A DNA stretch of 64,000 nt from a virus (IMGVR_UViG_3300033148_006964:116927-180926); one strand, 5' to 3'. Positions 1 to 64,000 are shown, counted from the first letter of the stretch. The notes: generated by a model from the letters alone, not told the origin. Program-made: numbers and translations.

Positions 1-638
1 GCTTTAGCTAATGGAACCGCTAATTCTCTTTTACCGGATGAACACCCATTAGCACTTCCAGGACTTTGTACACTATGAGTAGCATCAAATATAACAGGTA
101 CACCTATTTTCTTTAATTCATGAACGCCAGCAAAGTCAACTACAAGACGATTGTACCCAAAGAATGTACCTCTTTCAGTAAGCATACATCGATTACTATT
201 AGCTTTAAAAATTGCATACTTCATATTTTCAGGTGACATAAAATTACCCTTTTTTATATTTATAGGTAAACCAGTTTCCCCGGCGGCTGCAAGTAAATCT
301 GTTTGACGGCAAAGAAAAGCAGGTATTTGAAGAACGTCAACTACTTTTGAAATTATACTAGCTTCATTTGGAATATGAATATCCGTTAATATTGGAAGCC
401 CAAATTTACTTTTGATTTTTTCGAGTATATTTAATCCTTTTAAAATACCAGGTCCTCTAAATGAATCTACAGATGTACGATTAGCCTTATCATATGACGC
501 TTTAAATATTATTTTTATATTATTTTTTAATGAAATGTCTACTAATCTTTCAGCAACCTTAAAACATAAACTTTTAGATTCTATAACACAAGGTCCTGCA
601 ATAAAAAACAATGAATCATTAAACAAAATTACCTCCAT
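1..638 (-). CDS. kdsA: KDO8P synthase (2-dehydro-3-deoxyphosphooctonate aldolase); runs off the left edge
   Basis: Not in the ORF track; translated by hand from ATG at 638: MEVILFNDSLFFIAGPCVIES...KASYDKANRTS...GPG...LTDIH...LQIPAFLCRQTDLL...NIKKG...LTERG..FGYNRLVVD...IFDATHSVQSPG. These are the diagnostic KdsA motifs. Confidence 0.95.
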   Translation of the reverse strand, partial: MEVILFNDSLFFIAGPCVIESKSLCFKVAERLVDISLKNNIKIIFKASYDKANRTSVDSFRGPGILKGLNILEKIKSKFGLPILTDIHIPNEASIISKVVDVLQIPAFLCRQTDLLAAAGETGLPINIKKGNFMSPENMKYAIFKANSNRCMLTERGTFFGYNRLVVDFAGVHELKKIGVPVIFDATHSVQSPGSANGCSSGKRELAVPLAK

Positions 639-763
639 TTGATTAATAAAAAAGATGGATAGAGAAAAGGAATCAAAAATATAGGGAAAAGAAAAAAAAC
701 TATATTTCATCTAAAAATCTCTATCCATGGTTTAATTATATTTTTAAATTAAAAAAACTTATT

Positions 764-1147
764 TTATTTATTAAAACATTTCTTATATTTTTTTGAAACA
801 GTATAAGCTTCTTGTAAAAATTTTACTCCAGCTACACTTTCTGGATCGCTACCTGAACTGTAACTACCAGGTTCTTTATGTTCATTTGATAGTTTAACAA
901 GTTTTTTAAAATAAGAATGTAGAATTTTATTTTCTTTCAACAAATCCTCAGTTGAAATCTCAAAATCTACTATTACTCCCGACAACTTGTACACATTTTT
1001 CCATGTACCACCGCAGTCGTAGCATTCAATACATTCAATAGCAACTCCATCGTCCTGTACTTCGATCTTAGATAGCGTGTTGATATTCTTGCTTTGACAG
1101 AATAGACAGATATTACCTTCTGATTTAAGATATTTTTCTTCATTCAT
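764..1147 (-). CDS. Hypothetical Zn-ribbon protein (paralog of 10055..10501)
   Basis: CLFC...CYDCG; the same CxxCxSxNI...CYDCG...Y pattern occurs in 10055..10501. Confidence 0.6.
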   Translation of the reverse strand: MNEEKYLKSEGNICLFCQSKNINTLSKIEVQDDGVAIECIECYDCGGTWKNVYKLSGVIVDFEISTEDLLKENKILHSYFKKLVKLSNEHKEPGSYSSGSDPESVAGVKFLQEAYTVSKKYKKCFNK

Positions 1148-1248
1148 TTTTATTTAACGCTCCTTATTTAAACATTTGATTTTAAACTAACAACCGCAAA
1201 GATAGGTTAAATATTTTTGGCACCGCAGACGTTTAAAATTCTTATTTT

Positions 1249-1479
1249 TCAACGATTTCTATAACTACAGTATTTCCCCTTTGTCATAAATCGTAATGCA
1301 AAACGAAGTCCCCATTTTTCTAACATCCATGCGTACCATATTCCAACATCAATTATAATAAACGCACTATACTGCATAATGCAAGCTAAAGGTGATTTTG
1401 GCTCTGTTATGAACGCAAGAAGCATATGAATAAAAAAAGCTGCCAATAACGCGATGCACATACCATTTTTATTTACCAT
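1249..1479 (-). CDS. Small membrane protein
   Basis: Two hydrophobic segments; co-directional with neighbours. Confidence 0.5.
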   Translation of the reverse strand: MVNKNGMCIALLAAFFIHMLLAFITEPKSPLACIMQYSAFIIIDVGIWYAWMLEKWGLRFALRFMTKGKYCSYRNR

Positions 1480-1674
1480 AACATTTTTCCTTTTAAGTTA
1501 AATTTTTTTGCCACAATTTACACGCCTCGCTTCATCATTACAACATTTTATACATTCATCTTCGTCTTTTGTGTGTACTTTATTTTTAAAATGTATTATA
1601 TGATTAGTAGGTCTTTTGCATTTATCACACCATTCCCATATTATATTACTCATAATTACTCCTTTCATGTTTTA

Positions 1675-1845
1675 TTATTGTTTTCGCCATTCATGCAATC
1701 GGCACATCCAACATCCACAACTTTTATTTGGGGTTTTACCACAGCTACTTGATGAACTTGGGCCACTACCAGTTGGATACCTTTTATCATATTCTTTCCA
1801 ATATTCTTGAATTGTATATTTAGATGTTTTATTATCAGAACTCAT
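1675..1845 (-). CDS. Small hypothetical protein with C-terminal CxxxxxxxCxCxxC
   Basis: ATG at 1845 (MSSDNK) preceded by an AAGGA RBS; the track start at 1896 lies inside a hairpin. Confidence 0.55.
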   Translation of the reverse strand: MSSDNKTSKYTIQEYWKEYDKRYPTGSGPSSSSSCGKTPNKSCGCWMCRLHEWRKQ

Positions 1846-2339
1846 GTTTATTTTTCCTTTCAACAAAATTGTTATCTTAAATATAATAGTGGACACCTGA
1901 CTTATCTACGCAGAAGGGCTTAGATTATACTCCCGTTTCAGAGTCCGGCTTTACTGTTTGCCGAAAAAATCGACCCGTAGTTGATCATTAGTCAAGTGTC
2001 CACGTTTTTTTCTCCATTTAATTTTATTAAAAAAAATGGGGAGAGCAAATAAGTATTTACTCTCCCCCCATCATCACACACATGTCCACGTCTCGTGGCA
2101 TAACAAATCTACTATAATTATATCATATTAAATATGATAATAACAGAATAACTTTTTTTATTGATATAACTAAATCGATACTCTGCGGTGAAGAGAGAGT
2201 AGAAGCAGAGCAAAGGATACGTCGAGTTATTTAAAACGACGATCGGGCGTTTTAAATAATAAAGACCCGCCATACTAAAAGTAAAAGAGCCGATGAAACA
2301 CCGGCCCATGTTTTGTTCTTATATCAACGTTATTTAAAT

Positions 2340-2711
2340 TTATTGTCGTGGATTATATTTCTCACGATAAGTCAATGATTCGTTTTCCATATGATACTCA
2401 TGATACATTTTCCAAACGTTACTATTAACGCTCTTGAGTCTAATAGTCTTAACATCACCTCCCAGGAATACTGGATGATCAGTTTGATCAAGAAATAACC
2501 AACCATCACTACCTTCACAACTTTGTACAATAGCATTTGAAAGCTTATATACATCTACTATAACGCCACCGCTTTGGCTTATCACAATGTACGGTGCTTT
2601 CGAAGAAAATAACACACCACCTCGTGCATCAGCGCTATCCCAAAACTTTGCACAACCAACAAACAATAATAATAAAGATAAAACAAACAACAATACAAAT
2701 AAGCGTTTCAT
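2340..2711 (-). CDS. Putative lipoprotein
   Basis: MKR + hydrophobic core + LFVG|C lipobox; GGAG RBS. Confidence 0.65.
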   Translation of the reverse strand: MKRLFVLLFVLSLLLLFVGCAKFWDSADARGGVLFSSKAPYIVISQSGGVIVDVYKLSNAIVQSCEGSDGWLFLDQTDHPVFLGGDVKTIRLKSVNSNVWKMYHEYHMENESLTYREKYNPRQ

Positions 2712-2772
2712 AAAATGCTCCTTTTTAATATTTAAAAATTTTATTTAGTTTTATATCAAAATCTAAAAAATC

Positions 2773-3039
2773 TTACATTGTAGGAAGTTTCGAAGAACTA
2801 GAAGAAGCGGAACTAGTTGATGAATTTGTACCAAAAATATAACCACAAAGATCAATTTTTTTTATAGCAACTAATTCTAACATTTGTTTTCCATCGTCAT
2901 CGTTGCAAAAATAAGGAACTGCTTTTCCAAGATTTTTGTGGACAAACATTCCTAAATTAAAAATATCTTGGTTGGATTCGGGGGTAAATCCTACACAATC
3001 GTCTGCAATAATTTCGTCTGGCCTAGTTGATAATTTCAT
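2773..3039 (-). CDS. Hypothetical protein
   Basis: ORF with GGAG RBS, co-directional. Confidence 0.5.
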   Translation of the reverse strand: MKLSTRPDEIIADDCVGFTPESNQDIFNLGMFVHKNLGKAVPYFCNDDDGKQMLELVAIKKIDLCGYIFGTNSSTSSASSSSSKLPTM

Positions 3040-3073
3040 ACTTCTCTCCTCGAATATTGTTTAAAGTTAAAAA

Positions 3074-3149
3074 CAGGGGTATCTGGATTCGAACCAGAGA
3101 AAATGCCAGCACCAAAAACTGGTGTGTTGAGCCGCTTCACCATACCCCT
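3074..3149 (-). tRNA. tRNA-Gln (anticodon UUG)
   Basis: Acceptor AGGGGTA/TACCCCT, D-stem GTG/CAC, anticodon arm CCAGT-TT TTG GT-GCTGG, T-arm TCTGG-TTCGAAT-CCAGA; CCA not encoded. Confidence 0.9.
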
Positions 3150-3191
3150 TTAAATATTTTTATATTATGATACGGCTGATTGATAGATATA

Positions 3192-3473
3192 CTACGCTTT
3201 CTCTTTTGTTATATACCAATAGGGTTCTTTTAGAGGATTGTCAATCTGTAAATAACTATATTTGGTTAAGTGTTCAGCTGCTTCAACAAATGTTTTCCCA
3301 AGCCTTATCATCATTCCATCGGAATTAATTTGTGTGAGATATATTATTCTATCTGAGTTCCCAAATTTTCCTTCAGCGTCGTCACCACTATCCCAAGATA
3401 TAATTGATACTACATTTTTACATTTTATAAACATGCCGGATTTTATATCCGATGGTTCAAAAATATGTTTCAT
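3192..3473 (-). CDS. Hypothetical protein
   Basis: ORF with RBS, co-directional. Confidence 0.5.
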   Translation of the reverse strand: MKHIFEPSDIKSGMFIKCKNVVSIISWDSGDDAEGKFGNSDRIIYLTQINSDGMMIRLGKTFVEAAEHLTKYSYLQIDNPLKEPYWYITKEKA

Positions 3474-3513
3474 AATATTTCCTTATTAAAGTTTTAATTA
3501 AATTTAAAATTTA

Positions 3514-3717
3514 CTACCATCCTATTGATTTTGATATTTCTAGTGTCATACCACCCTTTTCTTCAAATCTTTTTACAAAATGATCATATAAGCCTACGTT
3601 TGACATATCAAAATAAGGATGCCCAGATGGAGCAAATCTGTGAAGACTGGCTAGTTCTGTTTGGCTTAATTTATCTATTTCTTCTTTTTTAGTTTGTATT
3701 TCCTTTTTTGTCAACAT
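3514..3717 (-). CDS. Small phage hypothetical protein
   Basis: RFAPSGHPYF...GGMT.EISKSIGW, a pattern I recognise from phage hypotheticals; GGAG RBS. Confidence 0.6.
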   Translation of the reverse strand: MLTKKEIQTKKEEIDKLSQTELASLHRFAPSGHPYFDMSNVGLYDHFVKRFEEKGGMTLEISKSIGW

Positions 3718-3738
3718 ATTTTCTCCTTAAATTATTAT

Positions 3739-4482
3739 TCACTCGTATAAATAATGAGTTTCAAGATACTGCTGAAATGTTATATTAAAATACAAAGGAA
3801 GTGTCATTGCTATTTCATCCATGTGGGCATGTTCTACTTTAAGTGGTATACGTTCAGCGTTTTCATAATGATCATAATAAAGACCATTAACCTGATCTGG
3901 AGTTATTATCTTATTAACAACACCATATTCATTAGGCACACCAGCTAATAACCCTTTAAATCCTTTAGTCCTTTGAACAATATTAAATACATGGTCTATA
4001 CTATTAGGAAGAGTTAATCTGCGCTCTTTTTTACCATTAATCTTATATTTCTTAGATACACTTCTTCTATGAAAATAAGTAGCATATCCATCAATAAAAA
4101 TAGCTAAACTAATATTTAGCCTTAGTTTCTTTTTTAACATTCTTAAAGAATCTATTACTCCAAAACTTTTAGCTATTAAAATTATATTAGCATCAAGATC
4201 AAGCATTATTAATTTATTATATATTTCACGTTCAGTTCTTTTCCCAATACATCCTCTTGCGAAGATAAAATCAATTTTTGATGGATCTGCACATCCACAC
4301 ATATTAACAGCACGAAGAGATTCATAAAATAAACAGCTATGGGTTTTCTCTCTATTAGTGACATTAGATGTAAAGTGAACATTATATTTGCTTAACATAT
4401 TATCTATTGGAAATTTATTTTCAGTGATCCACTCAGAACTTCTATTGTTACCTAATATGGTTATCATAATAGTTTTTTTCAA
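3739..4482 (-). CDS. Possible alpha/beta-hydrolase-fold protein
   Basis: IILIAKSFG nucleophile-elbow-like motif followed by LAIFIDG; likely TTG start at 4482 after an AAGGTGAG RBS. Confidence 0.45.
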   Translation of the reverse strand: MKKTIMITILGNNRSSEWITENKFPIDNMLSKYNVHFTSNVTNREKTHSCLFYESLRAVNMCGCADPSKIDFIFARGCIGKRTEREIYNKLIMLDLDANIILIAKSFGVIDSLRMLKKKLRLNISLAIFIDGYATYFHRRSVSKKYKINGKKERRLTLPNSIDHVFNIVQRTKGFKGLLAGVPNEYGVVNKIITPDQVNGLYYDHYENAERIPLKVEHAHMDEIAMTLPLYFNITFQQYLETHYLYE

Positions 4483-4509
4483 TTTATTTCTCACCTTTCT
4501 GTATTTGTT

Positions 4510-4893
4510 AAGCATTGTAGATACCTATGTCAATATCATATTATTTTTTGCCCAAAATTTCGATATTCTGTTTTAAAAGGAAATGTTGAAACCAGCTTAA
4601 AAGAAATATTGGTAGATGTTGCAAACAGGTATGAATATGAAATAATACAGATGGAAGTGATGTCAGACCATATTCATATATTTGTTGGGGCCAAACCGAC
4701 GGTTGCTTCGATAGATATAGTAAGAGTTTTTAAAAGTATCACTGCTATTGAATTGTTCAAGAAATACCCAAAGTTAAAATCTTTTTATGGTAAATGTGGC
4801 TCTCTTTGGTCGGTAGGAAAATTCATATCAACTATTGGTAACGTTTCTGCTAAGACAATCAAAAAATATATTGCAGAGCAAAAGGGAAAATAA
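4510..4893 (+). pseudogene. tnpA: IS200-type Y1 transposase TnpA, 5'-truncated
   Basis: Frame extends upstream of the track ORF (KHCRYLCQYHIIFCPKFR). HUH motif DHIHIF and catalytic YI are present. No in-frame ATG after the stop at 4453-4455. Confidence 0.8.
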
Positions 4894-4896
4894 AAT

Positions 4897-6057
4897 ATGT
4901 TGATACAAAGAGGCTACAAGTACAGAATTTTCCCGACTAAAGAGCAAGAAGAATCGTTGTTTCAATGTGGTGGTAATGCCAGATTTTTATGGAATTATGT
5001 TCTTAAAACAAATCAGGATTATTATAAAGAAACTGGTAAATTTAAGTTTTATTATGAATTAGCTATTTCATTACCAACGCTCAAAGAAGAGTACCCCTTC
5101 CTTAAAGAATCATTTTCACAATCTTTACAAATGGTTTTACGGCAATTTGATAAAGCGTTAAAAGATTCCTTTAAAAAAGAAAAAGGATTTCCATCTTTTA
5201 AGAAGAAAATGTTGTTGAATGATAGTTTCTCCTGTCCACAAAAATGGCGATTGGGAAAAGGGTTTGTTTTCATACCTAAAGTTGGAGAGATAAAATGGGC
5301 GAAACATAGGTCTATGAAAGGTAAACCTAAATCAATCACAATTTCACAAGATGGTAACAAATGGTATTGTTCTGTTTTGTGTGAATACAACATATCAGAA
5401 CAAGAAAAAAGATATAATAATGTTGTCGGTTGTGATGTTGGTTTGAAAAATTTTGCCACGCTATCTGATAGTATTATAATAAGTAATCCCAAGCATACTA
5501 AAAAGTATGAAAATAAGTTAGCAAAAGAACAGAGGAAATTGAATAGAAAACAAAAAGAAAGTAAAAACAGATTCAAACAAAGACTTAAGGTTAGAAAAAT
5601 TCAAAACAAAATAAAAGATACTCGTAAAGATTTTCTTCATAAAACATCTAATTTAATAACCAAGAGTTATGATGGAATTGTGGTAGAGGATTTGAATATA
5701 AAAGAGATGATGAAAAATCATTATCTCGCTAAAGCAATCGGAGATGTTTCATGGTCAGAGTTTAATAGACAACTTGAATACAAATGCAGATGGAATTTTA
5801 AGCATTATATCAAAATTGGTAGATTTGAACCGACAAGTAAGATGTGCTCAAATTGTGGTTGTATCCAAGAAATGTCTTTGAATAAAAGGATATTTAATTG
5901 TTCTGATTGCGGAGTATCAATAGATAGAGATTTAAATGCATCTTTAAATATTAGAAATATAGGATTAAGTACCGTAGGGCATACGGGAAATTACGCTTGT
6001 GGAGATAGTTCGTCGGAATTGTCGTTGAGGCAAGAAAAAGAATGCTTAGTAAACTAA
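4897..6057 (+). CDS. tnpB: TnpB RNA-guided endonuclease
   Basis: HTH start YKYRIFPT; RuvC GCDVG / VEDL / DRDLNA; Zn finger CSNC..CSDC. Confidence 0.95.
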   Translation: MLIQRGYKYRIFPTKEQEESLFQCGGNARFLWNYVLKTNQDYYKETGKFKFYYELAISLPTLKEEYPFLKESFSQSLQMVLRQFDKALKDSFKKEKGFPSFKKKMLLNDSFSCPQKWRLGKGFVFIPKVGEIKWAKHRSMKGKPKSITISQDGNKWYCSVLCEYNISEQEKRYNNVVGCDVGLKNFATLSDSIIISNPKHTKKYENKLAKEQRKLNRKQKESKNRFKQRLKVRKIQNKIKDTRKDFLHKTSNLITKSYDGIVVEDLNIKEMMKNHYLAKAIGDVSWSEFNRQLEYKCRWNFKHYIKIGRFEPTSKMCSNCGCIQEMSLNKRIFNCSDCGVSIDRDLNASLNIRNIGLSTVGHTGNYACGDSSSELSLRQEKECLVN

Positions 6058-6298
6058 GCAGAAGCCACGGGGCTTGCCCTGTGGAGTGTCACTATAATAG
6101 TTTTTTTCAATTAGCTCCTACCTTTCTATATTTATTTAAGCGTGCGCATATCTTTTGAAAACATTTCACGAAGGCCTTTTAGTTCTTGAACTCCGCATTC
6201 TAAACAATAAACTTCATTGCCTATTCCATAGTGGCCTTCATTTTTTTTAATTTTTCTTTTACATTTTTTGCATATCATAATAATACCTTTTTTAAAAG

Positions 6299-6679
6299 TT
6301 ATTTTTTGCTTGTGTCTTCTGTGCCACGCGCTTTACATTTTAGAGGACGATGATTAAGCCAATGTATTGCTTCTTCAATCTTAGTGATGGCTATTGCATT
6401 TTCACGACAAGAAAAGTTACCATTTTGAAAATGCTGAAGACGATCAATTACAATTGCAAGAAGATCTTCCTGATAGCAACCATTTGTTTCAAATTCTTTA
6501 ACGTGGCTTTCATGGAAAGATATCTTGGCAAACTCATCGCCTTCTCCCATTGTTGTACCTTCTGGTTGAGTCGGTCTTATTTCATATTTATGGCAAGCAC
6601 CACTCGCGCCAGGTTCGTCTAAACAAACTATTTGTGTAGATTTTTGAGTTCCAATTTTTAATACTCTCATTTTTACCAC
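6299..6679 (-). CDS. tad1: Tad1-like (Thoeris anti-defence) immune-signal sponge
   Basis: DEPGASGACHKYEI...EDLLAIVIDRLQHFQNGNFSCRENAIAITKIEEAIHWLNHR matches the Tad1 pattern GxGGAxHxY...DLLxIVxDRLxxFQxGPFxxRENAxAxTxxEEALxW. Confidence 0.8.
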   Translation of the reverse strand: MVKMRVLKIGTQKSTQIVCLDEPGASGACHKYEIRPTQPEGTTMGEGDEFAKISFHESHVKEFETNGCYQEDLLAIVIDRLQHFQNGNFSCRENAIAITKIEEAIHWLNHRPLKCKARGTEDTSKK

Positions 6680-6929
6680 CTTTGTTATAAAATTTAAAAA
6701 ATAAAACTTATAAATGAATTTCCTTAAACCGTTTCAAAAATTTAATATCTCCATATTTTATCAAAAATAGTTGAAATTAATTTAAAATGAGGAGAGCATA
6801 TATAGCATCCATCGTTTTCTCCACAAGTACACTTTTCTCCAAATAATATAAACATAACAAAGGAGTTAAAACAAATTTTAAGTTTTCGTATCATTTTTTT
6901 TACCTCATTTTATATAAAATTAATGTTAA

Positions 6930-6958
6930 AAAAAAGGCCGACCTTTAAGACGTCGGCC
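6930..6958 (-). terminator. Intrinsic terminator
   Basis: GGCCGAC/GTCGGCC stem followed by a T-run on the minus strand. Confidence 0.8.
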
Positions 6959-7495
6959 CAATAGCTGTAACTAAAATTGAAGGTTAAAGTGTTTGAAAAG
7001 AGGCAATAGTAAAATTTTGTAGTTCATTTCCCCGCAGGAAATGAGAATTTTACTAAGGCCGGTTTCACACACGAATAACCTATCATGTTATCACCACCAT
7101 CTGTCGAAACAACAGACAATATAACTTACAGCTTAAAAGTACAAACAGGAGGAGTCCAACGGACTAGTGGTTTGCGTCCCACAAAGTATAGATAATAGGT
7201 TCCTATTTGAACATTCCCTATTATATACCTAGACCATCCTCCTGTTTTGTTATTTAAAATTTTGTAATGTAATTATAGTTGGCAATGTTTTTTTATTGTT
7301 TATACATTCTGCCAAATAGATCTCAGCCTTTATAAAAGATCTGACTTCTTTTAATCTTTCTTTAGGTACACCCCTAACAATAATTGTAAAATCGTCCTCA
7401 ATTGTTATTATATCGTTTTTTGTATATTCAAAATCAGGAAACTGAGCTTTTAACATATCAATATATTTGTCTAAATCATCCATATCTTTTCCTTA

Positions 7496-8167
7496 TCAAT
7501 TCTCAGCTACTACTCCTTTATAAATGTAAATAAGACGTTTATACTCTTTCATAACTGATGTTTTATAATTTCCTATATAGTTTTTAGTTTTTTCATTTAC
7601 TTTTATATTTTTTTTATAATCAGGACCTCCCAAATATCTCCTAACGGCATGGGTAATTTTTGCTTGATGCGTAGTTTCATTACTAACAACATATCCATCT
7701 GAAAAATAAGATAATCCTATTACTAAGTTTAATAAATCATTCCAAAGAGTTTCGTTTTCTACATATTTAATATCAAGTTTTTTACATACCTCTTCAGCCG
7801 TACCTTCTAATATTTGAGCAATTCCTTTAGCTCCTCCTTCTGATTTTAATGTTGTTCTAAAATTAGATTCAATCCTTATAAGAGCGGCGTATACTTCCCA
7901 ATCTACTCCCGTTGATTCTGCAAAATCATAAAATATTACACTATAGTATTTACCTTCCCAATGGGATAAACCATAGGCAATGTGTAAAGTCTTTTCCATA
8001 TTAATAATGGTCCGATCCTTTAGCTGATATTCTTTTATCAGTTCTTTACTAATTGCAAGATCAGTCTTAAGTGATTTGTATCTTAACGTATAAATTTGAT
8101 GAAATGCTATCATTCCAATAAAACTTATAAGTATAAAATGCGTTATAAATATTAAAAATTTTCTCAT
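7496..8167 (-). CDS. Lytic transglycosylase (SLT domain) with N-terminal membrane anchor
   Basis: AALIRIESNF (catalytic Glu), GAKGIAQI, hydrophobic N-terminus. Confidence 0.85.
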   Translation of the reverse strand: MRKFLIFITHFILISFIGMIAFHQIYTLRYKSLKTDLAISKELIKEYQLKDRTIINMEKTLHIAYGLSHWEGKYYSVIFYDFAESTGVDWEVYAALIRIESNFRTTLKSEGGAKGIAQILEGTAEEVCKKLDIKYVENETLWNDLLNLVIGLSYFSDGYVVSNETTHQAKITHAVRRYLGGPDYKKNIKVNEKTKNYIGNYKTSVMKEYKRLIYIYKGVVAEN

Positions 8168-8182
8168 ATATATTCCTTAATT

Positions 8183-8476
8183 TTATATTATTGAAACATC
8201 TATTAATTTTTTATCGACATTTAAACTTTCAAGTAAGACAACTATATTTCTTATGGTTTTACAATCAATAAATATCTCTGTATTAATATCGATTTCAAAG
8301 TTATCTTCTATTTCCATAAAAAGTTCTATCTGATCAAGAGAATCAATACCAAGGTCAGATTCAAGATGACTGTCCATAATTATTTTTTCTTTTTTAATGG
8401 ACAGTCTCTCAGATATTATATCAACTAGCTTTAACATTATTTTCTCTTGGTAACTTAAGCTTATTCCAGACATCAT
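8183..8476 (-). CDS. acpP: Acyl carrier protein
   Basis: DLGIDSLDQIELFMEIEDNFEIDI phosphopantetheine motif; start may be the downstream MLKL. Confidence 0.85.
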   Translation of the reverse strand: MMSGISLSYQEKIMLKLVDIISERLSIKKEKIIMDSHLESDLGIDSLDQIELFMEIEDNFEIDINTEIFIDCKTIRNIVVLLESLNVDKKLIDVSII

Positions 8477-8816
8477 CTTCTAAAAAAGCGACTCTTGATT
8501 CGCCAATATTATCACCGAATATTTCCTTAGCTGCCTTTTCTTTTATAAGCGCCCATCCCCCTGTACGATATGGACTATCTTTATTTGTTCCATTTCTTAC
8601 TGATATAAAGATAACCCCTTGTTTCATATATTCCTTGCATTTGTCACATGGTTCATAATCAAAAACACATTTTCTTGGAGCCTCTTCATCATTCTTTAAA
8701 TGACCAAGTAATAGAACTTCTTTTTTGTCTTCTCCACAAAAAAAACATTTAGGTATAACTGGGTTAAGTCCATGTTTTTTACTTATTCTTAATGACATAC
8801 TATTCCCCACCCCCAA
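8421..8816 (-). CDS. Cys-containing phage hypothetical protein
   Basis: HGLNP...CFFCG...EPCDKC. Confidence 0.55.
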   Translation of the reverse strand: MGVGNSMSLRISKKHGLNPVIPKCFFCGEDKKEVLLLGHLKNDEEAPRKCVFDYEPCDKCKEYMKQGVIFISVRNGTNKDSPYRTGGWALIKEKAAKEIFGDNIGESRVAFLEDDVWNKLKLPRENNVKAS

Positions 8817-9103
8817 CTTAAAAAGGTACTTATAGTTTTCTTATTACCACCAGTAATCGGTTTATGTTTAATAATCATATAACCATTTTCCGTTGCTAAT
8901 TTACAAAATCTTTTAAAATGAGATTTACTTTTCCATATTGGAAGATCTTTAGTGAGACAAATTTCTAAGTGTCCTTTTTTAGCATTTACTCTAACGCTAT
9001 GATCAATATACTTTAAAAACGTTTGATATTCTGCTTCTGTAATTCCAATATCTTTACTTTCAGCAGTATTTGATATTTCTCTTGCTATTTTAGCTGTTAT
9101 CAT
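8789..9103 (-). CDS. Hypothetical protein
   Basis: ORF with GAGGA RBS. Confidence 0.5.
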   Translation of the reverse strand: MITAKIAREISNTAESKDIGITEAEYQTFLKYIDHSVRVNAKKGHLEICLTKDLPIWKSKSHFKRFCKLATENGYMIIKHKPITGGNKKTISTFLSWGWGIVCH

Positions 9104-9148
9104 ATTGTATCCTCTGTTATAAATAAAAAAGCTGATAAAATATCAGCT

Positions 9149-9271
9149 TTAAATTTCTACGCCATTCCATAGATCATCAAGAAAACATTCTGAAATTTCC
9201 TGCATAGCTTTCTCATCATTGATTTCTTGCTGTTCCGGGGCGTGGATTCTTGGATTGTACCCTATTCCCAT
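9149..9271 (-). CDS. 40-aa acidic protein in its own transcription unit
   Basis: Not in the track: MGIGYNPRIHAPEQQEINDEKAMQEISECFLDDLWNGVEI; AAGGAGG RBS, promoter motif at 9310-9338, terminator at 9125-9149. Confidence 0.7.
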   Translation of the reverse strand: MGIGYNPRIHAPEQQEINDEKAMQEISECFLDDLWNGVEI

Positions 9272-9309
9272 TTTTGTTTCCTCCTTAAAATATTAATATT
9301 TTCAATATA

Positions 9310-9338
9310 GTTATACCATATTATTAAAATAAATAACA
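9310..9338 (-). promoter_or_regulatory. Repeated phage promoter/operator motif
   Basis: TGTTAT-N14-TGG-TATAAC. Confidence 0.7.
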
Positions 9339-9341
9339 ATG

Positions 9342-9782
9342 CTAAAAATTGCCATCGGCGACTTGTAAACAACATATTCCAAGCCCACGCCACTTTTGTA
9401 CCATTATTTTTCTATCTTCCAAAACTAAAGCAATTTCATCAAATTCTATTCCAGCATCTTCTAATAATTCTGGTTTAACTATAGTATCATGTCTCACGTC
9501 TTTATCTTTTCTTAAAAGAACACGATAAGCTGGGTATACATTATTTTGCCATAACCATTCTATAGTTTTTCTTCTAGTTGATTCTCTTCTAGTAGAACAA
9601 ATAATAATAGTATATTCTGCAGCTAACAATCTAACAAGATCTATAATCACCTGTACAGGTTCGTCTTCGTCACAAGTATCATAAAAGGCATCCCAATTTT
9701 TAGGTTTTTCAGTGATATATTTAAGTCTTGGCCCAATCTTACTTAATGTACCGTCAATGTCAACTACTACATATTTTTTCAT
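9342..9782 (-). CDS. HAD-family phosphatase (3'-phosphatase domain of T4 PNK type)
   Basis: VVVDIDGTL, STRRE, K in VKPEL, VLEDR, GICCLQVADGNF. Confidence 0.85.
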   Translation of the reverse strand: MKKYVVVDIDGTLSKIGPRLKYITEKPKNWDAFYDTCDEDEPVQVIIDLVRLLAAEYTIIICSTRRESTRRKTIEWLWQNNVYPAYRVLLRKDKDVRHDTIVKPELLEDAGIEFDEIALVLEDRKIMVQKWRGLGICCLQVADGNF

Positions 9783-9790
9783 GATTCTTT

Positions 9791-10033
9791 TTATCCCCTT
9801 TGTTCAGCTATAGCATCACGTAATAATTTTTGAAACTCTTTAAAAACTTTATTCTTATTAAAACTTACTAAATTAATATTAGAAGAAGTTTCATAGGTTG
9901 TATGTTTTGCTTTACATTTTTGACAGGATCTGCGTCTTCGTATATATAACCCATCGGGATGAGATCTTGAATCTATTACTTCCGATATACGGTGGCCACA
10001 TTCTGGACACTTTATTCCTTCTGCTTTTTCCAT
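9791..10033 (-). CDS. NrdR-like Zn-ribbon protein lacking the ATP-cone
   Basis: CPECG..SEVIDSR...IRRRRSCQKC....TTYE closely follows the NrdR N-terminus; only 80 aa long. Confidence 0.75.
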   Translation of the reverse strand: MEKAEGIKCPECGHRISEVIDSRSHPDGLYIRRRRSCQKCKAKHTTYETSSNINLVSFNKNKVFKEFQKLLRDAIAEQRG

Positions 10034-10054
10034 AATATTTTCCTTTTAAGTTTC

Positions 10055-10501
10055 TTATGTTTTGTTACGTTCTTTTATAAGATCTCTCATTTCATTTATA
10101 ATGGGCATCCTCTTCGTGTCTTCCAATAAAACGAGCTTAAAGTCTTCTTCCGATATACCTGCATCTAAAATATTTACAGCAGCTATATGAGCTGCAGAGG
10201 AAATGCTATATGCCTCTTTAACAATTTCATCGGTTCTTTTTTGTACTGAGCTCCTATTTTCATTTAAAGCCTTCTTCATATCTTCGGAGTTTTCAGGATA
10301 ATACATACCAGGCTCAATTATTTTAACGTCAACCATTTTATATATTTCAATATATTCTGAACCACAATCATAACAACGTACTTCTTCTGATGCATTACCA
10401 CTACTATCAGCAAGCACTTTTTCACCAGTACTAGTAATATTGTTTGATCCACATATAAAACAAGTCATAGGATCTTTAATCTGTTCTCTTTTTGATTTCA
10501 T
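10055..10501 (-). CDS. Hypothetical Zn-ribbon protein (paralog of 764..1147)
   Basis: CFICGSNNI...CYDCGS. Confidence 0.55.
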   Translation of the reverse strand: MKSKREQIKDPMTCFICGSNNITSTGEKVLADSSGNASEEVRCYDCGSEYIEIYKMVDVKIIEPGMYYPENSEDMKKALNENRSSVQKRTDEIVKEAYSISSAAHIAAVNILDAGISEEDFKLVLLEDTKRMPIINEMRDLIKERNKT

Positions 10502-10517
10502 TTTTTTTGTCTCCGTT

Positions 10518-10868
10518 TTAATCTGTTTGCTTTAATGCTTCATTACATAAAAGCCTTATCCCTGAAAGCTTATCTGCGATAACACATTCTTTGCATGTTA
10601 ATACATCGATTATTTGCATTGCTAATAAATGATGCGGTGCAGCCATTTCTTCAAAATTTGTTTCTGCAAGTTTTTTTTTAATGATTTTTTTAACGTAATC
10701 ACGAACTTCATAATCTGATGGAAACACTACTTCATTGCTCCAAAGATGTATATCTTTTCCATTATCATCAAATACCTTTTCTCGTCCACAATCATTATTT
10801 ACTTTTAATAAAAGATTATCATCTTTATCATAAAATAATTTTCCTATTTCAACTTCTTCAAATTTCAT
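10518..10868 (-). CDS. Hypothetical protein
   Basis: ORF with AAGGA RBS. Confidence 0.5.
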   Translation of the reverse strand: MKFEEVEIGKLFYDKDDNLLLKVNNDCGREKVFDDNGKDIHLWSNEVVFPSDYEVRDYVKKIIKKKLAETNFEEMAAPHHLLAMQIIDVLTCKECVIADKLSGIRLLCNEALKQTD

Positions 10869-11149
10869 ATAAAATCCTTTTTAAAAGATAGATGTAGATA
10901 TAGTGACTTCACAAAACTATATCTACATCCTGGTCATTGCAACTACAATTGACATACAGACAAATATTTTAAAATTACAGCGGGGAGGGTGCAAAAGCTG
11001 CTCGGTTAATAGCTTTCTTATTAACCGGCGCGTTGTACCTCCCCTAGGTAGTTTTTAAATATTATGCTGTGGTACTAACTTAGTCTTTCACTTGTTGAAA
11101 CAACAAGCATTTAAACTTGCAACTTTTATCGTCTATAAATTACTTTGGT

Positions 11150-11566
11150 TCAATCAATGTCTTCAACATCGTCTTCAGGATCGTCCAGGTCATCAAGAAT
11201 ACTCTTAAGCTCGTCTTCAGACTTACCTTCGAGAGACTCCCCTTGTTTCTTCTCAATAATTTCGAGAATTCGCTGTTTTTTAGCTTTTCTTTCAACAACC
11301 TTCTCGCACTTCTCCTTATGTGCTTTCTTGGCTTCAAGGACATTTAGAACAATCTTAAATTTGAGTTTAATTGTTCTTTCGCCACTTTTAGGGCCTTCCA
11401 AGAAATCCTCTTCCTCAAACTCTTTTATTTTCTTGTTCAAGCTTTTGCACAGTGAGTTAAGGTCTTCCAAACTGAGATCCCATAGATCCTCTGTTGATAT
11501 ATATCCACCAGGTATGTCAAACCTCAGCTTTACCTTTGCAGCTCTTGCAAACATTTCCATAGTCAT
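11150..11566 (-). CDS. Conserved phage protein, partner of 11605..13635
   Basis: MF.RA.K.KLRF...G.IS.EDLWDL pattern, which I recognise as paired with the next gene in large phages. Confidence 0.6.
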   Translation of the reverse strand: MTMEMFARAAKVKLRFDIPGGYISTEDLWDLSLEDLNSLCKSLNKKIKEFEEEDFLEGPKSGERTIKLKFKIVLNVLEAKKAHKEKCEKVVERKAKKQRILEIIEKKQGESLEGKSEDELKSILDDLDDPEDDVEDID

Positions 11567-11604
11567 AATACTTTCTCCTTATTGTTAATGAAATTATTTA
11601 GTAG

Positions 11605-13635
11605 TCACACTACTATTTTAATTGTTCTTGAAAAATTACCATCAACCTTAGCAATAATATCATTGTGTTGAGTTGATGAGAAACCAATTCCTGATAATTG
11701 CTTATCAGATTCATTTACTCTCATTTTTGAACCTAAAGCTTCAAATACGCGCTTATGGGTCAAAAGATCTTCTTTAAGAAATTCATTATAGAATCCCCTT
11801 GGAAGAGAGTCACTTTTACACTTTTCCAGGAAAAAGAAATAATGTTTGTTTCCAATCCCTTTCTGCCCGTCCCAGTAGTTTGGGCTAAACATAAGAGATA
11901 ATACCTTATGAAAAGTATTTGTCTTTACTCCCCAGATCTCACGAGAAGATGCTTTTGAATCCAGCGACTTAATAAACTTAATACCATCTGTTTTGCTGAA
12001 TTCTATTTCTGCAACAACAACATCTTCCTTGTGTCGAAGTTCTTTATCATAGTTGTATGTATAGATCTGACCATCATACTCTATTTCTGCAGAAAAACCA
12101 CTTGTGCCGCCATTGTGAGAATAATTACGGACATAGAACTTATATTTTCCTTCTTTCATCTTATTAATATCTGTCCATACGATGTTTTCAACAGCCGCTA
12201 CATTTGTTATAGGGTCGGTAATATCGACATCAAGCATTCCTGACGACGGATGACATTTTCCATGGCTTGGATAATAAATATGGTTTCTGTTAGGCTCGAC
12301 ACAATGGGCATCAAAATCGTTTTTATTATCAACCTGATCATTCCATTGTATAGAAAACCTCAAAACACCATCTACATTACCACCAGCATTCTTAACACGC
12401 TGTTTCATGCTATCGGTGATATCTCCATTGTATGACCAGCCGAAGTTATTGCTCCACTTCAGCATACTTGGAGCTCCTTTGTTAATAGGCGCTATCAAGC
12501 TCATCATATTACCCTGGTGTTTTGATTCAAGCATCAACTCAATATTTTTAGACTTAGGGATGATCTTATTTACAAAATCATCCATATTGACCTCTTCAAC
12601 CCTGCTAAAACTTCGAGGATTTACTCCAGCATCATCTTTTAAGCCCTCAAATACAGATTGACCACGGTTTTTAACATCTCTGTCAACAAATAATACGTTA
12701 TTAACATTAATATCATCGATTGTAGCAAACCTTCTTCCCAAAGAATCAAGATAACCGAGTTCCTGGATCTTCTTTTCAGCTTCTTCAACCATTCTCTTGG
12801 TGAAGATAGCTTTCGGGCGCTTATAATTAGTGGGAGCCATAACTTTTTCAAACTTAGTCACAGCATTGTCTAATTCAACGCCTGCTGAAAGATCTATCAA
12901 CAATGTCCCTAATGCAGTATTTCTTATTCTTGCTATTGGACTACTTGCTGATATCAACCAACACCAATTATCCTTTTGTCCCTTTGGAACTTTGTCATAT
13001 TCATCTTTAGCCTTAATAAAAGCATATATATTGCTTTTATATTCTTCACCACGATATAACGAACCCTGGTCGATCAATTCTAATATTGTCTGTCCGGCAT
13101 CTATAGTTAATTCTTCCATAGATCTTTTAAAAACATTCTTAGAATCTCTGAAATTACTCATTATTCCAGATATTTCCGCAGGTTTTTTGATAAACTTCTT
13201 AGGAAGTTTTGTATGAAAATGCTCCCATACATGCACAGACCCATCTTCAAGAAGCTGTCGCGTCTTATCTGCTCCTAAATTTGCTTCTGAAGACACAAAT
13301 ATATCTCTTATTATAGCTCGTTTCACAAGCTTAGAAAGGGCCTTAGCGACAGCGTTGTAAGGATGAGACAGATCTTCTATATCCCATATTGATATAGGTT
13401 TATTATCTTTGATTGCAACGACATTTCCGATTTTCCGTATAAATGTTTTACAACAGTTGCAATCATATTCACATCTTTCTTTATGGATTACATTTGTTCC
13501 TTCGGGGAAAGATTGTAAATAAGTATCCCAAAGTTGTTCCTTCGATACATTAGCCACAAATAGTCTATCATTATCTTTAATAATAGCATCTAAATGGCTT
13601 TTCATTGCTTTTTTAAAATCTTTAAATTCAGCCAA
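11605..13635 (-). CDS. Large conserved phage protein with a YfaP/DUF2135-like LDVD...ENI.W domain
   Basis: LRFSIQWN...DFDAHC.EP...GMLDVD...AVENIVW; TTG start after AGGAGG. Confidence 0.65.
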   Translation of the reverse strand: MAEFKDFKKAMKSHLDAIIKDNDRLFVANVSKEQLWDTYLQSFPEGTNVIHKERCEYDCNCCKTFIRKIGNVVAIKDNKPISIWDIEDLSHPYNAVAKALSKLVKRAIIRDIFVSSEANLGADKTRQLLEDGSVHVWEHFHTKLPKKFIKKPAEISGIMSNFRDSKNVFKRSMEELTIDAGQTILELIDQGSLYRGEEYKSNIYAFIKAKDEYDKVPKGQKDNWCWLISASSPIARIRNTALGTLLIDLSAGVELDNAVTKFEKVMAPTNYKRPKAIFTKRMVEEAEKKIQELGYLDSLGRRFATIDDINVNNVLFVDRDVKNRGQSVFEGLKDDAGVNPRSFSRVEEVNMDDFVNKIIPKSKNIELMLESKHQGNMMSLIAPINKGAPSMLKWSNNFGWSYNGDITDSMKQRVKNAGGNVDGVLRFSIQWNDQVDNKNDFDAHCVEPNRNHIYYPSHGKCHPSSGMLDVDITDPITNVAAVENIVWTDINKMKEGKYKFYVRNYSHNGGTSGFSAEIEYDGQIYTYNYDKELRHKEDVVVAEIEFSKTDGIKFIKSLDSKASSREIWGVKTNTFHKVLSLMFSPNYWDGQKGIGNKHYFFFLEKCKSDSLPRGFYNEFLKEDLLTHKRVFEALGSKMRVNESDKQLSGIGFSSTQHNDIIAKVDGNFSRTIKIVV

Positions 13636-13851
13636 TTTAATCCTCCTTGTTCATTTTTTTATATTTAATTTCCAAACATTGTATAAATAAACTCCATATT
13701 ATTTTTACACCACATTGTTAAAACAATCAGTATTATTATAATTGATATTGCTATGATTGGTATTGCGTCACGATCTTCAATAAATTTCATATGTTTTCTT
13801 TTCTTTGATATAATTAACTTAACTTTATCCATAATATTTTCCACTACAGGT

Positions 13852-13885
13852 TTAAGTAATAAAAAGTTGGCCGGTATTTACTTAA
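13852..13885. repeat. 34-bp intergenic repeat, copy 1
   Basis: ttaagtaataaaaagttggccggtatttacttaa, identical to 14544..14577. Confidence 0.9.
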
Positions 13886-14543
13886 TTTTTTACATACCTT
13901 TAAACGTTATTTGTTAAGCTTCCGCTTTGTTGATCCTTTTGCTCGCTGTTTTACAAGCCTGCGAGCAGCCTTAACAAGCTCAATGGCCCAAGAGTTTTCT
14001 GGTAAAGCTCTGAGACAAGCACCATGGATTCCGAAAGACACCTGAACCGGTTGATAATTTTCTGCATTCTCAATTAAGAAAGTTAATTCATTTTGGCTTA
14101 TCTTCATATTTTTTTCTATCTCCTATTAAATTTTTATAATTTTTTTTATCTTTATATACATCAAAAATAGAATTTTCTAATCTTCTTATAACCCTGTGTA
14201 CAGCATTAGGTAAATCTTTCTTGTTTATATATCTTTCACTTATCAGTTCCTGTAGTTCAGAAAGCAAAGACTCACATACTTCATGAAATGCACATTTATC
14301 AATTTCTTCCCTTGATGGCTTTTCTTTTATCCAATTTTCAGAATAAAATATTGCTATCATTCCTGAGCCTTCATCTAGATCATGCCAATATGCTGATGTT
14401 CTTGCACTTCTTTTTGATTGTGATCCTATAGTTAATTCAAAATCATATAGTTTAAATATTTCAAAGAAGTAAAATCTTACACGTTTTTCAAAATATTCAA
14501 TAAGTTTTTTCTTAGGAATATTTATCATTTAGTTTCTCCATGC

Positions 14544-14577
14544 TTAAGTAATAAAAAGTTGGCCGGTATTTACTTAA
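14544..14577. repeat. 34-bp intergenic repeat, copy 2
   Basis: Identical to 13852..13885. Confidence 0.9.
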
Positions 14578-15039
14578 CTTTTACTAAAATTAAATCCACC
14601 CTTCAACTAAATCAGATTTTTTAGTACGGGCCGCAGTATACTCATAATAATGTTTCCAATCTTTACCACAATTATATACAACAAAGACATAGTCTTTACC
14701 AGATATACTTTTTATTCTACCATGTTCTACTTTAAAATCCGTTTTATAAGTAACATATTGACCTATAGAATATTCAAATTTTTTATTCACATTAATTCCT
14801 CACACTACTCTTTTTTCAAGAATAGCAATTTCTTTTTTAATTTTTTCAATCTTTGATTGTATTGATTCTTTAGTGTGTCCAAGTGCTATTAGATCCTCAC
14901 CTTGAAGATAATTCGTATATTTCTTAAGATCTTTTTTACGGGCTTCTAACGCTACTTCCTGACGATTCTTTTTAGCTGCTTTGCCTCTCATAATAATCTC
15001 CTTAATTAAATTTTGATAATATTTTTTATCCTCATTATA

Positions 15040-15068
15040 ATTATTCCATAAAATTAGGGATTATAACT
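15040..15068 (-). promoter_or_regulatory. Repeated phage promoter/operator motif
   Basis: AGTTAT-N14-TGG-AATAAT. Confidence 0.6.
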
Positions 15069-16636
15069 TAAATGTGATGGTTAAAAAAGAGCAACCATTA
15101 ATATAGTTGCTCTTTATTATTTTAAATAATGTTCTTATTACCAGGATATATAAAATGTGTCAGGTTGAGAGTGAATAAAACCATATTTACCATTTGATAG
15201 CTGTTTAGTAATTTCTATAAATATTTCTTTATCATTAAGATCTTTATAGTCATGATGACTCATATCTATTCGGACATTAAACTCACCATTATTCATGGCG
15301 TATCTTATATCCTTTTCAATAATATTTATAAGAACAAGTAAGCGTGGATCTTCCAGAATTTTATTGCTTAAAACAACCTTATTTGCCATTTCGTTGACTT
15401 CTTTTGCGGACAACATAATCTACTCCTTATAATCACAATTTTTAACGTAATATTTATTTTTATACTTAAACACGCAATCATCAGAACTTATATCAACATC
15501 TGCACTTGAGACGGTTTTTCCGTCTTTAGTTATTATAGTAACCCTATCAACATGGCCATATCCACCTGCACTGAAATTAAATGTTTTAATCTCACCAAAA
15601 AATACAGCTTGTTTGCGAGCATCTGCTATATTAAGTGATGTTTTTACTCCTAATATTAACACACAAGATACAATAATTATTATGAGAATTTCTATTAGTG
15701 TAATACTACCACAATTATTTTTCTTAAGTGGTAAAATTATAAGTTTAATTAACTCTCCAACTTTTGAAAATACAAAAAACATAGCTACGATAATTATACC
15801 AATAACTGAAACGGGCCATGCTAGTGAAAGTAAAGCTATTAACACCCACAATTCACTTCCTGTAACACCAAACATTACTCCTGATACTATTATACCAAGT
15901 AATGCTGGAATAAGATAACCTATTACCATAAAAAAATCTGAATATTGTGTTGCTTCCGTCATAATTTTTTCTCCTTTATACTGATTTTATAAAAAGCTTT
16001 CTATCTGAACGCCATTGGTATCCAAATTGTCTTCTTAACTCATCAAAAAAGTCTGTAAGCTCATGCTCGGCTATTGTGTCAAACATTTCACGATCGGTTT
16101 CACAGTTTTGGTCTTGTGCAAAACTTCTCGCAAGCTTAAGCGCTTCGGCTTTATTTAGATGTATTGCTTTCATTTTTATTCCCTTTCTTTGTTTATTCTT
16201 CTTCTGGTACCCCATATTTAGCCTCAAGAATACCCTCAATTCTTATTATTTAATCACATCATCCTTTTGTTCATAAGCGCAGCGTTCAATTATTATACCT
16301 TTGCATGGATAAGTAGTACCTGGATAACTTTCACTATTGCCCATCATTATAAAATTATCTGCTAATCTAAAACTTTCGTTAATAGCACCCTTATCTGTAT
16401 AACCATCTTCCATACGCCTTTCCATAAGTTTTTGATAAATGGGGAGGGCTATAGACATACGTTTATTAATACGTTGTTGGTCAAGACTTTCTTTACAATC
16501 CTTTGACATATTATATCTCCTTTAATTGGTAACATAAAAACGATAACATTTGTCACACGGTTTACTAATAGATATACCATGTTTACATTTTCTTCTAGCC
16601 TTAAGTGATTTTTCTTTGTTAGCAATTATGTTTGAT

Positions 16637-16996
16637 CTAATTTTTTGATTTTGTGTTACTACTTTCATCACGTTCTATTACTTTCTTTAGAAAATCAATT
16701 TCATCGTTGCATAACTTGAAGAGTTTTTTAGTAACTTTATATCTTTTATTTTTAGAAGAAAATATATAAAATAAATATTTTATAAATTTATAATATGGTG
16801 TACCAACACAAGTATTACCAGAAAATAATAATACAGGACATTGATAACATTTAGTAAATTTATTACAATAAGGACACTCTTTTTTCCTTATCCTTTTATA
16901 AAGTTCATAACTACATTTTTCTCCAATATTCTCCTCAATCATCTTAGCTCGTTCAGTCCAGATATCTAAAACTTTTTTATTAATCTTTTTCATCAT
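16637..16996 (-). CDS. Cys-rich family A member
   Basis: INKKVLDIWT.RAK...CPYC...C..CP...C..TPY...CNDEI.FLKKVIE. Confidence 0.7.
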   Translation of the reverse strand: MMKKINKKVLDIWTERAKMIEENIGEKCSYELYKRIRKKECPYCNKFTKCYQCPVLLFSGNTCVGTPYYKFIKYLFYIFSSKNKRYKVTKKLFKLCNDEIDFLKKVIERDESSNTKSKN

Positions 16997-17291
16997 ATTC
17001 TATCACTTTCTTTAAAAAATAAATTTCATCATTACATAACTTAAGGAGTTTTTTAGTAATATGAGAAGGTTTATAACAAACAAAAGTTTCATAAGGTGTA
17101 TTATAACAATTTCTATGTCCAAAATTTGCTATTGGGCAATCAACACAAGCTGATCTTTGTGAACAATAAGGACATGGTGTTAACATATATTTATTACGAA
17201 AAGATATAGTATAACCTTCACCTATATAATTTTCAATAACTTTTGCTCGTTTAGTCCAAATATCTAAGACTTTTTTATTAATTGCTTTCAT
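16980..17291 (-). CDS. Cys-rich family A member
   Basis: Same motif layout as 16637..16996. Confidence 0.7.
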   Translation of the reverse strand: MKAINKKVLDIWTKRAKVIENYIGEGYTISFRNKYMLTPCPYCSQRSACVDCPIANFGHRNCYNTPYETFVCYKPSHITKKLLKLCNDEIYFLKKVIEYDEKD

Positions 17292-18015
17292 TTTTTACCT
17301 TTTGTTTAAAATTTTCAAGATCTTCAGGTGTATCTATACCTATATTATCAAAATTCATAACTAAGCACTTTATCTTCATCTCATGTTCTAATGCTCTTAA
17401 TTGTTCAAGTTTTTCTACCTCTTCAAGTTTACCGTGAGGTAAAGAACAAAATCGTTTTAGACTTTCCATTGAATATCCATATATTCCTGTATGACTATAA
17501 GCATTACGAAGTCTGCCTCGAATATAAGGAATAGGAGCTCGTGAGAAATAAAGAGCATTATTATTAACCGATAAAACAGCCTTGACAACGTTAGGATCTT
17601 GTAACTTTTTATAAGTAACATTACTGACTACTGTTAATATGCTGTTTGCATCAAGCTTTTTAACTTTTCTTGAAACAGCTTGTATAACGTGAAGAGGTAA
17701 CATTGGTTCATCACCCTGTAAGTTCACAATAAATGAACAACCAAGACGATCTACTGCCTCCATTACTCTATCAGTACCAGAAACATGATCTTTAGAAGTT
17801 ATCATCGCTCTTCCACCAAACTTGATCACCGTTCTATAGATTGTTTCATCATCAGTAGCAATAAATATCTCATCAAATGCACCAGATTGCTCTGCTGATC
17901 GATAAGCCCACATAACAAGGGGTAAATCATTGACAAATAAAAGGGGCTTTCCTGGAAGTCTCTTTGATGCATAACGTGCAGGTATTATACATGTAACACG
18001 ATCATTATTTTTCAT
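17278..18015 (-). CDS. kdsB: CMP-Kdo synthetase (3-deoxy-manno-octulosonate cytidylyltransferase)
   Basis: IIPARYASKRLPGKPL, ATDD, SGTDR, VNLQGDEP, DPNVVK, YFSRAPIP, HTGIYGY, LE.VEKLEQLRALE, IDTPEDL. Confidence 0.95.
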   Translation of the reverse strand: MKNNDRVTCIIPARYASKRLPGKPLLFVNDLPLVMWAYRSAEQSGAFDEIFIATDDETIYRTVIKFGGRAMITSKDHVSGTDRVMEAVDRLGCSFIVNLQGDEPMLPLHVIQAVSRKVKKLDANSILTVVSNVTYKKLQDPNVVKAVLSVNNNALYFSRAPIPYIRGRLRNAYSHTGIYGYSMESLKRFCSLPHGKLEEVEKLEQLRALEHEMKIKCLVMNFDNIGIDTPEDLENFKQKVKNESN

Positions 18016-18024
18016 GGTTTTCTC

Positions 18025-18354
18025 CTATTTTTTTTCGTCCCACATAATGATTTCCAGTAAGAAATCAATCTCATCTTCACAAATCTTAATGGTATCTTTG
18101 TCAATAATTTTACCTTTTTCAATTACAGTTTCCATGTTATAATAAGGCGTGTTATTACAATGTCTGTATTTATTATCTTTTTCAATAAGAAGACAGCCGT
18201 CACAACTACTCCCAAAACCTGTTTTACAATAAGGACAGGATTTCTCCCATATTTTACTAATCAATTTAATGGTTAGTTTTTTACCTAGATTCTTCTTTAT
18301 GAGCAACAGCCTCTCAAACCAAATACACAGTACTTCACGATTAATATCCTTCAT
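18025..18354 (-). CDS. Cys-rich family A member
   Basis: INREVL.IW.ER...CPYC...CDGC...C..TPY...CEDEIDFL. Confidence 0.7.
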   Translation of the reverse strand: MKDINREVLCIWFERLLLIKKNLGKKLTIKLISKIWEKSCPYCKTGFGSSCDGCLLIEKDNKYRHCNNTPYYNMETVIEKGKIIDKDTIKICEDEIDFLLEIIMWDEKK

Positions 18355-18707
18355 TTTTTATCCTTTAGTCGGGTTAATTTTTTTATTAACTTATCGTTAT
18401 CAGCGATATGCCCACGTAGTTCTATATTATCATCTTTAGTACGCTTTATAAGATCCTTTTTAGCATCATCATATGTTTCAAAGATATTACTCCTATCAAT
18501 TGAAATACTTGTGTCAACAAATTTAACCTTTAGCCCTATTTTCCTTATAGAAATTCCATGTTCTCTTGCACTATTGCGTTTTACTTCAAATTCTTCTACA
18601 GATGCTTTTATAATAAATTTCCTGCCAGAATACGACATTCTTGGAATCACATCTATATCCTCTACAACAATAAAAACTTCTTGTCCTATCTTTAGTTCAG
18701 ATATCAT
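18351..18707 (-). CDS. Hypothetical protein
   Basis: ORF with GGAG RBS, overlapping the downstream start. Confidence 0.5.
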   Translation of the reverse strand: MISELKIGQEVFIVVEDIDVIPRMSYSGRKFIIKASVEEFEVKRNSAREHGISIRKIGLKVKFVDTSISIDRSNIFETYDDAKKDLIKRTKDDNIELRGHIADNDKLIKKLTRLKDKK

Positions 18708-19116
18708 AACTTTCTCCTTTATACACGATTAAATTCCTTTTATAAAAAACCCTCTTCGATAAGTATTACCACAATATTTATCACGACTGTTGTAGCCACC
18801 GCACAAACCCACGGGCATTCGATATACTTTCTTTCAAACATGTTTAGTAGCACTAAAAATAATATTGCAAGTTCCATAACATTCTCCTAAACACAATGAG
18901 GTTCGTTGTTTTCTTCTTCAGCTTTCTTTGTTACTGACAACTTCTTAGCTAACATAACTCCATAGCCAATACCAGCAGTAACTAACATTACTATCATTAT
19001 CATAACTACTAATGAAACTACCTTACTTATAATACTTGAATTGGATTTCATAGTTTTTTCCTCACTTTAAGTTAAAATGGCTCCCCTAACTAATAATTTT
19101 TTGGCCGGGGGAACCA

Positions 19117-19842
19117 TTAAAATTCGTCATCCTTAATAACTTTTTCATCTTTACATTTGTTAAAAAGGATCTCAAGACAGTCGGTTTGTTTTACCAGGTT
19201 TAAATGGTTTTTACGGTGTTCATCATAAGCTTTTATAATAGCTTCTTTAATTTTAGATGGAATTCTAGGAACATTTATATATTGTTTAGTTGCTTCAAGA
19301 TCCAGGTTATGTCGTTCTATATTAAAAACAATAGATCTTATAGTATCTTCCACTACATCAGGTGGCACTAATGTATATGCGTGAATAGTATGTACTATAG
19401 ACATTATTAGATCTAAGTTTCTTCTGGATGTTTTTATTTTTATATCCGTTCCACGATAATCAATAACAATATCTTCAAATTCTTCTGCAATACTGTGACC
19501 ATTTCTTACATAATGATCTGTGGCTTGGTTATTATAAACATTTAAAAAGTTAGTTGAAGAACTTCCATCTGAATTATCAATACCATAATTAGCATTATTT
19601 ACATATTCTGCAAAATTATTATTTACATAAGCCGATGGCGGTTCATATGTACGTCCATTATTATTTCCATAATGATCATTCCAATTTTGTTGTATATCGA
19701 AAGGTACTTCCCCTAAAGTAGGAAGTAATTTATTAACTGCTGATTTTTTCGATCCACCTATATAATAAACATCATTTTCATGACGACCACCATCACTATC
19801 TAAGTTATTATTACGTTCTTCATTCAAAAGTCTCACCTCCAA
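19117..19842 (-). CDS. Tandem paralog, constant ends and variable middle
   Basis: MEVRLLNEERNNNLD ... AYDEH..NHLNLVKQTDCLEILF. Confidence 0.7.
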   Translation of the reverse strand: MEVRLLNEERNNNLDSDGGRHENDVYYIGGSKKSAVNKLLPTLGEVPFDIQQNWNDHYGNNNGRTYEPPSAYVNNNFAEYVNNANYGIDNSDGSSSTNFLNVYNNQATDHYVRNGHSIAEEFEDIVIDYRGTDIKIKTSRRNLDLIMSIVHTIHAYTLVPPDVVEDTIRSIVFNIERHNLDLEATKQYINVPRIPSKIKEAIIKAYDEHRKNHLNLVKQTDCLEILFNKCKDEKVIKDDEF

Positions 19843-19855
19843 TTAATTATATAAG

Positions 19856-20374
19856 TTAGCCATCTTTAATAATCTTCTTCTTTTTATATTCATCAAAAAG
19901 GATCTCAAGACAGTCGGTTTGTTTTACCAAATTTAAATGATTATTACAATGTTCATTGTAAGCTTCTATAATAACTTCTTTAATTTCAGGTGAAACACAT
20001 GATTCTGACATTAAAGTATATTTATTATTAAGTTTATTTATTATATCTTCATAAGGAGCACAAACTTTTATATTATGTTTACCTATACAAAATATAAGAC
20101 AATTTATAATTTGTCTTTTTCTATCTATTGGCATTAAATCATGTATACAAATAATATCTAATATGGATTCTAATAATTCTTTGTCTTTTTTAGGCATATT
20201 TATAATAATATCTTCATTATTACATTCAAAATAAAATGTTTCATTCATAGTATAAGTATCGAGATGTCTATTATAATTTAATAAACCAGGCACTATGGTT
20301 TCTTCACTATTATAATAATTTTCATTGTTATCTAAGTTATTATTACGTTCTTCATTCAAATATCTCACCTCCAA
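19856..20374 (-). CDS. Tandem paralog, constant ends and variable middle
   Basis: MEVRYLNEERNNNLD ... AYNEHCNNHLNLVKQTDCLEILF. Confidence 0.7.
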   Translation of the reverse strand: MEVRYLNEERNNNLDNNENYYNSEETIVPGLLNYNRHLDTYTMNETFYFECNNEDIIINMPKKDKELLESILDIICIHDLMPIDRKRQIINCLIFCIGKHNIKVCAPYEDIINKLNNKYTLMSESCVSPEIKEVIIEAYNEHCNNHLNLVKQTDCLEILFDEYKKKKIIKDG

Positions 20375-20437
20375 TTAATTATATAAGTTTAAGTTAAAAT
20401 GGCTCCCCTAACTAACATATTTTTGGCCAAGGAACCA

Positions 20438-21037
20438 TTAAGTCACATCATCTGTTATAAATTTTCTATCTTTACACTCACTAAAAAGAACTTCAAGACA
20501 ATCAGTTTGCTTTACCAGATTTAAATGGTTATTACAGTGTTCTTTGTAGGCATCTTGAAAGATCTCTTTAGTTTTACTGGAAATGGTTACAGAACTCAGA
20601 TCTCTGGTTGATTCTATTTCATTACGAATTTCTGTTATTTTATTTATATGAATTATTTCTAAATTTTCCTGGAGTATTGATAAATGTGAATCTATTTCTG
20701 TTGCTATACATATAAATATATCTTCTAAGGATTTTTCTCCTATTTTTTCAACATCTTTTTCGTCTAAAACTCTTATCATCCTTTCTAATATCATACAAGT
20801 ACAATCAGATATATTAGGTATTCTGATAGTTACCCCATAATACTTAACATGAAAATTACGAAGTGTGTTATTTATTCCTTCTCTATGATTTTGTTGTGCT
20901 GCTATTCTATCAATAGTTGATATTTGTTCAACAGTTGGTGGTTCATCCCTAATAGGTTCTTCTGGTGTCGTTGGTATTTCGGCATTAAGATGTTGTATTG
21001 TTTCTGCCATTAGGTTAATTGGTGTACGTTCATTCAT
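20438..21037 (-). CDS. Tandem paralog sharing the C-terminal motif
   Basis: AYKEHCNNHLNLVKQTDCLEVLF. Confidence 0.7.
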   Translation of the reverse strand: MNERTPINLMAETIQHLNAEIPTTPEEPIRDEPPTVEQISTIDRIAAQQNHREGINNTLRNFHVKYYGVTIRIPNISDCTCMILERMIRVLDEKDVEKIGEKSLEDIFICIATEIDSHLSILQENLEIIHINKITEIRNEIESTRDLSSVTISSKTKEIFQDAYKEHCNNHLNLVKQTDCLEVLFSECKDRKFITDDVT

Positions 21038-22294
21038 AAAAATTGTGTAAGGAAACCACCACGCTTGTCGTGGTGGAGGAATTACACCTTTTCCTTTCTT
21101 TTAAATTAATATTTGACATCTTCAATACTTTAATATATATTATATACATATGAAAACTATTAGAACAATGAAAATAAAAATATCTGGTCAACATAAAGCT
21201 GATACCATCTTAGTTAACTGGTTATCTGCAGCTAATTGGTTGTCCAGTATTGTTTATAAAGTTAAAGATGTTAATTCAAATAGACTTCATAAAGCATATT
21301 ATCATATTGTTAGAGAAAAGTTTAATTTGCCATCACAGCTTACATGTACATTGTTTAGAACAATATCTGCAACCTATAAAACACAGAGATCGTCTAAGCA
21401 ATGGAATCTTGCAAATTATAAACGTAAGACCATACCAATTGTTTGGAAAAGAGATTTTTCAATTACAAAAAAAGGTGTAACATTATGGTCAGATATAATT
21501 AAATTAAATGATCCAAGAAAAATTTCAGATCATTGGAAAGATTCAAAATTATTATTTGTTAAAAAACAATGGTATTTAATCCTTTCTTATGAAATTGAAA
21601 TTCCAGATAATAAAAAGACTGGAACCATAGTTGGTGTTGACCAAGGTATTAAGAGAATCTTTGTAGCATCTGATTCTAATAACAATAAACTTTTTTATAA
21701 AGCAAATCATTTAAATCATAAAATTTCTAGTATACAAAAAACCAGGTCTAAAATACAAGCGGTTGGATCTCGATCTGCAAAAAGGCTTCTGAAAAGAATG
21801 TCTAACCATCAAGCTTCCGTAACCGAATATGCTATACATATTGCTTCTAAAAGACTTGTAGAATGGGCTGATTCTGTTGGTGCTAGAAAAATAGTGGTTG
21901 AAGATTTGTCAAATATAAGATTCGCAGGAAAAAATAAGGGGAAACAGTTACGTAGTAAATTAAATAAATGGTCTTATGGTATGTTTACATTTTGTACAAC
22001 ATATAAGGCTGCAGTTAAAGGTATTGCTGTTGAAACTGTATCTCCCAGAAACACATCCAGGATGTGTAATAAATGCGGTCATATTGATGAATCTAATAGG
22101 CATGGTTTAAAATTTAACTGTCGTGCCTGCGGATATACGGCAGACGCAGATTGGAACGCTAGCAAGAATATTGCTAGTCGTTACATATCCATTGAGTTAA
22201 ACTCAAGGGATAAGGGGAGCCATAAATCCCCCAAAAAACGAGTTGTCAGTTAGCTACGTTTAAAACCTCTCCCCTTGTGGGAGAGGTAATTTAT
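21038..22294 (+). mobile_element. Non-autonomous IS200/IS605 (tnpB-only) element
   Basis: Left hairpin GAAA-CCACCACG cttgt CGTGGTGG preceded by TCAT (21034-21037). Right hairpin AAAA-CCTCTCCC cttgt GGGAGAGG ending TTAT at 22294. The guide/cleavage tetranucleotides fit the IS608-type pairing rule. Confidence 0.8.
21150..22253 (+). CDS. tnpB: TnpB RNA-guided endonuclease
   Basis: RuvC GVDQG / VEDL / DADWNA; CNKC..CRAC. Confidence 0.92.
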   Translation: MKTIRTMKIKISGQHKADTILVNWLSAANWLSSIVYKVKDVNSNRLHKAYYHIVREKFNLPSQLTCTLFRTISATYKTQRSSKQWNLANYKRKTIPIVWKRDFSITKKGVTLWSDIIKLNDPRKISDHWKDSKLLFVKKQWYLILSYEIEIPDNKKTGTIVGVDQGIKRIFVASDSNNNKLFYKANHLNHKISSIQKTRSKIQAVGSRSAKRLLKRMSNHQASVTEYAIHIASKRLVEWADSVGARKIVVEDLSNIRFAGKNKGKQLRSKLNKWSYGMFTFCTTYKAAVKGIAVETVSPRNTSRMCNKCGHIDESNRHGLKFNCRACGYTADADWNASKNIASRYISIELNSRDKGSHKSPKKRVVS

Positions 22295-22341
22295 GCCCTA
22301 ATTGTCCTTTAATAATTTTAATTAAAATTTTAATTGTTATT

Positions 22342-23172
22342 TTATTGCCTTAAGTCAGGTAAGTTTAAGCCATCTTCAATAGACTTATCATTATCTTTAT
22401 CATTTACTGATTTTTTAAAGGTCCAAATTTGTTCTGCAACATTTGCTATATTTTCATCACTTATCATAACTTCTTGTTCAGATATATTATATAATGGCAT
22501 AACTGGAGGGCCACCTATAATAAAATTAGCAATAATTATTTTAAACCTTTTAAACTTATGATAATTAAATAATCCTTCAAGTTGTAGTTTCTCAGTTAAC
22601 TTCGTTGTAATTTCATCAACATAATCAAAAAACATTTCATATGAAATAAAACTCATTGGATCTTTTACATTATCTAATTCTTTTATAATAATATCCACTG
22701 CAGTTTTAAATTCACTTATCTTAGCAAAATATTGAAGATAACTTTTAGGAACAACTTCTGGAGATACTTTGAAAATTTGTAACAAAGATGCTTCTGTATT
22801 TTTAATATCAGGAACTTCTTCTAATAATGTATCAATAACAATTTTCTTACATACTATATATACAGGCCACAATAATATATCATTTGTCATTATACAAAAA
22901 CAAAGATGATATATAACTTCCATTCTAAACGTATCATTTTCTAACATTTCAGGTTTATATTCTAAACCATGCATAAAAGAATAAGCTAGATATGGTTCGA
23001 GCGCTTTCATTATTTTTTCTGAATCTACATTAATCTTTTGAGTAAGTTTGTTTGTTAATTTATATAATACTTCCTGGTGATCTCTTACTACATCATATAA
23101 AATTGGCGCATGAGCTTGAATATCTTCTTCATTAATATCAAATTCAATACCATTTCTGATACTTTCTGACAT
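22342..23172 (-). CDS. Hypothetical protein
   Basis: 276-aa ORF with AGGAG RBS. Confidence 0.6.
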   Translation of the reverse strand: MSESIRNGIEFDINEEDIQAHAPILYDVVRDHQEVLYKLTNKLTQKINVDSEKIMKALEPYLAYSFMHGLEYKPEMLENDTFRMEVIYHLCFCIMTNDILLWPVYIVCKKIVIDTLLEEVPDIKNTEASLLQIFKVSPEVVPKSYLQYFAKISEFKTAVDIIIKELDNVKDPMSFISYEMFFDYVDEITTKLTEKLQLEGLFNYHKFKRFKIIIANFIIGGPPVMPLYNISEQEVMISDENIANVAEQIWTFKKSVNDKDNDKSIEDGLNLPDLRQ

Positions 23173-23191
23173 ACTAAACTCCTAAAAATAG

Positions 23192-23405
23192 TGTTTACAA
23201 AGTGACCACTTATAAGTCACTTTTTTGAAATTAATTATGTACGTTAAGCGTTTAAATAAAAATAAGCCCTAAAATAAGGAGTCATCTTGTAAACAACCGT
23301 TTTGTTTACATGTGGTTCCTGAAAAAAGGGGCTTAGCTCATTTTTGCTCATTTTTCTCTCTTTTTTGTTGATAAAAGTGACTTATAAGTAGTCATTTTGT
23401 AAACA
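23192..23405. repeat. 33-bp inverted repeat pair flanking a ~150-bp spacer
   Basis: 23192-23224 vs 23373-23405, 31/33 complementary. Confidence 0.85.
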
Positions 23406-24052
23406 AAAATAAGATCTCTAAGTTATTGATATTATTATAGTTAAAAATTGGCATGATTTTTGCTTATACTATATAATATATATATATAACTATACATATA
23501 ACAATAACTTATATATATATATTTACCTTATATAGTAGTAGTATGGACACTACGATGTATAGAAATTGCTTTATATTTTTCAGAAAATAATTAAGGGTTT
23601 TAAAAGGGGTGTTTGTGTGTACGGGGGGTAGACACATGTTTTCACAGGAGCTGGAGTGTCCATTCAGCTTTTGTGCCATATTTCACATATTTCATGGCCA
23701 GATATCACATGTCCCTTTTAAACAGCTAAAATCATTTTAAGATTTGTTTTGTTTAAGAATTTCCACTTTTTGCTGATTCTAATGCTAAACTTGCTTCTGC
23801 AAGTGAAAGTTCTAAATTATCATAATTAAACTCTTCTATCTTAAATAAGTCCCGTGGGTTTTTCATTTTTAAGATCTCTGGATGTTTTGGTATTAAATTA
23901 CTAATGCGTTTAACTAAAGTATCACAAGTGTCTTGGTAGTTCATATTAAATTCCTTTGTTTATTTTAAAATTACATTGATATTTTTAATTTATATATACC
24001 AATCTTATATAAGATTGACTTCATTAAAAATATATTTAATATCTACATAATA

Positions 24053-24081
24053 GTTATACCAAATAAATCCAAATAATAACA
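24053..24081 (-). promoter_or_regulatory. Repeated phage promoter/operator motif
   Basis: TGTTAT-N14-TGG-TATAAC. Confidence 0.7.
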
Positions 24082-24142
24082 ATAGATAAAAAAAAGATAA
24101 GTTTAAGTTATATTACTTTGTTTATAATATAATGTAAAAGAA

Positions 24143-24231
24143 AGGCTAAAGTCGTGATGTAATAGAAATTATTACATCAAAAGGTTGAAAGGACCCATAA
24201 AATGGGGAAAGACCTTTTTTGACTTTAGCCT
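24143..24231 (+). ncRNA. Candidate structured small RNA
   Basis: 11-bp closing stem AGGCTAAAGTC/GACTTTAGCCT with two internal hairpins; TATAAT at 24128-24133; motif shared with 38659..38784. Confidence 0.45.
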
Positions 24232-24556
24232 GATAATAAAGTATAACTTTAGATAAGTTATTATAAAGTACAGGAGATAAAACAAATTTAAATAATAAAC
24301 TTAAACTTGATTATTTTATTATTGTTGATATCTCACATTCTTTAAGTTTTAAAACTTTTGTTTTTTTCAAAGTCTTTACTACAATAGCAAGATCTTGAAT
24401 AATATTAAGTAGTTGATGTTCTTTAGCACTAAAATGAAGTTCGTCGCTATTAAGTTTAATTATTTGATCTAAATTATAAAGCATAATATTTATCCTTTAA
24501 CCTAATGTTATAATAGATATTAATTATTGTACTTACGTTCATTGTTATTTCCTTTC

Positions 24557-25678
24557 TTATTTATTTTCTAACCAGGTTATTCTAGGACATGCAGGATCTA
24601 GTTCACGAAGTTCAGTATATATAGCCTTTAGATTTTTAAACATAGTGTATAATTCTGGTTTAATATGTTTTGTTAATTGTATATTACTATTAAAAATACT
24701 ATGCATTTTCTTATATTTTACATAGATCCTTTTAAATTTCCTTTTTAAGAAGAATTTTTTAATCATCTCCTATTCCTTTCATTTCAGCAGATAATTTAAA
24801 ACCTTTTAGTTTAATTTGGTTATTATCAAAATCTTTAGTATTATTAGGAAATTGTGATGTTGAACAAATAATAGAAATAATCTCAGTTTTTAAATCAAAA
24901 CTAAATGATTTAACACGGCCAATTGGTGAACCATTAATTATAATAACTAAATTATTACCTAATAAATAAAGCGAGGTACGTTCTGATTTAATACTAATAT
25001 TATTACTAAGATTCATATCAATAGTAACTATATCTTTATCTTCTAAATTATAGAAGAAAAATCTACCACTTGTTTTTTCTTTAAAACATATAGTTATATT
25101 GTTATCTTTATATATGTCTACGTTTAAAGAAAAGTTTTCAATATCATCTTCTACTTTTACACCATTTTTAAAAACAACTATTTCGTCATTTTCTTTTTTA
25201 ATGATTTTGCATTCCATATTAATTTCCTTTCTTATATTCTTCTTGTAAAATTTCTTCGTCTATTTTTTTAATGCATTTTTCCTTTTCTTGAGGACTCCAA
25301 AACATATCTTCAGCACCAAGTTCTGCTCTAGCCCTTTCTTTGTGTAACTCAGACAATTTGGTGTTCATCGGTTATTCTCTCCTTTTTGCTTTAGTTCTTT
25401 AGAATCTTAGTATATCTAGCCATTTCATTTGAAAACATATCGCCTTCTTTACCACTTGTAATCTCACCTTGTTTGGTAAATTCTATTTTATGGTATTCAA
25501 ATAGATAACCATTAATATCGTTAAACATTATCATAGATGTAGTAATCAAAACCGCTAATGTGAGACCCATTCCCATAACTACTACACAAATATTTTTATT
25601 AGTTATAGTGGCGGACTTTAAATACCATATAAATCCTAAAGTAAAAATTATTATGCTAAGTATTAATATTAGAATCAT
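24557..25678 (-). other. Short hypothetical ORFs (24557, 24759, 25391)
   Basis: Co-directional and overlapping; 25391..25678 has two hydrophobic segments. Confidence 0.5.
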
Positions 25679-25681
25679 TTG

Positions 25682-26233
25682 TTACTCCTTATTATTGATA
25701 AATGGTTTTAAAAATGTTTGTGACTTAATCCATCTTTTTCTATTAAGACAAAAAACTTTCTCCACTGATTGAATAATCAAATAAGAATGAGTTGAAATAA
25801 TAACTTGGCATCCATTATTTATTGCATCATCAAATACCTTAAGTAATTTCACTTGGTTTTTAAGAGATAATCCTGCTTCTGGTTCATCAATAAAGATAAC
25901 CTTATTCTTTTCAGTTTTAAGGTGTTCGAGTATAGGAAACATAGCTTCACCATGAGAAGAAAACCTCATCATAATATCTTGAGTATAAGATTCGTCCCTA
26001 GGCTGATTTACTCTTGGATTATTTTTTTCAGTATCAAAGAACAAAAATTGAGGTTTTCCAGAATAATTAATAGAGCAAATATTCTTATAAACGTTACTAT
26101 GAATTAATAATTCAAGTATAGTTGATTTGCCAGAACCATTTTCTCCAACAATAACAGATAGACCTTTATTAAAATCAATTTTAAATGGAGAAATTTTTCT
26201 ATGTTTCTTTGTGAGTTGAAATGAATTAAGCAT
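25682..26233 (-). CDS. ABC-type ATPase (AAA_21-like)
   Basis: Walker A GENGSGKST, signature SHGE, Walker B IFIDEPE, H-loop STHS. Confidence 0.85.
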   Translation of the reverse strand: MLNSFQLTKKHRKISPFKIDFNKGLSVIVGENGSGKSTILELLIHSNVYKNICSINYSGKPQFLFFDTEKNNPRVNQPRDESYTQDIMMRFSSHGEAMFPILEHLKTEKNKVIFIDEPEAGLSLKNQVKLLKVFDDAINNGCQVIISTHSYLIIQSVEKVFCLNRKRWIKSQTFLKPFINNKE

Positions 26234-26844
26234 AATTTCTCCTTTCTTTTAATATGATATTATGCATTTTTTAAAATCTTTAATTTGATAATTCTATTGT
26301 GCCATCGAAATTTTCAAACATATCAGAACACCAATCTTCTTCGTAAGTTCCAACATGTAATAACTTTTTTTTAGGTTCTACATATACAACAATGCCCTTT
26401 AAAAAGTTATTGTTTTTATGAATAGCTAATATAATTAATGAACTAGTTTTTTTTATCATTAATTTAGGGAATTTATCTTCTTTGTTTTTGTTTTCTTTAA
26501 TAACAGATTTCATAATTACTTCTTTCTTTTAATATTATGTTGTGTATTTTTTTTAAATAAATTTAAAGTTATTTAATACATATATATACAGACAGTATCT
26601 AATATATTAATATTATTATAAGGCCATAACTTATTACATGATGTTTGAGTAAACCATCTATTTAATGGATCTCTTGCATTTATTTCCATGCATTTTTCTG
26701 GATCACATAGATTATCTACTATTTTATTATATGAGTCTTTATTTATTAGATTAGCGTGTATTTCATTACCATTTTCTTGATATAATATTAGATATCCTTC
26801 ACTTATTTTTTTGTGTTTACACATAATATTTCCTTAAATTAATA

Positions 26845-28000
26845 TTAACCTTTAATAACCCCAAGAGGTGATAGTTCTATAACTATATTAATTAGATCAC
26901 TTTGGTTTTGCATAACTTTCTGAATATCTTTGTATGCTCCAGGTGCTTCGTCAAGATCACTTTTATGTCTAACAGAATGAATAATGTTTTGTTGATTTAA
27001 TAAGTCTTTTTCATTAGCAAGTGATAATTCTTCTTTTGCTTGATTACGACTCATCTTACGACCGGCACCGTGAGAACATGACATAAAAGACTCTGGGTTA
27101 CTTTTTCCAGACACAATATAACTCTTAGTTCCTTGAGATCCTGGTATAATACCGATTTGATCTTTTCTGGCAGAAATTGCTCCCTTACGATGAACAATTA
27201 CATTTTCTCCAAAATGATGTTCTAATACAGCATAGTTATGGTGAACATCTATAGCTTTATCAAAACTAATATTATTAATAACCTTAGCCATTGAATGTTT
27301 AATTACATCAATCATATGATATCTATTTGCTTTAGCAAATTGTAATACATAATTCATAGCATTTATATATTCATTTGCCTCTTGGGTATCAGTCGGAAGA
27401 AATGAAAGATCCTTGTTCGGTAATTCAGAAAACCATTTTTCACACAATATCTTTGCTTTTTTATGATATTCATTTGCAATTTTTAATCCAAAATTTCGAG
27501 AACCTGAATGTAGCATGATCCATATATAACCATCTGATCCACTTTGGATTTCAATAAAATGATTACCACCACCAAGAGTACCAAGTTGATATTCTGCACT
27601 ATTTAATTCTTGCGTAACAATATCTACTTCAGGGGCTTCATCAAAACCACTCCATAATTGTCTTTTTTTATGATGGTTAAAACCCATTGGGATTTTTCTT
27701 CTTATTTTCCCCATAATCTTTTTTAAAGATTCTTTTTCAATTGATTTTAAAGATGTTTTTATAGCACACATCCCACATCCAATATCAACACCAACAGCGT
27801 TTGGTATGATTGCACGTTTTGTAGCTAGAACGCCACCTATGGGCATACCGTACCCCTGGTGACAGTCTGGCATTATAGCTACCCATTTGAATACAAAAGG
27901 AAGATTAGCAAGATTACGGGCCTGTATCAAGGCCCCTTCTTCTATATCATCCAACCATAATTTTATCGGTTTTTTTTTCGTCTGTGATAACTTTATTCAT
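26845..28000 (-). CDS. rtcB: RtcB RNA ligase; the N-terminus is out of frame at an A9 run
   Basis: MPDCH.GYGMPIGG, PNAVGVDIGCG, LGTLGGGNHFIE, HSGSR, HHNY, HRKGA, IPGSQG, SCSHGAGR, DEAPGAYK. The ATG at 28000 joins the frame only if the run at 27970-27978 is A8. Confidence 0.93.
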
Positions 28001-28023
28001 TTTTATTTCCTTTCAATTAATTA

Positions 28024-29718
28024 TTATTCATGAGAAATGTCTATCCATATAGCCATAATAATTGGTATTATTACTAATATTAAACTTGATATTACAACAT
28101 AACCAGTTATAGACCAATCAACATCCCAAAAATACTGATGCCATTTCATAAGTATATCAGTGTACCATTTACAAACACAAATACTTATAAACGGAAATAT
28201 ATAAGCCATTAAACCAATTAAATACTTATTTTTGTGTTTCATTTTTAGCCTCTTTCATAGCAAATTTCCAGTTACTTATTATCCAATACACAAATTGTCT
28301 TGGCCATTTTATTATGATACAATGGATTAAGAATCCTATAGCAATAAAAAAAGATGTTGATGAAATACCAACACATATATAATCAGGTTTATTATTATCA
28401 AATCCTATAAAGATTTGAGGAAATATAATACTAATTAAAAATCCAATACCATAAAATATGCTGAGTAATAATAGTACACCACATACTATTGCAAATATAG
28501 ATATTAATATTTTAATTGTTTCTGGCATATTTGGTAATGTTAATTTTATATTTGCTTTTATTTCTTTGATTTTATTCTTTAAGAATATTTTTATTGCTTT
28601 TTTAATTATGTTATTCATGTTTTTTTCCTTTCAATTAATTGTTTTTTTTATTTTAATTTTTGTCCATTACAATCATATCTTTCAGTTGCTTGTTTTAACA
28701 TAGGAAGCCATGTAGCACAAATTTGAGTAGTAGGTTCAACAACATTTCCTTTACGAAAAGTTTTATTTATCTCATCTAAAATTTTTACAACTTCATCTAA
28801 ATTTTCTTTATCTGTTTTATTAGATTTTTCTAAAATATCTTCAGTAGTTCCATATAATATTAGATTTCGAATTGAATCATTCTTTTCTTTTAGTATTTTT
28901 TTTGCTTCTTTTAAAGATATATATTTACTTAATATTTTTAATTCAAGTTTATCTTGTTTTTTTATTGCTTTTGCACAAAGATCCATAAATTTAACTATTT
29001 CAGGATCTATTTTTATATTTTTATACTTATCAATTTCTCTTAATACAATTTTCTTATTCATATTTTTTTTCCTTTCAATTAATTATTATTTAAATAAGAG
29101 GAGGGCAAAGTTCATACTACTGTCACGTTTTGCCTCTGTCAACATAGTAGTTCATGCCCGGTATAATATCACTTATTTGATATATTGACCGCCCCCCGCT
29201 TTTATAATATTTTATCTATAAATACCAACCCGAGACAATTGAGAAAGACATTCTTCAACACCTGGGTTTTTCTCAAACATTTCAATAGTAGCATCAACCT
29301 CAGCCATTTGTTTGGCAAGATTTTCCTTTTTTTGAACCAATTGTTCCATAACACCCATTGGTTGTGCTTCACAAATTGCTCCGCTGGGTTTTTTTCTAAA
29401 TCATACATAAAAGTTCCTTTTGTTAAAATTAAAAGTGATTGGGAAAATGTGTTTTGTTATCGTTATTTTTAACATATAGTTTTTCTTTCATATAATGTCA
29501 TACTATTTTTTTGGACTAAGAGTAGATTTGATAAACATACTCGAAAGAAAACTTAAACACCAAGCCTGCCCCCATGTAATTTCAGGTAAATCCCAAATTG
29601 CGACAATAGTTGAATTCCAGCACCATTGGATTGGGAAAGCTAAAACTAAACCGAAAACTACAGTTATAACAATAGCACCTACGAATGCTATTATTATTGT
29701 CATTATATCATTATTCAT
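28024..29718 (-). other. Short hypothetical and membrane ORFs (28024, 28226, 28648, 29503)
   Basis: Co-directional; several with hydrophobic helices. Confidence 0.5.
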
Positions 29719-29857
29719 AAGACTAATCCCTTCAATTAAAATTAAATAGATAGGCGAAATATCTCACTTCGTTTACAGTGCTAATTAATCCGTTCCGATC
29801 ACGAGAGCAGAATACACTCTTCAACTAAATTTTTTCGTATTTCGCTCTGTTTTTTAT

Positions 29858-30301
29858 TTATGAACCAATGCTCAAATGAACAAATATTTTATTTTTTTCT
29901 TCTGTTATATTAATACCTTCTATTACCAGGTCTCCGATGTCATGCCCCCAAATACCATATTTACCATTAGTTGCGTTCCTATTAAAACATGAACCACGTT
30001 TGTTGATTGGTATTGTTTTTGTTTTAGTAGTTTCTTCTTCAGTTTTATAAATCTTTTGATATGTGTTTCTAATTGCTTCAACCAATTCTAATCTTGAAAA
30101 GTTTTTGTTATTCTTTGCTTTAATTTTAAAACTATAAGCCTTTTTTAATGGATAATGAACAATCAAAGTAATAACATTAGAATTAATAACAATTCCAGTT
30201 GCATCAATAAGATGTTTTAAACTGTTTTTTCCGGCAATATCAACCCACCAACCGTCTTTTTGTAATGTTCTATCAATTTTAATTGGTATTTCTTTATTCA
30301 T
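29858..30301 (-). CDS. Conserved hypothetical protein
   Basis: HYPL...FSR.EL...Y..IY..EE...NR..TNGKYGIWGHDIGDLV.EG pattern. Confidence 0.55.
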   Translation of the reverse strand: MNKEIPIKIDRTLQKDGWWVDIAGKNSLKHLIDATGIVINSNVITLIVHYPLKKAYSFKIKAKNNKNFSRLELVEAIRNTYQKIYKTEEETTKTKTIPINKRGSCFNRNATNGKYGIWGHDIGDLVIEGINITEEKNKIFVHLSIGS

Positions 30302-30854
30302 TTTATTTCTCCTTTTGAAATAAATAATACAATTATATGTTAGGATTTATTCTTCAGTAAATCCTAATTTGTTAGCAATATCTATTCTGCAATCATCCCA
30401 TCCTATTTTAAAACTTTCTTCATCAATATCAGAGCGTCCTTTTAAATACGCAAAAAGCATTAGTTTGTTAACTAACTTTTCAGTGAAATAAAATTCCTTT
30501 TCAATAGTAAGCGTTTTAGCTTCATCGGTTTCTAATTCTTTACTTACAGTTTTAGCCCATAAAATATGTTGAGGAAAGATAGTTTCTTTATCTGATTTAT
30601 TAGTTACTTTGATAATACCACTGTTATCGTTGGCATATTTTTTTTTACCTTTTAAATAATCTTCATATGGTGACATGTAAAATCCTTTTATTAGAGTTTT
30701 TCGATAAATTTTAATAATAAACAAACCGCTCCAGTAAAACAAATTCCTGAAAGTAGAAAAGATGTAAGTGCAGCTCTTACTCTTTTTACAATAATAGTTT
30801 CAATTATACCAAAACCAAAAGATAAAATAGCAAAACCAAACATTATTCCAATAA

Positions 30855-31388
30855 TCATTTTTTACCATCCTTTTCAGGTTCTATATATTGCCAACCTAAA
30901 GTTGTCATTTTGTTAATTTCATCTGTAGTAACATGGTTATAATTTTGCACTTTTACGGGGTTTTGATAACGGTTTCCTGTTGAAGGTTCTATCAAACAAT
31001 ATTTCATGTCATCTACCTGACAAAGAATACTTTTCTGACTACATACTATAAACCTATCTCCCTTTTTATATGTTTGCTCTTTCTCAACTTCACATTGCAC
31101 ACGTACACCCTGCATGAAACAAAGCATTTCTCTATGAGCTTGACGGTATTTTTCTGTACCCTTTATGAATGTCCTCATTTTTCCAAAATGGGTATCATCA
31201 AAATCACACCTTTCAATTATTCCAAGAAGACATTTATTGCAATCACAATTAGCTTCTTTACAACAAGCGCAACTATTCTCACTATGTACTGGTGTATAAT
31301 TAATATCATTATCCAACTTTTCCTGTTCTTCCTGATAATATTTAATACTACTATCAAGTGCCTTTAATTGACTTTTTGTTGCTTTCAT
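30855..31388 (-). CDS. Cys-rich family B-related protein
   Basis: KALDSSIKYY...CACC...C..C.LG...C, similar to 39155 and 39547. Confidence 0.55.
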   Translation of the reverse strand: MKATKSQLKALDSSIKYYQEEQEKLDNDINYTPVHSENSCACCKEANCDCNKCLLGIIERCDFDDTHFGKMRTFIKGTEKYRQAHREMLCFMQGVRVQCEVEKEQTYKKGDRFIVCSQKSILCQVDDMKYCLIEPSTGNRYQNPVKVQNYNHVTTDEINKMTTLGWQYIEPEKDGKK

Positions 31389-32951
31389 TTTTTTTACCTT
31401 TCATTAATGTATTTTTTGAATATAATTACCTGCATAATCTACTTTATGTTCTTTGAGTTCTTCTGTTTCTATAAATATCCATCTCTCAAAATCTGAATCC
31501 CATATTTGTAGTGCAGGTTCAGTCTTGTGTCCGACTTTATCACAAAGTACTAACCATCTTAATCTCATTTTTTACTCCTTATGATAGAAGGTTTTAGCTT
31601 TAGAAGTTTCTAATCTTGTTTCAAATTCTTTTATGTGTTTAACATTATATGTCGCCCCAGCATAATGTATATCACTTTCGAATGCCACGCGATTTTCATG
31701 TGATGAATAATTATAATGGATTTCTGTTACATTACGTAAGGTTATATTTTCTTTATAATTACTATCTTTAGTAAAAATTATTGTTACTTTATTTCCATAG
31801 TTTATGCTTGTCATTATTATTTTCCTTGTTTTCTACGATTTAATTCTTGTGTAATCTTAATAACAATACGTTTATTTGTGTCTAATCTTTTTTGTACTGA
31901 ACCACCGCTATAGTTATTAATATTATTAAGTAGAGCTCCTTTGCAGATTTGTATATCTTTTTTACTTTCTTGTAAATCTTTTTTAAGTTCTTCCATTGAT
32001 ATTGTTTTTATGTTTTTCATATAAGTTTTTCTTTGTTTGAAATTAATATTTTAGCCTACTAAGTGCCTATCATTTTTCCACTCAGTATTAATAAGATTAA
32101 TAAGGCCTTTAAAAGTATCATGTTCGTACATATGTTCATTATACATACATATCCAACATTCATTTTTACTTATAACTTCAGCTTTTTCTTTATAGATTAA
32201 AAACTTAGCTTCATCTTTTATATTTATTATTCTAGATTCAGCATTATTTAATCTTTCACTCATAGACTCTGGATAATTAGGGCAATCCTTATGGTGATAT
32301 ATTTCATCTTCTCCGGAGTTTATATTACCGAATACTTTACAACCAGCTATACATTTACCCATTATTATTTTCCATTTCTAATATGTTGTATATTTTCTTC
32401 AGGAGATTCTTTTTCATCGTAATTGTCTCCCATTATACACATAATAATTGTAGTAAGTTTGTTATACTTTGATTCCCAATAATCATCTGTTTTGGGTTGG
32501 GAAATTTGTTTTTCTATTCTGCCAACATAAACCTCAAGTGCATGAGCTGGTGATTTAGCTCTATTTTTTGGAATACCCAATAACTCAAGTGCTTGCCTAA
32601 CTCTTTTACATTGTGGGCAATTTTCTTTCTTTTTGGGAAGAACATTTAGATATTTAATAATACTCATTATTTACTCCTTTTTTTTTAGGTTTTGAAATTA
32701 TGGCATAAATAAATTTCTACAATCATAAGATTTGTCTTCTCCTTCTGCTATGTCAGAGCGGGAGTGCAAATCCTTTTGAGCTTCAATACAAGTACACGCA
32801 AAATAATTTTCACCAATAGCAATTTGGTATTTACAAAGATATGGCATATCTTTTTTGGGGTGTTTGTTATATTTACATTGTTCTGTTTCGTCTGGACAGC
32901 TTGCAGCACAGCCATAGCTTATTACGCAATAATTTTTCAATTTCTCACTCA

Positions 32952-33290
32952 TTATTTCTCCTTTGTCTTTGAAATCAATACTAAATCATTTTGAATTTTT
33001 TTTATTGCTTTTGCCAAAGCGTCTACATCTACTAATAAACTAATATATTTTTCCCGTTTTCCCTTTGTTGTTATAGAGCGGAAGTTCCAAGCTTTGATTG
33101 CTTCTCGTTTATAATGCCACCAACAAGTCTGTAAACCACATTTTGCACACCTAATTTGGAACCCATGTGTTTGGTTAGCAACCACACGAGGATATCTATC
33201 TGAATATGATTGCCCGCGGAAAACAGTGTTATCACGCAATAGTTCTGCTATGCTATCGCACCCATGACACGGCTTCAATTTCTCACTCAT
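32952..33290 (-). CDS. Lar-like (restriction alleviation) Zn-finger protein
   Basis: MSEKLKPC..C ... IRC..CG ... EAIKAWN. Confidence 0.45.
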   Translation of the reverse strand: MSEKLKPCHGCDSIAELLRDNTVFRGQSYSDRYPRVVANQTHGFQIRCAKCGLQTCWWHYKREAIKAWNFRSITTKGKREKYISLLVDVDALAKAIKKIQNDLVLISKTKEK

Positions 33291-35828
33291 CTTCTACCTC
33301 AATTTCTGTGTTAATTACAGTCAATACAGGCTCGCATTTTACTAACTCAAATTCTTTATCTGATCCAGTATACCCACACCTTAATTCAGAATCATTACAT
33401 TCATGTGGTTCTCGATGTATACAAATTGTAGGACAATTACTATTTTTCCCATTACAAATTTTCTTCATCGCTCCCCCTCTGTGGGTTGGGGTTTTTTGTG
33501 CCAATCAATTCCCCATAAAAAGATTCGGATACAATATCTTGGTATAAAATGTAAATAAATACCTTTCCAAAATTTATGCCATGATACAAAAACAAAATAT
33601 TTTCCAAAAACCTTTATCATCTTTTCCATAGCCTCATCACTCCTTTGCTTTGGTTTTTATTTTTTAAGCCATTTCTTAAAGTTTCCCCACCAGCTTAATT
33701 GCCTTGTATCTTTTATTATATTTTGGTATTCTATAACTTCAAGAGTTTCTAAAAAATCAATAGGATGGCCTTTTCTAACCTCATCACTAAGCCTTTCTAA
33801 TCTGTCATTTTTCACTACTAATATTTTCATAACTTTCTCACTCCTTTGCTTACATTAAAATTCTATTTTGCATTTTCTTCATTGACAATGCTTTTTCTAA
33901 ATCTGCATTTTCCTCGCGTAATTTTTTGCATTTAGATTCAAGGCAAAAAATTTTAATAGTCGCTATTAGCAATAATACCCATAATGTCCATATTAATATC
34001 ATAATTCACTCCTCTATTTGAATTTTCTCGCCGCAATATGGACAAAACTTAAATCTATTATCTTCCGGAGTGCCAGCCGTAATTTCAAAAGCTTCATCAC
34101 ATTCGGTTTTATAATATCCATCAGCCCATGTCCATGTACATTTGCCTTTTGTTTTAGGGCAGGTATCCTCAAGAAAATTTAAGTTTTTTGGTTTAACTGT
34201 ATCAATTTTTTTTTCAGATAAATATTGTTCTGTTAGTTGTTGACTAAATGGCCCTACTCCAGTGTGGGAGTCTTCTGAAATTAATCTTTTGAGTGTTTCA
34301 AATATAGTTTTCATTTTTCCACAATATCTGTTATAAGAAATATCATTAAAGTCTTTTTTCATTTCGTGCATATCTTTTAAATTAGTTTCGATATACTCTA
34401 ATTTGTCAGTTACATTTATTGAATTATTCATTATTTATCTCACTGTGGGTTGGGATTTAGATTCGTATTTTTGAATAGCAGCCACCATTTTGTTCAATTT
34501 TATATGATCTTCAGTGTTTATATCAGGGTCTTTCACTATTAAAGGTTCAATATTTTTTAACGCCTTTTTGTACTCTTCTTTGCTTGTAATATTAAAATCA
34601 TAGCGGCATTCACAACCAATAATATTATTCAAAATACCACAGTTATTTAATTCGGACTCATTATAACATTCACAATCTGTATTTAGACATTCATAATTTT
34701 CCATAGCTCCCCTCACTCCTTTACTTTGGTGGGTGGATTTTCTTCATCAATTATCTTACATAATCCCATAGCAACGCTCCAAGCTAAAAAATCCATTTCA
34801 TCTTCCCATTGTCCTATTACCCATTTTTCATCGCAATTACCGCATCCGACAAAAACTTTCTGCTGTTCCATGGTGTTACATAATTCTGTATAAACCTGAT
34901 CTTTGGTTGTTGGTTTTAGCTTAATTTGCAGCGTAATCATAATTCACTCACTTTCCTTTCTCAGCTTCTTTAAATCTTAATTTACTTTCACCCGTTTTTT
35001 TATGAGCATCAATGATCTTCTGGATAAGTTTCATTGCTCGTTTTCTTGCCTTTTCTGCTGCTATTGTAAAATTAGTTTTCATTTATCTCTTGGCTTCTTT
35101 ATGCGGTTGTTGACTTAATACAAATTTCATTTCTTCGTTTTCTTGCCTCAATTGCTCGTTTTGCAGAAGAATATCAGCATCAACACCAATGGATAAAATG
35201 TGAATATAAGACCTTAGCGGTTCTGGCGAACTATTAATTTGCCTAATCAATATATCATTCATTAACATGTGCCGTGAAAAATAATTGCCCTTTACCAGCA
35301 ACCGGCAAAACAGTATCCGCGACAAATCCCATTTCTTTGCCCAACGCTTCCCATGCAGTGTTGGCATTTTCTTGGGGGGAAGAAGGTGTCCCACATTGTA
35401 GCATAATCATCGGAACAGGTTTGCACGCTTCTAAAATTTTGTCAAGGTTGGTTTGTGTCATTTTAAATTCCTTACGCATAATTTCCTCCTAATTAAATTA
35501 ATTATTCATCCCTTATCCTCTATTCATATACCCACAATCACGCCAATCATTCTCAGCTTGCATTTGTTATCTACCGTTCTTCGTGTTCATCGCCGCTAAA
35601 ATTATATAGGTCTCCCGTTTCACATCCTTCGCAATTATTTCTTATCATGCTATGTCTGTCATAAAAGCTTCTGTTATTAATTTCGCTTGTTGTATAACCA
35701 TTAGCTTTTAGTATATTTGTTTGCCTGTCCCATTCCCACATTTCATGTTCATTCATTGACATATTAACTCTTCCCCTTTATTATCTCAAGATTTGATTTC
35801 ATCTGGTTTCCTCAACTTTTAAGTAAAG

Positions 35829-35938
35829 ACACAATACTCTGGACTCAAACCAAAGACCAACCAGCCTTTCACAGAACCACTAATTGCGGAATCGAACCGC
35901 TGAAGACTGGTGTGTTTCTGACCACTGCATCTGCTGTG
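35829..35938 (-). tRNA. tRNA-like element with an enlarged (40-nt) anticodon loop; degenerate or interrupted
   Basis: CACAGCA/TATTGTG acceptor (1 mismatch), AGTGG D-loop, CCAGT/GCTGG anticodon stem, TTTGG-TTTGAGT-CCAGA T-arm. Confidence 0.5.
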
Positions 35939-36940
35939 GGTTAATTGTATCATTTATCTTTCGTTTATCATCCCGGATTTCCTATAAACATAGCACTTGT
36001 GTTTTTAAACTTAAAAAACTGCACCAGCTTATCTTGGTCCAACTTAACCTTTGGAAATTTTTTAATTGTATGCTTTTTCTTTTTCACATCCTCCCCCTTT
36101 TTTAAACTTTAGGGCTATAAGCTTCTGGCCATATTCTTAATACAACATGACACCAAACAGTCCACTTAATAACTTTTATCAAGCCAGGTGTGTAACACTT
36201 TCTAAATGGAACTTTGTAATGCTTCATAATAACTCCTTCGTTAAGGTTTGGCACAATTTCCGTTTTATCCTTCTTTGATATTAGTTTTTTCTTTTTTCTC
36301 TCTCCTTCCACATATTTTTCTTATTTTATTAAAAAACTCTTTTACCGCAAGGCCAGTCCAAGAGTCACAGTCCTCAGCCTCTTTGTGTTCCTCAAGTAGT
36401 TTGTTAATCTTTTCTGTTGATGATTCGGGTTTAAAATAAACAGACAAACTTACTAATTGGCCATCTTCCTGCTTTTGCCACGAAATTGAATCAACACTAC
36501 ACAAGTTTATTCCTAATCGGTTTGGGATTACATCAGTTGGTAAAGGACAATATTCTTCGTTGTCCACTATTTCGTCTATTGTTTTAGTTGTTATATTCAT
36601 ACTGCCTCCTTGTTAAAGTTTACTTTGGCGTTATTTTACATTTTTCCGTAAGTATAAGGGTGTATCCGTTACTTTTTATATATTTATGCCGCTCTTCGCT
36701 TTTACCTATAACATATTTAAAAAAGTTATTAATCGGTGGCTTAAACATATCCCCTGCGGTGTCAACATCGTCAAGAAGCCCCCATAACGCAACCGCTATA
36801 GCCTTCCATGTTTCAGCATCTCCTCTACACGGTTCTCCACGTTTATCTTTATTTGCATTTAATTGCATCAATGTAGTTTTTTGTGTATCCATAATTTATC
36901 TACCTTTTGTTGGATTTAATAATTAATTCCTATCTTTATT

Positions 36941-36969
36941 GTTATGTCATGTATTATTGAAAAATAACA
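36941..36969 (-). promoter_or_regulatory. Repeated phage promoter/operator motif (variant)
   Basis: TGTTAT-N14-TGA-CATAAC. Confidence 0.55.
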
Positions 36970-38658
36970 AAAAGATAAGAATTAATTATTTAAGATACTA
37001 CTTTATTTTTCATTTTTATCTTTAGTTTGAACTTCTAAAACAACTACATCAACAAATTGAGAAAAAACACCAGGCTCGCCAATGCGTTTCCAATTGACAA
37101 GAGCGACTTCATCACCGGTACGCTCACATTTTAAAATATCTCCAATGACACCTGTACCATAATTGTTTCCACCTATTATTTTTACTGGATCACCGCGTTT
37201 CATTTTAACTCCTTACTAAGATTTAAAAAAAATATTTACTTTATTTGTTTCCAAGTTTTTTGGGCAATCCAATGTTGTATTTTTTGTATTAAACATGCAA
37301 ATACAAACGGGACTTTGAATAACTTTTTTCCACTCGGCATTATTAAAGCACCATCATTGTCAATTCCCATAAGTCCTATAAACATATAAATTCCTTATGT
37401 TAAAATTAATGTTAATCTTTTATTAGTAAATTTAAAAAATTCTTTGCAGCTTTATTAGCTACTTTATGAACTGTTTTATGTGAAAGATTATTGCCTGTTC
37501 GTCTGTATTCATCATAAAATGCCATCGCAATATTTGCCTGATAAACATGATAAAACTCTTTATCATTTGATAAAGCTTTTTTAAAAATATTAATTGCTTT
37601 TTGTATTTTCATTTTTAACTCTTTGTTAAGATTCAAGAAAAATATTTATTGATTTTACAAAACTACGATTTATAATAGCCAGACAATGTAATCCATCCCA
37701 ATACGTATCATCTTTATATAAACCAATTTGATTTCTTGTTTTTCTGTTACATATAATATCTTTTAATGATATTTTTTGATGAATTGTTAGATCATTGTAA
37801 TTCATATTTTATTTCCTTTTTAAAATTAAAGAGTGTGCCGCCGAAGCCTTAAGAACTATATCCACTCTATATTTTATCGGACTTGCACCGCGTAGGATAT
37901 AATCAGACACACTCATTTTTAAGCCGCTACTTTGTTAATTTCTTCAATCGTTCCTATGTAACACTTAAAAGGTCGGCTTTCATTTGGTAATATTCTTTTT
38001 ATATAGTTTAATTCATTATCAGAATCGCAAACAAGCAAAGCTGTAAACATACCATTATTAAGAAGAACTAATGCATATTTATCTTTTAGTTCCAGGCTGA
38101 AGAAATTTAACTTTTTAAAATTATATAATTCAATTTCTTCAACGTATTTTTCTTTTATCCCTTCGGCAATCCACTCTTCTTTACTTTTTTCTTTGGGGTT
38201 GACATAAGTTCCCATTATGTTTTTCCTTTCATATTTTTTTGCCTAAGATCAATAGATTTATATGGTGTCATACTACATCCACATTTTATACATTCATCGT
38301 CACACATTGAGTCCCATTCTTCTATCCATTTGCGACCACAATCAGCACAGCGATAAAAATTTCGATAGATTTTGTTATTTTTCTCTTTAATAGTTTGTTC
38401 AAATGTTTCTAATGCATTTTTTATCGAATAAATAGAATTAGAAATATTGTCATTATTTGTTTTAATTGCTTGAGTAAATTTCATTGCATTAACTATATCT
38501 CCTGCCGGTACTGGGCCGGAACATTTTGCCAATATAAATTCAGGATCATTAGCATATCCGCTTTCAATAACATGATATTCTTTTGATGAAATTTTTTTTA
38601 CTTTATAAAAATACATAATAATTAATTTCCTTTTCGTTTATTTGTGTGATTATTATAA

Positions 38659-38784
38659 AACAGGCATTTCTGTAAAGGTCTTTTCAGTTTATCGTGATCA
38701 AACAAAAGTAAGGTTTCGATCCTTATTTGGCTTTCCCTATTTTATGGGGCCACTTTCTCTCACTACGATACAGAAATACCTGTT
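38659..38784 (-). ncRNA. Candidate structured small RNA
   Basis: Closing stem AACAGGTATTTCTGTA/TACAGAAATGCCTGTT (G-U wobble on minus); motif shared with 24143..24231. Confidence 0.45.
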
Positions 38785-39154
38785 AGAAAAGGTTGTATAA
38801 TTTTTTTACGGCAGTTAGGAGTTCATGTTGTCCTGGTTGACACCAGACTAAGCTTAAACATGATAGGCTCAGACAGATTAATTATACAACCTTTGTTAGT
38901 TTTGATTAATTTCCTGCTCTTTTAGCAGCTCTTCTTTTTCCTCTTAGCGTTACTGGGCGATCAGGCAACAACCCTCCAGGGGGATAGTTATCAGCTCTTG
39001 GAACATCAGATTTTATTATTTCAGATTGTCGATCCTGACGAGCTAATTTTTTTATTATAGGTGTAATGAGTTTTTCTAACCTTATTGACAACTTTTTAGT
39101 CTTCTCATCTTTTAATGCGGTTTTCATTACATATCTCCTTTTGATATTATTGGT

Positions 39155-39541
39155 TTAAGATTTTTTTGATTTCCTCATTGCCCTTGTTTCACAATGTCTT
39201 AGTATAGATCTGAGTTTTTTTAATACTTTTCGATGAAGATTAGTAAAACTACCGTTTTCATAAGTTTTTTTATATGATTTAAGCATTTCAAGATAACCTA
39301 TTTTATTACAGTATTCGTGGCCAGAACGTCCTATAGCACAACGTTTATGACAGATAGTAGAGTCTGAATTATAATCATCAAACTCAGAGACTAAACAGCA
39401 ATCACAGTAGTTTGGGCCAATCTTTACTTTTTTAACTTTCCCAGAATCTAATAATATTTGATCGTCTTCATAATGTTTGATGCTTTTCTGAAGAGCCTTA
39501 TACATCTTTTGAGATACTAATGTCATTTTCGTTTTAGCCAT
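39155..39541 (-). CDS. Cys-rich family B member
   Basis: KMYKALQKSIKHY...YCDCC...C...CAIGRS.HE.C...LHRKVLKKLRSILRHCETRAMR. Confidence 0.7.
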   Translation of the reverse strand: MAKTKMTLVSQKMYKALQKSIKHYEDDQILLDSGKVKKVKIGPNYCDCCLVSEFDDYNSDSTICHKRCAIGRSGHEYCNKIGYLEMLKSYKKTYENGSFTNLHRKVLKKLRSILRHCETRAMRKSKKS

Positions 39542-39546
39542 AATTT

Positions 39547-39993
39547 TTATTTTGCTTTCCGAGCAGTTCTCATAGCCCTTGTTTCACAATGTCTTAGTAT
39601 AGATCTGAGTTTTTTTAATACTTTTCGATGTAACTCAGGAAATTTATTAATACAGTTACTCTGAGTGAGTTTTGATTTTCTCATCTCGTCATAACCTATT
39701 TCAAGGCAACCTTCGTGGTTAGAACGTCCTATTGCGCAATATTTACGACAGTGCCAGATTCTTCTATGATTAATATTAGTTAGGCTTTTTACTAATTGGC
39801 AACAGGCACAATAGCCCATTCCAACTAGAACAGTTTTAACTTTTCCAGAATCAAGCAACTTTTGATCTTCTTTATAATGTTTAATGCTTTTCTGAAGAGC
39901 TTTATACATTTTTTGGGTTACTAATGTCATTTTTGTTTTAGGCATGTAATATTCCTTTTTTATAGTGTATGAAGTAATAATAGGGATGCACAT
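39547..39993 (-). CDS. Cys-rich family B member (tandem duplicate; start probably MPKTKM)
   Basis: Near-identical ends to 39155..39541. Confidence 0.7.
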   Translation of the reverse strand: MCIPIITSYTIKKEYYMPKTKMTLVTQKMYKALQKSIKHYKEDQKLLDSGKVKTVLVGMGYCACCQLVKSLTNINHRRIWHCRKYCAIGRSNHEGCLEIGYDEMRKSKLTQSNCINKFPELHRKVLKKLRSILRHCETRAMRTARKAK

Positions 39994-40144
39994 GTAGACA
40001 CGTCATGAATAGTCAATGTTCCGTAAACAAGAAGCTATCCTGTCTCGCCACCCCCATTATCACATAATTATTAATAAAACTTTACTTCTAATTCAAAATT
40101 ATAGCTACTACTATTGCCAACACATTATCCTCCAATCTAAGTGT

Positions 40145-40729
40145 TTAGGTAGTTAAGGATAATTTGTCTAATTCGTTTAACACCTTTAATTCGTCTGGCA
40201 TTCTTGGTATTATCGATTCTGTTTCTTCTCTTGATATTATTCTTAAGCTTCCGCTTCTGTTATGAATAAAAGTGCTTTTTTCTCCACGATTTATTTTAAT
40301 TATAGTTAGTGGCTCCATAATAACCAGATCGTCATACCATTTATAATTTTCGTTATTAATTACATCACATCCATTAGCTCTTACTTCGCAGGTTGCTTGT
40401 CCATGAATTGTATGCCAATATCCATGAGCAGGTATTGGTGACGATGTATTAATTCTTACTAATACATTTCCAATATTTATATTTGGTTTAGCTAATGATG
40501 TGTAATTAAATAGTTCAGCGTTATTTTTATCTTTTACTATGTTATTACGAGGATACGCAAATTTTATACTTTTATTAACAACTTTAGCAGGATTGTATTT
40601 ATCCAATAAGACTTTTTTTTGACGACCTTTATGACCATTTTGACCTAGAAATAATATTAATCCATCATTATCCTTTAATAGATCAATTCCTTCTTTTATT
40701 TCATCGTGGGCAATGGTGTACGTTTTCAT
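40145..40729 (-). CDS. Hypothetical protein
   Basis: 194 aa, AGGAG RBS, downstream of a promoter motif. Confidence 0.6.
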   Translation of the reverse strand: MKTYTIAHDEIKEGIDLLKDNDGLILFLGQNGHKGRQKKVLLDKYNPAKVVNKSIKFAYPRNNIVKDKNNAELFNYTSLAKPNINIGNVLVRINTSSPIPAHGYWHTIHGQATCEVRANGCDVINNENYKWYDDLVIMEPLTIIKINRGEKSTFIHNRSGSLRIISREETESIIPRMPDELKVLNELDKLSLTT

Positions 40730-40775
40730 AATATGCTCCTTTTAAATTAATTAAAATATTAAAATCTACATAATA

Positions 40776-40804
40776 GTTATTCCATGATTAGTATAATTAT
40801 AACA
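40776..40804 (-). promoter_or_regulatory. Repeated phage promoter/operator motif
   Basis: TGTTAT-N14-TGG-AATAAC; within a ~50-bp block duplicated around 42238. Confidence 0.7.
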
Positions 40805-40889
40805 AGAGCGTGTGATAGATAAAAAAAAGCAACAGGTAGTTGCTTTTTCTTGCGGTGTATCAGTAGGTTTTTTTGATAATACTAAATAA

Positions 40890-42188
40890 TTAATCTTTTA
40901 TTAATCGAACCGAATGTCCACGTTTTCTATTATGTCTACCCAGGGTTAAAGCATTATGCTCAAATCTTAATCCTCGGGAACTATAAACAGGATATGGGTC
41001 AATAGTATTATCAGATGTCCACCAGTAACATTCTTCACGTTGACCTATAAAAGGTCCATAATATGTACGATAACCACATGGGACAGCTGAAAACCCACTA
41101 CTATTATTTAGTGATGGATTATAACCTGGTGTACCTTCATAAGACGATAAATCCCACCCATATTCTATGGCAAGAGATTGCGCCATTCTGTTATATATTG
41201 TTGTTCCGTCATAGTTGTAACCGTTAGTCATTAAATATTCTTCCAATTCTGTCCATTCAGCGATTGTTGGTACGTGCCATCCAATTGGAGCAAGTTTACT
41301 TGTATTTACAACATACCAGTTATATAATACCGAATTTTGTTTCAAGCGTCTTCCTGCATCTGAAGAAGGATTAGTATCGTTATCATAAAAACAGTAGGCG
41401 CCATCATGTGTTCGTGATGTCTGTTCCCACCATAACGAATCATTAGTAATATAAGGTATAGGAGTGCCATCGTTATAATGTGTTACGCGAAGATTTTCTA
41501 CACTCCATTCTTGATTACCTATAACAATTGTTTTGTATATATTACTATCAATATCAATAAGTCGTGGAATGATTGATAATACAATTTTTATATATTGATT
41601 ATATGAATAAAGAGCAATTTTTTTTGGTTTATAATTAGTAGCTTCAACTCTAAGAGTGTCAATAGCATCAATCATTTTTTTTGATAAATGTTTTATATTA
41701 GTATTATTACTGATTTGAAAAACGTTATTTAAAATATTTGTTTTAAACGCATAAGATTGACTACCAATTTTTATACAAACAATATATATACCATTTGCAA
41801 TATCAGTAAATATTGGTATATGATGAGTCCCTGTTTGTAAGTTTAAAATATCAACGCTTAAGACTTTAATGCCTTGAACATTATATGTTTTAATTGAAAC
41901 ACATTCTTTTTTATCAATTGTTATTACCGCAATATTTTTATCTATTTTGATAATATGTTTTGGTAAAAGTTCTTTTTGTGTTTCAATAATCGTTATATAA
42001 TCAATGATCTCAAAATAACCGACTTCATTAGTCGTATCAGAGAATGGTCCTTGATCGAGACTAATATATGCATTTTGAATAGGTAAATCTGTATCTTCTG
42101 CTATGACATTACCAGTAAGCGTAACATGTGTTGACTGTGCTGCATATACTAATAATAATATAAGTATTTTAGTAAGAATTGTTTTCAC
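40890..42188 (-). CDS. Secreted protein with a Fibrobacter succinogenes major paralogous (FISUMP) domain
   Basis: Signal peptide; IGNQEWSVENL...LYNWY...AP.GWHVPT.AEW...GFSAVP.GYR...WWTS...G.SVRLIKD. Confidence 0.85.
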   Translation of the reverse strand: MKTILTKILILLLVYAAQSTHVTLTGNVIAEDTDLPIQNAYISLDQGPFSDTTNEVGYFEIIDYITIIETQKELLPKHIIKIDKNIAVITIDKKECVSIKTYNVQGIKVLSVDILNLQTGTHHIPIFTDIANGIYIVCIKIGSQSYAFKTNILNNVFQISNNTNIKHLSKKMIDAIDTLRVEATNYKPKKIALYSYNQYIKIVLSIIPRLIDIDSNIYKTIVIGNQEWSVENLRVTHYNDGTPIPYITNDSLWWEQTSRTHDGAYCFYDNDTNPSSDAGRRLKQNSVLYNWYVVNTSKLAPIGWHVPTIAEWTELEEYLMTNGYNYDGTTIYNRMAQSLAIEYGWDLSSYEGTPGYNPSLNNSSGFSAVPCGYRTYYGPFIGQREECYWWTSDNTIDPYPVYSSRGLRFEHNALTLGRHNRKRGHSVRLIKD

Positions 42189-42237
42189 AATATTCTCCTT
42201 TAAGTTATTAATTGGAATTATTAAAATCTACATAATA

Positions 42238-42266
42238 GTTATTCCATGATTGGTATGATTATAACA
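42238..42266 (-). promoter_or_regulatory. Repeated phage promoter/operator motif
   Basis: TGTTAT-N14-TGG-AATAAC. Confidence 0.7.
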
Positions 42267-42314
42267 AGAATATACGATAGATAAAAAAAATAGATATTTT
42301 TTTGTTAAAATAAA

Positions 42315-42386
42315 AGTGGTGAGAGAGGTTAATCAAGTCTCTTTTAACCATAAGCTCTATTAGCTTAGGTCCTAGAACTCACCACT
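42315..42386 (-). terminator. Branched hairpin, probable terminator
   Basis: AGTGGTGAG/CTCACCACT stem followed by a T-rich run on minus. Confidence 0.5.
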
Positions 42387-42411
42387 AAAATATTGTTAAA
42401 GGTTAATTTTT

Positions 42412-43008
42412 TTAAATTTCCATATCATCAATTAGTCTTGATAGCTCATCAGGATCAGGAATAGTATCTCTGAAAGTTTCCAGGTCCTCGGGGTTGTGAC
42501 CTAAATCTCTCCAGATATCAGCTCCCAAACTTAATCTTTTTTCGGCAGACTTTAGTTGTCCAGGAACGATAGACATATAATTAATTGCATCGCCCTCATT
42601 CATGCCTTCTCGAATTATAAAATGGGTACTTGGAGAACATAGAATATGTTTATGTTCATTTGGTTCAATTCCATTAAATGATTCCTTTAGAGCATATAAT
42701 GGCGCAGGAGTTGCTTTTCTTTCACGGTCAGTTGTAATAATGTTTTGGCTATAGAAGTCATTTCTTTCTCTTCTATTTCCAATGTTAGTCATTCTGACCA
42801 GATTTCTTATAACCATTTTATTGTATGTTCTTTCTACAAGAAAAAACAAAGCAAACCCACCGTCGAAATTAGATAGTAGTTCCATATGCTGTTGGCTGGT
42901 ACGTCTTGGGAACCGTCTTACATTGCCTGCAAATTTGTTCATGACATTAGGACGTATTAAATTCCTATAATCATATAATAATCGTATATCTGAAGCTGAT
43001 GTGTTCAT
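42412..43008 (-). CDS. Hypothetical protein
   Basis: MNTSASD start overlaps the upstream stop (ATGA), suggesting translational coupling. Confidence 0.6.
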   Translation of the reverse strand: MNTSASDIRLLYDYRNLIRPNVMNKFAGNVRRFPRRTSQQHMELLSNFDGGFALFFLVERTYNKMVIRNLVRMTNIGNRRERNDFYSQNIITTDRERKATPAPLYALKESFNGIEPNEHKHILCSPSTHFIIREGMNEGDAINYMSIVPGQLKSAEKRLSLGADIWRDLGHNPEDLETFRDTIPDPDELSRLIDDMEI

Positions 43009-44579
43009 GAAATTTCCTCCATTATTGGTTTGATGGAATAACTTTTTACACCACGAGGAAGCCGTGTAAAAATATCCCAACCTTTTTGTTTAAAGTATTT
43101 AAGATTGTCTATAAAGATGTTTTTAAATATAGACATTGATATATCCGCATTAGTCTCTTTTACAAAAGACATATACCATCGAGTCAGATTACCGTGGATT
43201 TCATTAGGGCCAGCTTTGTATCCCAAATAATTAGTACTTGACAACTTAATAGGAACGCTGTTTTTATATAAACTTTTAGCTTCATGTTCAATGAAATTAA
43301 TCATTTGAGAATCATATTTATGTTCTTTTCCTTTCTTTGGGTTAACACTAAGATCATCAATTCTTTTGTTAAGTCTGGCAATCTCTTTCTTTTGCACATT
43401 ATCTCTATCTACAAGTTTATCGAAATTTGCCTTAGCTACTTTTGCAAACTTATCAAATGTTGTAGAGAGCTTTTTATACTTCTTTTGAGATTCTAGAGAT
43501 TCTAGATATAGATCAAAAAGCTTTTGGCTTTTTTTTCTTTCTGAATCATCTTCTATGTAACCTTTAGGCATTTTTTTTGTAATATTATGGTGTATTTTTT
43601 TTAAATCATCCTCTGTTACATTGCCTCCAATCCACATATATTTACATTTTTTAATTTTTACTATATATTCAAGATCAATTAAAGCATAGAAAAATCTATA
43701 ATTATTTTTTGGGATTGGCAAAGAATAGATATTGTTATCATTGAAAAGGTTTTTTATTTTTTTTATTATTTTCTCAAATTCATCAGTTGATATCTTATGG
43801 CCACAGCAGACTTTACATGATCCATACCTTTTCCAAGAATACGCTTGTATTGGATATTCTCTTCCACAATCGCATTTAACTAGGAAATATCTTGCGGCGG
43901 TTTCTTTAGAATACCTTTCTTTGGCTTCTTCTTTGGAAAGATCCTTGATATAGGTGAGTTTTTTGTATCTTTCTCCAATGTTGGGTATTATTATAGGGCT
44001 TCTTGGTGAAAGTGGACAATCTATAGAACATCCAAATCTTTTCTTATTTAAATTGGCTATTAATTTTATTGATGTTTTCCCACAGTCACATTTAACTTCA
44101 GCCATTGTCCTTTCTTTGTTTGCGGTATTTGCGTGAAGCATTTTAGTGATAACTAAAGGACCAATTCGTACTCCTACTTTATATTTAGATTTAATGCTAC
44201 ATGTTTTGCTACAACATTCATCCTTTTTAACAGTAGTAGTTAATTTTTTTACAATTTTACCACAACGACACTTTACTTTAAATTGTCTAACGATAGCTCC
44301 AGATTTAAATATTTTTGGTTCAATTTCTCCTATCATAGTAAAATTACCAAATACTTGGCCTTTTTTATATATGGTCTTTTTTTTGAGGCTGCACTGTTTA
44401 CCACAATATTCATGGGTCTTAATATTGTGAGGTGATTTTTTTACAATTTTACCGCAACGACATTTTATTTTAAATTGTCTAACATTGGACCAAAGTTTAG
44501 ATATTTTTAGTTCAACTTCTTCTATTATGGTAAAATTACCAAACACTTGGCCCTTTTTATATATAATTCTTTTACTCAT
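43005..44579 (-). CDS. Protein with four tandem CxCG-containing repeats (HNH-associated type), no nuclease domain evident
   Basis: KKGQVFGNFT.I..E...RQFK.KCRCGK.VKK twice, plus two diverged KCDCG units; AAGGAG RBS at 44579. Confidence 0.65.
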   Translation of the reverse strand: MSKRIIYKKGQVFGNFTIIEEVELKISKLWSNVRQFKIKCRCGKIVKKSPHNIKTHEYCGKQCSLKKKTIYKKGQVFGNFTMIGEIEPKIFKSGAIVRQFKVKCRCGKIVKKLTTTVKKDECCSKTCSIKSKYKVGVRIGPLVITKMLHANTANKERTMAEVKCDCGKTSIKLIANLNKKRFGCSIDCPLSPRSPIIIPNIGERYKKLTYIKDLSKEEAKERYSKETAARYFLVKCDCGREYPIQAYSWKRYGSCKVCCGHKISTDEFEKIIKKIKNLFNDNNIYSLPIPKNNYRFFYALIDLEYIVKIKKCKYMWIGGNVTEDDLKKIHHNITKKMPKGYIEDDSERKKSQKLFDLYLESLESQKKYKKLSTTFDKFAKVAKANFDKLVDRDNVQKKEIARLNKRIDDLSVNPKKGKEHKYDSQMINFIEHEAKSLYKNSVPIKLSSTNYLGYKAGPNEIHGNLTRWYMSFVKETNADISMSIFKNIFIDNLKYFKQKGWDIFTRLPRGVKSYSIKPIMEEIS

Positions 44580-44625
44580 ATTATACTCCTTATTTAAATA
44601 TTTAAGATTTATAATCCTCATAATA

Positions 44626-44654
44626 GTTATGCCAGATTGTGGGTAATAATAACA
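44626..44654 (-). promoter_or_regulatory. Repeated phage promoter/operator motif
   Basis: TGTTAT-N14-TGG-CATAAC. Confidence 0.7.
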
Positions 44655-44704
44655 CTTCTTAATAGCTAAAAAAACGTAATACATTATACATATTGATATT
44701 TAAG

Positions 44705-44733
44705 TTGCTTAATGCTATATTATGTATTATAAC
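44705..44733 (+). promoter_or_regulatory. Sigma70-like promoter upstream of the RNAP gene
   Basis: TTGCTT-N17-TATAAC. Confidence 0.55.
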
Positions 44734-44757
44734 CTTGATACATATTTGGGGTAATCA

Positions 44758-47700
44758 ATGCCAATTAAGAGTGATCAAAAGATATTAAGACAATTAGAAA
44801 AGATGGAAACATCTGCACGAAATAATGTGTTGATGAATACAACAGTAGCTGATACTGTGAGTAAAATCCTTAATTCTGTTGAAGATGATGACATAAAACT
44901 TAATGTTAATAAGGTATGGATAGAGAAGAAACATGATAATAGAAATATCCAGGATCAGCAAGATGTAAGAAATAAAGGTCAGGTTTGGAGCAATGAACTT
45001 AGGGCAGATCTTTCTCTTGTTGATAAGGAATCAAATAAAGTTGTCGATCACATTACTAACATAAAAGTTGCCACTATTCCTAAACTCACTGATAGAAACA
45101 CCTATCTTATTAAAGGTAATGAATACCAATTTACTAAACAGTCAAGATTGAAGCCTGGAGTTTATACTAAAGAGCAAACTAATGGTGAGATCAGTTCTTT
45201 TTTTAATGTAGATAAGACTATTGATTTTGATCGTGGATTTAACAATAATTTTAAAATTAATTTTGAACCTGAACGTAAACGTTTTATCATGCAGTATGGT
45301 AGTAAAAGAGTTCCATTGATAAATGCTTTAAAAGCAGTTGGTGTTACTAAAAAAGAACTTGTAGAGAAGTGGGGCCAGGATGTTTATGACGCTAATGCTA
45401 AAGCTTTTGATAAACATGAGAATAGAGATCAGCAAAAATTATATAATGCTATATTTGGTTTTTTGCCAGGAAGTGATCTTACTGATGATCAAGTAAGGAC
45501 AGAAATTAAAGATAGACTTTTTGCTACTAAGCTCGATCCAGATACTACGAAAATAACTTTAGGCAAAGCATATAAAAATGTAGGGAAAGCTCCAATCCTT
45601 GATGCCTCTAAGAAGATCATAGATATCCATCGTGGAGATGTTGAAGGTGATGACCGAGAGTCGCTCATCTTCAAATCTTTTTATGATGTTGAAGATCATA
45701 TCAGAGAGAAGCTCGTTAAGAACAGTAATAAGATTATGTTTAATATGAAATATAAGCTTAAGAAGAATAAAGCAATAAATAAATCATTAAGCTCTCAAAG
45801 TTTTGATCCTTTTATTGTAGGAACTCTTACTAATAGCCAATTGTCCAATCCTCCCACTCAAACAAATCCTATGTCTATTATTGGAGAAACAAGTAAGATG
45901 ACAGTAATGGGAGAAGGTGGTATTGGAACTACTAATGCAATTACGAATGATGTTCGGGAAATATCTAATAGTGAAGCTGGCTTTATAGACCCGCTACATA
46001 CTCCGGAAGGAGGCTCTATTGGAGTTGCCGTTCATCATACTGCAGGTACAATTAAAGTTGGTAATGATATTTATAGTAAGTTTATAAACAAAAAAGGCGA
46101 AAAAATGTTGTTAAGGCCTGTTGATGTTTATGATAGAAATATATCATTTCCAGATCAATTTATTGAAACTGATAAAGGGTTGAAGCCTAAATCTGCTAAA
46201 GTAAAAGTTATTCGTAGAGGTAAGTTAGCTGAAATTGCTGCAAATAAAGTAGATGCTGTAATAAATAGTTCAGTTAATATGTTTGATACATCTGCTAATT
46301 CAATTCCTTTTCTTGATTCAATCCAGGGTAATAGAGGTTTAACTGCTTCTAAAATGCAGGAACAGGCTTTATCTTTAACTAATCGTGATAAACCTATGTT
46401 TAATATTGTGGATAAATCAGGTACAAGTATTGGTGAAACACTTGGAACTCTTATTGCTATTCCAAAATCTTCTATTAATGGGGAAGTAGTTGATATAACT
46501 GATAATGAAATAGTTGTTGCAGATAAAAAAGGTAAAAAGCATATTTCACAGTTATATAATAACTTTTCTCTTAATTCAGAAAGTTTTTTACATAATAGGC
46601 CAATAGTAAAAATTGGCGATTCTGTTAAGAAAGATCAAATTCTTGCTGATAATAATTATACAAGAGATGGTCAAATGTCATTAGGCGCTAATCTTCGAGT
46701 TGCTTATTTGCCATATAAAGGTTATAACTTTGAGGATTCAGCGATTATGTCAGAGAGTGGTGCTAAGAAACTTACTTCACAACATATATATGATCATAAA
46801 GCCAAAAGATCTGCTAATGGTGTTTTTTCGAAATCGAAATATAAAGCTTACTATCCTGAAGAGTTGAACGCTAAACAGGCAGCAAAATTAGATAAAGAAG
46901 GTGTAGCTAAGATTGGTCAGGTTTTAGAACGTGACGATACAGTTGTAGCTTATATGGAACAAAAAGCTCCTACGGCTGATGATTTGGCCGTTGGACGGTT
47001 AGATAAACAGTTACGTAGAGATATGGCTAATGATGCTATAAAGTGGGATAACGATGTCCCAGGGGTGGTTACAGGAGTTAAGAAACATGGTAATAGTGTT
47101 ATAGTTAGTGTAAAAGCAGAAGAGCCACTTAAGGTTGCGGATAAGATATCCGGGTTACATGGTAATAAACATATTATTTCTAAGATAATTCCAGATGAAG
47201 AAATGCCTTTTAATCCTGTTACTGGGAAATATATTGATCTTACAATGAGTCCTATTGGAGTATCAAATAGAATAAATACTTCGCAGTTACTTGAGAATGC
47301 TGCGGGTAAAATAGCTGAAAAAACAGGTGAACAGTTTAAAATACATAATTTTTCAGGTAAAGATAATACTGCTTATATTTTGAATGAATTAAAAAAAGTC
47401 GGGTTATCTGATAAAGATATACTTGTAGATCCGGAAACTAGAAAACCATTTATTAATCCTGTTGCTAATGGTATTTCTCATATACTTAAACTTGAACATA
47501 AAGTTGATCATAAGTATTCTGCCAGGTATCGAGATGGGTATGATTCTAATGAACAGGCTGCTACTGGTGGTAAAACGGGTGGTAAGAATATTGGACGTAT
47601 GGAGATGGCTGCTTTACTTGCTCGTGGTGCCAATGAAAATCTTAGAGAGATGTTTAATATTAAAGGACAAGAGAATACTGAGTATTGGAAAGCTATGGAG

Positions 47701-50700
47701 ACAGGGCAGTCTTTACCACCTCCAAAAAAGGCTTTTGTCTGGGATAAGATGTTATCGATGATGGCTGGTGCTGGTATAGATGTAGAACAAAAAGGTAAAA
47801 CATTTACATTAAAACCTATGACTGACGATGAAATCGTAAAAAAGTCAGCTGGGGAATTAAAGAGGCCGCATGAGACTTATCGTAAAAAAGATCTTATGCC
47901 TATGAGAGAAGGATTATTTGATCCGATTAAAGCTGGCGGTATGTATGGTGAGCACTATACTCACTTTAAACTTCCAGAGAAGATACTTAATCCTATTACT
48001 GCTTCGGCTACAGGTGTTCTTATTGATAAGACATCTACAGAACTTGATAATATTATTAATGGTAGATCATTTATTAATAAGACAACAGGTAAGACTGTAG
48101 AGCCTGGATCTCTTAATGCTATTTCTGGTGGACCTGCTATTGAGAACTTATTAAGTAGGGTTAGTGTTGATGAGGATTTGAAGCAAGCAAAGATGATAGC
48201 TGAGAATTCTAATAACTCAACTGTAATAGAAAAGATGCGTCGAAAGATAAAATATTTAAGGTCATTTAAAGAAAAAGGTATGAAGCCTACTGATTATATG
48301 ATAGAGAATGTTTTAGTTACTCCATCTAAATATAGGCCTATGTTTACTATGGGGACGGAAAAGACTGTTATCATGTCAGATATTAATGAGCTTTATCAAC
48401 AAACAGCTCATAGTGCGCAGGCTTTTAGGGCGGCTAAAAAAGATCTTGATGAGAATGTTAAGAATGAAGATATTAAAAATCTTACACTTGCTGAGATAAG
48501 AGGACAGATATATCAGGATGCAAAAGCAGTTGCAGGATTACAAGAACCTACTTCTTATCTTCATCGAGTAAAAAATAAAAAAGGTTATATAACTCAAATA
48601 GATGGCGGTCAAAAGAAACAAACTAAAGAAGGTTTTTTTCAGGATAAAGTCATGGAGCGTAGGCAGGATCTTGTTGGTAGATCTACTATTATACTTAATC
48701 CTGATCTTGGTGGAGATAATATAGGTATTCCTAAAACTATGGCTACTGAAATATTTAGACCTTTTATAATGAGTAAACTTGTAAGTTGGGGTTATCCTCC
48801 ATTAGAAGCACAGAAGCAAATAAAAGATAAGACTAAAGTGTTTGAAAGAGCTCGTCAGGTAGTTACTGATGATAGATTAGTTATTGCAAATAGAGCGCCT
48901 ACACTTCATAGATGGAACATGACTGCATTTAAGCCTAAGCTTACAGATGGTAAGTCTGTAGAGGTCCCGGCGGTTGTAGTTACTAAGAACTTTTCAGGAG
49001 ATTATGATGGAGACGCTTTCACCATTCATACTCCAGTAAGTCAAGCTGCACTTAAAGAAGCAGAGAAGATGAAACCTTCTGCCAGTATGCTTAAGACCGG
49101 TTATGATACAGTTCTTAATGCTCCTTCTATGGATGCTATTGTAGGTTCATGGCTTGTTTCTAAAGGTATGGGTGGCAATACTATTTCTAAGAAATTTAAG
49201 AATGTTGATGAAGCTAAATATGCATTTGATAACCATAATATTAAGTATAGTGATATGGTTACTATAAATAGTCGCAAAGCTCCTTTTGGTATGCATGCTA
49301 TAAATTCAGTAGTTCCTGAAGATTCTAAGCGTTGGGATGTTGAGCTTGATAAAGATAATGTTGATGATTGGATTCATGATGTAACTAAGAAACATAATGG
49401 TAAACTTGCACTTAATCTTGCTGATAAAGTTAAAGAAATAGGTAATAATTATTCAACAACATTTGGATTTACTCTTGGTGTATCTGATACAGTTGTGGAT
49501 AAAGATATTCGTGATAAAGCCATAAGTCAGGCTAAGAAAAAATCAAAAAGTGGATCTCCTGATTCTATTATTAAAGCTTATTATAATGAACGTGAAAGTG
49601 CACAAAAGGCTCTTGAAAAGAAACATGGTATTAAAACAATGCTTGGTATCGGTATAAAATCAGGTGGAAGTAAAGGCATTGGAAATACAGCTGCCATTAC
49701 ACTTATGCCAGGTATAGTTACAGATGCAAGTGATAGACCTATTCCAATACCAATAACTAAGTCTTATTCAGAAGGTCTTGATACTTTCGGTTACTGGACG
49801 GCTGCTCAAGGTGCTCGTGGTGGAAATATTAAGAAATCAGTTTCTTCTTTTAAACCTGGATGGTTAACTAAAGATCTTATGAATTCTATTTATGATACGA
49901 AGATCTATACAGACGATCCTACGGATACAGAAGGTCTTGAACAGGATATTTCTAATCGGAAAGCTATAACTAATCGTTATCTAGCTCAAGATGTTAAAAA
50001 TACTAAAGGTAAGATAATAGCTAAAAGAAATGATTTAATTGATAGTGATGTAGTTAATAAATTAAATCAACGGGGTATAAAGAAAGTATTTGTACAATCG
50101 CCGATCACTGACCCAACGCCAGGTGATGGGTTTTCAGGATACTCATATGGATTGGATTATGATGGTAAACGTCCGCAACGTGGAGATAATATAGGTGTTA
50201 TATCTGCACATACAATCACAGAACCTTCTCTTAATTTAGCTATGAAGGCTTTTCATACTGGTGGTGCTATGGAAGCTGGGGAAAAGGGTAAAGGGACTTT
50301 ATTTGATAGGTTATGGGATACAGTTCATTTTACTAAGAACGTTCCAGATAAAGCTACAATGTCCAGTATGAATGGTGTTGTATCAAATGTTAATAAATCT
50401 TCTGTTGGTGGGTGGGATGTTGTATTATCAGATGGTAAAAATGAAGAAGTACGATATATTGATCCACGTAATAAACTTATAGTAAATCAGGGCCAATCTA
50501 TTAAAGCTGGTGACATGTTATCAACAGGAACGCCAAGTGTTCATGATGTTTTAAAGTATAAAGGTATGAGACAAGCTCAGAAGTTTCTTGTTGGCGAAAT
50601 AGATAAGATCAATGATGGTAAACTTGATTCAAGGGATATAGAAACAATAGTACGTGGTATATCTAATACGACCAGGGTAACAGATCCTGGTTCAAGTACT

Positions 50701-51102
50701 TATGTTAAAGGTGATGTTGCTCCTCTTACTACTATAGATTATTACAATAAGAATAATCTTAAAGAAGAGGATGTTTCAGATACTGAAGGGGATCATTTAG
50801 CTCAGGGATACGATAAGTATAATTCGGGGATAAAGATAACTAAGAATATGATGAATGATTTTGCCAAGCAGGGTTTAAAGAGGATAAAGGTTCGCAAAGA
50901 TAAGATTAAACATGATCCTTTCCTCACCCCTGCAGGCATAGCGGCTAAAGCGGCATCCAGTGAAGATTGGATAGCACGTTTAGCTCATAATAGAGTAAGG
51001 AAGGTATTACAAGAAGGGACGACTCAGGGTTGGAAGAGTACATTAGATCCAATTAAGGGACATCCTATTTCAAACTATGTGGCAGGAGGCTACTCGTGGT
51101 AG
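44758..51102 (+). CDS. Single-chain two-barrel DNA-directed RNA polymerase (beta-beta' fusion)
   Basis: beta motifs: TPEGGSIG, NRGLTASKMQEQA, GYNFEDS, DKISGLHGNK, GGKNIGRMEM. beta' motifs: EGLFDP, PSKYRP, GRSTI, NRAPTLHR, catalytic GDYDGD, TEPSLNLAMKAFHTGG. Confidence 0.95.
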   Translation: MPIKSDQKILRQLEKMETSARNNVLMNTTVADTVSKILNSVEDDDIKLNVNKVWIEKKHDNRNIQDQQDVRNKGQVWSNELRADLSLVDKESNKVVDHITNIKVATIPKLTDRNTYLIKGNEYQFTKQSRLKPGVYTKEQTNGEISSFFNVDKTIDFDRGFNNNFKINFEPERKRFIMQYGSKRVPLINALKAVGVTKKELVEKWGQDVYDANAKAFDKHENRDQQKLYNAIFGFLPGSDLTDDQVRTEIKDRLFATKLDPDTTKITLGKAYKNVGKAPILDASKKIIDIHRGDVEGDDRESLIFKSFYDVEDHIREKLVKNSNKIMFNMKYKLKKNKAINKSLSSQSFDPFIVGTLTNSQLSNPPTQTNPMSIIGETSKMTVMGEGGIGTTNAITNDVREISNSEAGFIDPLHTPEGGSIGVAVHHTAGTIKVGNDIYSKFINKKGEKMLLRPVDVYDRNISFPDQFIETDKGLKPKSAKVKVIRRGKLAEIAANKVDAVINSSVNMFDTSANSIPFLDSIQGNRGLTASKMQEQALSLTNRDKPMFNIVDKSGTSIGETLGTLIAIPKSSINGEVVDITDNEIVVADKKGKKHISQLYNNFSLNSESFLHNRPIVKIGDSVKKDQILADNNYTRDGQMSLGANLRVAYLPYKGYNFEDSAIMSESGAKKLTSQHIYDHKAKRSANGVFSKSKYKAYYPEELNAKQAAKLDKEGVAKIGQVLERDDTVVAYMEQKAPTADDLAVGRLDKQLRRDMANDAIKWDNDVPGVVTGVKKHGNSVIVSVKAEEPLKVADKISGLHGNKHIISKIIPDEEMPFNPVTGKYIDLTMSPIGVSNRINTSQLLENAAGKIAEKTGEQFKIHNFSGKDNTAYILNELKKVGLSDKDILVDPETRKPFINPVANGISHILKLEHKVDHKYSARYRDGYDSNEQAATGGKTGGKNIGRMEMAALLARGANENLREMFNIKGQENTEYWKAMETGQSLPPPKKAFVWDKMLSMMAGAGIDVEQKGKTFTLKPMTDDEIVKKSAGELKRPHETYRKKDLMPMREGLFDPIKAGGMYGEHYTHFKLPEKILNPITASATGVLIDKTSTELDNIINGRSFINKTTGKTVEPGSLNAISGGPAIENLLSRVSVDEDLKQAKMIAENSNNSTVIEKMRRKIKYLRSFKEKGMKPTDYMIENVLVTPSKYRPMFTMGTEKTVIMSDINELYQQTAHSAQAFRAAKKDLDENVKNEDIKNLTLAEIRGQIYQDAKAVAGLQEPTSYLHRVKNKKGYITQIDGGQKKQTKEGFFQDKVMERRQDLVGRSTIILNPDLGGDNIGIPKTMATEIFRPFIMSKLVSWGYPPLEAQKQIKDKTKVFERARQVVTDDRLVIANRAPTLHRWNMTAFKPKLTDGKSVEVPAVVVTKNFSGDYDGDAFTIHTPVSQAALKEAEKMKPSASMLKTGYDTVLNAPSMDAIVGSWLVSKGMGGNTISKKFKNVDEAKYAFDNHNIKYSDMVTINSRKAPFGMHAINSVVPEDSKRWDVELDKDNVDDWIHDVTKKHNGKLALNLADKVKEIGNNYSTTFGFTLGVSDTVVDKDIRDKAISQAKKKSKSGSPDSIIKAYYNERESAQKALEKKHGIKTMLGIGIKSGGSKGIGNTAAITLMPGIVTDASDRPIPIPITKSYSEGLDTFGYWTAAQGARGGNIKKSVSSFKPGWLTKDLMNSIYDTKIYTDDPTDTEGLEQDISNRKAITNRYLAQDVKNTKGKIIAKRNDLIDSDVVNKLNQRGIKKVFVQSPITDPTPGDGFSGYSYGLDYDGKRPQRGDNIGVISAHTITEPSLNLAMKAFHTGGAMEAGEKGKGTLFDRLWDTVHFTKNVPDKATMSSMNGVVSNVNKSSVGGWDVVLSDGKNEEVRYIDPRNKLIVNQGQSIKAGDMLSTGTPSVHDVLKYKGMRQAQKFLVGEIDKINDGKLDSRDIETIVRGISNTTRVTDPGSSTYVKGDVAPLTTIDYYNKNNLKEEDVSDTEGDHLAQGYDKYNSGIKITKNMMNDFAKQGLKRIKVRKDKIKHDPFLTPAGIAAKAASSEDWIARLAHNRVRKVLQEGTTQGWKSTLDPIKGHPISNYVAGGYSW

Positions 51103-51335
51103 ATAAACAAACTATATTAGAACAGATATATAAAGATTCATTTAATGATGAATTAGAGAAGATGTCTGGTATAGGTGAAATGATCGGTGCAGTTAAAGCA
51201 GCAAAAACAACTATACAGGGTAATAGACAAAATAAAAGAGTAATAAGGCAACAACGAAGACACGATCGTAATATTGGTAAAGGTAATAGCTCTGCTCGTT
51301 GGAAAGGGTTTGCATTACCTGGTACTGGAAATTAA
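51096..51335 (+). CDS. Small basic protein with the shared leader motif
   Basis: DKQTILEQIYKDSFNDELEKMSG. Confidence 0.7.
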   Translation: MVDKQTILEQIYKDSFNDELEKMSGIGEMIGAVKAAKTTIQGNRQNKRVIRQQRRHDRNIGKGNSSARWKGFALPGTGN

Positions 51336-51347
51336 TAAAGGAATATA

Positions 51348-51884
51348 ATGATTAAATTAAATGCAGAATTATTAGAAAAGATTGCCCTTAATATTGATAT
51401 AGATATTGGGGATATAGTTCTTGGTGGTAGGTTTAAAAATAAACGTATGGAAGTTAAAAAGTTTGGTACGGATGATCTTGGTCAACCCACTATAAACGGA
51501 CGTAAACTACTTACTGTAAGAATAGAAAAGAAACTTCCTATTAATAAACAAAGTTCAAAAACTAGAGAGGAAAAAGATATGAATAAAGAATCAATGTTAA
51601 ATCAGATTTATGAGAATTCATTTAACGATGAAGTTCAGAAGATGGCCGGAATTAGAACAGAGTTTTTGGGTAATGCCGGTATTGGTGCTCCATTTGGTGC
51701 GCTTGCTGCCGCAATGACGCCTACAAAAACAGACGAGCAAATGAAAAAGCAAGAGAAAAAAACATGGTCTAATATGCTTTTGCCTGGTGTTGGGACCTAT
51801 AGAACGTTTAAGCGTATGGGCCATTCAAGAAAAAAGATCAAAGAATTAATTGAAAAAGATGATGCTAAAGCTAAAGCTAAATAG
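51348..51884 (+). CDS. Probable virion protein with an internal leader motif and possible second start at 51579
   Basis: GDIVLGGRFKNK..V...D..GQP.ING domain, then MNKESMLNQIYENSFNDEVQKMAG preceded by a GAGG RBS. Confidence 0.65.
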   Translation: MIKLNAELLEKIALNIDIDIGDIVLGGRFKNKRMEVKKFGTDDLGQPTINGRKLLTVRIEKKLPINKQSSKTREEKDMNKESMLNQIYENSFNDEVQKMAGIRTEFLGNAGIGAPFGALAAAMTPTKTDEQMKKQEKKTWSNMLLPGVGTYRTFKRMGHSRKKIKELIEKDDAKAKAK

Positions 51885-51907
51885 TTTTTAATTTAAAGGG
51901 AGCAAAT

Positions 51908-53275
51908 ATGGAAGGCCCTTCATTAACTTATGTACCTGTACCATGTATTTGTAGTGGTGTTATTAGTAGTTATATAGGTGAAGATGATGTATATGAAGTT
52001 GCTGTTTATGATTCTCCTGTAGGCGAACTAAATGGCCCTATTCATTGTGGTTTAATATATCCTCCAGGCTTTGACGGTAACTATAAACAAGGGACATATG
52101 TTAAACTTCTTATTCCATTTATGTTTGGTGGTGTTGAAGAGAAATTTATTGATATAGCTCCATCTGCTTCATATTACATTATTGGTACTTTTAATGAAGA
52201 AGTAATGGTTAAAGCTGATGTTGAAAACCCATTGGCTGAAAACGATGAGGATAAAATAAGGTTTATACATCCAAAAAGCAATGCTGGTATTACAGCTTCA
52301 GAAGATGGTAAAACAAAAGTTATATCAGGAGGTGTTTCTTATATACTATTAGCTGCTCTTGGCAATGGGACAATGGAAGAAGCTTCTTATTCAGCTGCAC
52401 AGAACTTTCATCGAGTTATAGCTAATAACGGCCCACTGTATCTTGCTAAAGAACATTTTGGTATGTATCGTGGTAAAGATTATGCTGATAAAGCTTTAAA
52501 TGTAATGCCTGATGATATGCTTATTAACTTTCGAAGATTTGTTACACAATCAAGATCTCCTGAGAACTGGGTGGCTACATGTGAAGGTGCATGGGCTCCT
52601 TTTGTCGGAGCCAATGTAAAGAACGATGAAGTAACGAAAGGAAAAGAGGTCTTATTCTCGAAAGCTGTAAATTATGGAGATTCTAGAATTACGATAGAAA
52701 TGGGTAATCCTGGGGATGAATTTATTAACTTAAGAGTTGATACTATTCCTATAAGTGAAAAAGCTATACCTATGGCTCCAGGTGCAACTCCGGCAGTAGT
52801 TGGTAATAAGTTTAAAATAAATATAAGTGATAGTGGAAAACTTGATATAAGAGCAGGTGGTAAAGGAATTCCAGCAAGTAATATTAATGGGTTGCATATA
52901 AGTATAGATGAATTAAATAATTTAACAATTCATGCTTCTGGTAAGATCACATTTTCTCATGGAGACACTGATGAAGCTAATAACTCTTTAGTTATGGACC
53001 CAAAAACAGGTATTGATATAACAGCATTAAATGGTTTTAGAGTAAATGGACTTGAAGTACTTACCAGAGCATTTCTTGATTGGTTTAATACGTATCAAGC
53101 ATCATTAGTCCAAGTTACAGGAATTGGGGCTCCAGCCCCTATAAGTATTGCTGCGTTACCGGACTTTATTGCAGGAGTTAAGAAGTTTGCAAAGGCGGGT
53201 GGGTTTTCCACAATAGGCAAAAGTGCACCGGCGAGTGGTGTTATTAAAGATGCTGATGCATTTAGAACAGTTTAA
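51908..53275 (+). CDS. Putative baseplate hub/spike (gp5/gpV-like) protein
   Basis: OB-fold-like N-terminus and beta-rich repetitive C-terminus; located in the structural block; weak call. Confidence 0.4.
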   Translation: MEGPSLTYVPVPCICSGVISSYIGEDDVYEVAVYDSPVGELNGPIHCGLIYPPGFDGNYKQGTYVKLLIPFMFGGVEEKFIDIAPSASYYIIGTFNEEVMVKADVENPLAENDEDKIRFIHPKSNAGITASEDGKTKVISGGVSYILLAALGNGTMEEASYSAAQNFHRVIANNGPLYLAKEHFGMYRGKDYADKALNVMPDDMLINFRRFVTQSRSPENWVATCEGAWAPFVGANVKNDEVTKGKEVLFSKAVNYGDSRITIEMGNPGDEFINLRVDTIPISEKAIPMAPGATPAVVGNKFKINISDSGKLDIRAGGKGIPASNINGLHISIDELNNLTIHASGKITFSHGDTDEANNSLVMDPKTGIDITALNGFRVNGLEVLTRAFLDWFNTYQASLVQVTGIGAPAPISIAALPDFIAGVKKFAKAGGFSTIGKSAPASGVIKDADAFRTV

Positions 53276-53292
53276 CAAGCTAGGGGATTAAA

Positions 53293-53769
53293 ATGGATAG
53301 TAAATCTGTAAAAGAAACAAAAAAGCATATTGGTAATGTTTACGATTTTATAAATAAGTTTCGGGCTGAATTACTTAATCGTGCAATTAAGCATGATAAA
53401 AGTAAATTAGAAGATCCTGAAGTTTCTATATTTGAAGAATTCACACCTAAACTTAAAAATAGTACATATAATAGCAATGAATATAAAGGTTTTTTAAAAG
53501 ATATGAAACCGGCACTTGATCACCATTATTCTAAAAATTCCCATCATCCGGAACATTATAAAAACGGTATAGACGGTATGAATTTGGTAGATATTATTGA
53601 GCTGTATTGTGATTGGGCTGCCGCCTCCATGAGGCATAGTGATGGAGACCTTAAGAAGAGTATTCAGATAAACAAGAAAAGATTTGATATGTCGGATCAA
53701 TTAACTAAGATATTTGAGAATTCAATGACATTGTTAGGAAAGAAGCTGGTAGTTAAAAAAGGCAAATAA
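53293..53769 (+). CDS. HD-like phosphohydrolase (DUF5662 type)
   Basis: RAIKHDKSKL...HHY..NSHHPEHY.NG..GMNLVD..E..CDW.AA..RH. Confidence 0.7.
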   Translation: MDSKSVKETKKHIGNVYDFINKFRAELLNRAIKHDKSKLEDPEVSIFEEFTPKLKNSTYNSNEYKGFLKDMKPALDHHYSKNSHHPEHYKNGIDGMNLVDIIELYCDWAAASMRHSDGDLKKSIQINKKRFDMSDQLTKIFENSMTLLGKKLVVKKGK

Positions 53770-53776
53770 TTTGCCT

Positions 53777-54001
53777 TTAATTTTTTCTGTCATAAAGAAC
53801 TTTTACACCTTTTTTTTCTAAGAACTTTATGATAGTGTTATTGATTATTATGTTTTTGCAAAGCCTTGTTTCGGCTTTTAAATGAATTTCCTTAATCTTA
53901 CCGATTTCTGCCCGATGACAAAGTTCCAGTAGTTTATAATTACCTGTTGTGGCTAAGTTTAACCATAATTGTTCTTCTGTATTATATTTACTTTTTTCCA
54001 T
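53777..54001 (-). CDS. Hypothetical protein
   Basis: GGGAG RBS; separated from the promoter at 55351 by the IS. Confidence 0.55.
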   Translation of the reverse strand: MEKSKYNTEEQLWLNLATTGNYKLLELCHRAEIGKIKEIHLKAETRLCKNIIINNTIIKFLEKKGVKVLYDRKN

Positions 54002-54014
54002 ATTTACTCCCTAT

Positions 54015-55341
54015 AAATAATGAACGAGAAAATCCATGGTTTTAGTTGTGAGATGAGGATAAACATATATTTATAAAAAATGCTTGTTTTTTATAAGAAA
54101 CTAATGTATATTATTATTATGTTAAAAACATATAAATATAGAATCTATCCAACTGAGGATCAAAAAGTTTTAATATCAAAAACTTTTGGTTGTTGTAGAA
54201 AGATATACAATTGGGCCCTTGATTTTAAGAATAAAAGATATTCACAATATGGAGATAATGTTAACAGGTATGAACTTGATAAAATGTTAACATTTTTAAA
54301 ATCTACAGATGAATTAAAATATCTTAACGAGGTTCATAGTCAATCTCTTCAGCAGGAACTTATTCATCTGGAAAAATCTTTTACAGGATTCTTTAAGAAG
54401 AAGAGTAAATATCCGAATTTTAAAAGCAAGAATAATAGACAATCATATTCTTGTCCGCAAGGGGTAAGAATTAATTCTAAAAATCAAAAAGTCTTTATAC
54501 CAAAGATAAAATATGTCGATTTGAAAATAGACAGACAATTTGATGGTAAGATAAAGACATGCACCGTAAATATGTCACCATCTCAAAAGTATTTTATATC
54601 AATGCTTGTTGATGACGGCAAAGAGCTTCCTTCAAAGAAAGATATAAATAAAGAAACTTCTATAGGCTTAGACGTTGGTATAAAAACATTTCTGACTGAT
54701 TCTAATGGAAACGAAGTTAAGAATCCAAGATTTTATCATAATTCTGAACCAAGAATAAAATGCTTGGGCAAAAGATTGTCAAGAAAAACCAAGGGTTCTA
54801 AGAATAGAAATAAGGCAAGAGTTAGACTTGCTATAAGATATGAGAAAACCTTAAATCAAAGGAAAGACTTTCTTCAAAAGCTTTCAACAAATATTATCAA
54901 AAACCACGATACTATATTTGTTGAAGATCTTGATATTAATAAAATGTTAAAGAATCAAAATTTATCTAAATTAATCAGTGATGTAAGTTGGTTTGAATTT
55001 TTTAGAATGCTTGAATATAAATCTGATTGGTATGGTAAAAATTTTATTAAAATTGGTAAATTTGATCCAAGTTCAAAAATGTGTAGATGCGGAATCATTA
55101 ACAAAGATTTAACTCTTAAGGATAGAACTTGGACTTGTAAAGAGTGCGGTTCTATTAATCAAAGAGATATCTTAGCCGCAGAAAACGTTAAGAAGTTTGG
55201 GTTATTAAGATTTAAGTATGATACATCGCCGGGCGGGCGAGGTGAGCCTGTGGAGCCGCTGTCATTAGACAGGGTTATGAAACAGGAAGCAATACAAGTG
55301 ATTGTATGAAATACATGACTTTAGTCGTGGGAGTATGTCAA
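54015..55341 (+). mobile_element. Non-autonomous IS200/IS605 (tnpB-only) element with degenerate ends
   Basis: LE-like GAAAATCCATGGTTTTAGTTGTGAGATG; RE-like CATGACTTTAGTCGTGGGAGTATGTCAA ending at 55341; left boundary approximate. Confidence 0.75.
54119..55309 (+). CDS. tnpB: TnpB RNA-guided endonuclease
   Basis: MLKTYKYRIYPT HTH; RuvC GLDVG / VEDL / QRDILAA; WTCKECG. Confidence 0.95.
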   Translation: MLKTYKYRIYPTEDQKVLISKTFGCCRKIYNWALDFKNKRYSQYGDNVNRYELDKMLTFLKSTDELKYLNEVHSQSLQQELIHLEKSFTGFFKKKSKYPNFKSKNNRQSYSCPQGVRINSKNQKVFIPKIKYVDLKIDRQFDGKIKTCTVNMSPSQKYFISMLVDDGKELPSKKDINKETSIGLDVGIKTFLTDSNGNEVKNPRFYHNSEPRIKCLGKRLSRKTKGSKNRNKARVRLAIRYEKTLNQRKDFLQKLSTNIIKNHDTIFVEDLDINKMLKNQNLSKLISDVSWFEFFRMLEYKSDWYGKNFIKIGKFDPSSKMCRCGIINKDLTLKDRTWTCKECGSINQRDILAAENVKKFGLLRFKYDTSPGGRGEPVEPLSLDRVMKQEAIQVIV

Positions 55342-55350
55342 CTCATTATT

Positions 55351-55379
55351 GTTATACCATATTTTTTAAATTAATAACT
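55351..55379 (-). promoter_or_regulatory. Repeated phage promoter/operator motif
   Basis: AGTTAT-N14-TGG-TATAAC. Confidence 0.6.
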
Positions 55380-55437
55380 AGCTTGCAATTTGTTATTATA
55401 TTATCATATATTATGTATATATCAAAAGGATGGTTGG

Positions 55438-55719
55438 ATGCCTATACCCAGACAAACAATGTCTGTCATTGGCAAATCTATAGTTGGTAGTATTAAAAAC
55501 TTTATGATTGCTAATGCTAACTCTATGGCTATACAGAAAGAATCAACTCCGGAAGAAGGGGCTGAAGCTATGGCTCATGCAATATCATACGGGATAGCAA
55601 AGGCTTTATCAACCCCCCAAATGCAAGCTGCGTTTTCTGCAGGGATAGCTCCACCTTCGGGAGGGCCTGTCGGTAGTTTGATCTTTCTTCAAATAAAAGC
55701 CAATACTTTAGAGGTCTAA
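55438..55719 (+). CDS. Small structural-type protein (paralog of 57370..57675)
   Basis: EEGAE.MA.AISYGIA.AL ... PP.GGPVGSLI. Confidence 0.65.
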   Translation: MPIPRQTMSVIGKSIVGSIKNFMIANANSMAIQKESTPEEGAEAMAHAISYGIAKALSTPQMQAAFSAGIAPPSGGPVGSLIFLQIKANTLEV

Positions 55720-55720
55720 T

Positions 55721-56140
55721 ATGGATAAGCGAGCATTATTAGAACAGGTCTATGAAAACTCATTTAGTGATGAGTTAATAAAGCTTTCTGATTTTGGTGA
55801 TATTACTAGAAAAGTTTTTGGTTATCATGATCTTAAAGAAGTGTCTAAAACGACTGGTATTCCAAAAAAAGATGTAGTTACGTATTACCATGGGTTGAGG
55901 GCTCCTAATAGAATGCTTTATAGTAAAGAGAATGTTGCTAAAGACATTAAAAATATATGGACACAAAGAGAAAAATATAATAAAGCACGTCAGAAGGTTA
56001 AGTTTTTAGATACAAAACCTGGCGGTAAAGAAGAAGCTGCTATATTAAAAACTCATGGTAAATCGTGGGATAAAATGCTAGGTAATCTTTTAAAAACGCG
56101 AAAAGGTTTAATGACAAAGTATCGTGATCTTAAAAATTAA
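55721..56140 (+). CDS. Leader-motif protein
   Basis: MDKRALLEQVYENSFSDELIKLS. Confidence 0.7.
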   Translation: MDKRALLEQVYENSFSDELIKLSDFGDITRKVFGYHDLKEVSKTTGIPKKDVVTYYHGLRAPNRMLYSKENVAKDIKNIWTQREKYNKARQKVKFLDTKPGGKEEAAILKTHGKSWDKMLGNLLKTRKGLMTKYRDLKN

Positions 56141-56157
56141 ATGGTGTGAGGTTTAAT

Positions 56158-56325
56158 ATGAATATTCATTTTGGGAAATTTGAAATATGTTTTAGAAACC
56201 ATACAGGTCTTCTTAGGAAAGCAATGAATCCAAGATATGAAATAATATTTGATAATACTGATAAATATATTGGGTTGTTTTTTGCGTTTTGGTATTTCGA
56301 TTTACAATTAAATAAATTTAAATAA
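56158..56325 (+). CDS. 55-aa protein, tandem duplicate 1
   Basis: Not in the track: MNIHFGKFEICFRNH...PRYEIIFDNTDKYIGL...NKFK. Confidence 0.65.
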   Translation: MNIHFGKFEICFRNHTGLLRKAMNPRYEIIFDNTDKYIGLFFAFWYFDLQLNKFK

Positions 56326-56341
56326 AAGATATGGGTTTAAT

Positions 56342-56512
56342 ATGCTTGATCTACATATTGGTAAATTTCAAGTATGGTTTAGAAATCATATAAAAGCTTA
56401 TAGGAAATTAATAAAACCAAGATATGAAATAACGTTTGATAACAATGATAAGTATATTGGATTGAATTTTTCATTTGGATATCTTGATTTGCGTTTTAAT
56501 AAATTTAAATAA
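56342..56512 (+). CDS. 56-aa protein, tandem duplicate 2
   Basis: Not in the track: MLDLHIGKFQVWFRNH...PRYEITFDNNDKYIGL...NKFK. Confidence 0.65.
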   Translation: MLDLHIGKFQVWFRNHIKAYRKLIKPRYEITFDNNDKYIGLNFSFGYLDLRFNKFK

Positions 56513-56524
56513 TAGGGGTATGGC

Positions 56525-56944
56525 ATGGATAAGCAAGCACTTTTAGAACAGGTCTATGAAGAGTCGTTTAAAGATGAGATGCAAAAAATTGCTGGTAAAA
56601 CATTAAAAGATGTTGGAACAGGTACATTAGTAGGCGCTGGAGTTGGTGGGACATTAGGTGCTGCTAAACTTTATAGAATGTTAAAACCTGTTAGTGGACT
56701 TTTACCGATGTTTTCAAAGTCGCAATTGATACAACAGGGTGCTAAGTATATCGGGAGTAAAGCTGGCAAAGGGGCCTTGCTAGGTGCTGGTGCCGCGTAT
56801 TTGCTTAGTAAAATAAAAAAAGTAGATAAAGAACGCAGTATTGGCGGTGGCGGACTTGCTGGTGCTGGTGGTGGAACTCGTCGCTTTGATAGTTCTGGTG
56901 GTGGTACTGGTAATTATGGAACACCTAATCAACCTGAAAATTAA
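56525..56944 (+). CDS. Leader-motif protein with glycine-zipper segments
   Basis: MDKQALLEQVYEESFKDEMQKIAG; GTLVGAGVGG, GALLGAGAA. Confidence 0.7.
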   Translation: MDKQALLEQVYEESFKDEMQKIAGKTLKDVGTGTLVGAGVGGTLGAAKLYRMLKPVSGLLPMFSKSQLIQQGAKYIGSKAGKGALLGAGAAYLLSKIKKVDKERSIGGGGLAGAGGGTRRFDSSGGGTGNYGTPNQPEN

Positions 56945-56956
56945 AGAGGTTTTAGC

Positions 56957-57370
56957 ATGGATAAGCAAGCGTTGTTAGAACAGGTCTATGAAGAGTCGTT
57001 TAATGATGAGTTGGAGAAGATAAGTGATGAAGTAAAGATACCTGAAGGCGGTCTTAAACCTGGCTTATTAATAAATGATTTAACACGACTTATGACAGAT
57101 GAAGACGCTAAACGTGTTAAAAAAAATAAAAATGTTTTTCTTAGATCAGGCCCTGGATTAATACCAGGAGCGCTTGTTGGTGCTGTAACAGGTAATACTT
57201 TACATTCTCTTTTATCAAAATCTTATAAGTTAAAAAGACCATATGGAGCTATTGCTGGTGGAGCATTATTACCATTAATCGCAATGATTGGATCTAAAGC
57301 TGGGTTATATGATAAACAAGCTTTATCAGCTGCAAAAAAAATGGTGCAAGACACTAAAAAGGAAAAATAA
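56957..57370 (+). CDS. Leader-motif protein with glycine-zipper segments
   Basis: MDKQALLEQVYEESFNDELEKIS; GALVGAVTG, GAIAGGA. Confidence 0.7.
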   Translation: MDKQALLEQVYEESFNDELEKISDEVKIPEGGLKPGLLINDLTRLMTDEDAKRVKKNKNVFLRSGPGLIPGALVGAVTGNTLHSLLSKSYKLKRPYGAIAGGALLPLIAMIGSKAGLYDKQALSAAKKMVQDTKKEK

Positions 57371-57675
57371 TGCCACAAATAAGATTTACAACCTCCGCTT
57401 TAGGTAATTATATAGAACCTAAGATAGAATCTTTTCTTAAGGGTAATATTACTTATATGAAGTCTTTAAAAGAATCAAGTCTTGAAGATGGTGCAGAAAC
57501 AATTGCTAATGCTATTTCTTATGGGATAGCAATAGCTCTTTCAAGTTCTATGATGCAGAGTTCTTTTTCTTTAGGAATATGCCCACCTCCTATTCCTCCA
57601 TCAGCAGTTACTCCTGGTGGGCCTGTTGGATCATTAATATATGCGGCTTTAAAGCCTCAAGTGTTGGAAATATAA
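57370..57675 (+). CDS. Small structural-type protein (paralog of 55438..55719)
   Basis: EDGAETIANAISYGIAIAL...PGGPVGSLI. Confidence 0.65.
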   Translation: MPQIRFTTSALGNYIEPKIESFLKGNITYMKSLKESSLEDGAETIANAISYGIAIALSSSMMQSSFSLGICPPPIPPSAVTPGGPVGSLIYAALKPQVLEI

Positions 57676-57676
57676 T

Positions 57677-58333
57677 ATGGATAAGCAAGCGATATTAGAA
57701 CAAGTATATAATAATTCGTTTGATAATGAATTGGTTAAAATATCGTCTAAACATCTAGTAACAAAGATATTTACAGTAGGTGGATTAACTGCAGCAGGAG
57801 CTTTAAGTGGGATAGGTTATGGGAATGTAACTTCATTAATAGCAAATATTAAAGCGGCTAAAGAAATTGAAAAAAAGATTAAAGAAGATATAGTTCCTGC
57901 CAAAACTATAATAAAAAAATATGCCCCTGATGTTGTGCATATTGGTGATGAAGATACTGCTAAGAAAAATTTATCTACATTCAAAAGAATAATAGTTAAA
58001 CCTGGGCTTGAAGGTAGAGGTGCATTTTATGTTTCAGGGAAAAAACCGATTATAGTTACTGCAAAAAATATAAATAAAAGTATTTTAGGTCATGAGATTG
58101 GCCATCATTTTGATAGACCTGTTAGTTTTAAAGGAAAAGTAAAGAATATATTTAGAAGTACGGTAAAAAGAGAGCAAGAAGCTTGGGATAAGTCACCGAT
58201 AAAAGTAGATCCTAAAGTTAAAGACGTAGCTCTTGGTACTTATAAAACATTAGCTAAACATCAAAATATAGGAGCTCTTATAGGAGCTCTCACAGGCGCT
58301 GGTCTTGGGACGTATTTAATAAAAAGTTTATAA
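57677..58333 (+). CDS. Leader-motif protein with an HExxH metallopeptidase motif
   Basis: MDKQAILEQVYNNSFDNELVKIS; ILGHEIGHH; downstream E in REQEAW; terminal glycine zippers. Confidence 0.7.
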   Translation: MDKQAILEQVYNNSFDNELVKISSKHLVTKIFTVGGLTAAGALSGIGYGNVTSLIANIKAAKEIEKKIKEDIVPAKTIIKKYAPDVVHIGDEDTAKKNLSTFKRIIVKPGLEGRGAFYVSGKKPIIVTAKNINKSILGHEIGHHFDRPVSFKGKVKNIFRSTVKREQEAWDKSPIKVDPKVKDVALGTYKTLAKHQNIGALIGALTGAGLGTYLIKSL

Positions 58334-58346
58334 AAATATAAAAAGG

Positions 58347-60569
58347 ATGGAATCTATGCTTAGTACAAAAGACGCAGTTATTCACCCACTGACATTTGAG
58401 AAGGTCGCTGATTATGATTTATCAACCGATTCTTCTGAATGGAACGATGAGATAATTAAATATTTCTATGAGCAGGTTCCTTATTTGCCAAAGGAAATGA
58501 ATTCAGACATTGTTGTTAATAATGTTGATGAAAATAAGGGTTATGCAAAAGGAAGTATTATCGTTTGGTTTAATGATAAAAAGATTAACTTTCCAGTGAT
58601 TGTTAATGATTTTAAATTAAGTCCTTTTGATACTTTTATTTATCAAGATGGTAACAAGTCAGAATATCATCCTGCAAATCTTAATAATATTAAATCAATA
58701 TTAGCTTCATCTCAGATTGGTACTGTAGATTCTCGTAGAAGTGGTTCTGATGGTTATAATAAAGATGTAAAACTTCCTGGTGATATCCAACCTAAAGATA
58801 CTGTACCGATTGATGATGTTGAAGTCGGTATGTATGGTTATCCCGGTGTTAAGATGTCTAGTTGGGCAGCGCATGCTAAAAAAGAAGACCTTGAGAAACT
58901 GGCAGTTCAAATGAAAGCAGAACCTGATGTAGCTAGTTCTTTTGTAGACAACAGTGGAGATCTTATTACTAATGTTATTAGTATGAAAGATAATGAGACT
59001 AAAACTATTAAAGATAGCCAAAAGGATGGCATTTTGGATTTGGATAATGTTATAGATGCCAAACGTGCTGTAACAGCTATTGATTTTGAAATGTTTGATG
59101 TTTCTAAATTAAAACCAGTAGAAGCTCCTTCAGTATGTGAACTTAGAATGTATGAATATCCTTCTATGGAAGATTTTATGGAAAGCGGAAAGAGCATGGC
59201 ATCCAGGTTTATGGCCACTAAAATAGGCAAACCCATTACAGGAATTATTATTGATTATAAAGATGAGTATGATTTTCGTAATGATAGAAATGAAGTAGAG
59301 TCTGCGTATTCATCTGATACTGATGCAGATAAATTAAAAAAAGTACGTAATAAACGTTCTCAGATATTTATATCGGCGGATGGTAAATATTATAGTAAAT
59401 ATAGAGATTATAATAAAACCGGAATAGGGTTTTACGGTTCAGAAATCTTAAATGTGCCTGGAGCTATTGAGAAAGTTGTTAAAATAATTTTTGAAAAAAC
59501 TTCAGATCAATTTTCGTTACTTAATCGTGATAATCGAGGGGATGGGGCTGATAAGAGTTTTGTGCCTAATAAAAACGCAAATCAGGGAATGGAAATGTAT
59601 TCAGATAATATGCCTACCGCTTACTCTCCTAGTGGAAATAATTTAATAGCTATATATGGAGCAGGTGATTCATATGAATCTATAGAATTTGAAGGTAAAT
59701 ATAAGCGTTATATAGTTAATGGTGCTAAAATATATGTTTCAAATAATACTGCTATTATACCAGCTAATGTAGCTGCACCTCAACTTGTTAATTCTGTAGA
59801 AGACCCTGTTTATAAGATGATCTTAGGAACTGGATCAAAATATATATATCTTATGCCTGAGAGTATAATTATAATAAATACTAAGTTTATGAAATGTCTT
59901 GATAAAAAAGATTTTATGAAACCAGATCTTTCAGTTCAGAAGACTTATGAAGATGCTGCTATTAAAAAAGTCGCTGTATTAGTAGATCCTTCACGTCATG
60001 GTTATTGTATAAGCGGAGAGCCATTTGAGTCGCTTCAGAAGATAGCTAGACTTACTGATGATTCAATTCTTTCTACTAAAGAAACACTTGCTGCTCTTAA
60101 TATAATGGGAATGGAAAAAGAAGCTGCTAATACTGTCCTTAAAGTTGCGCTTAATCGTCAACTTGAGAAAACTGCTTTAGATAAATCTGTTAATATATTT
60201 GGGTTAAGAAGTGATTATATTAATACTAAGGCATTTGAAGGTCAGGAAAAACAAGCTCGTATTAAAGATATATATCGTCAGATAGCTGATGATCTTCGTA
60301 AAGATCTTATAAAAGAAGCAAGTGTTTTAACCGATCCTGATGCCGTTGATGTAGTTCTTTCTCTTAATTATATAAACGAAGAAAACCTTAATATGTATAT
60401 TGAGAATATTCCAACTATGAATAAGATCATTGGCGTTCTTGCGCAGCTTCTTATAGCTTCTAGAATGGGGTTATCAGATATGAATGAAGGTGCGATTAAA
60501 AAGGCTATGGAAGGTCTTGATGATGTAGTTTCTGGTCTTGAAGATGTTAAACTAGCAATAGGTAAATAA
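58347..60569 (+). CDS. Large probable head-associated protein
   Basis: Repeated EKxA-type motifs (FEKVA, LEKLA, LEKTA); structural-block context; function is inference. Confidence 0.5.
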   Translation: MESMLSTKDAVIHPLTFEKVADYDLSTDSSEWNDEIIKYFYEQVPYLPKEMNSDIVVNNVDENKGYAKGSIIVWFNDKKINFPVIVNDFKLSPFDTFIYQDGNKSEYHPANLNNIKSILASSQIGTVDSRRSGSDGYNKDVKLPGDIQPKDTVPIDDVEVGMYGYPGVKMSSWAAHAKKEDLEKLAVQMKAEPDVASSFVDNSGDLITNVISMKDNETKTIKDSQKDGILDLDNVIDAKRAVTAIDFEMFDVSKLKPVEAPSVCELRMYEYPSMEDFMESGKSMASRFMATKIGKPITGIIIDYKDEYDFRNDRNEVESAYSSDTDADKLKKVRNKRSQIFISADGKYYSKYRDYNKTGIGFYGSEILNVPGAIEKVVKIIFEKTSDQFSLLNRDNRGDGADKSFVPNKNANQGMEMYSDNMPTAYSPSGNNLIAIYGAGDSYESIEFEGKYKRYIVNGAKIYVSNNTAIIPANVAAPQLVNSVEDPVYKMILGTGSKYIYLMPESIIIINTKFMKCLDKKDFMKPDLSVQKTYEDAAIKKVAVLVDPSRHGYCISGEPFESLQKIARLTDDSILSTKETLAALNIMGMEKEAANTVLKVALNRQLEKTALDKSVNIFGLRSDYINTKAFEGQEKQARIKDIYRQIADDLRKDLIKEASVLTDPDAVDVVLSLNYINEENLNMYIENIPTMNKIIGVLAQLLIASRMGLSDMNEGAIKKAMEGLDDVVSGLEDVKLAIGK

Positions 60570-60574
60570 TAGAA

Positions 60575-60820
60575 ATGATTAAAACATTTGAACATATTGT
60601 AGCAAAAGGTATTAAGAAGGCTTTGAAATATACTAAAGCTTTTGGTAAGACGGAAACTGGTAAAGACATTAAAGAAAAATATATGCCAGAAACTGAGGAG
60701 CAAAGGTTAAAAAGAATATTAGAAATAAATAAGGTAAGCGGCATGAAGGAAATATATAGAAGTTCTTTTTATGACGAGCTTGAAAAAATAAGCTTACAAA
60801 TCACAAGCGTTCATAGTTAA
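60575..60820 (+). CDS. Small protein carrying the leader motif at its C-terminus
   Basis: MKEIYRSSFYDELEKIS. Confidence 0.6.
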   Translation: MIKTFEHIVAKGIKKALKYTKAFGKTETGKDIKEKYMPETEEQRLKRILEINKVSGMKEIYRSSFYDELEKISLQITSVHS

Positions 60821-60857
60821 AAAAAAGGTGACAAGCCTAAAAGTTTAAGCAGTCACC
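60819..60857 (-). terminator. Intrinsic terminator
   Basis: GGTGAC/GTCACC stem followed by a T-run on minus. Confidence 0.7.
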
Positions 60858-60983
60858 CTTTCCCAGATTTATTATTTTTTCTACTTATTAACCATTTTAT
60901 GCAGTACCCGGTTGTTAATAAGCGTTGCCCTCGATGAGGGTTGTTAAGTACGCTTCTGCACAATAGCATACTTAACATTTTCT
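60820..60983 (-). ncRNA. Candidate stand-alone small RNA (~165 nt)
   Basis: Lies between the promoter motif at 60990 and the terminator at 60819; nested stems; no RBS for the only short ORF. Confidence 0.5.
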
Positions 60984-60989
60984 ATTATA

Positions 60990-61018
60990 GTTATACCACA
61001 TTATTGGAAAAAATAACA
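60990..61018 (-). promoter_or_regulatory. Repeated phage promoter/operator motif
   Basis: TGTTAT-N14-TGG-TATAAC. Confidence 0.7.
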
Positions 61019-61030
61019 TATATGATAGCT

Positions 61031-61065
61031 AAAAAAAAGGCTTATCCCGATCGGAGGATAAGCCT
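61031..61065 (-). terminator. Intrinsic terminator closing the RT operon
   Basis: AGGCTTATCC/GGATAAGCCT stem followed by T8 on minus. Confidence 0.85.
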
Positions 61066-61072
61066 AATATTA

Positions 61073-61300
61073 ATCAATTTAATAATATGGAACTGAAACT
61101 GGCTGGGGTCGGGGGTCAGACAGGTGAAACCTGGCTGCCCCTTTATGGCACAAGTCTTTCTGTGCCATAAAATCAGCCAGTAATTGAATATTCATTTTGG
61201 TACCACCCTGGTAACAAAACAGAATGCATCAACTACTGTCACACATAAGCGAAACACTTACGACAAGAGATGATTGCTCTCTTCTTCCATATTTATTGAT
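61073..61300 (-). ncRNA. Retron msr-msd-like non-coding RNA
   Basis: Terminal inverted repeat ATATGGAA/TTCCATAT, three short 5' hairpins, and a long GC-rich branched 3' stem; directly downstream of RT-RNase H. Confidence 0.65.
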
Positions 61301-61301
61301 A

Positions 61302-61469
61302 TTATTCAGAAGAATCTTTATTAGATTCTTTTTTTTTTATTTTTTTCATCTTCTGAGAAAAATCAAAAGAGTGAGGTATCACCGCTTTAACAAGAGTGCC
61401 AATAGCGTTTACAACTTCTTCACACTCCTTAATAAATTTTTCTTTAATACTAAGAGGTTTTTCTGTCAT
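61302..61469 (-). CDS. 55-aa protein in the RT operon
   Basis: Not in the track: MTEKPLSIKEKFIKECEEVVNAIGTLVKAVIPHSFDFSQKMKKIKKKESNKDSSE; AGGAG RBS. Confidence 0.65.
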   Translation of the reverse strand: MTEKPLSIKEKFIKECEEVVNAIGTLVKAVIPHSFDFSQKMKKIKKKESNKDSSE

Positions 61470-61502
61470 TTTCTACTTCTCCTAAATGCTGTAAGGAAGA
61501 GA

Positions 61503-61991
61503 TTAGTGAAGTCTCTTCCTTTCAATATAAGATTGTGCCAGTGCGTCTGCTTTCTCATTCCATCTGTTTGACGCATGGCCTTTGACCCACTGAAAACAAA
61601 AAGATTTAAACTCTCGGGTCAGACTGTCAATCTGTTTCCATAATCTAATATTTAGCACTTTACTACCATTTGTTTTTCTCCATCCCATTGATTTCCATAA
61701 TGGGACATATTCAATAAAATTATCACATACATATTTCGAATCAGTTTTAATTATACAATTATGATTCTTTGAATTATCACAACTTTCTTCAAGGTATTTA
61801 ATTAACGCTTTTAAACTTTCTATAACGGCCATCATTTCCATTTGATTATTAGTTGTATTATCCTCTATTCCTTTTCCGCAAATAATACTGCTTTCTGAAG
61901 CATCAAGAATAATATAACCATAACCACCTTTGCAACCAGCATCTCGCCTATTACCAGAACAACTGCCATCTGTATAAATTATATAAGTCAT
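61503..61991 (-). CDS. rnhA: Ribonuclease HI
   Basis: IYTDGSC.GN...GGYG, TTNNQMEM.A, TDSKYV, W...GW...V.N..LW, WVKGH...NEKAD.LA; D-E-D-D catalytic set intact. Confidence 0.95.
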   Translation of the reverse strand: MTYIIYTDGSCSGNRRDAGCKGGYGYIILDASESSIICGKGIEDNTTNNQMEMMAVIESLKALIKYLEESCDNSKNHNCIIKTDSKYVCDNFIEYVPLWKSMGWRKTNGSKVLNIRLWKQIDSLTREFKSFCFQWVKGHASNRWNEKADALAQSYIERKRLH

Positions 61992-61999
61992 AGGTAATT

Positions 62000-63073
62000 T
62001 TACGTAGTAACTGACACTGGTCCAGAAAACTTACTCCGCTCAAAGTCTAGTAGTTGATTCATATATTTTTTACCTTTTTTATGATCAACAGACATTAAAA
62101 ACGAAGCCCATCCCTTTAACTTCCTAAGATCAAGCCTTGTAGTATCATTAGCATTTTTTACTGTAGCATGATGAACTTTAGCTCGAAATAATTTTACTTC
62201 AGATCTTTGTATTGATTTTTTTACATTAACGACTATTCCGCAAATTTTCATTCTTCCGGTTTTTGATTTCCATTTTGTTTTTTTATATTTTGGTTTGAAA
62301 TTATAAGCTCTTAATAGAGCATATGCTTTCTTTTGTATAGTATTTCGTAATTCGTCTTTATTATGAACTTTACTACTAAAAGATAGATCATCAGCATATC
62401 TGGTATATGTAACATTATGTTCTTTACAATACTCAGATATAGATTGATCAAAACCACGTAAAACAATATTAGCAATGACTGGAGAAGTAGGAAACCCTTG
62501 TGCTGTATAATTATCGTATGTGCAAAGACCTATTATTCTATTGAATAAAGATTGATATCCCATTTGTTCACAATATTCTGGAATATGCACAGCTTTAATT
62601 TCTTCACATTTGAATTCAAAGTCTGTAAATTTATTATGATATAATGAAGGATGGCATCTACCATTCAACATACGTTCATAGTTTTTACAGAGTCTGCAAA
62701 TATGTTTGTTTCCAAATATACAGTTTTTAAGGTGATCTACAGATATTGAATCAAAAAAATTCTCAATATCAATTTTACCTATACAATTAGTACCTACATG
62801 GGGTTCAGCATTAGTAACAATACTTTTTTTTGGAACAAATCCATGGGCTGCACTATTCGCTTTATATCTCTTGAAAAATTTCCAATATAAGCTTTTTTGT
62901 ATAAATTTAAATTCAGGACTTGGTGCTATAATATGCCTTTTAGAACCATCATGCTTAGGTATAACAATACGTTCAATATGATGTTCTTTGTTTGCTATTA
63001 TCTCATCAACTTCTTCTACAGGTTTGCCGAAAATTGTATGCAGATCAAAATTACTACGTTGTAGTGTCTTCAT
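62000..63073 (-). CDS. Retron-type reverse transcriptase
   Basis: IPK.DG.KR.I.AP, AHGFV...SIVTNAEPH (retron NAxxH), IDIENFFDSI, QGFPTSP.IAN, YTRYADDL.FS, KICG (VTG-like); ATG at 63073 overlaps the upstream stop. Confidence 0.9.
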   Translation of the reverse strand: MKTLQRSNFDLHTIFGKPVEEVDEIIANKEHHIERIVIPKHDGSKRHIIAPSPEFKFIQKSLYWKFFKRYKANSAAHGFVPKKSIVTNAEPHVGTNCIGKIDIENFFDSISVDHLKNCIFGNKHICRLCKNYERMLNGRCHPSLYHNKFTDFEFKCEEIKAVHIPEYCEQMGYQSLFNRIIGLCTYDNYTAQGFPTSPVIANIVLRGFDQSISEYCKEHNVTYTRYADDLSFSSKVHNKDELRNTIQKKAYALLRAYNFKPKYKKTKWKSKTGRMKICGIVVNVKKSIQRSEVKLFRAKVHHATVKNANDTTRLDLRKLKGWASFLMSVDHKKGKKYMNQLLDFERSKFSGPVSVTT

Positions 63074-64000
63074 CTTTCGGCACCTCATTTGCATCTTCAG
63101 ATTCTAAGGTGTCGTTAGTTACACTTGATCTTGCTTCTTCTATATTTTCTGATTCACCAGTTTTAACCATCTCCTGGGCTTCTTTTTCTACAGCATCTTC
63201 TTCTTTATCAACTCCATATTTTTCCATTTCTTCTTCCACTGGTTGATCCTCCAATTTTGGGTTAAGTTTAAGACTTAGATCATCAAGCAGCCTTTCAGCA
63301 TCTTTTGAGTTAAGGATGCCCCCACCAACATTATAATGCCCTCCAGCACTAATTAAATAATTTAATCCATTTAACATTTGGCCAATATGAATAGAAGCTT
63401 GATCATTATGCCATTTGTTAAATCCAATTTGCAAATAGAGTCTGTCTCCTCTAATATTAGTTAATCTGATAGAATATTTGATCTCAGGTTTAATCTTGTA
63501 TTCTACGTATCGAGGAAATTGATTAGGTCTTCTTTGGCGTATAACAGAGAAGTTGTTATACACTTCCATAAATTTACATATTTTTTTTGTTTGAATTTTT
63601 AATATTTCAACATCATATTTACTAATGCCAAGTCGTGCTATAGCTTCTTCACAATCAAACTTTGTTTGAGAAAGAATTTCTGCAATACGGCAATAGGTCA
63701 TATTTGAAGGAAAATTACATTCTAAATGAGCTCTAATAAGCATCAAAGGAGATGTATCAGAAAAAATTTGGTTTACATCTTCATATTCAGCTTGGTCAAT
63801 CATATGAACAGTATCCAAAAAACCATCGGGCAGATCTAATGGGTTATACTTATTAGCAAGCAATTCCGCTGCTGATCCAATAGATGAATCATAACATATA
63901 TTTTCATTAATAACAGGTGAGCCTCCAAAACTTTTATTCCAATGATGGTCACACCACAAATTAGCCTTTTGATGATATTCAAAATCAAGAACAATAAGAA
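63054..64000 (-). CDS. DHH-family phosphoesterase-like protein; starts beyond the right edge
   Basis: Frame open to the window edge: IVLDFEYH...LWCDHH, SAAELL, ID.AEY, SAGGHYNVGG; acidic tail. Confidence 0.65.
   Translation of the reverse strand, partial: LIVLDFEYHQKANLWCDHHWNKSFGGSPVINENICYDSSIGSAAELLANKYNPLDLPDGFLDTVHMIDQAEYEDVNQIFSDTSPLMLIRAHLECNFPSNMTYCRIAEILSQTKFDCEEAIARLGISKYDVEILKIQTKKICKFMEVYNNFSVIRQRRPNQFPRYVEYKIKPEIKYSIRLTNIRGDRLYLQIGFNKWHNDQASIHIGQMLNGLNYLISAGGHYNVGGGILNSKDAERLLDDLSLKLNPKLEDQPVEEEMEKYGVDKEEDAVEKEAQEMVKTGESENIEEARSSVTNDTLESEDANEVPKDEDTTT

Follow-up and report, generated by a model that had tools for sequence, protein, structure and literature searches.

Natural rpoB-rpoC fusions, in which β is followed by β′ in one polypeptide, occur in Helicobacter and Wolbachia; these cellular enzymes still have alpha, omega and the zinc sites. 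The RNA polymerases (RNAPs) of the phiKZ/AR9 phages are rifampicin-resistant, and the crAss-like polymerase gp66 is about 2180 aa long. The latter is described as virion-packaged, and PMC7481178 states that gp66 and YonO have no detectable similarity to β/β′ outside the barrels. Two reviews describe phiKZ/AR9 phages as encoding no sigma homologue (PMC7824862, PMC13282480). The multimeric-RNAP-encoding Caudovirales (mReC; Weinheimer and Aylward 2020) were included, according to the Methods, on an NADxDGD motif in the β′ homologue, and their capsids are given as matching T4 gp23 (PF07068); that paper applies ‘fused’ to crAssphage alone (PMC7481178). Salmonella phage Arash carries an RNAP that was annotated and detected by mass spectrometry but is not known to have been analysed (PMC10585845).

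Here we describe a polymerase gene of an uncultured phage. Our main reading, to which we assign a probability of roughly 0.72, is that it encodes the complete catalytic core of a bacterial-type two-barrel RNAP in one chain, which would be alpha-less and rifampicin-insensitive, would work with a phage sigma factor and may be carried in the virion.

Organisation of the fused chain and its relatives

The window (the whole stretch of 64,000 nucleotides that was analysed) belongs to a CheckV-complete phage genome of 180,926 bp (~ 181 kb), which also encodes TerL, portal, sheath and baseplate. The polymerase gene has 2114 open codons and is the sole long ORF at its locus (Table 1). Pfam domains Rpb2_3 and Rpb2_6 were placed at residues 368–939 and Rpb1_1, _2, _3 and _5 at residues 1069–1980, while PDB sequence searches matched the β part (query 359–1009) to bacterial β 8i23_C (4.7e-67) and the β′ part (query 1123–2000) to bacterial β′ 7l7b_D (8e-75). 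The first-pass annotation had described a compact, single-polypeptide, bacterial-type ββ′ RNAP in a phage, with all β and then all β′ motifs in one 2114-aa chain. This description proved real: the ORF is intact, the Pfam order and PDB matches agree with it, and the chain has 276 aa fewer than the two S. aureus subunits together (1183 + 1207), those of Salmonella being 1342 + 1407. Alignment with Salmonella and S. aureus RpoB showed the β module to be without the E. coli lineage inserts SI1 and SI2 and the 1122–1180 insert.

Table 1 Features of the fused polymerase locus (window coordinates)
Feature	Position	Strand	Basis or remark
Bipartite motif TGTTATTAT-N12-GGCATAACTATTATGAGG, divergent leftward	44616..44654	−	One of six copies of the motif
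Promoter-like site TTGATA-17-TATATT, TG upstream of −10 (extended −10 type)	44693..44721	+	10/12 matches; 37 nt before start codon
Fused β-β′ RNA polymerase gene (P0001), 2114 aa	44758..51102 (incl. stop codon)	+	ORF, Pfam, PDB sequence search
β module, residues 1–1012	44758..47793	+	Alignment with Salmonella and S. aureus RpoB
Rifampicin-pocket equivalent, residues 356–389	45823..45924	+	RpoB alignment, tallies
β flap-tip equivalent, residues 733–759	46954..47034	+	RpoB alignment
β/β′ junction, GIDVEQKGK followed by TFTLKPMTDDEI, linker absent	47773..47835	+	RpoB/RpoC alignments
β′ module, residues 1013–2114, without SI3	47794..51099	+	RpoC alignment, PDB search
Site of deleted N-terminal zinc ribbon, residues 1051–1072	47908..47973	+	RpoC alignment
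Clamp-helices (coiled-coil) equivalent, residues 1207–1257	48376..48528	+	RpoC alignment; predicted sigma contact surface
Catalytic loop KNFSGDYDGD, residues 1410–1419	48985..49014	+	RpoC alignment, tallies
Region of lost second zinc site, DDPTDTEG ... SPITDPTPGDGFSGYSYGLD, residues 1719–1800	49912..50157	+	RpoC alignment
Trigger loop start HTITEPSLNLAMKAFHTGG, residues 1818–1836	50209..50265	+	RpoC alignment
Insertion of ~ 44 residues (2002–2045) near C-terminus	50761..50892	+	RpoC alignment
Conserved neighbour, 455 aa	51908..53275	+	Homologue downstream of RNAP gene in 13/21 related loci
Conserved neighbour, 740 aa	58347..60569	+	Homologue downstream of RNAP gene in 13/21 related loci, incl. 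5/5 distant-clade

In the alignments the two modules run colinear with RpoB and RpoC and meet head-to-tail with no linker, the β end aligning with the final RpoB residues and TFTLKPMTD with RpoC residues 17–25. Identity to any bacterial subunit is only 20–30%, and in a tree of the β′ N-terminal part that included four bacterial sequences, the family stood apart from these (SH-aLRT 100). AF2 modelled the β′ module poorly (pLDDT 63.8, pTM 0.32), so no structural detail can be claimed for the zinc-less regions; the top 50 Foldseek matches of this low-confidence model were all bacterial β′ chains.

Full-length fused relatives were found in metagenomes: the 120 matches listed include at least 70 at 53–80% identity and about 40 at 32–37%, the fully fused ones consisting of one uninterrupted ORF each. 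We count this large family as evidence that it is under selection. By sequence, Salmonella phage Arash and Vibrio phages D69, D148 and D181 are distant cultured kin, and with such relatives the enzyme can no longer be regarded as an orphan. Residue tallies covered 38 aligned relatives (24 close-clade and 14 distant-clade proteins), and related loci numbered 21, the longest of their viral contigs measuring 208 kb. The insertion near the C-terminus is specific to the close clade; neither the distant clade nor either bacterial RpoC has it.

Alignment of β′ with Salmonella and S. aureus RpoC bore out the reported absence of both zinc sites. EGLFDPIKAGGM followed directly by YGEHYTHFKL spans a 32-column gap exactly at C70/C72/C85/C88, a clean 32-residue deletion between M1062 and Y1063, and the ribbon is likewise deleted in 38/38 relatives. 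The ligands of the second site (C814/C888/C895/C898) align with P/D/S/S; these four Cys are kept in 13/14 distant-clade proteins versus 0/24 close-clade proteins. The chain has no cysteine at all (0/2114 residues, against a phage proteome frequency of 1.50%; binomial P = 1.2e-14). Of the phage's 17 Cys-poor proteins that reach 150 aa, 12 belong to the plus-strand structural block; its SNF2 helicase is not Cys-free (13 Cys).

Downstream, the probable virion genes of the first-pass annotation were not confirmed: the genes there gave no family or phage-database match. Of the two conserved neighbours, the 455-aa protein had no Pfam, PHROG or phage-database match, and the 740-aa protein had no family match and a poor AF2 model.

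Sigma factor, promoters and possible virion packaging

The earlier statement that the window holds neither alpha nor sigma stands for the 64 kb, and for alpha it extends further: alpha (PF01000, PF01193) and omega (PF01192) had no homologue in the whole 180,926-bp genome, with 14/14 control genomes matched. It fails for sigma at the genome level. A sigma-70-family gene (230 aa; genome positions 54125–54817) lies outside the window, ~ 107 kb upstream of the polymerase gene, which changes the mechanistic picture. Its product matched PHROG 351 ‘RNA polymerase sigma factor’ (1.3e-11, residues 5–228) and, weakly, Pfam r3 and r4; in the PDB sequence search 37 of 38 matches at E ≤ 1 were sigma factors, the best (8x6g_H, E = 0.001) with a full-length alignment. 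Homologues were present in 6/6 relatives at least 90% complete, across both clades, and in one at 84%, and were not found in three fragments of 47–71% completeness. Identities of sigma and polymerase go in parallel (70% and 70%; 28–30% and 32%). Profile comparison links the sigma to Arash gp10 (hhalign 99.4%, E = 2.6e-21), and sigma also co-occurs with the RNAP in Arash and D69. All seven homologues (7/7) have 0 Cys.

Given a phage genome with no alpha or omega gene, we infer that the covalent β-β′ fusion would take the place of the alpha dimer as assembly scaffold; use of host alpha by the fused enzyme is also conceivable. The phage sigma would bind the clamp helices in the manner of bacterial sigma region 2, and the two proteins together would form a holoenzyme reading −35/extended −10 type promoters, in which promoter recognition would fall to the phage's own sigma-70-family protein. 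The phage would then probably run a transcription machine of two proteins, private to itself. A predicted complex of β′ residues 1013–1410 with sigma scored 0.85, the best of three controls reaching 0.00 (the score mark is reached by 116/157 solved complexes and 2/215 mismatched pairs). At least 53% of contacts agreed between runs and partner pLDDT was at least 73, the predicted interface setting the clamp helices (residues 1201–1254, full-length numbering) against sigma residues 42–61 and 85–95. Because sigma/β′ complexes have already been solved, this pass may reflect likeness only. The flap-tip equivalent, to which sigma region 4 canonically docks according to a review (PMC7824862), is present with a 3-residue deletion.

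The sigma70-like promoter annotated before the gene was found again, as TTGATA-17-TATATT. It is the joint best site by score, though such sites in the region are at chance level (34 vs 33.0 ± 5.1 in shuffles). A TTGnnn-17/18-TGnTATATT block, read by eye, lies upstream of the RNAP gene in 8/16 close-clade loci, and the excess of TGnTAT(A/T)(A/T)T sites in intergenic sequence is just 1.7-fold (2.75/kb vs 1.63/kb). Sites of the same −35/−10 type also stand in front of structural operons and of IS605 tnpB genes. This analysis separates no promoter classes, and transcription of the polymerase gene by host RNAP is thus just as possible. The bipartite motif occurs in six copies, all on the minus strand and before leftward genes; in relatives, a counterpart in reverse complement can be seen before the RNAP gene.

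In a more speculative part of the main reading, polymerase and sigma might travel in the capsid and enter the cell along with the DNA, in which case the packaged polymerase would start phage transcription independently of the host enzyme. Virion carriage is proposed because the Arash virion proteome suggests it: gp206, one of the two polymerase pieces, was reported as the most detected protein (3516 spectra, with 1210 for gp216 and 467 for the sigma gp10), and the major capsid protein was behind the polymerase in number of spectra (PMC10585845). Packaging, argued from this one distant relative with its ‘virion’ list of 116 proteins, is possible. More speculatively, the absence of Cys and zinc from polymerase and sigma may be an adaptation to it.

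The strongest competing account, which we consider only somewhat less than an even bet, needs no packaging: host RNAP would read the 44693–44721 promoter early, and the fused polymerase, once made, would run middle and late transcription with sigma, its lack of Cys being unrelated to the capsid. The near-consensus −35/extended −10 site conserved in the close clade speaks for it, as does the occurrence of that promoter type before tnpB genes, which are presumably host-polymerase dependent, and the Arash authors themselves allow for contamination by carry-over of abundant infection proteins (PMC10585845). However, the promoter type is not an ‘early’ marker, since structural operons have it too; the polymerase and sigma share their lack of Cys with many structural-block proteins; and in Arash the polymerase spectra exceed those of the major capsid protein.

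It is unlikely, though worth weighing, that the phage sigma instead redirects the host core polymerase, like T4 gp55 or SPO1 gp28, while the fused enzyme initiates with another factor or none, as the non-virion polymerases of phiKZ/AR9 use non-sigma subunits. Reviews pair phage sigmas with the host core and describe the multisubunit polymerases of phages as sigma-less (PMC7824862, PMC13282480), the two genes here are not neighbours, and the conserved 455-aa and 740-aa proteins travel with the polymerase gene. Against this, sigma and fused polymerase occur together in every near-complete genome of both clades as well as in Arash and D69, the chain still has its clamp helices and flap tip, the predicted complex outscores its controls, and sigma is Cys-free like the polymerase.

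Rifampicin pocket and catalytic centre

In the rifampicin-pocket equivalent, seven residues are replaced (Q513N, F514P, D516T, H526E, R529K, S531T and L533M, E. coli numbering) at positions that we take to decide rifampicin binding. Because of these replacements the fused enzyme should, we infer, ignore rifampicin.

Every catalytic residue checked by alignment is kept. Equivalents of the Asp triad and β′ R425, of β K1065, K1073, R678, R1106, E813 and D814, and of trigger-loop H936 are invariant in 38/38 relatives, and none of bridge helix, clamp helices or flap tip has been lost. The catalytic loop was correctly given at first pass as NFSGDYDGD: it keeps D460/D462/D464 with N458 changed to S, A459 to G and one extra residue (E. 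coli numbering), and in reading FSGDYDGD the fused RNAP does not have the NADFDGD signature (Asn458) of cellular two-barrel RNAPs. In the trigger loop Q929 is changed to N, with M932 and H936 kept. N458 is S or G in 22/24 close-clade proteins, and Q929 is N in 22/24; the distant clade is canonical at the N458 position in 11/14 and at the Q929 position in 14/14.

Together, Asn458 to Ser and Gln929 to Asn could alter activity or selectivity. Asn458 has been termed universally conserved, and N458 and Q929 are both reported to contact the NTP ribose, R425 being the main sugar selector (PMC7862312). We regard it as improbable, nonetheless, that the chain has ceased to be an ordinary RNA polymerase and has changed substrate use (e.g. 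relaxed sugar selection) or a mainly structural role. Both ribose-contacting residues are replaced in most close-clade proteins and both zinc sites are gone, but no relative deviates at the Asp triad, R425, the β lysines or H936, and E. coli N458S is reported to be active, binding being the step affected, by 4-fold (PMC7862312). Within the clade, identity of 53–80% along all 2114 residues is what a working enzyme would show.

That the fusion arose from assembly or gene calling, or is a host rpoBC fragment on a mis-assembled contig, is scarcely credible given the identical linker-less junction in 38/38 aligned proteins from independent assemblies, a complete 181-kb genome with TerL, portal, sheath and baseplate genes around it, the low identity to bacterial subunits and the separate position in the β′ tree, which support a fusion that is no assembly accident.

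Comparison with known polymerases

Homology to the bacterial RNAP core (C. difficile 7L7B, C. thermocellum 8I23, S. aureus 8X6F) is full-length and colinear (E 1e-58 to 1e-75), no bacterial phylum being prominent among the PDB matches, and extends to the catalytic residues, bridge helix, trigger loop, clamp helices and flap tip; a putative sigma-70-family partner exists as well. Unlike that core, the phage enzyme is one chain with no alpha or omega gene, no zinc sites and no Cys, and has N458S, A459G, Q929N and a replaced rifampicin pocket.

Among phage enzymes, those of mReC are likewise related to, and branch apart from, the cellular subunits, but their β and β′ are separate proteins, often in two sets (among the Supplementary Dataset 1 rows listed; PMC7481178), and the fused RNAP differs in having no NADxDGD. 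PF07068 had no match among the 146 phage proteins scanned. The phiKZ/AR9 RNAPs are also phage-encoded two-barrel enzymes without alpha or omega, one set being virion-packaged, but they consist of 4–5 polypeptides and are far more divergent; PHROG gave only weak partial matches to the fused chain (phrog_3295, 1.2e-20; phrog_2987, 1.5e-13). The crAss-like gp66 and YonO also hold both barrels in one polypeptide, whereas in the present enzyme the similarity to bacterial subunits covers almost the full chain.

The Arash/D69 type comes closest, with 29–30% identity over 68–86% of the query, β fused to β′, the N-terminal zinc ribbon missing, an almost Cys-free β::β′-N chain (1–2 Cys), a catalytic loop again without the canonical Asn (AADYDGD) and genomes of similar size (~ 180–187 kb); TerL (4e-39), portal (2.8e-70) and sigma (gp10) are further shared with the Arash lineage. 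It differs in that β′ is split after its catalytic half, giving proteins of 1525 aa and roughly 606–610 aa, which in Arash (gp206 and gp216; OQ632216) are encoded 5 kb apart. The C-terminal piece of D69 keeps four Cys; here the second zinc site is gone. The searchable literature yielded no published description of a fully fused RNAP without either zinc site, nor a paper on an already characterised fused phage RNAP family, which the first-pass annotation had named as grounds for dropping its claim.

Architecture of the fused polymerase

The first-pass annotation had described a single-chain β-β′ RNA polymerase, and the gene was indeed one open frame of 2114 codons. Pfam domains were ordered as Rpb2 domains 3 and 6 (residues 368–939) and Rpb1 domains 1, 2, 3 and 5 (residues 1069–1980). 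Searching PDB sequences returned solely bacterial subunits among the 60 matches shown, the best being 7l7b_D for β′ (8e-75, query residues 1123–2000) and 8i23_C for β (4.7e-67, query residues 359–1009); E-values for Firmicutes, Actinobacteria, Thermus and Proteobacteria fell within a narrow range, and therefore no bacterial phylum stood out.

Thirty-eight fused proteins were aligned with RpoB and RpoC of Salmonella and S. aureus, the bacterial rows being taken from records misfiled in a phage collection. The end of β (...GIDVEQKGK) was joined directly to TFTLKPMTD, corresponding to RpoC residues 17–25, and this linker-less junction was identical in all 38 sequences. Relative to E. coli-type enzymes, β SI1, SI2 and the 1122–1180 insert, β′ SI3 and ~ 18 residues past the first conserved block were absent. 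The chain is 276 residues shorter than S. aureus β plus β′; for the Salmonella pair the difference is 635. The Asp triad, β′ R425, β K1065, K1073, R678, R1106, E813 and D814 and trigger-loop H936 were kept in 38/38. The query also retained the bridge helix, clamp helices (residues 1207–1257), flap tip (residues 733–759) and trigger-loop M932, although the last was not kept in all 38 sequences.

The catalytic loop was, as first read, non-canonical: in KNFSGDYDGD, Asn458 is replaced by Ser and Ala459 by Gly, with one additional residue ahead of them. The reported lack of both β′ zinc sites was likewise borne out. The N-terminal zinc ribbon was deleted in 38/38, M1062 and Y1063 of the query flanking a gap of 32 columns, while the second-site ligands C814, C888, C895 and C898 were replaced by P, D, S and S. 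In fact, the query contained no Cys at all (P = 1.2e-14 at the proteome frequency of 1.50% Cys). The rifampicin pocket read N, P, T, E, K, T and M at E. coli positions 513, 514, 516, 526, 529, 531 and 533, replacements which, given known resistance mutations, we take to predict drug insensitivity; the fused enzyme would thus be rifampicin-insensitive.

An AF2 model of the β′ module (1102 aa, 12 sequences) had a pTM of 0.32 and a pLDDT of 63.8, which fell below 50 in the active-site loop and the former Zn2 region; no structural claim was drawn from the model. The top 50 Foldseek matches to this model were all bacterial β′ chains, at TM ~ 0.2.

Distribution and evolution of the family

The best 120 matches from a search of 5.8 billion proteins were all relatives. 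Among the matches listed, a close clade comprised 75 proteins at 53–80% identity (P0002–P0076) plus one at 43% (P0077), mostly 2040–2137 aa long without intein, almost all Cys-free and with the loop motif N-F-[GS]-G-D-[FY]-D-G-D. A distant clade, again among the matches listed, comprised ~ 40 proteins at 32–37% identity (~ 2000–2070 aa) with the loop G-[FY]-N-A-D-F-D-G-D and usually exactly four Cys, which corresponded to the second zinc site in 13 of 14 sequences. The family was common in metagenomes. A profile scan placed the gene at 21 loci on viral contigs up to 208 kb, compared with two loci in an initial single-protein scan. Relatives in three MAG bins of discordant taxonomy (Chitinophagales, Thermoplasmatales, Woesearchaeota), found by scanning genome contigs, are most likely mis-binned phage contigs.

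Of 24 close-clade proteins, 22 had S or G at the Asn458 position and 22 had N at the trigger-loop Gln929 position; of 14 distant-clade proteins, 11 had N at the former and all 14 had Q at the latter. According to these counts, both ribose-contacting residues therefore changed together. The available text of PMC7862312 terms both residues universally conserved, shows R425 to be the main sugar selector and reports that E. coli N458S retains activity, the binding step being affected 4-fold.

A quick IQ-TREE analysis of the N-part of β′ (46 rows, four of them bacterial, 495 columns, LG+C20, SH-aLRT only) united both fused clades with Salmonella phage Arash and Vibrio phage D69 (support 100), apart from the four bacterial sequences; proteins of Rhizobium phage TM30 and Ralstonia phage RP13 also fell outside this group. 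The Cys-free clade was monophyletic (support 99) and nested in a grade of four-Cys fused proteins. By this topology, the first zinc site is missing throughout the group, and the second was lost once, at a later point; the placement of Arash/D69 is not settled by the tree, to which long-branch warnings apply.

An insert of 508–536 residues within the catalytic DFDGD loop was seen in 28 of 33 relatives of 2400–2700 aa (P0007–P0116), and insert-bearing relatives carried the precomputed Pfam domains Intein_splicing, LAGLIDADG_3 and Hom_end. Close-clade inserts started with C or S, and their ends, ..IIVQD ahead of Thr, are unusual for an intein; those of the distant clade ended in ..SN before Thr. 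The phage's own 1432-aa ribonucleotide reductase matched Intein_splicing, LAGLIDADG and HNH/NUMOD3, and inteins are therefore active in this phage, though its polymerase gene has none.

Probable sigma partner and genomic context

The source record of 180,926 bp, of which the window is the final 64 kb, was rated complete by CheckV (GC ~ 31%). It carries large terminase, tail sheath, baseplate wedge and portal homologues, and additionally encodes the intein-bearing ribonucleotide reductase, a primase-helicase and several IS605-type tnpB genes.

The first-pass statement that no sigma gene is present holds within the window, but a sigma-70-family gene lies elsewhere in the genome. Its product matched PHROG 351 'RNA polymerase sigma factor' (1.3e-11, residues 5–228); 37 of 38 PDB sequence matches at E ≤ 1 were sigma factors, with the best, 8x6g_H, aligning over the full length, and Pfam regions 3 and 4 matched weakly. 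A homologue was present in all six relatives at least 90% complete (four close, two distant) and in one at 84%, and was not found in three fragments of 47–71% completeness; seven of seven homologues were Cys-free. The Vibrio phages also carry a homologue, and the sigma profile matched Arash gp10 (hhalign 99.4%, E 2.6e-21). Alpha and omega were undetected in the whole genome by searches that were positive in 14 of 14 control genomes.

The predicted complex of β′ residues 1013–1410 with sigma scored 0.85 (best of three controls 0.00). Of 157 solved complexes, 116 reached this mark, as did 2 of 215 mismatched pairs. Runs shared at least 53% of contacts with a partner pLDDT of at least 73, and the clamp helices faced sigma residues 42–61 and 85–95, the canonical region-2 contact. 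This pass may reflect likeness only, because such sigma/β′ complexes have already been solved.

Coordinates of the polymerase gene and associated features
Feature	Position	Strand	Remark
Fused polymerase	window 44758–51102	+	2114 aa
TTGATA-17-TATATT with upstream TG	window 44693–44721		in 73-bp spacer ahead of polymerase gene
Leftward bipartite motif, six copies	window 44616–44654, about 42242, 40780, 24057 (-); genome about 43176, 112640
Loop insert of relatives	after query residues 1418–1420		loci L020, L022, L026, L030, L035
ORF overlapping polymerase stop codon	window 51096–51335	+	79 codons
~ 105-aa paralogues	window 55390–55719 and 57370–57675	+	match same ORFs in 12 related loci
IS605-type tnpB	window 54080–55309	+
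IS605-type tnpB	window 4897–6057 and 21150–22253
PF09603 protein	window 40890–42188	-	432 aa
RNase H adjoining reverse transcriptase	window 61503–63094	-	near record end
RtcB-type RNA ligase and polynucleotide kinase	window 26845–27954 and 9342–9782	-	PHROG 1075 and 415
Sigma factor	genome 54125–54817	+	230 aa; ~ 107 kb upstream of polymerase gene, amid baseplate and tail genes
Cys-free protein	genome 47281–50613, outside window		1110 aa
Ribonucleotide reductase	genome 38659–42957, outside window	-	1432 aa
Portal homologue	genome 87411–89477

Upstream of the polymerase gene, the promoter-like site was followed by GGGG 7–10 nt ahead of the ATG, and the promoter block was seen again, read by eye, in 8 of 16 close-clade loci. 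The same promoter type preceded structural operons and tnpB genes; the regional count of TTGATA-17-TATATT-type sites equalled shuffle expectation. A k-mer and mismatch-seed search over 92 upstream regions yielded the ribosome-binding site, a TATATTAT -10 type and the bipartite motif TGTTAT(A/T)AT-N12/13-GGnATAACTATTATG.., with weak enrichment, and tied neither promoter class to the phage or host polymerase. All six bipartite copies lay ahead of minus-strand genes, and the motif was also visible in relatives; its first box resembles an extended -10 element, while the second would lie in the 5′ leader. The copy at window 44616–44654 falls within the first 23 codons of ORF 43005–44684, the true start of which is probably later.

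Next to the polymerase gene, on its downstream side, a 455-aa gene, two ~ 105-aa paralogues and a 740-aa gene were conserved together, the 455-aa and 740-aa genes each in 13 of 21 related loci and the latter in all five distant-clade loci. The suggestion that these are probable virion genes is unproven, because no module gene has a recognisable family. Family and phage-database searches with the 455-aa protein were without match. For the 740-aa protein, ESM Atlas gave no usable match and tblastn against phages none; its AF2 model (12 sequences, mean pLDDT 54.1, pTM 0.35) was too poor for structure search, and a portal identity was rejected (hhalign probability 0.2% against the Arash portal), the true portal homologue lying elsewhere. 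The short ORF overlapping the polymerase stop codon encodes a lysine/arginine-rich tail, and no homologue of it was found in 21 related loci.

The window held three tnpB genes, with two elsewhere in the genome. The copy at window 54080–55309 had no match in the 21 related loci compared, which otherwise share the genes that follow the polymerase, and is therefore probably a recent insertion. The PF09603 protein (Fibrobacter succinogenes major paralogous domain, 1.2e-31) is possibly a weak host hint, beside the Chitinophagales MAG bin holding a relative. An RNase H (PF00075, 9e-32) adjoined a reverse transcriptase (PF00078, 1e-20), and the ligase and kinase point to a putative RNA-repair set, as in phages countering tRNA-cleaving defences.

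Twelve of 17 Cys-poor proteins of at least 150 aa were on the plus strand, most within structural blocks. The 1110-aa Cys-free protein (P 4.9e-8), without family match, heads a structural block also containing the sigma gene. An SNF2 helicase as Cys-free partner was unsupported in this genome, whose helicase has 13 Cys; Arash was not among the 8 of 1368 matching records listed in that check.

Function and comparison with known systems

Bacterial-type RNA polymerases are thought to require an alpha-dimer scaffold and two structural zinc sites, and to carry an invariant NADFDGD loop. The fused family appears to do without all three, yet keeps a recognisable sigma partner. Judged from sequence, our comparisons show the catalytic apparatus to be complete and conserved within a single chain, and sigma to be co-inherited. 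The β-β′ fusion would stand in for the alpha scaffold, with sigma docking onto the clamp helices, and we put the probability that the fused protein is an active core working with the phage sigma at roughly 0.7.

Whether such an enzyme would be delivered by the virion or act after infection is about evenly balanced. Polymerase and sigma resemble many plus-strand structural-block proteins in being Cys-free and zinc-free, which fits a protein that leaves the cell, a consistency rather than a proof. According to the available text of PMC10585845, the polymerase chains and sigma rank with the most abundant components of purified Arash particles (3516 and 1210 spectra for the chains and 467 for sigma; the major capsid protein gave 1333), in a list of 116 virion proteins for which the authors concede possible carry-over. 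A broader and distinctly doubtful reading is that of a host-independent holoenzyme, in which polymerase and sigma would be packed in the capsid and passed via the tail along with the DNA. Loss of Cys and zinc would let the 238-kDa enzyme endure outside the cell and unfold and refold without cofactors, and the coupled changes of Asn458 to Ser/Gly and Gln929 to Asn would retune substrate selection. If true, this would be the simplest known bacterial-type transcription machine, its core coming from a single gene.

An active fused enzyme would test the purpose of the alpha scaffold, zinc sites and NADFDGD loop, and would provide a Cys-free, rifampicin-insensitive orthogonal transcription system with a one-gene core. 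The available portions of two reviews (PMC7824862, PMC13282480) describe phages with split, sigma-less polymerases or with sigma and no polymerase; unlike these, the fused-polymerase lineage has both, and its activity would break that divide. The one published survey of phage β/β′ genes required NADxDGD, because of which the fused family was filtered out, and its available text mentions fusion for crAssphage only (PMC7481178). No fully fused bacterial-type β-β′ in a phage was described in the literature searched, subscription journals not covered, including the available portions of PMC7481178, PMC7598289, PMC7824862, PMC13282480 and PMC12619734. The enzyme is of interest to transcription biochemists and not categorically new. 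In Arash (gp206 and gp216) and Vibrio phages D69, D148 and D181, whose polymerases share 29–30% identity with the query, β is joined only to the catalytic half of β′ (1525–1527 aa), the remainder being a separate gene of 606–610 aa, and the catalytic loop reads AADYDGD; the query represents the fully fused form, all in one chain, and by its residues lacks the second zinc site as well.
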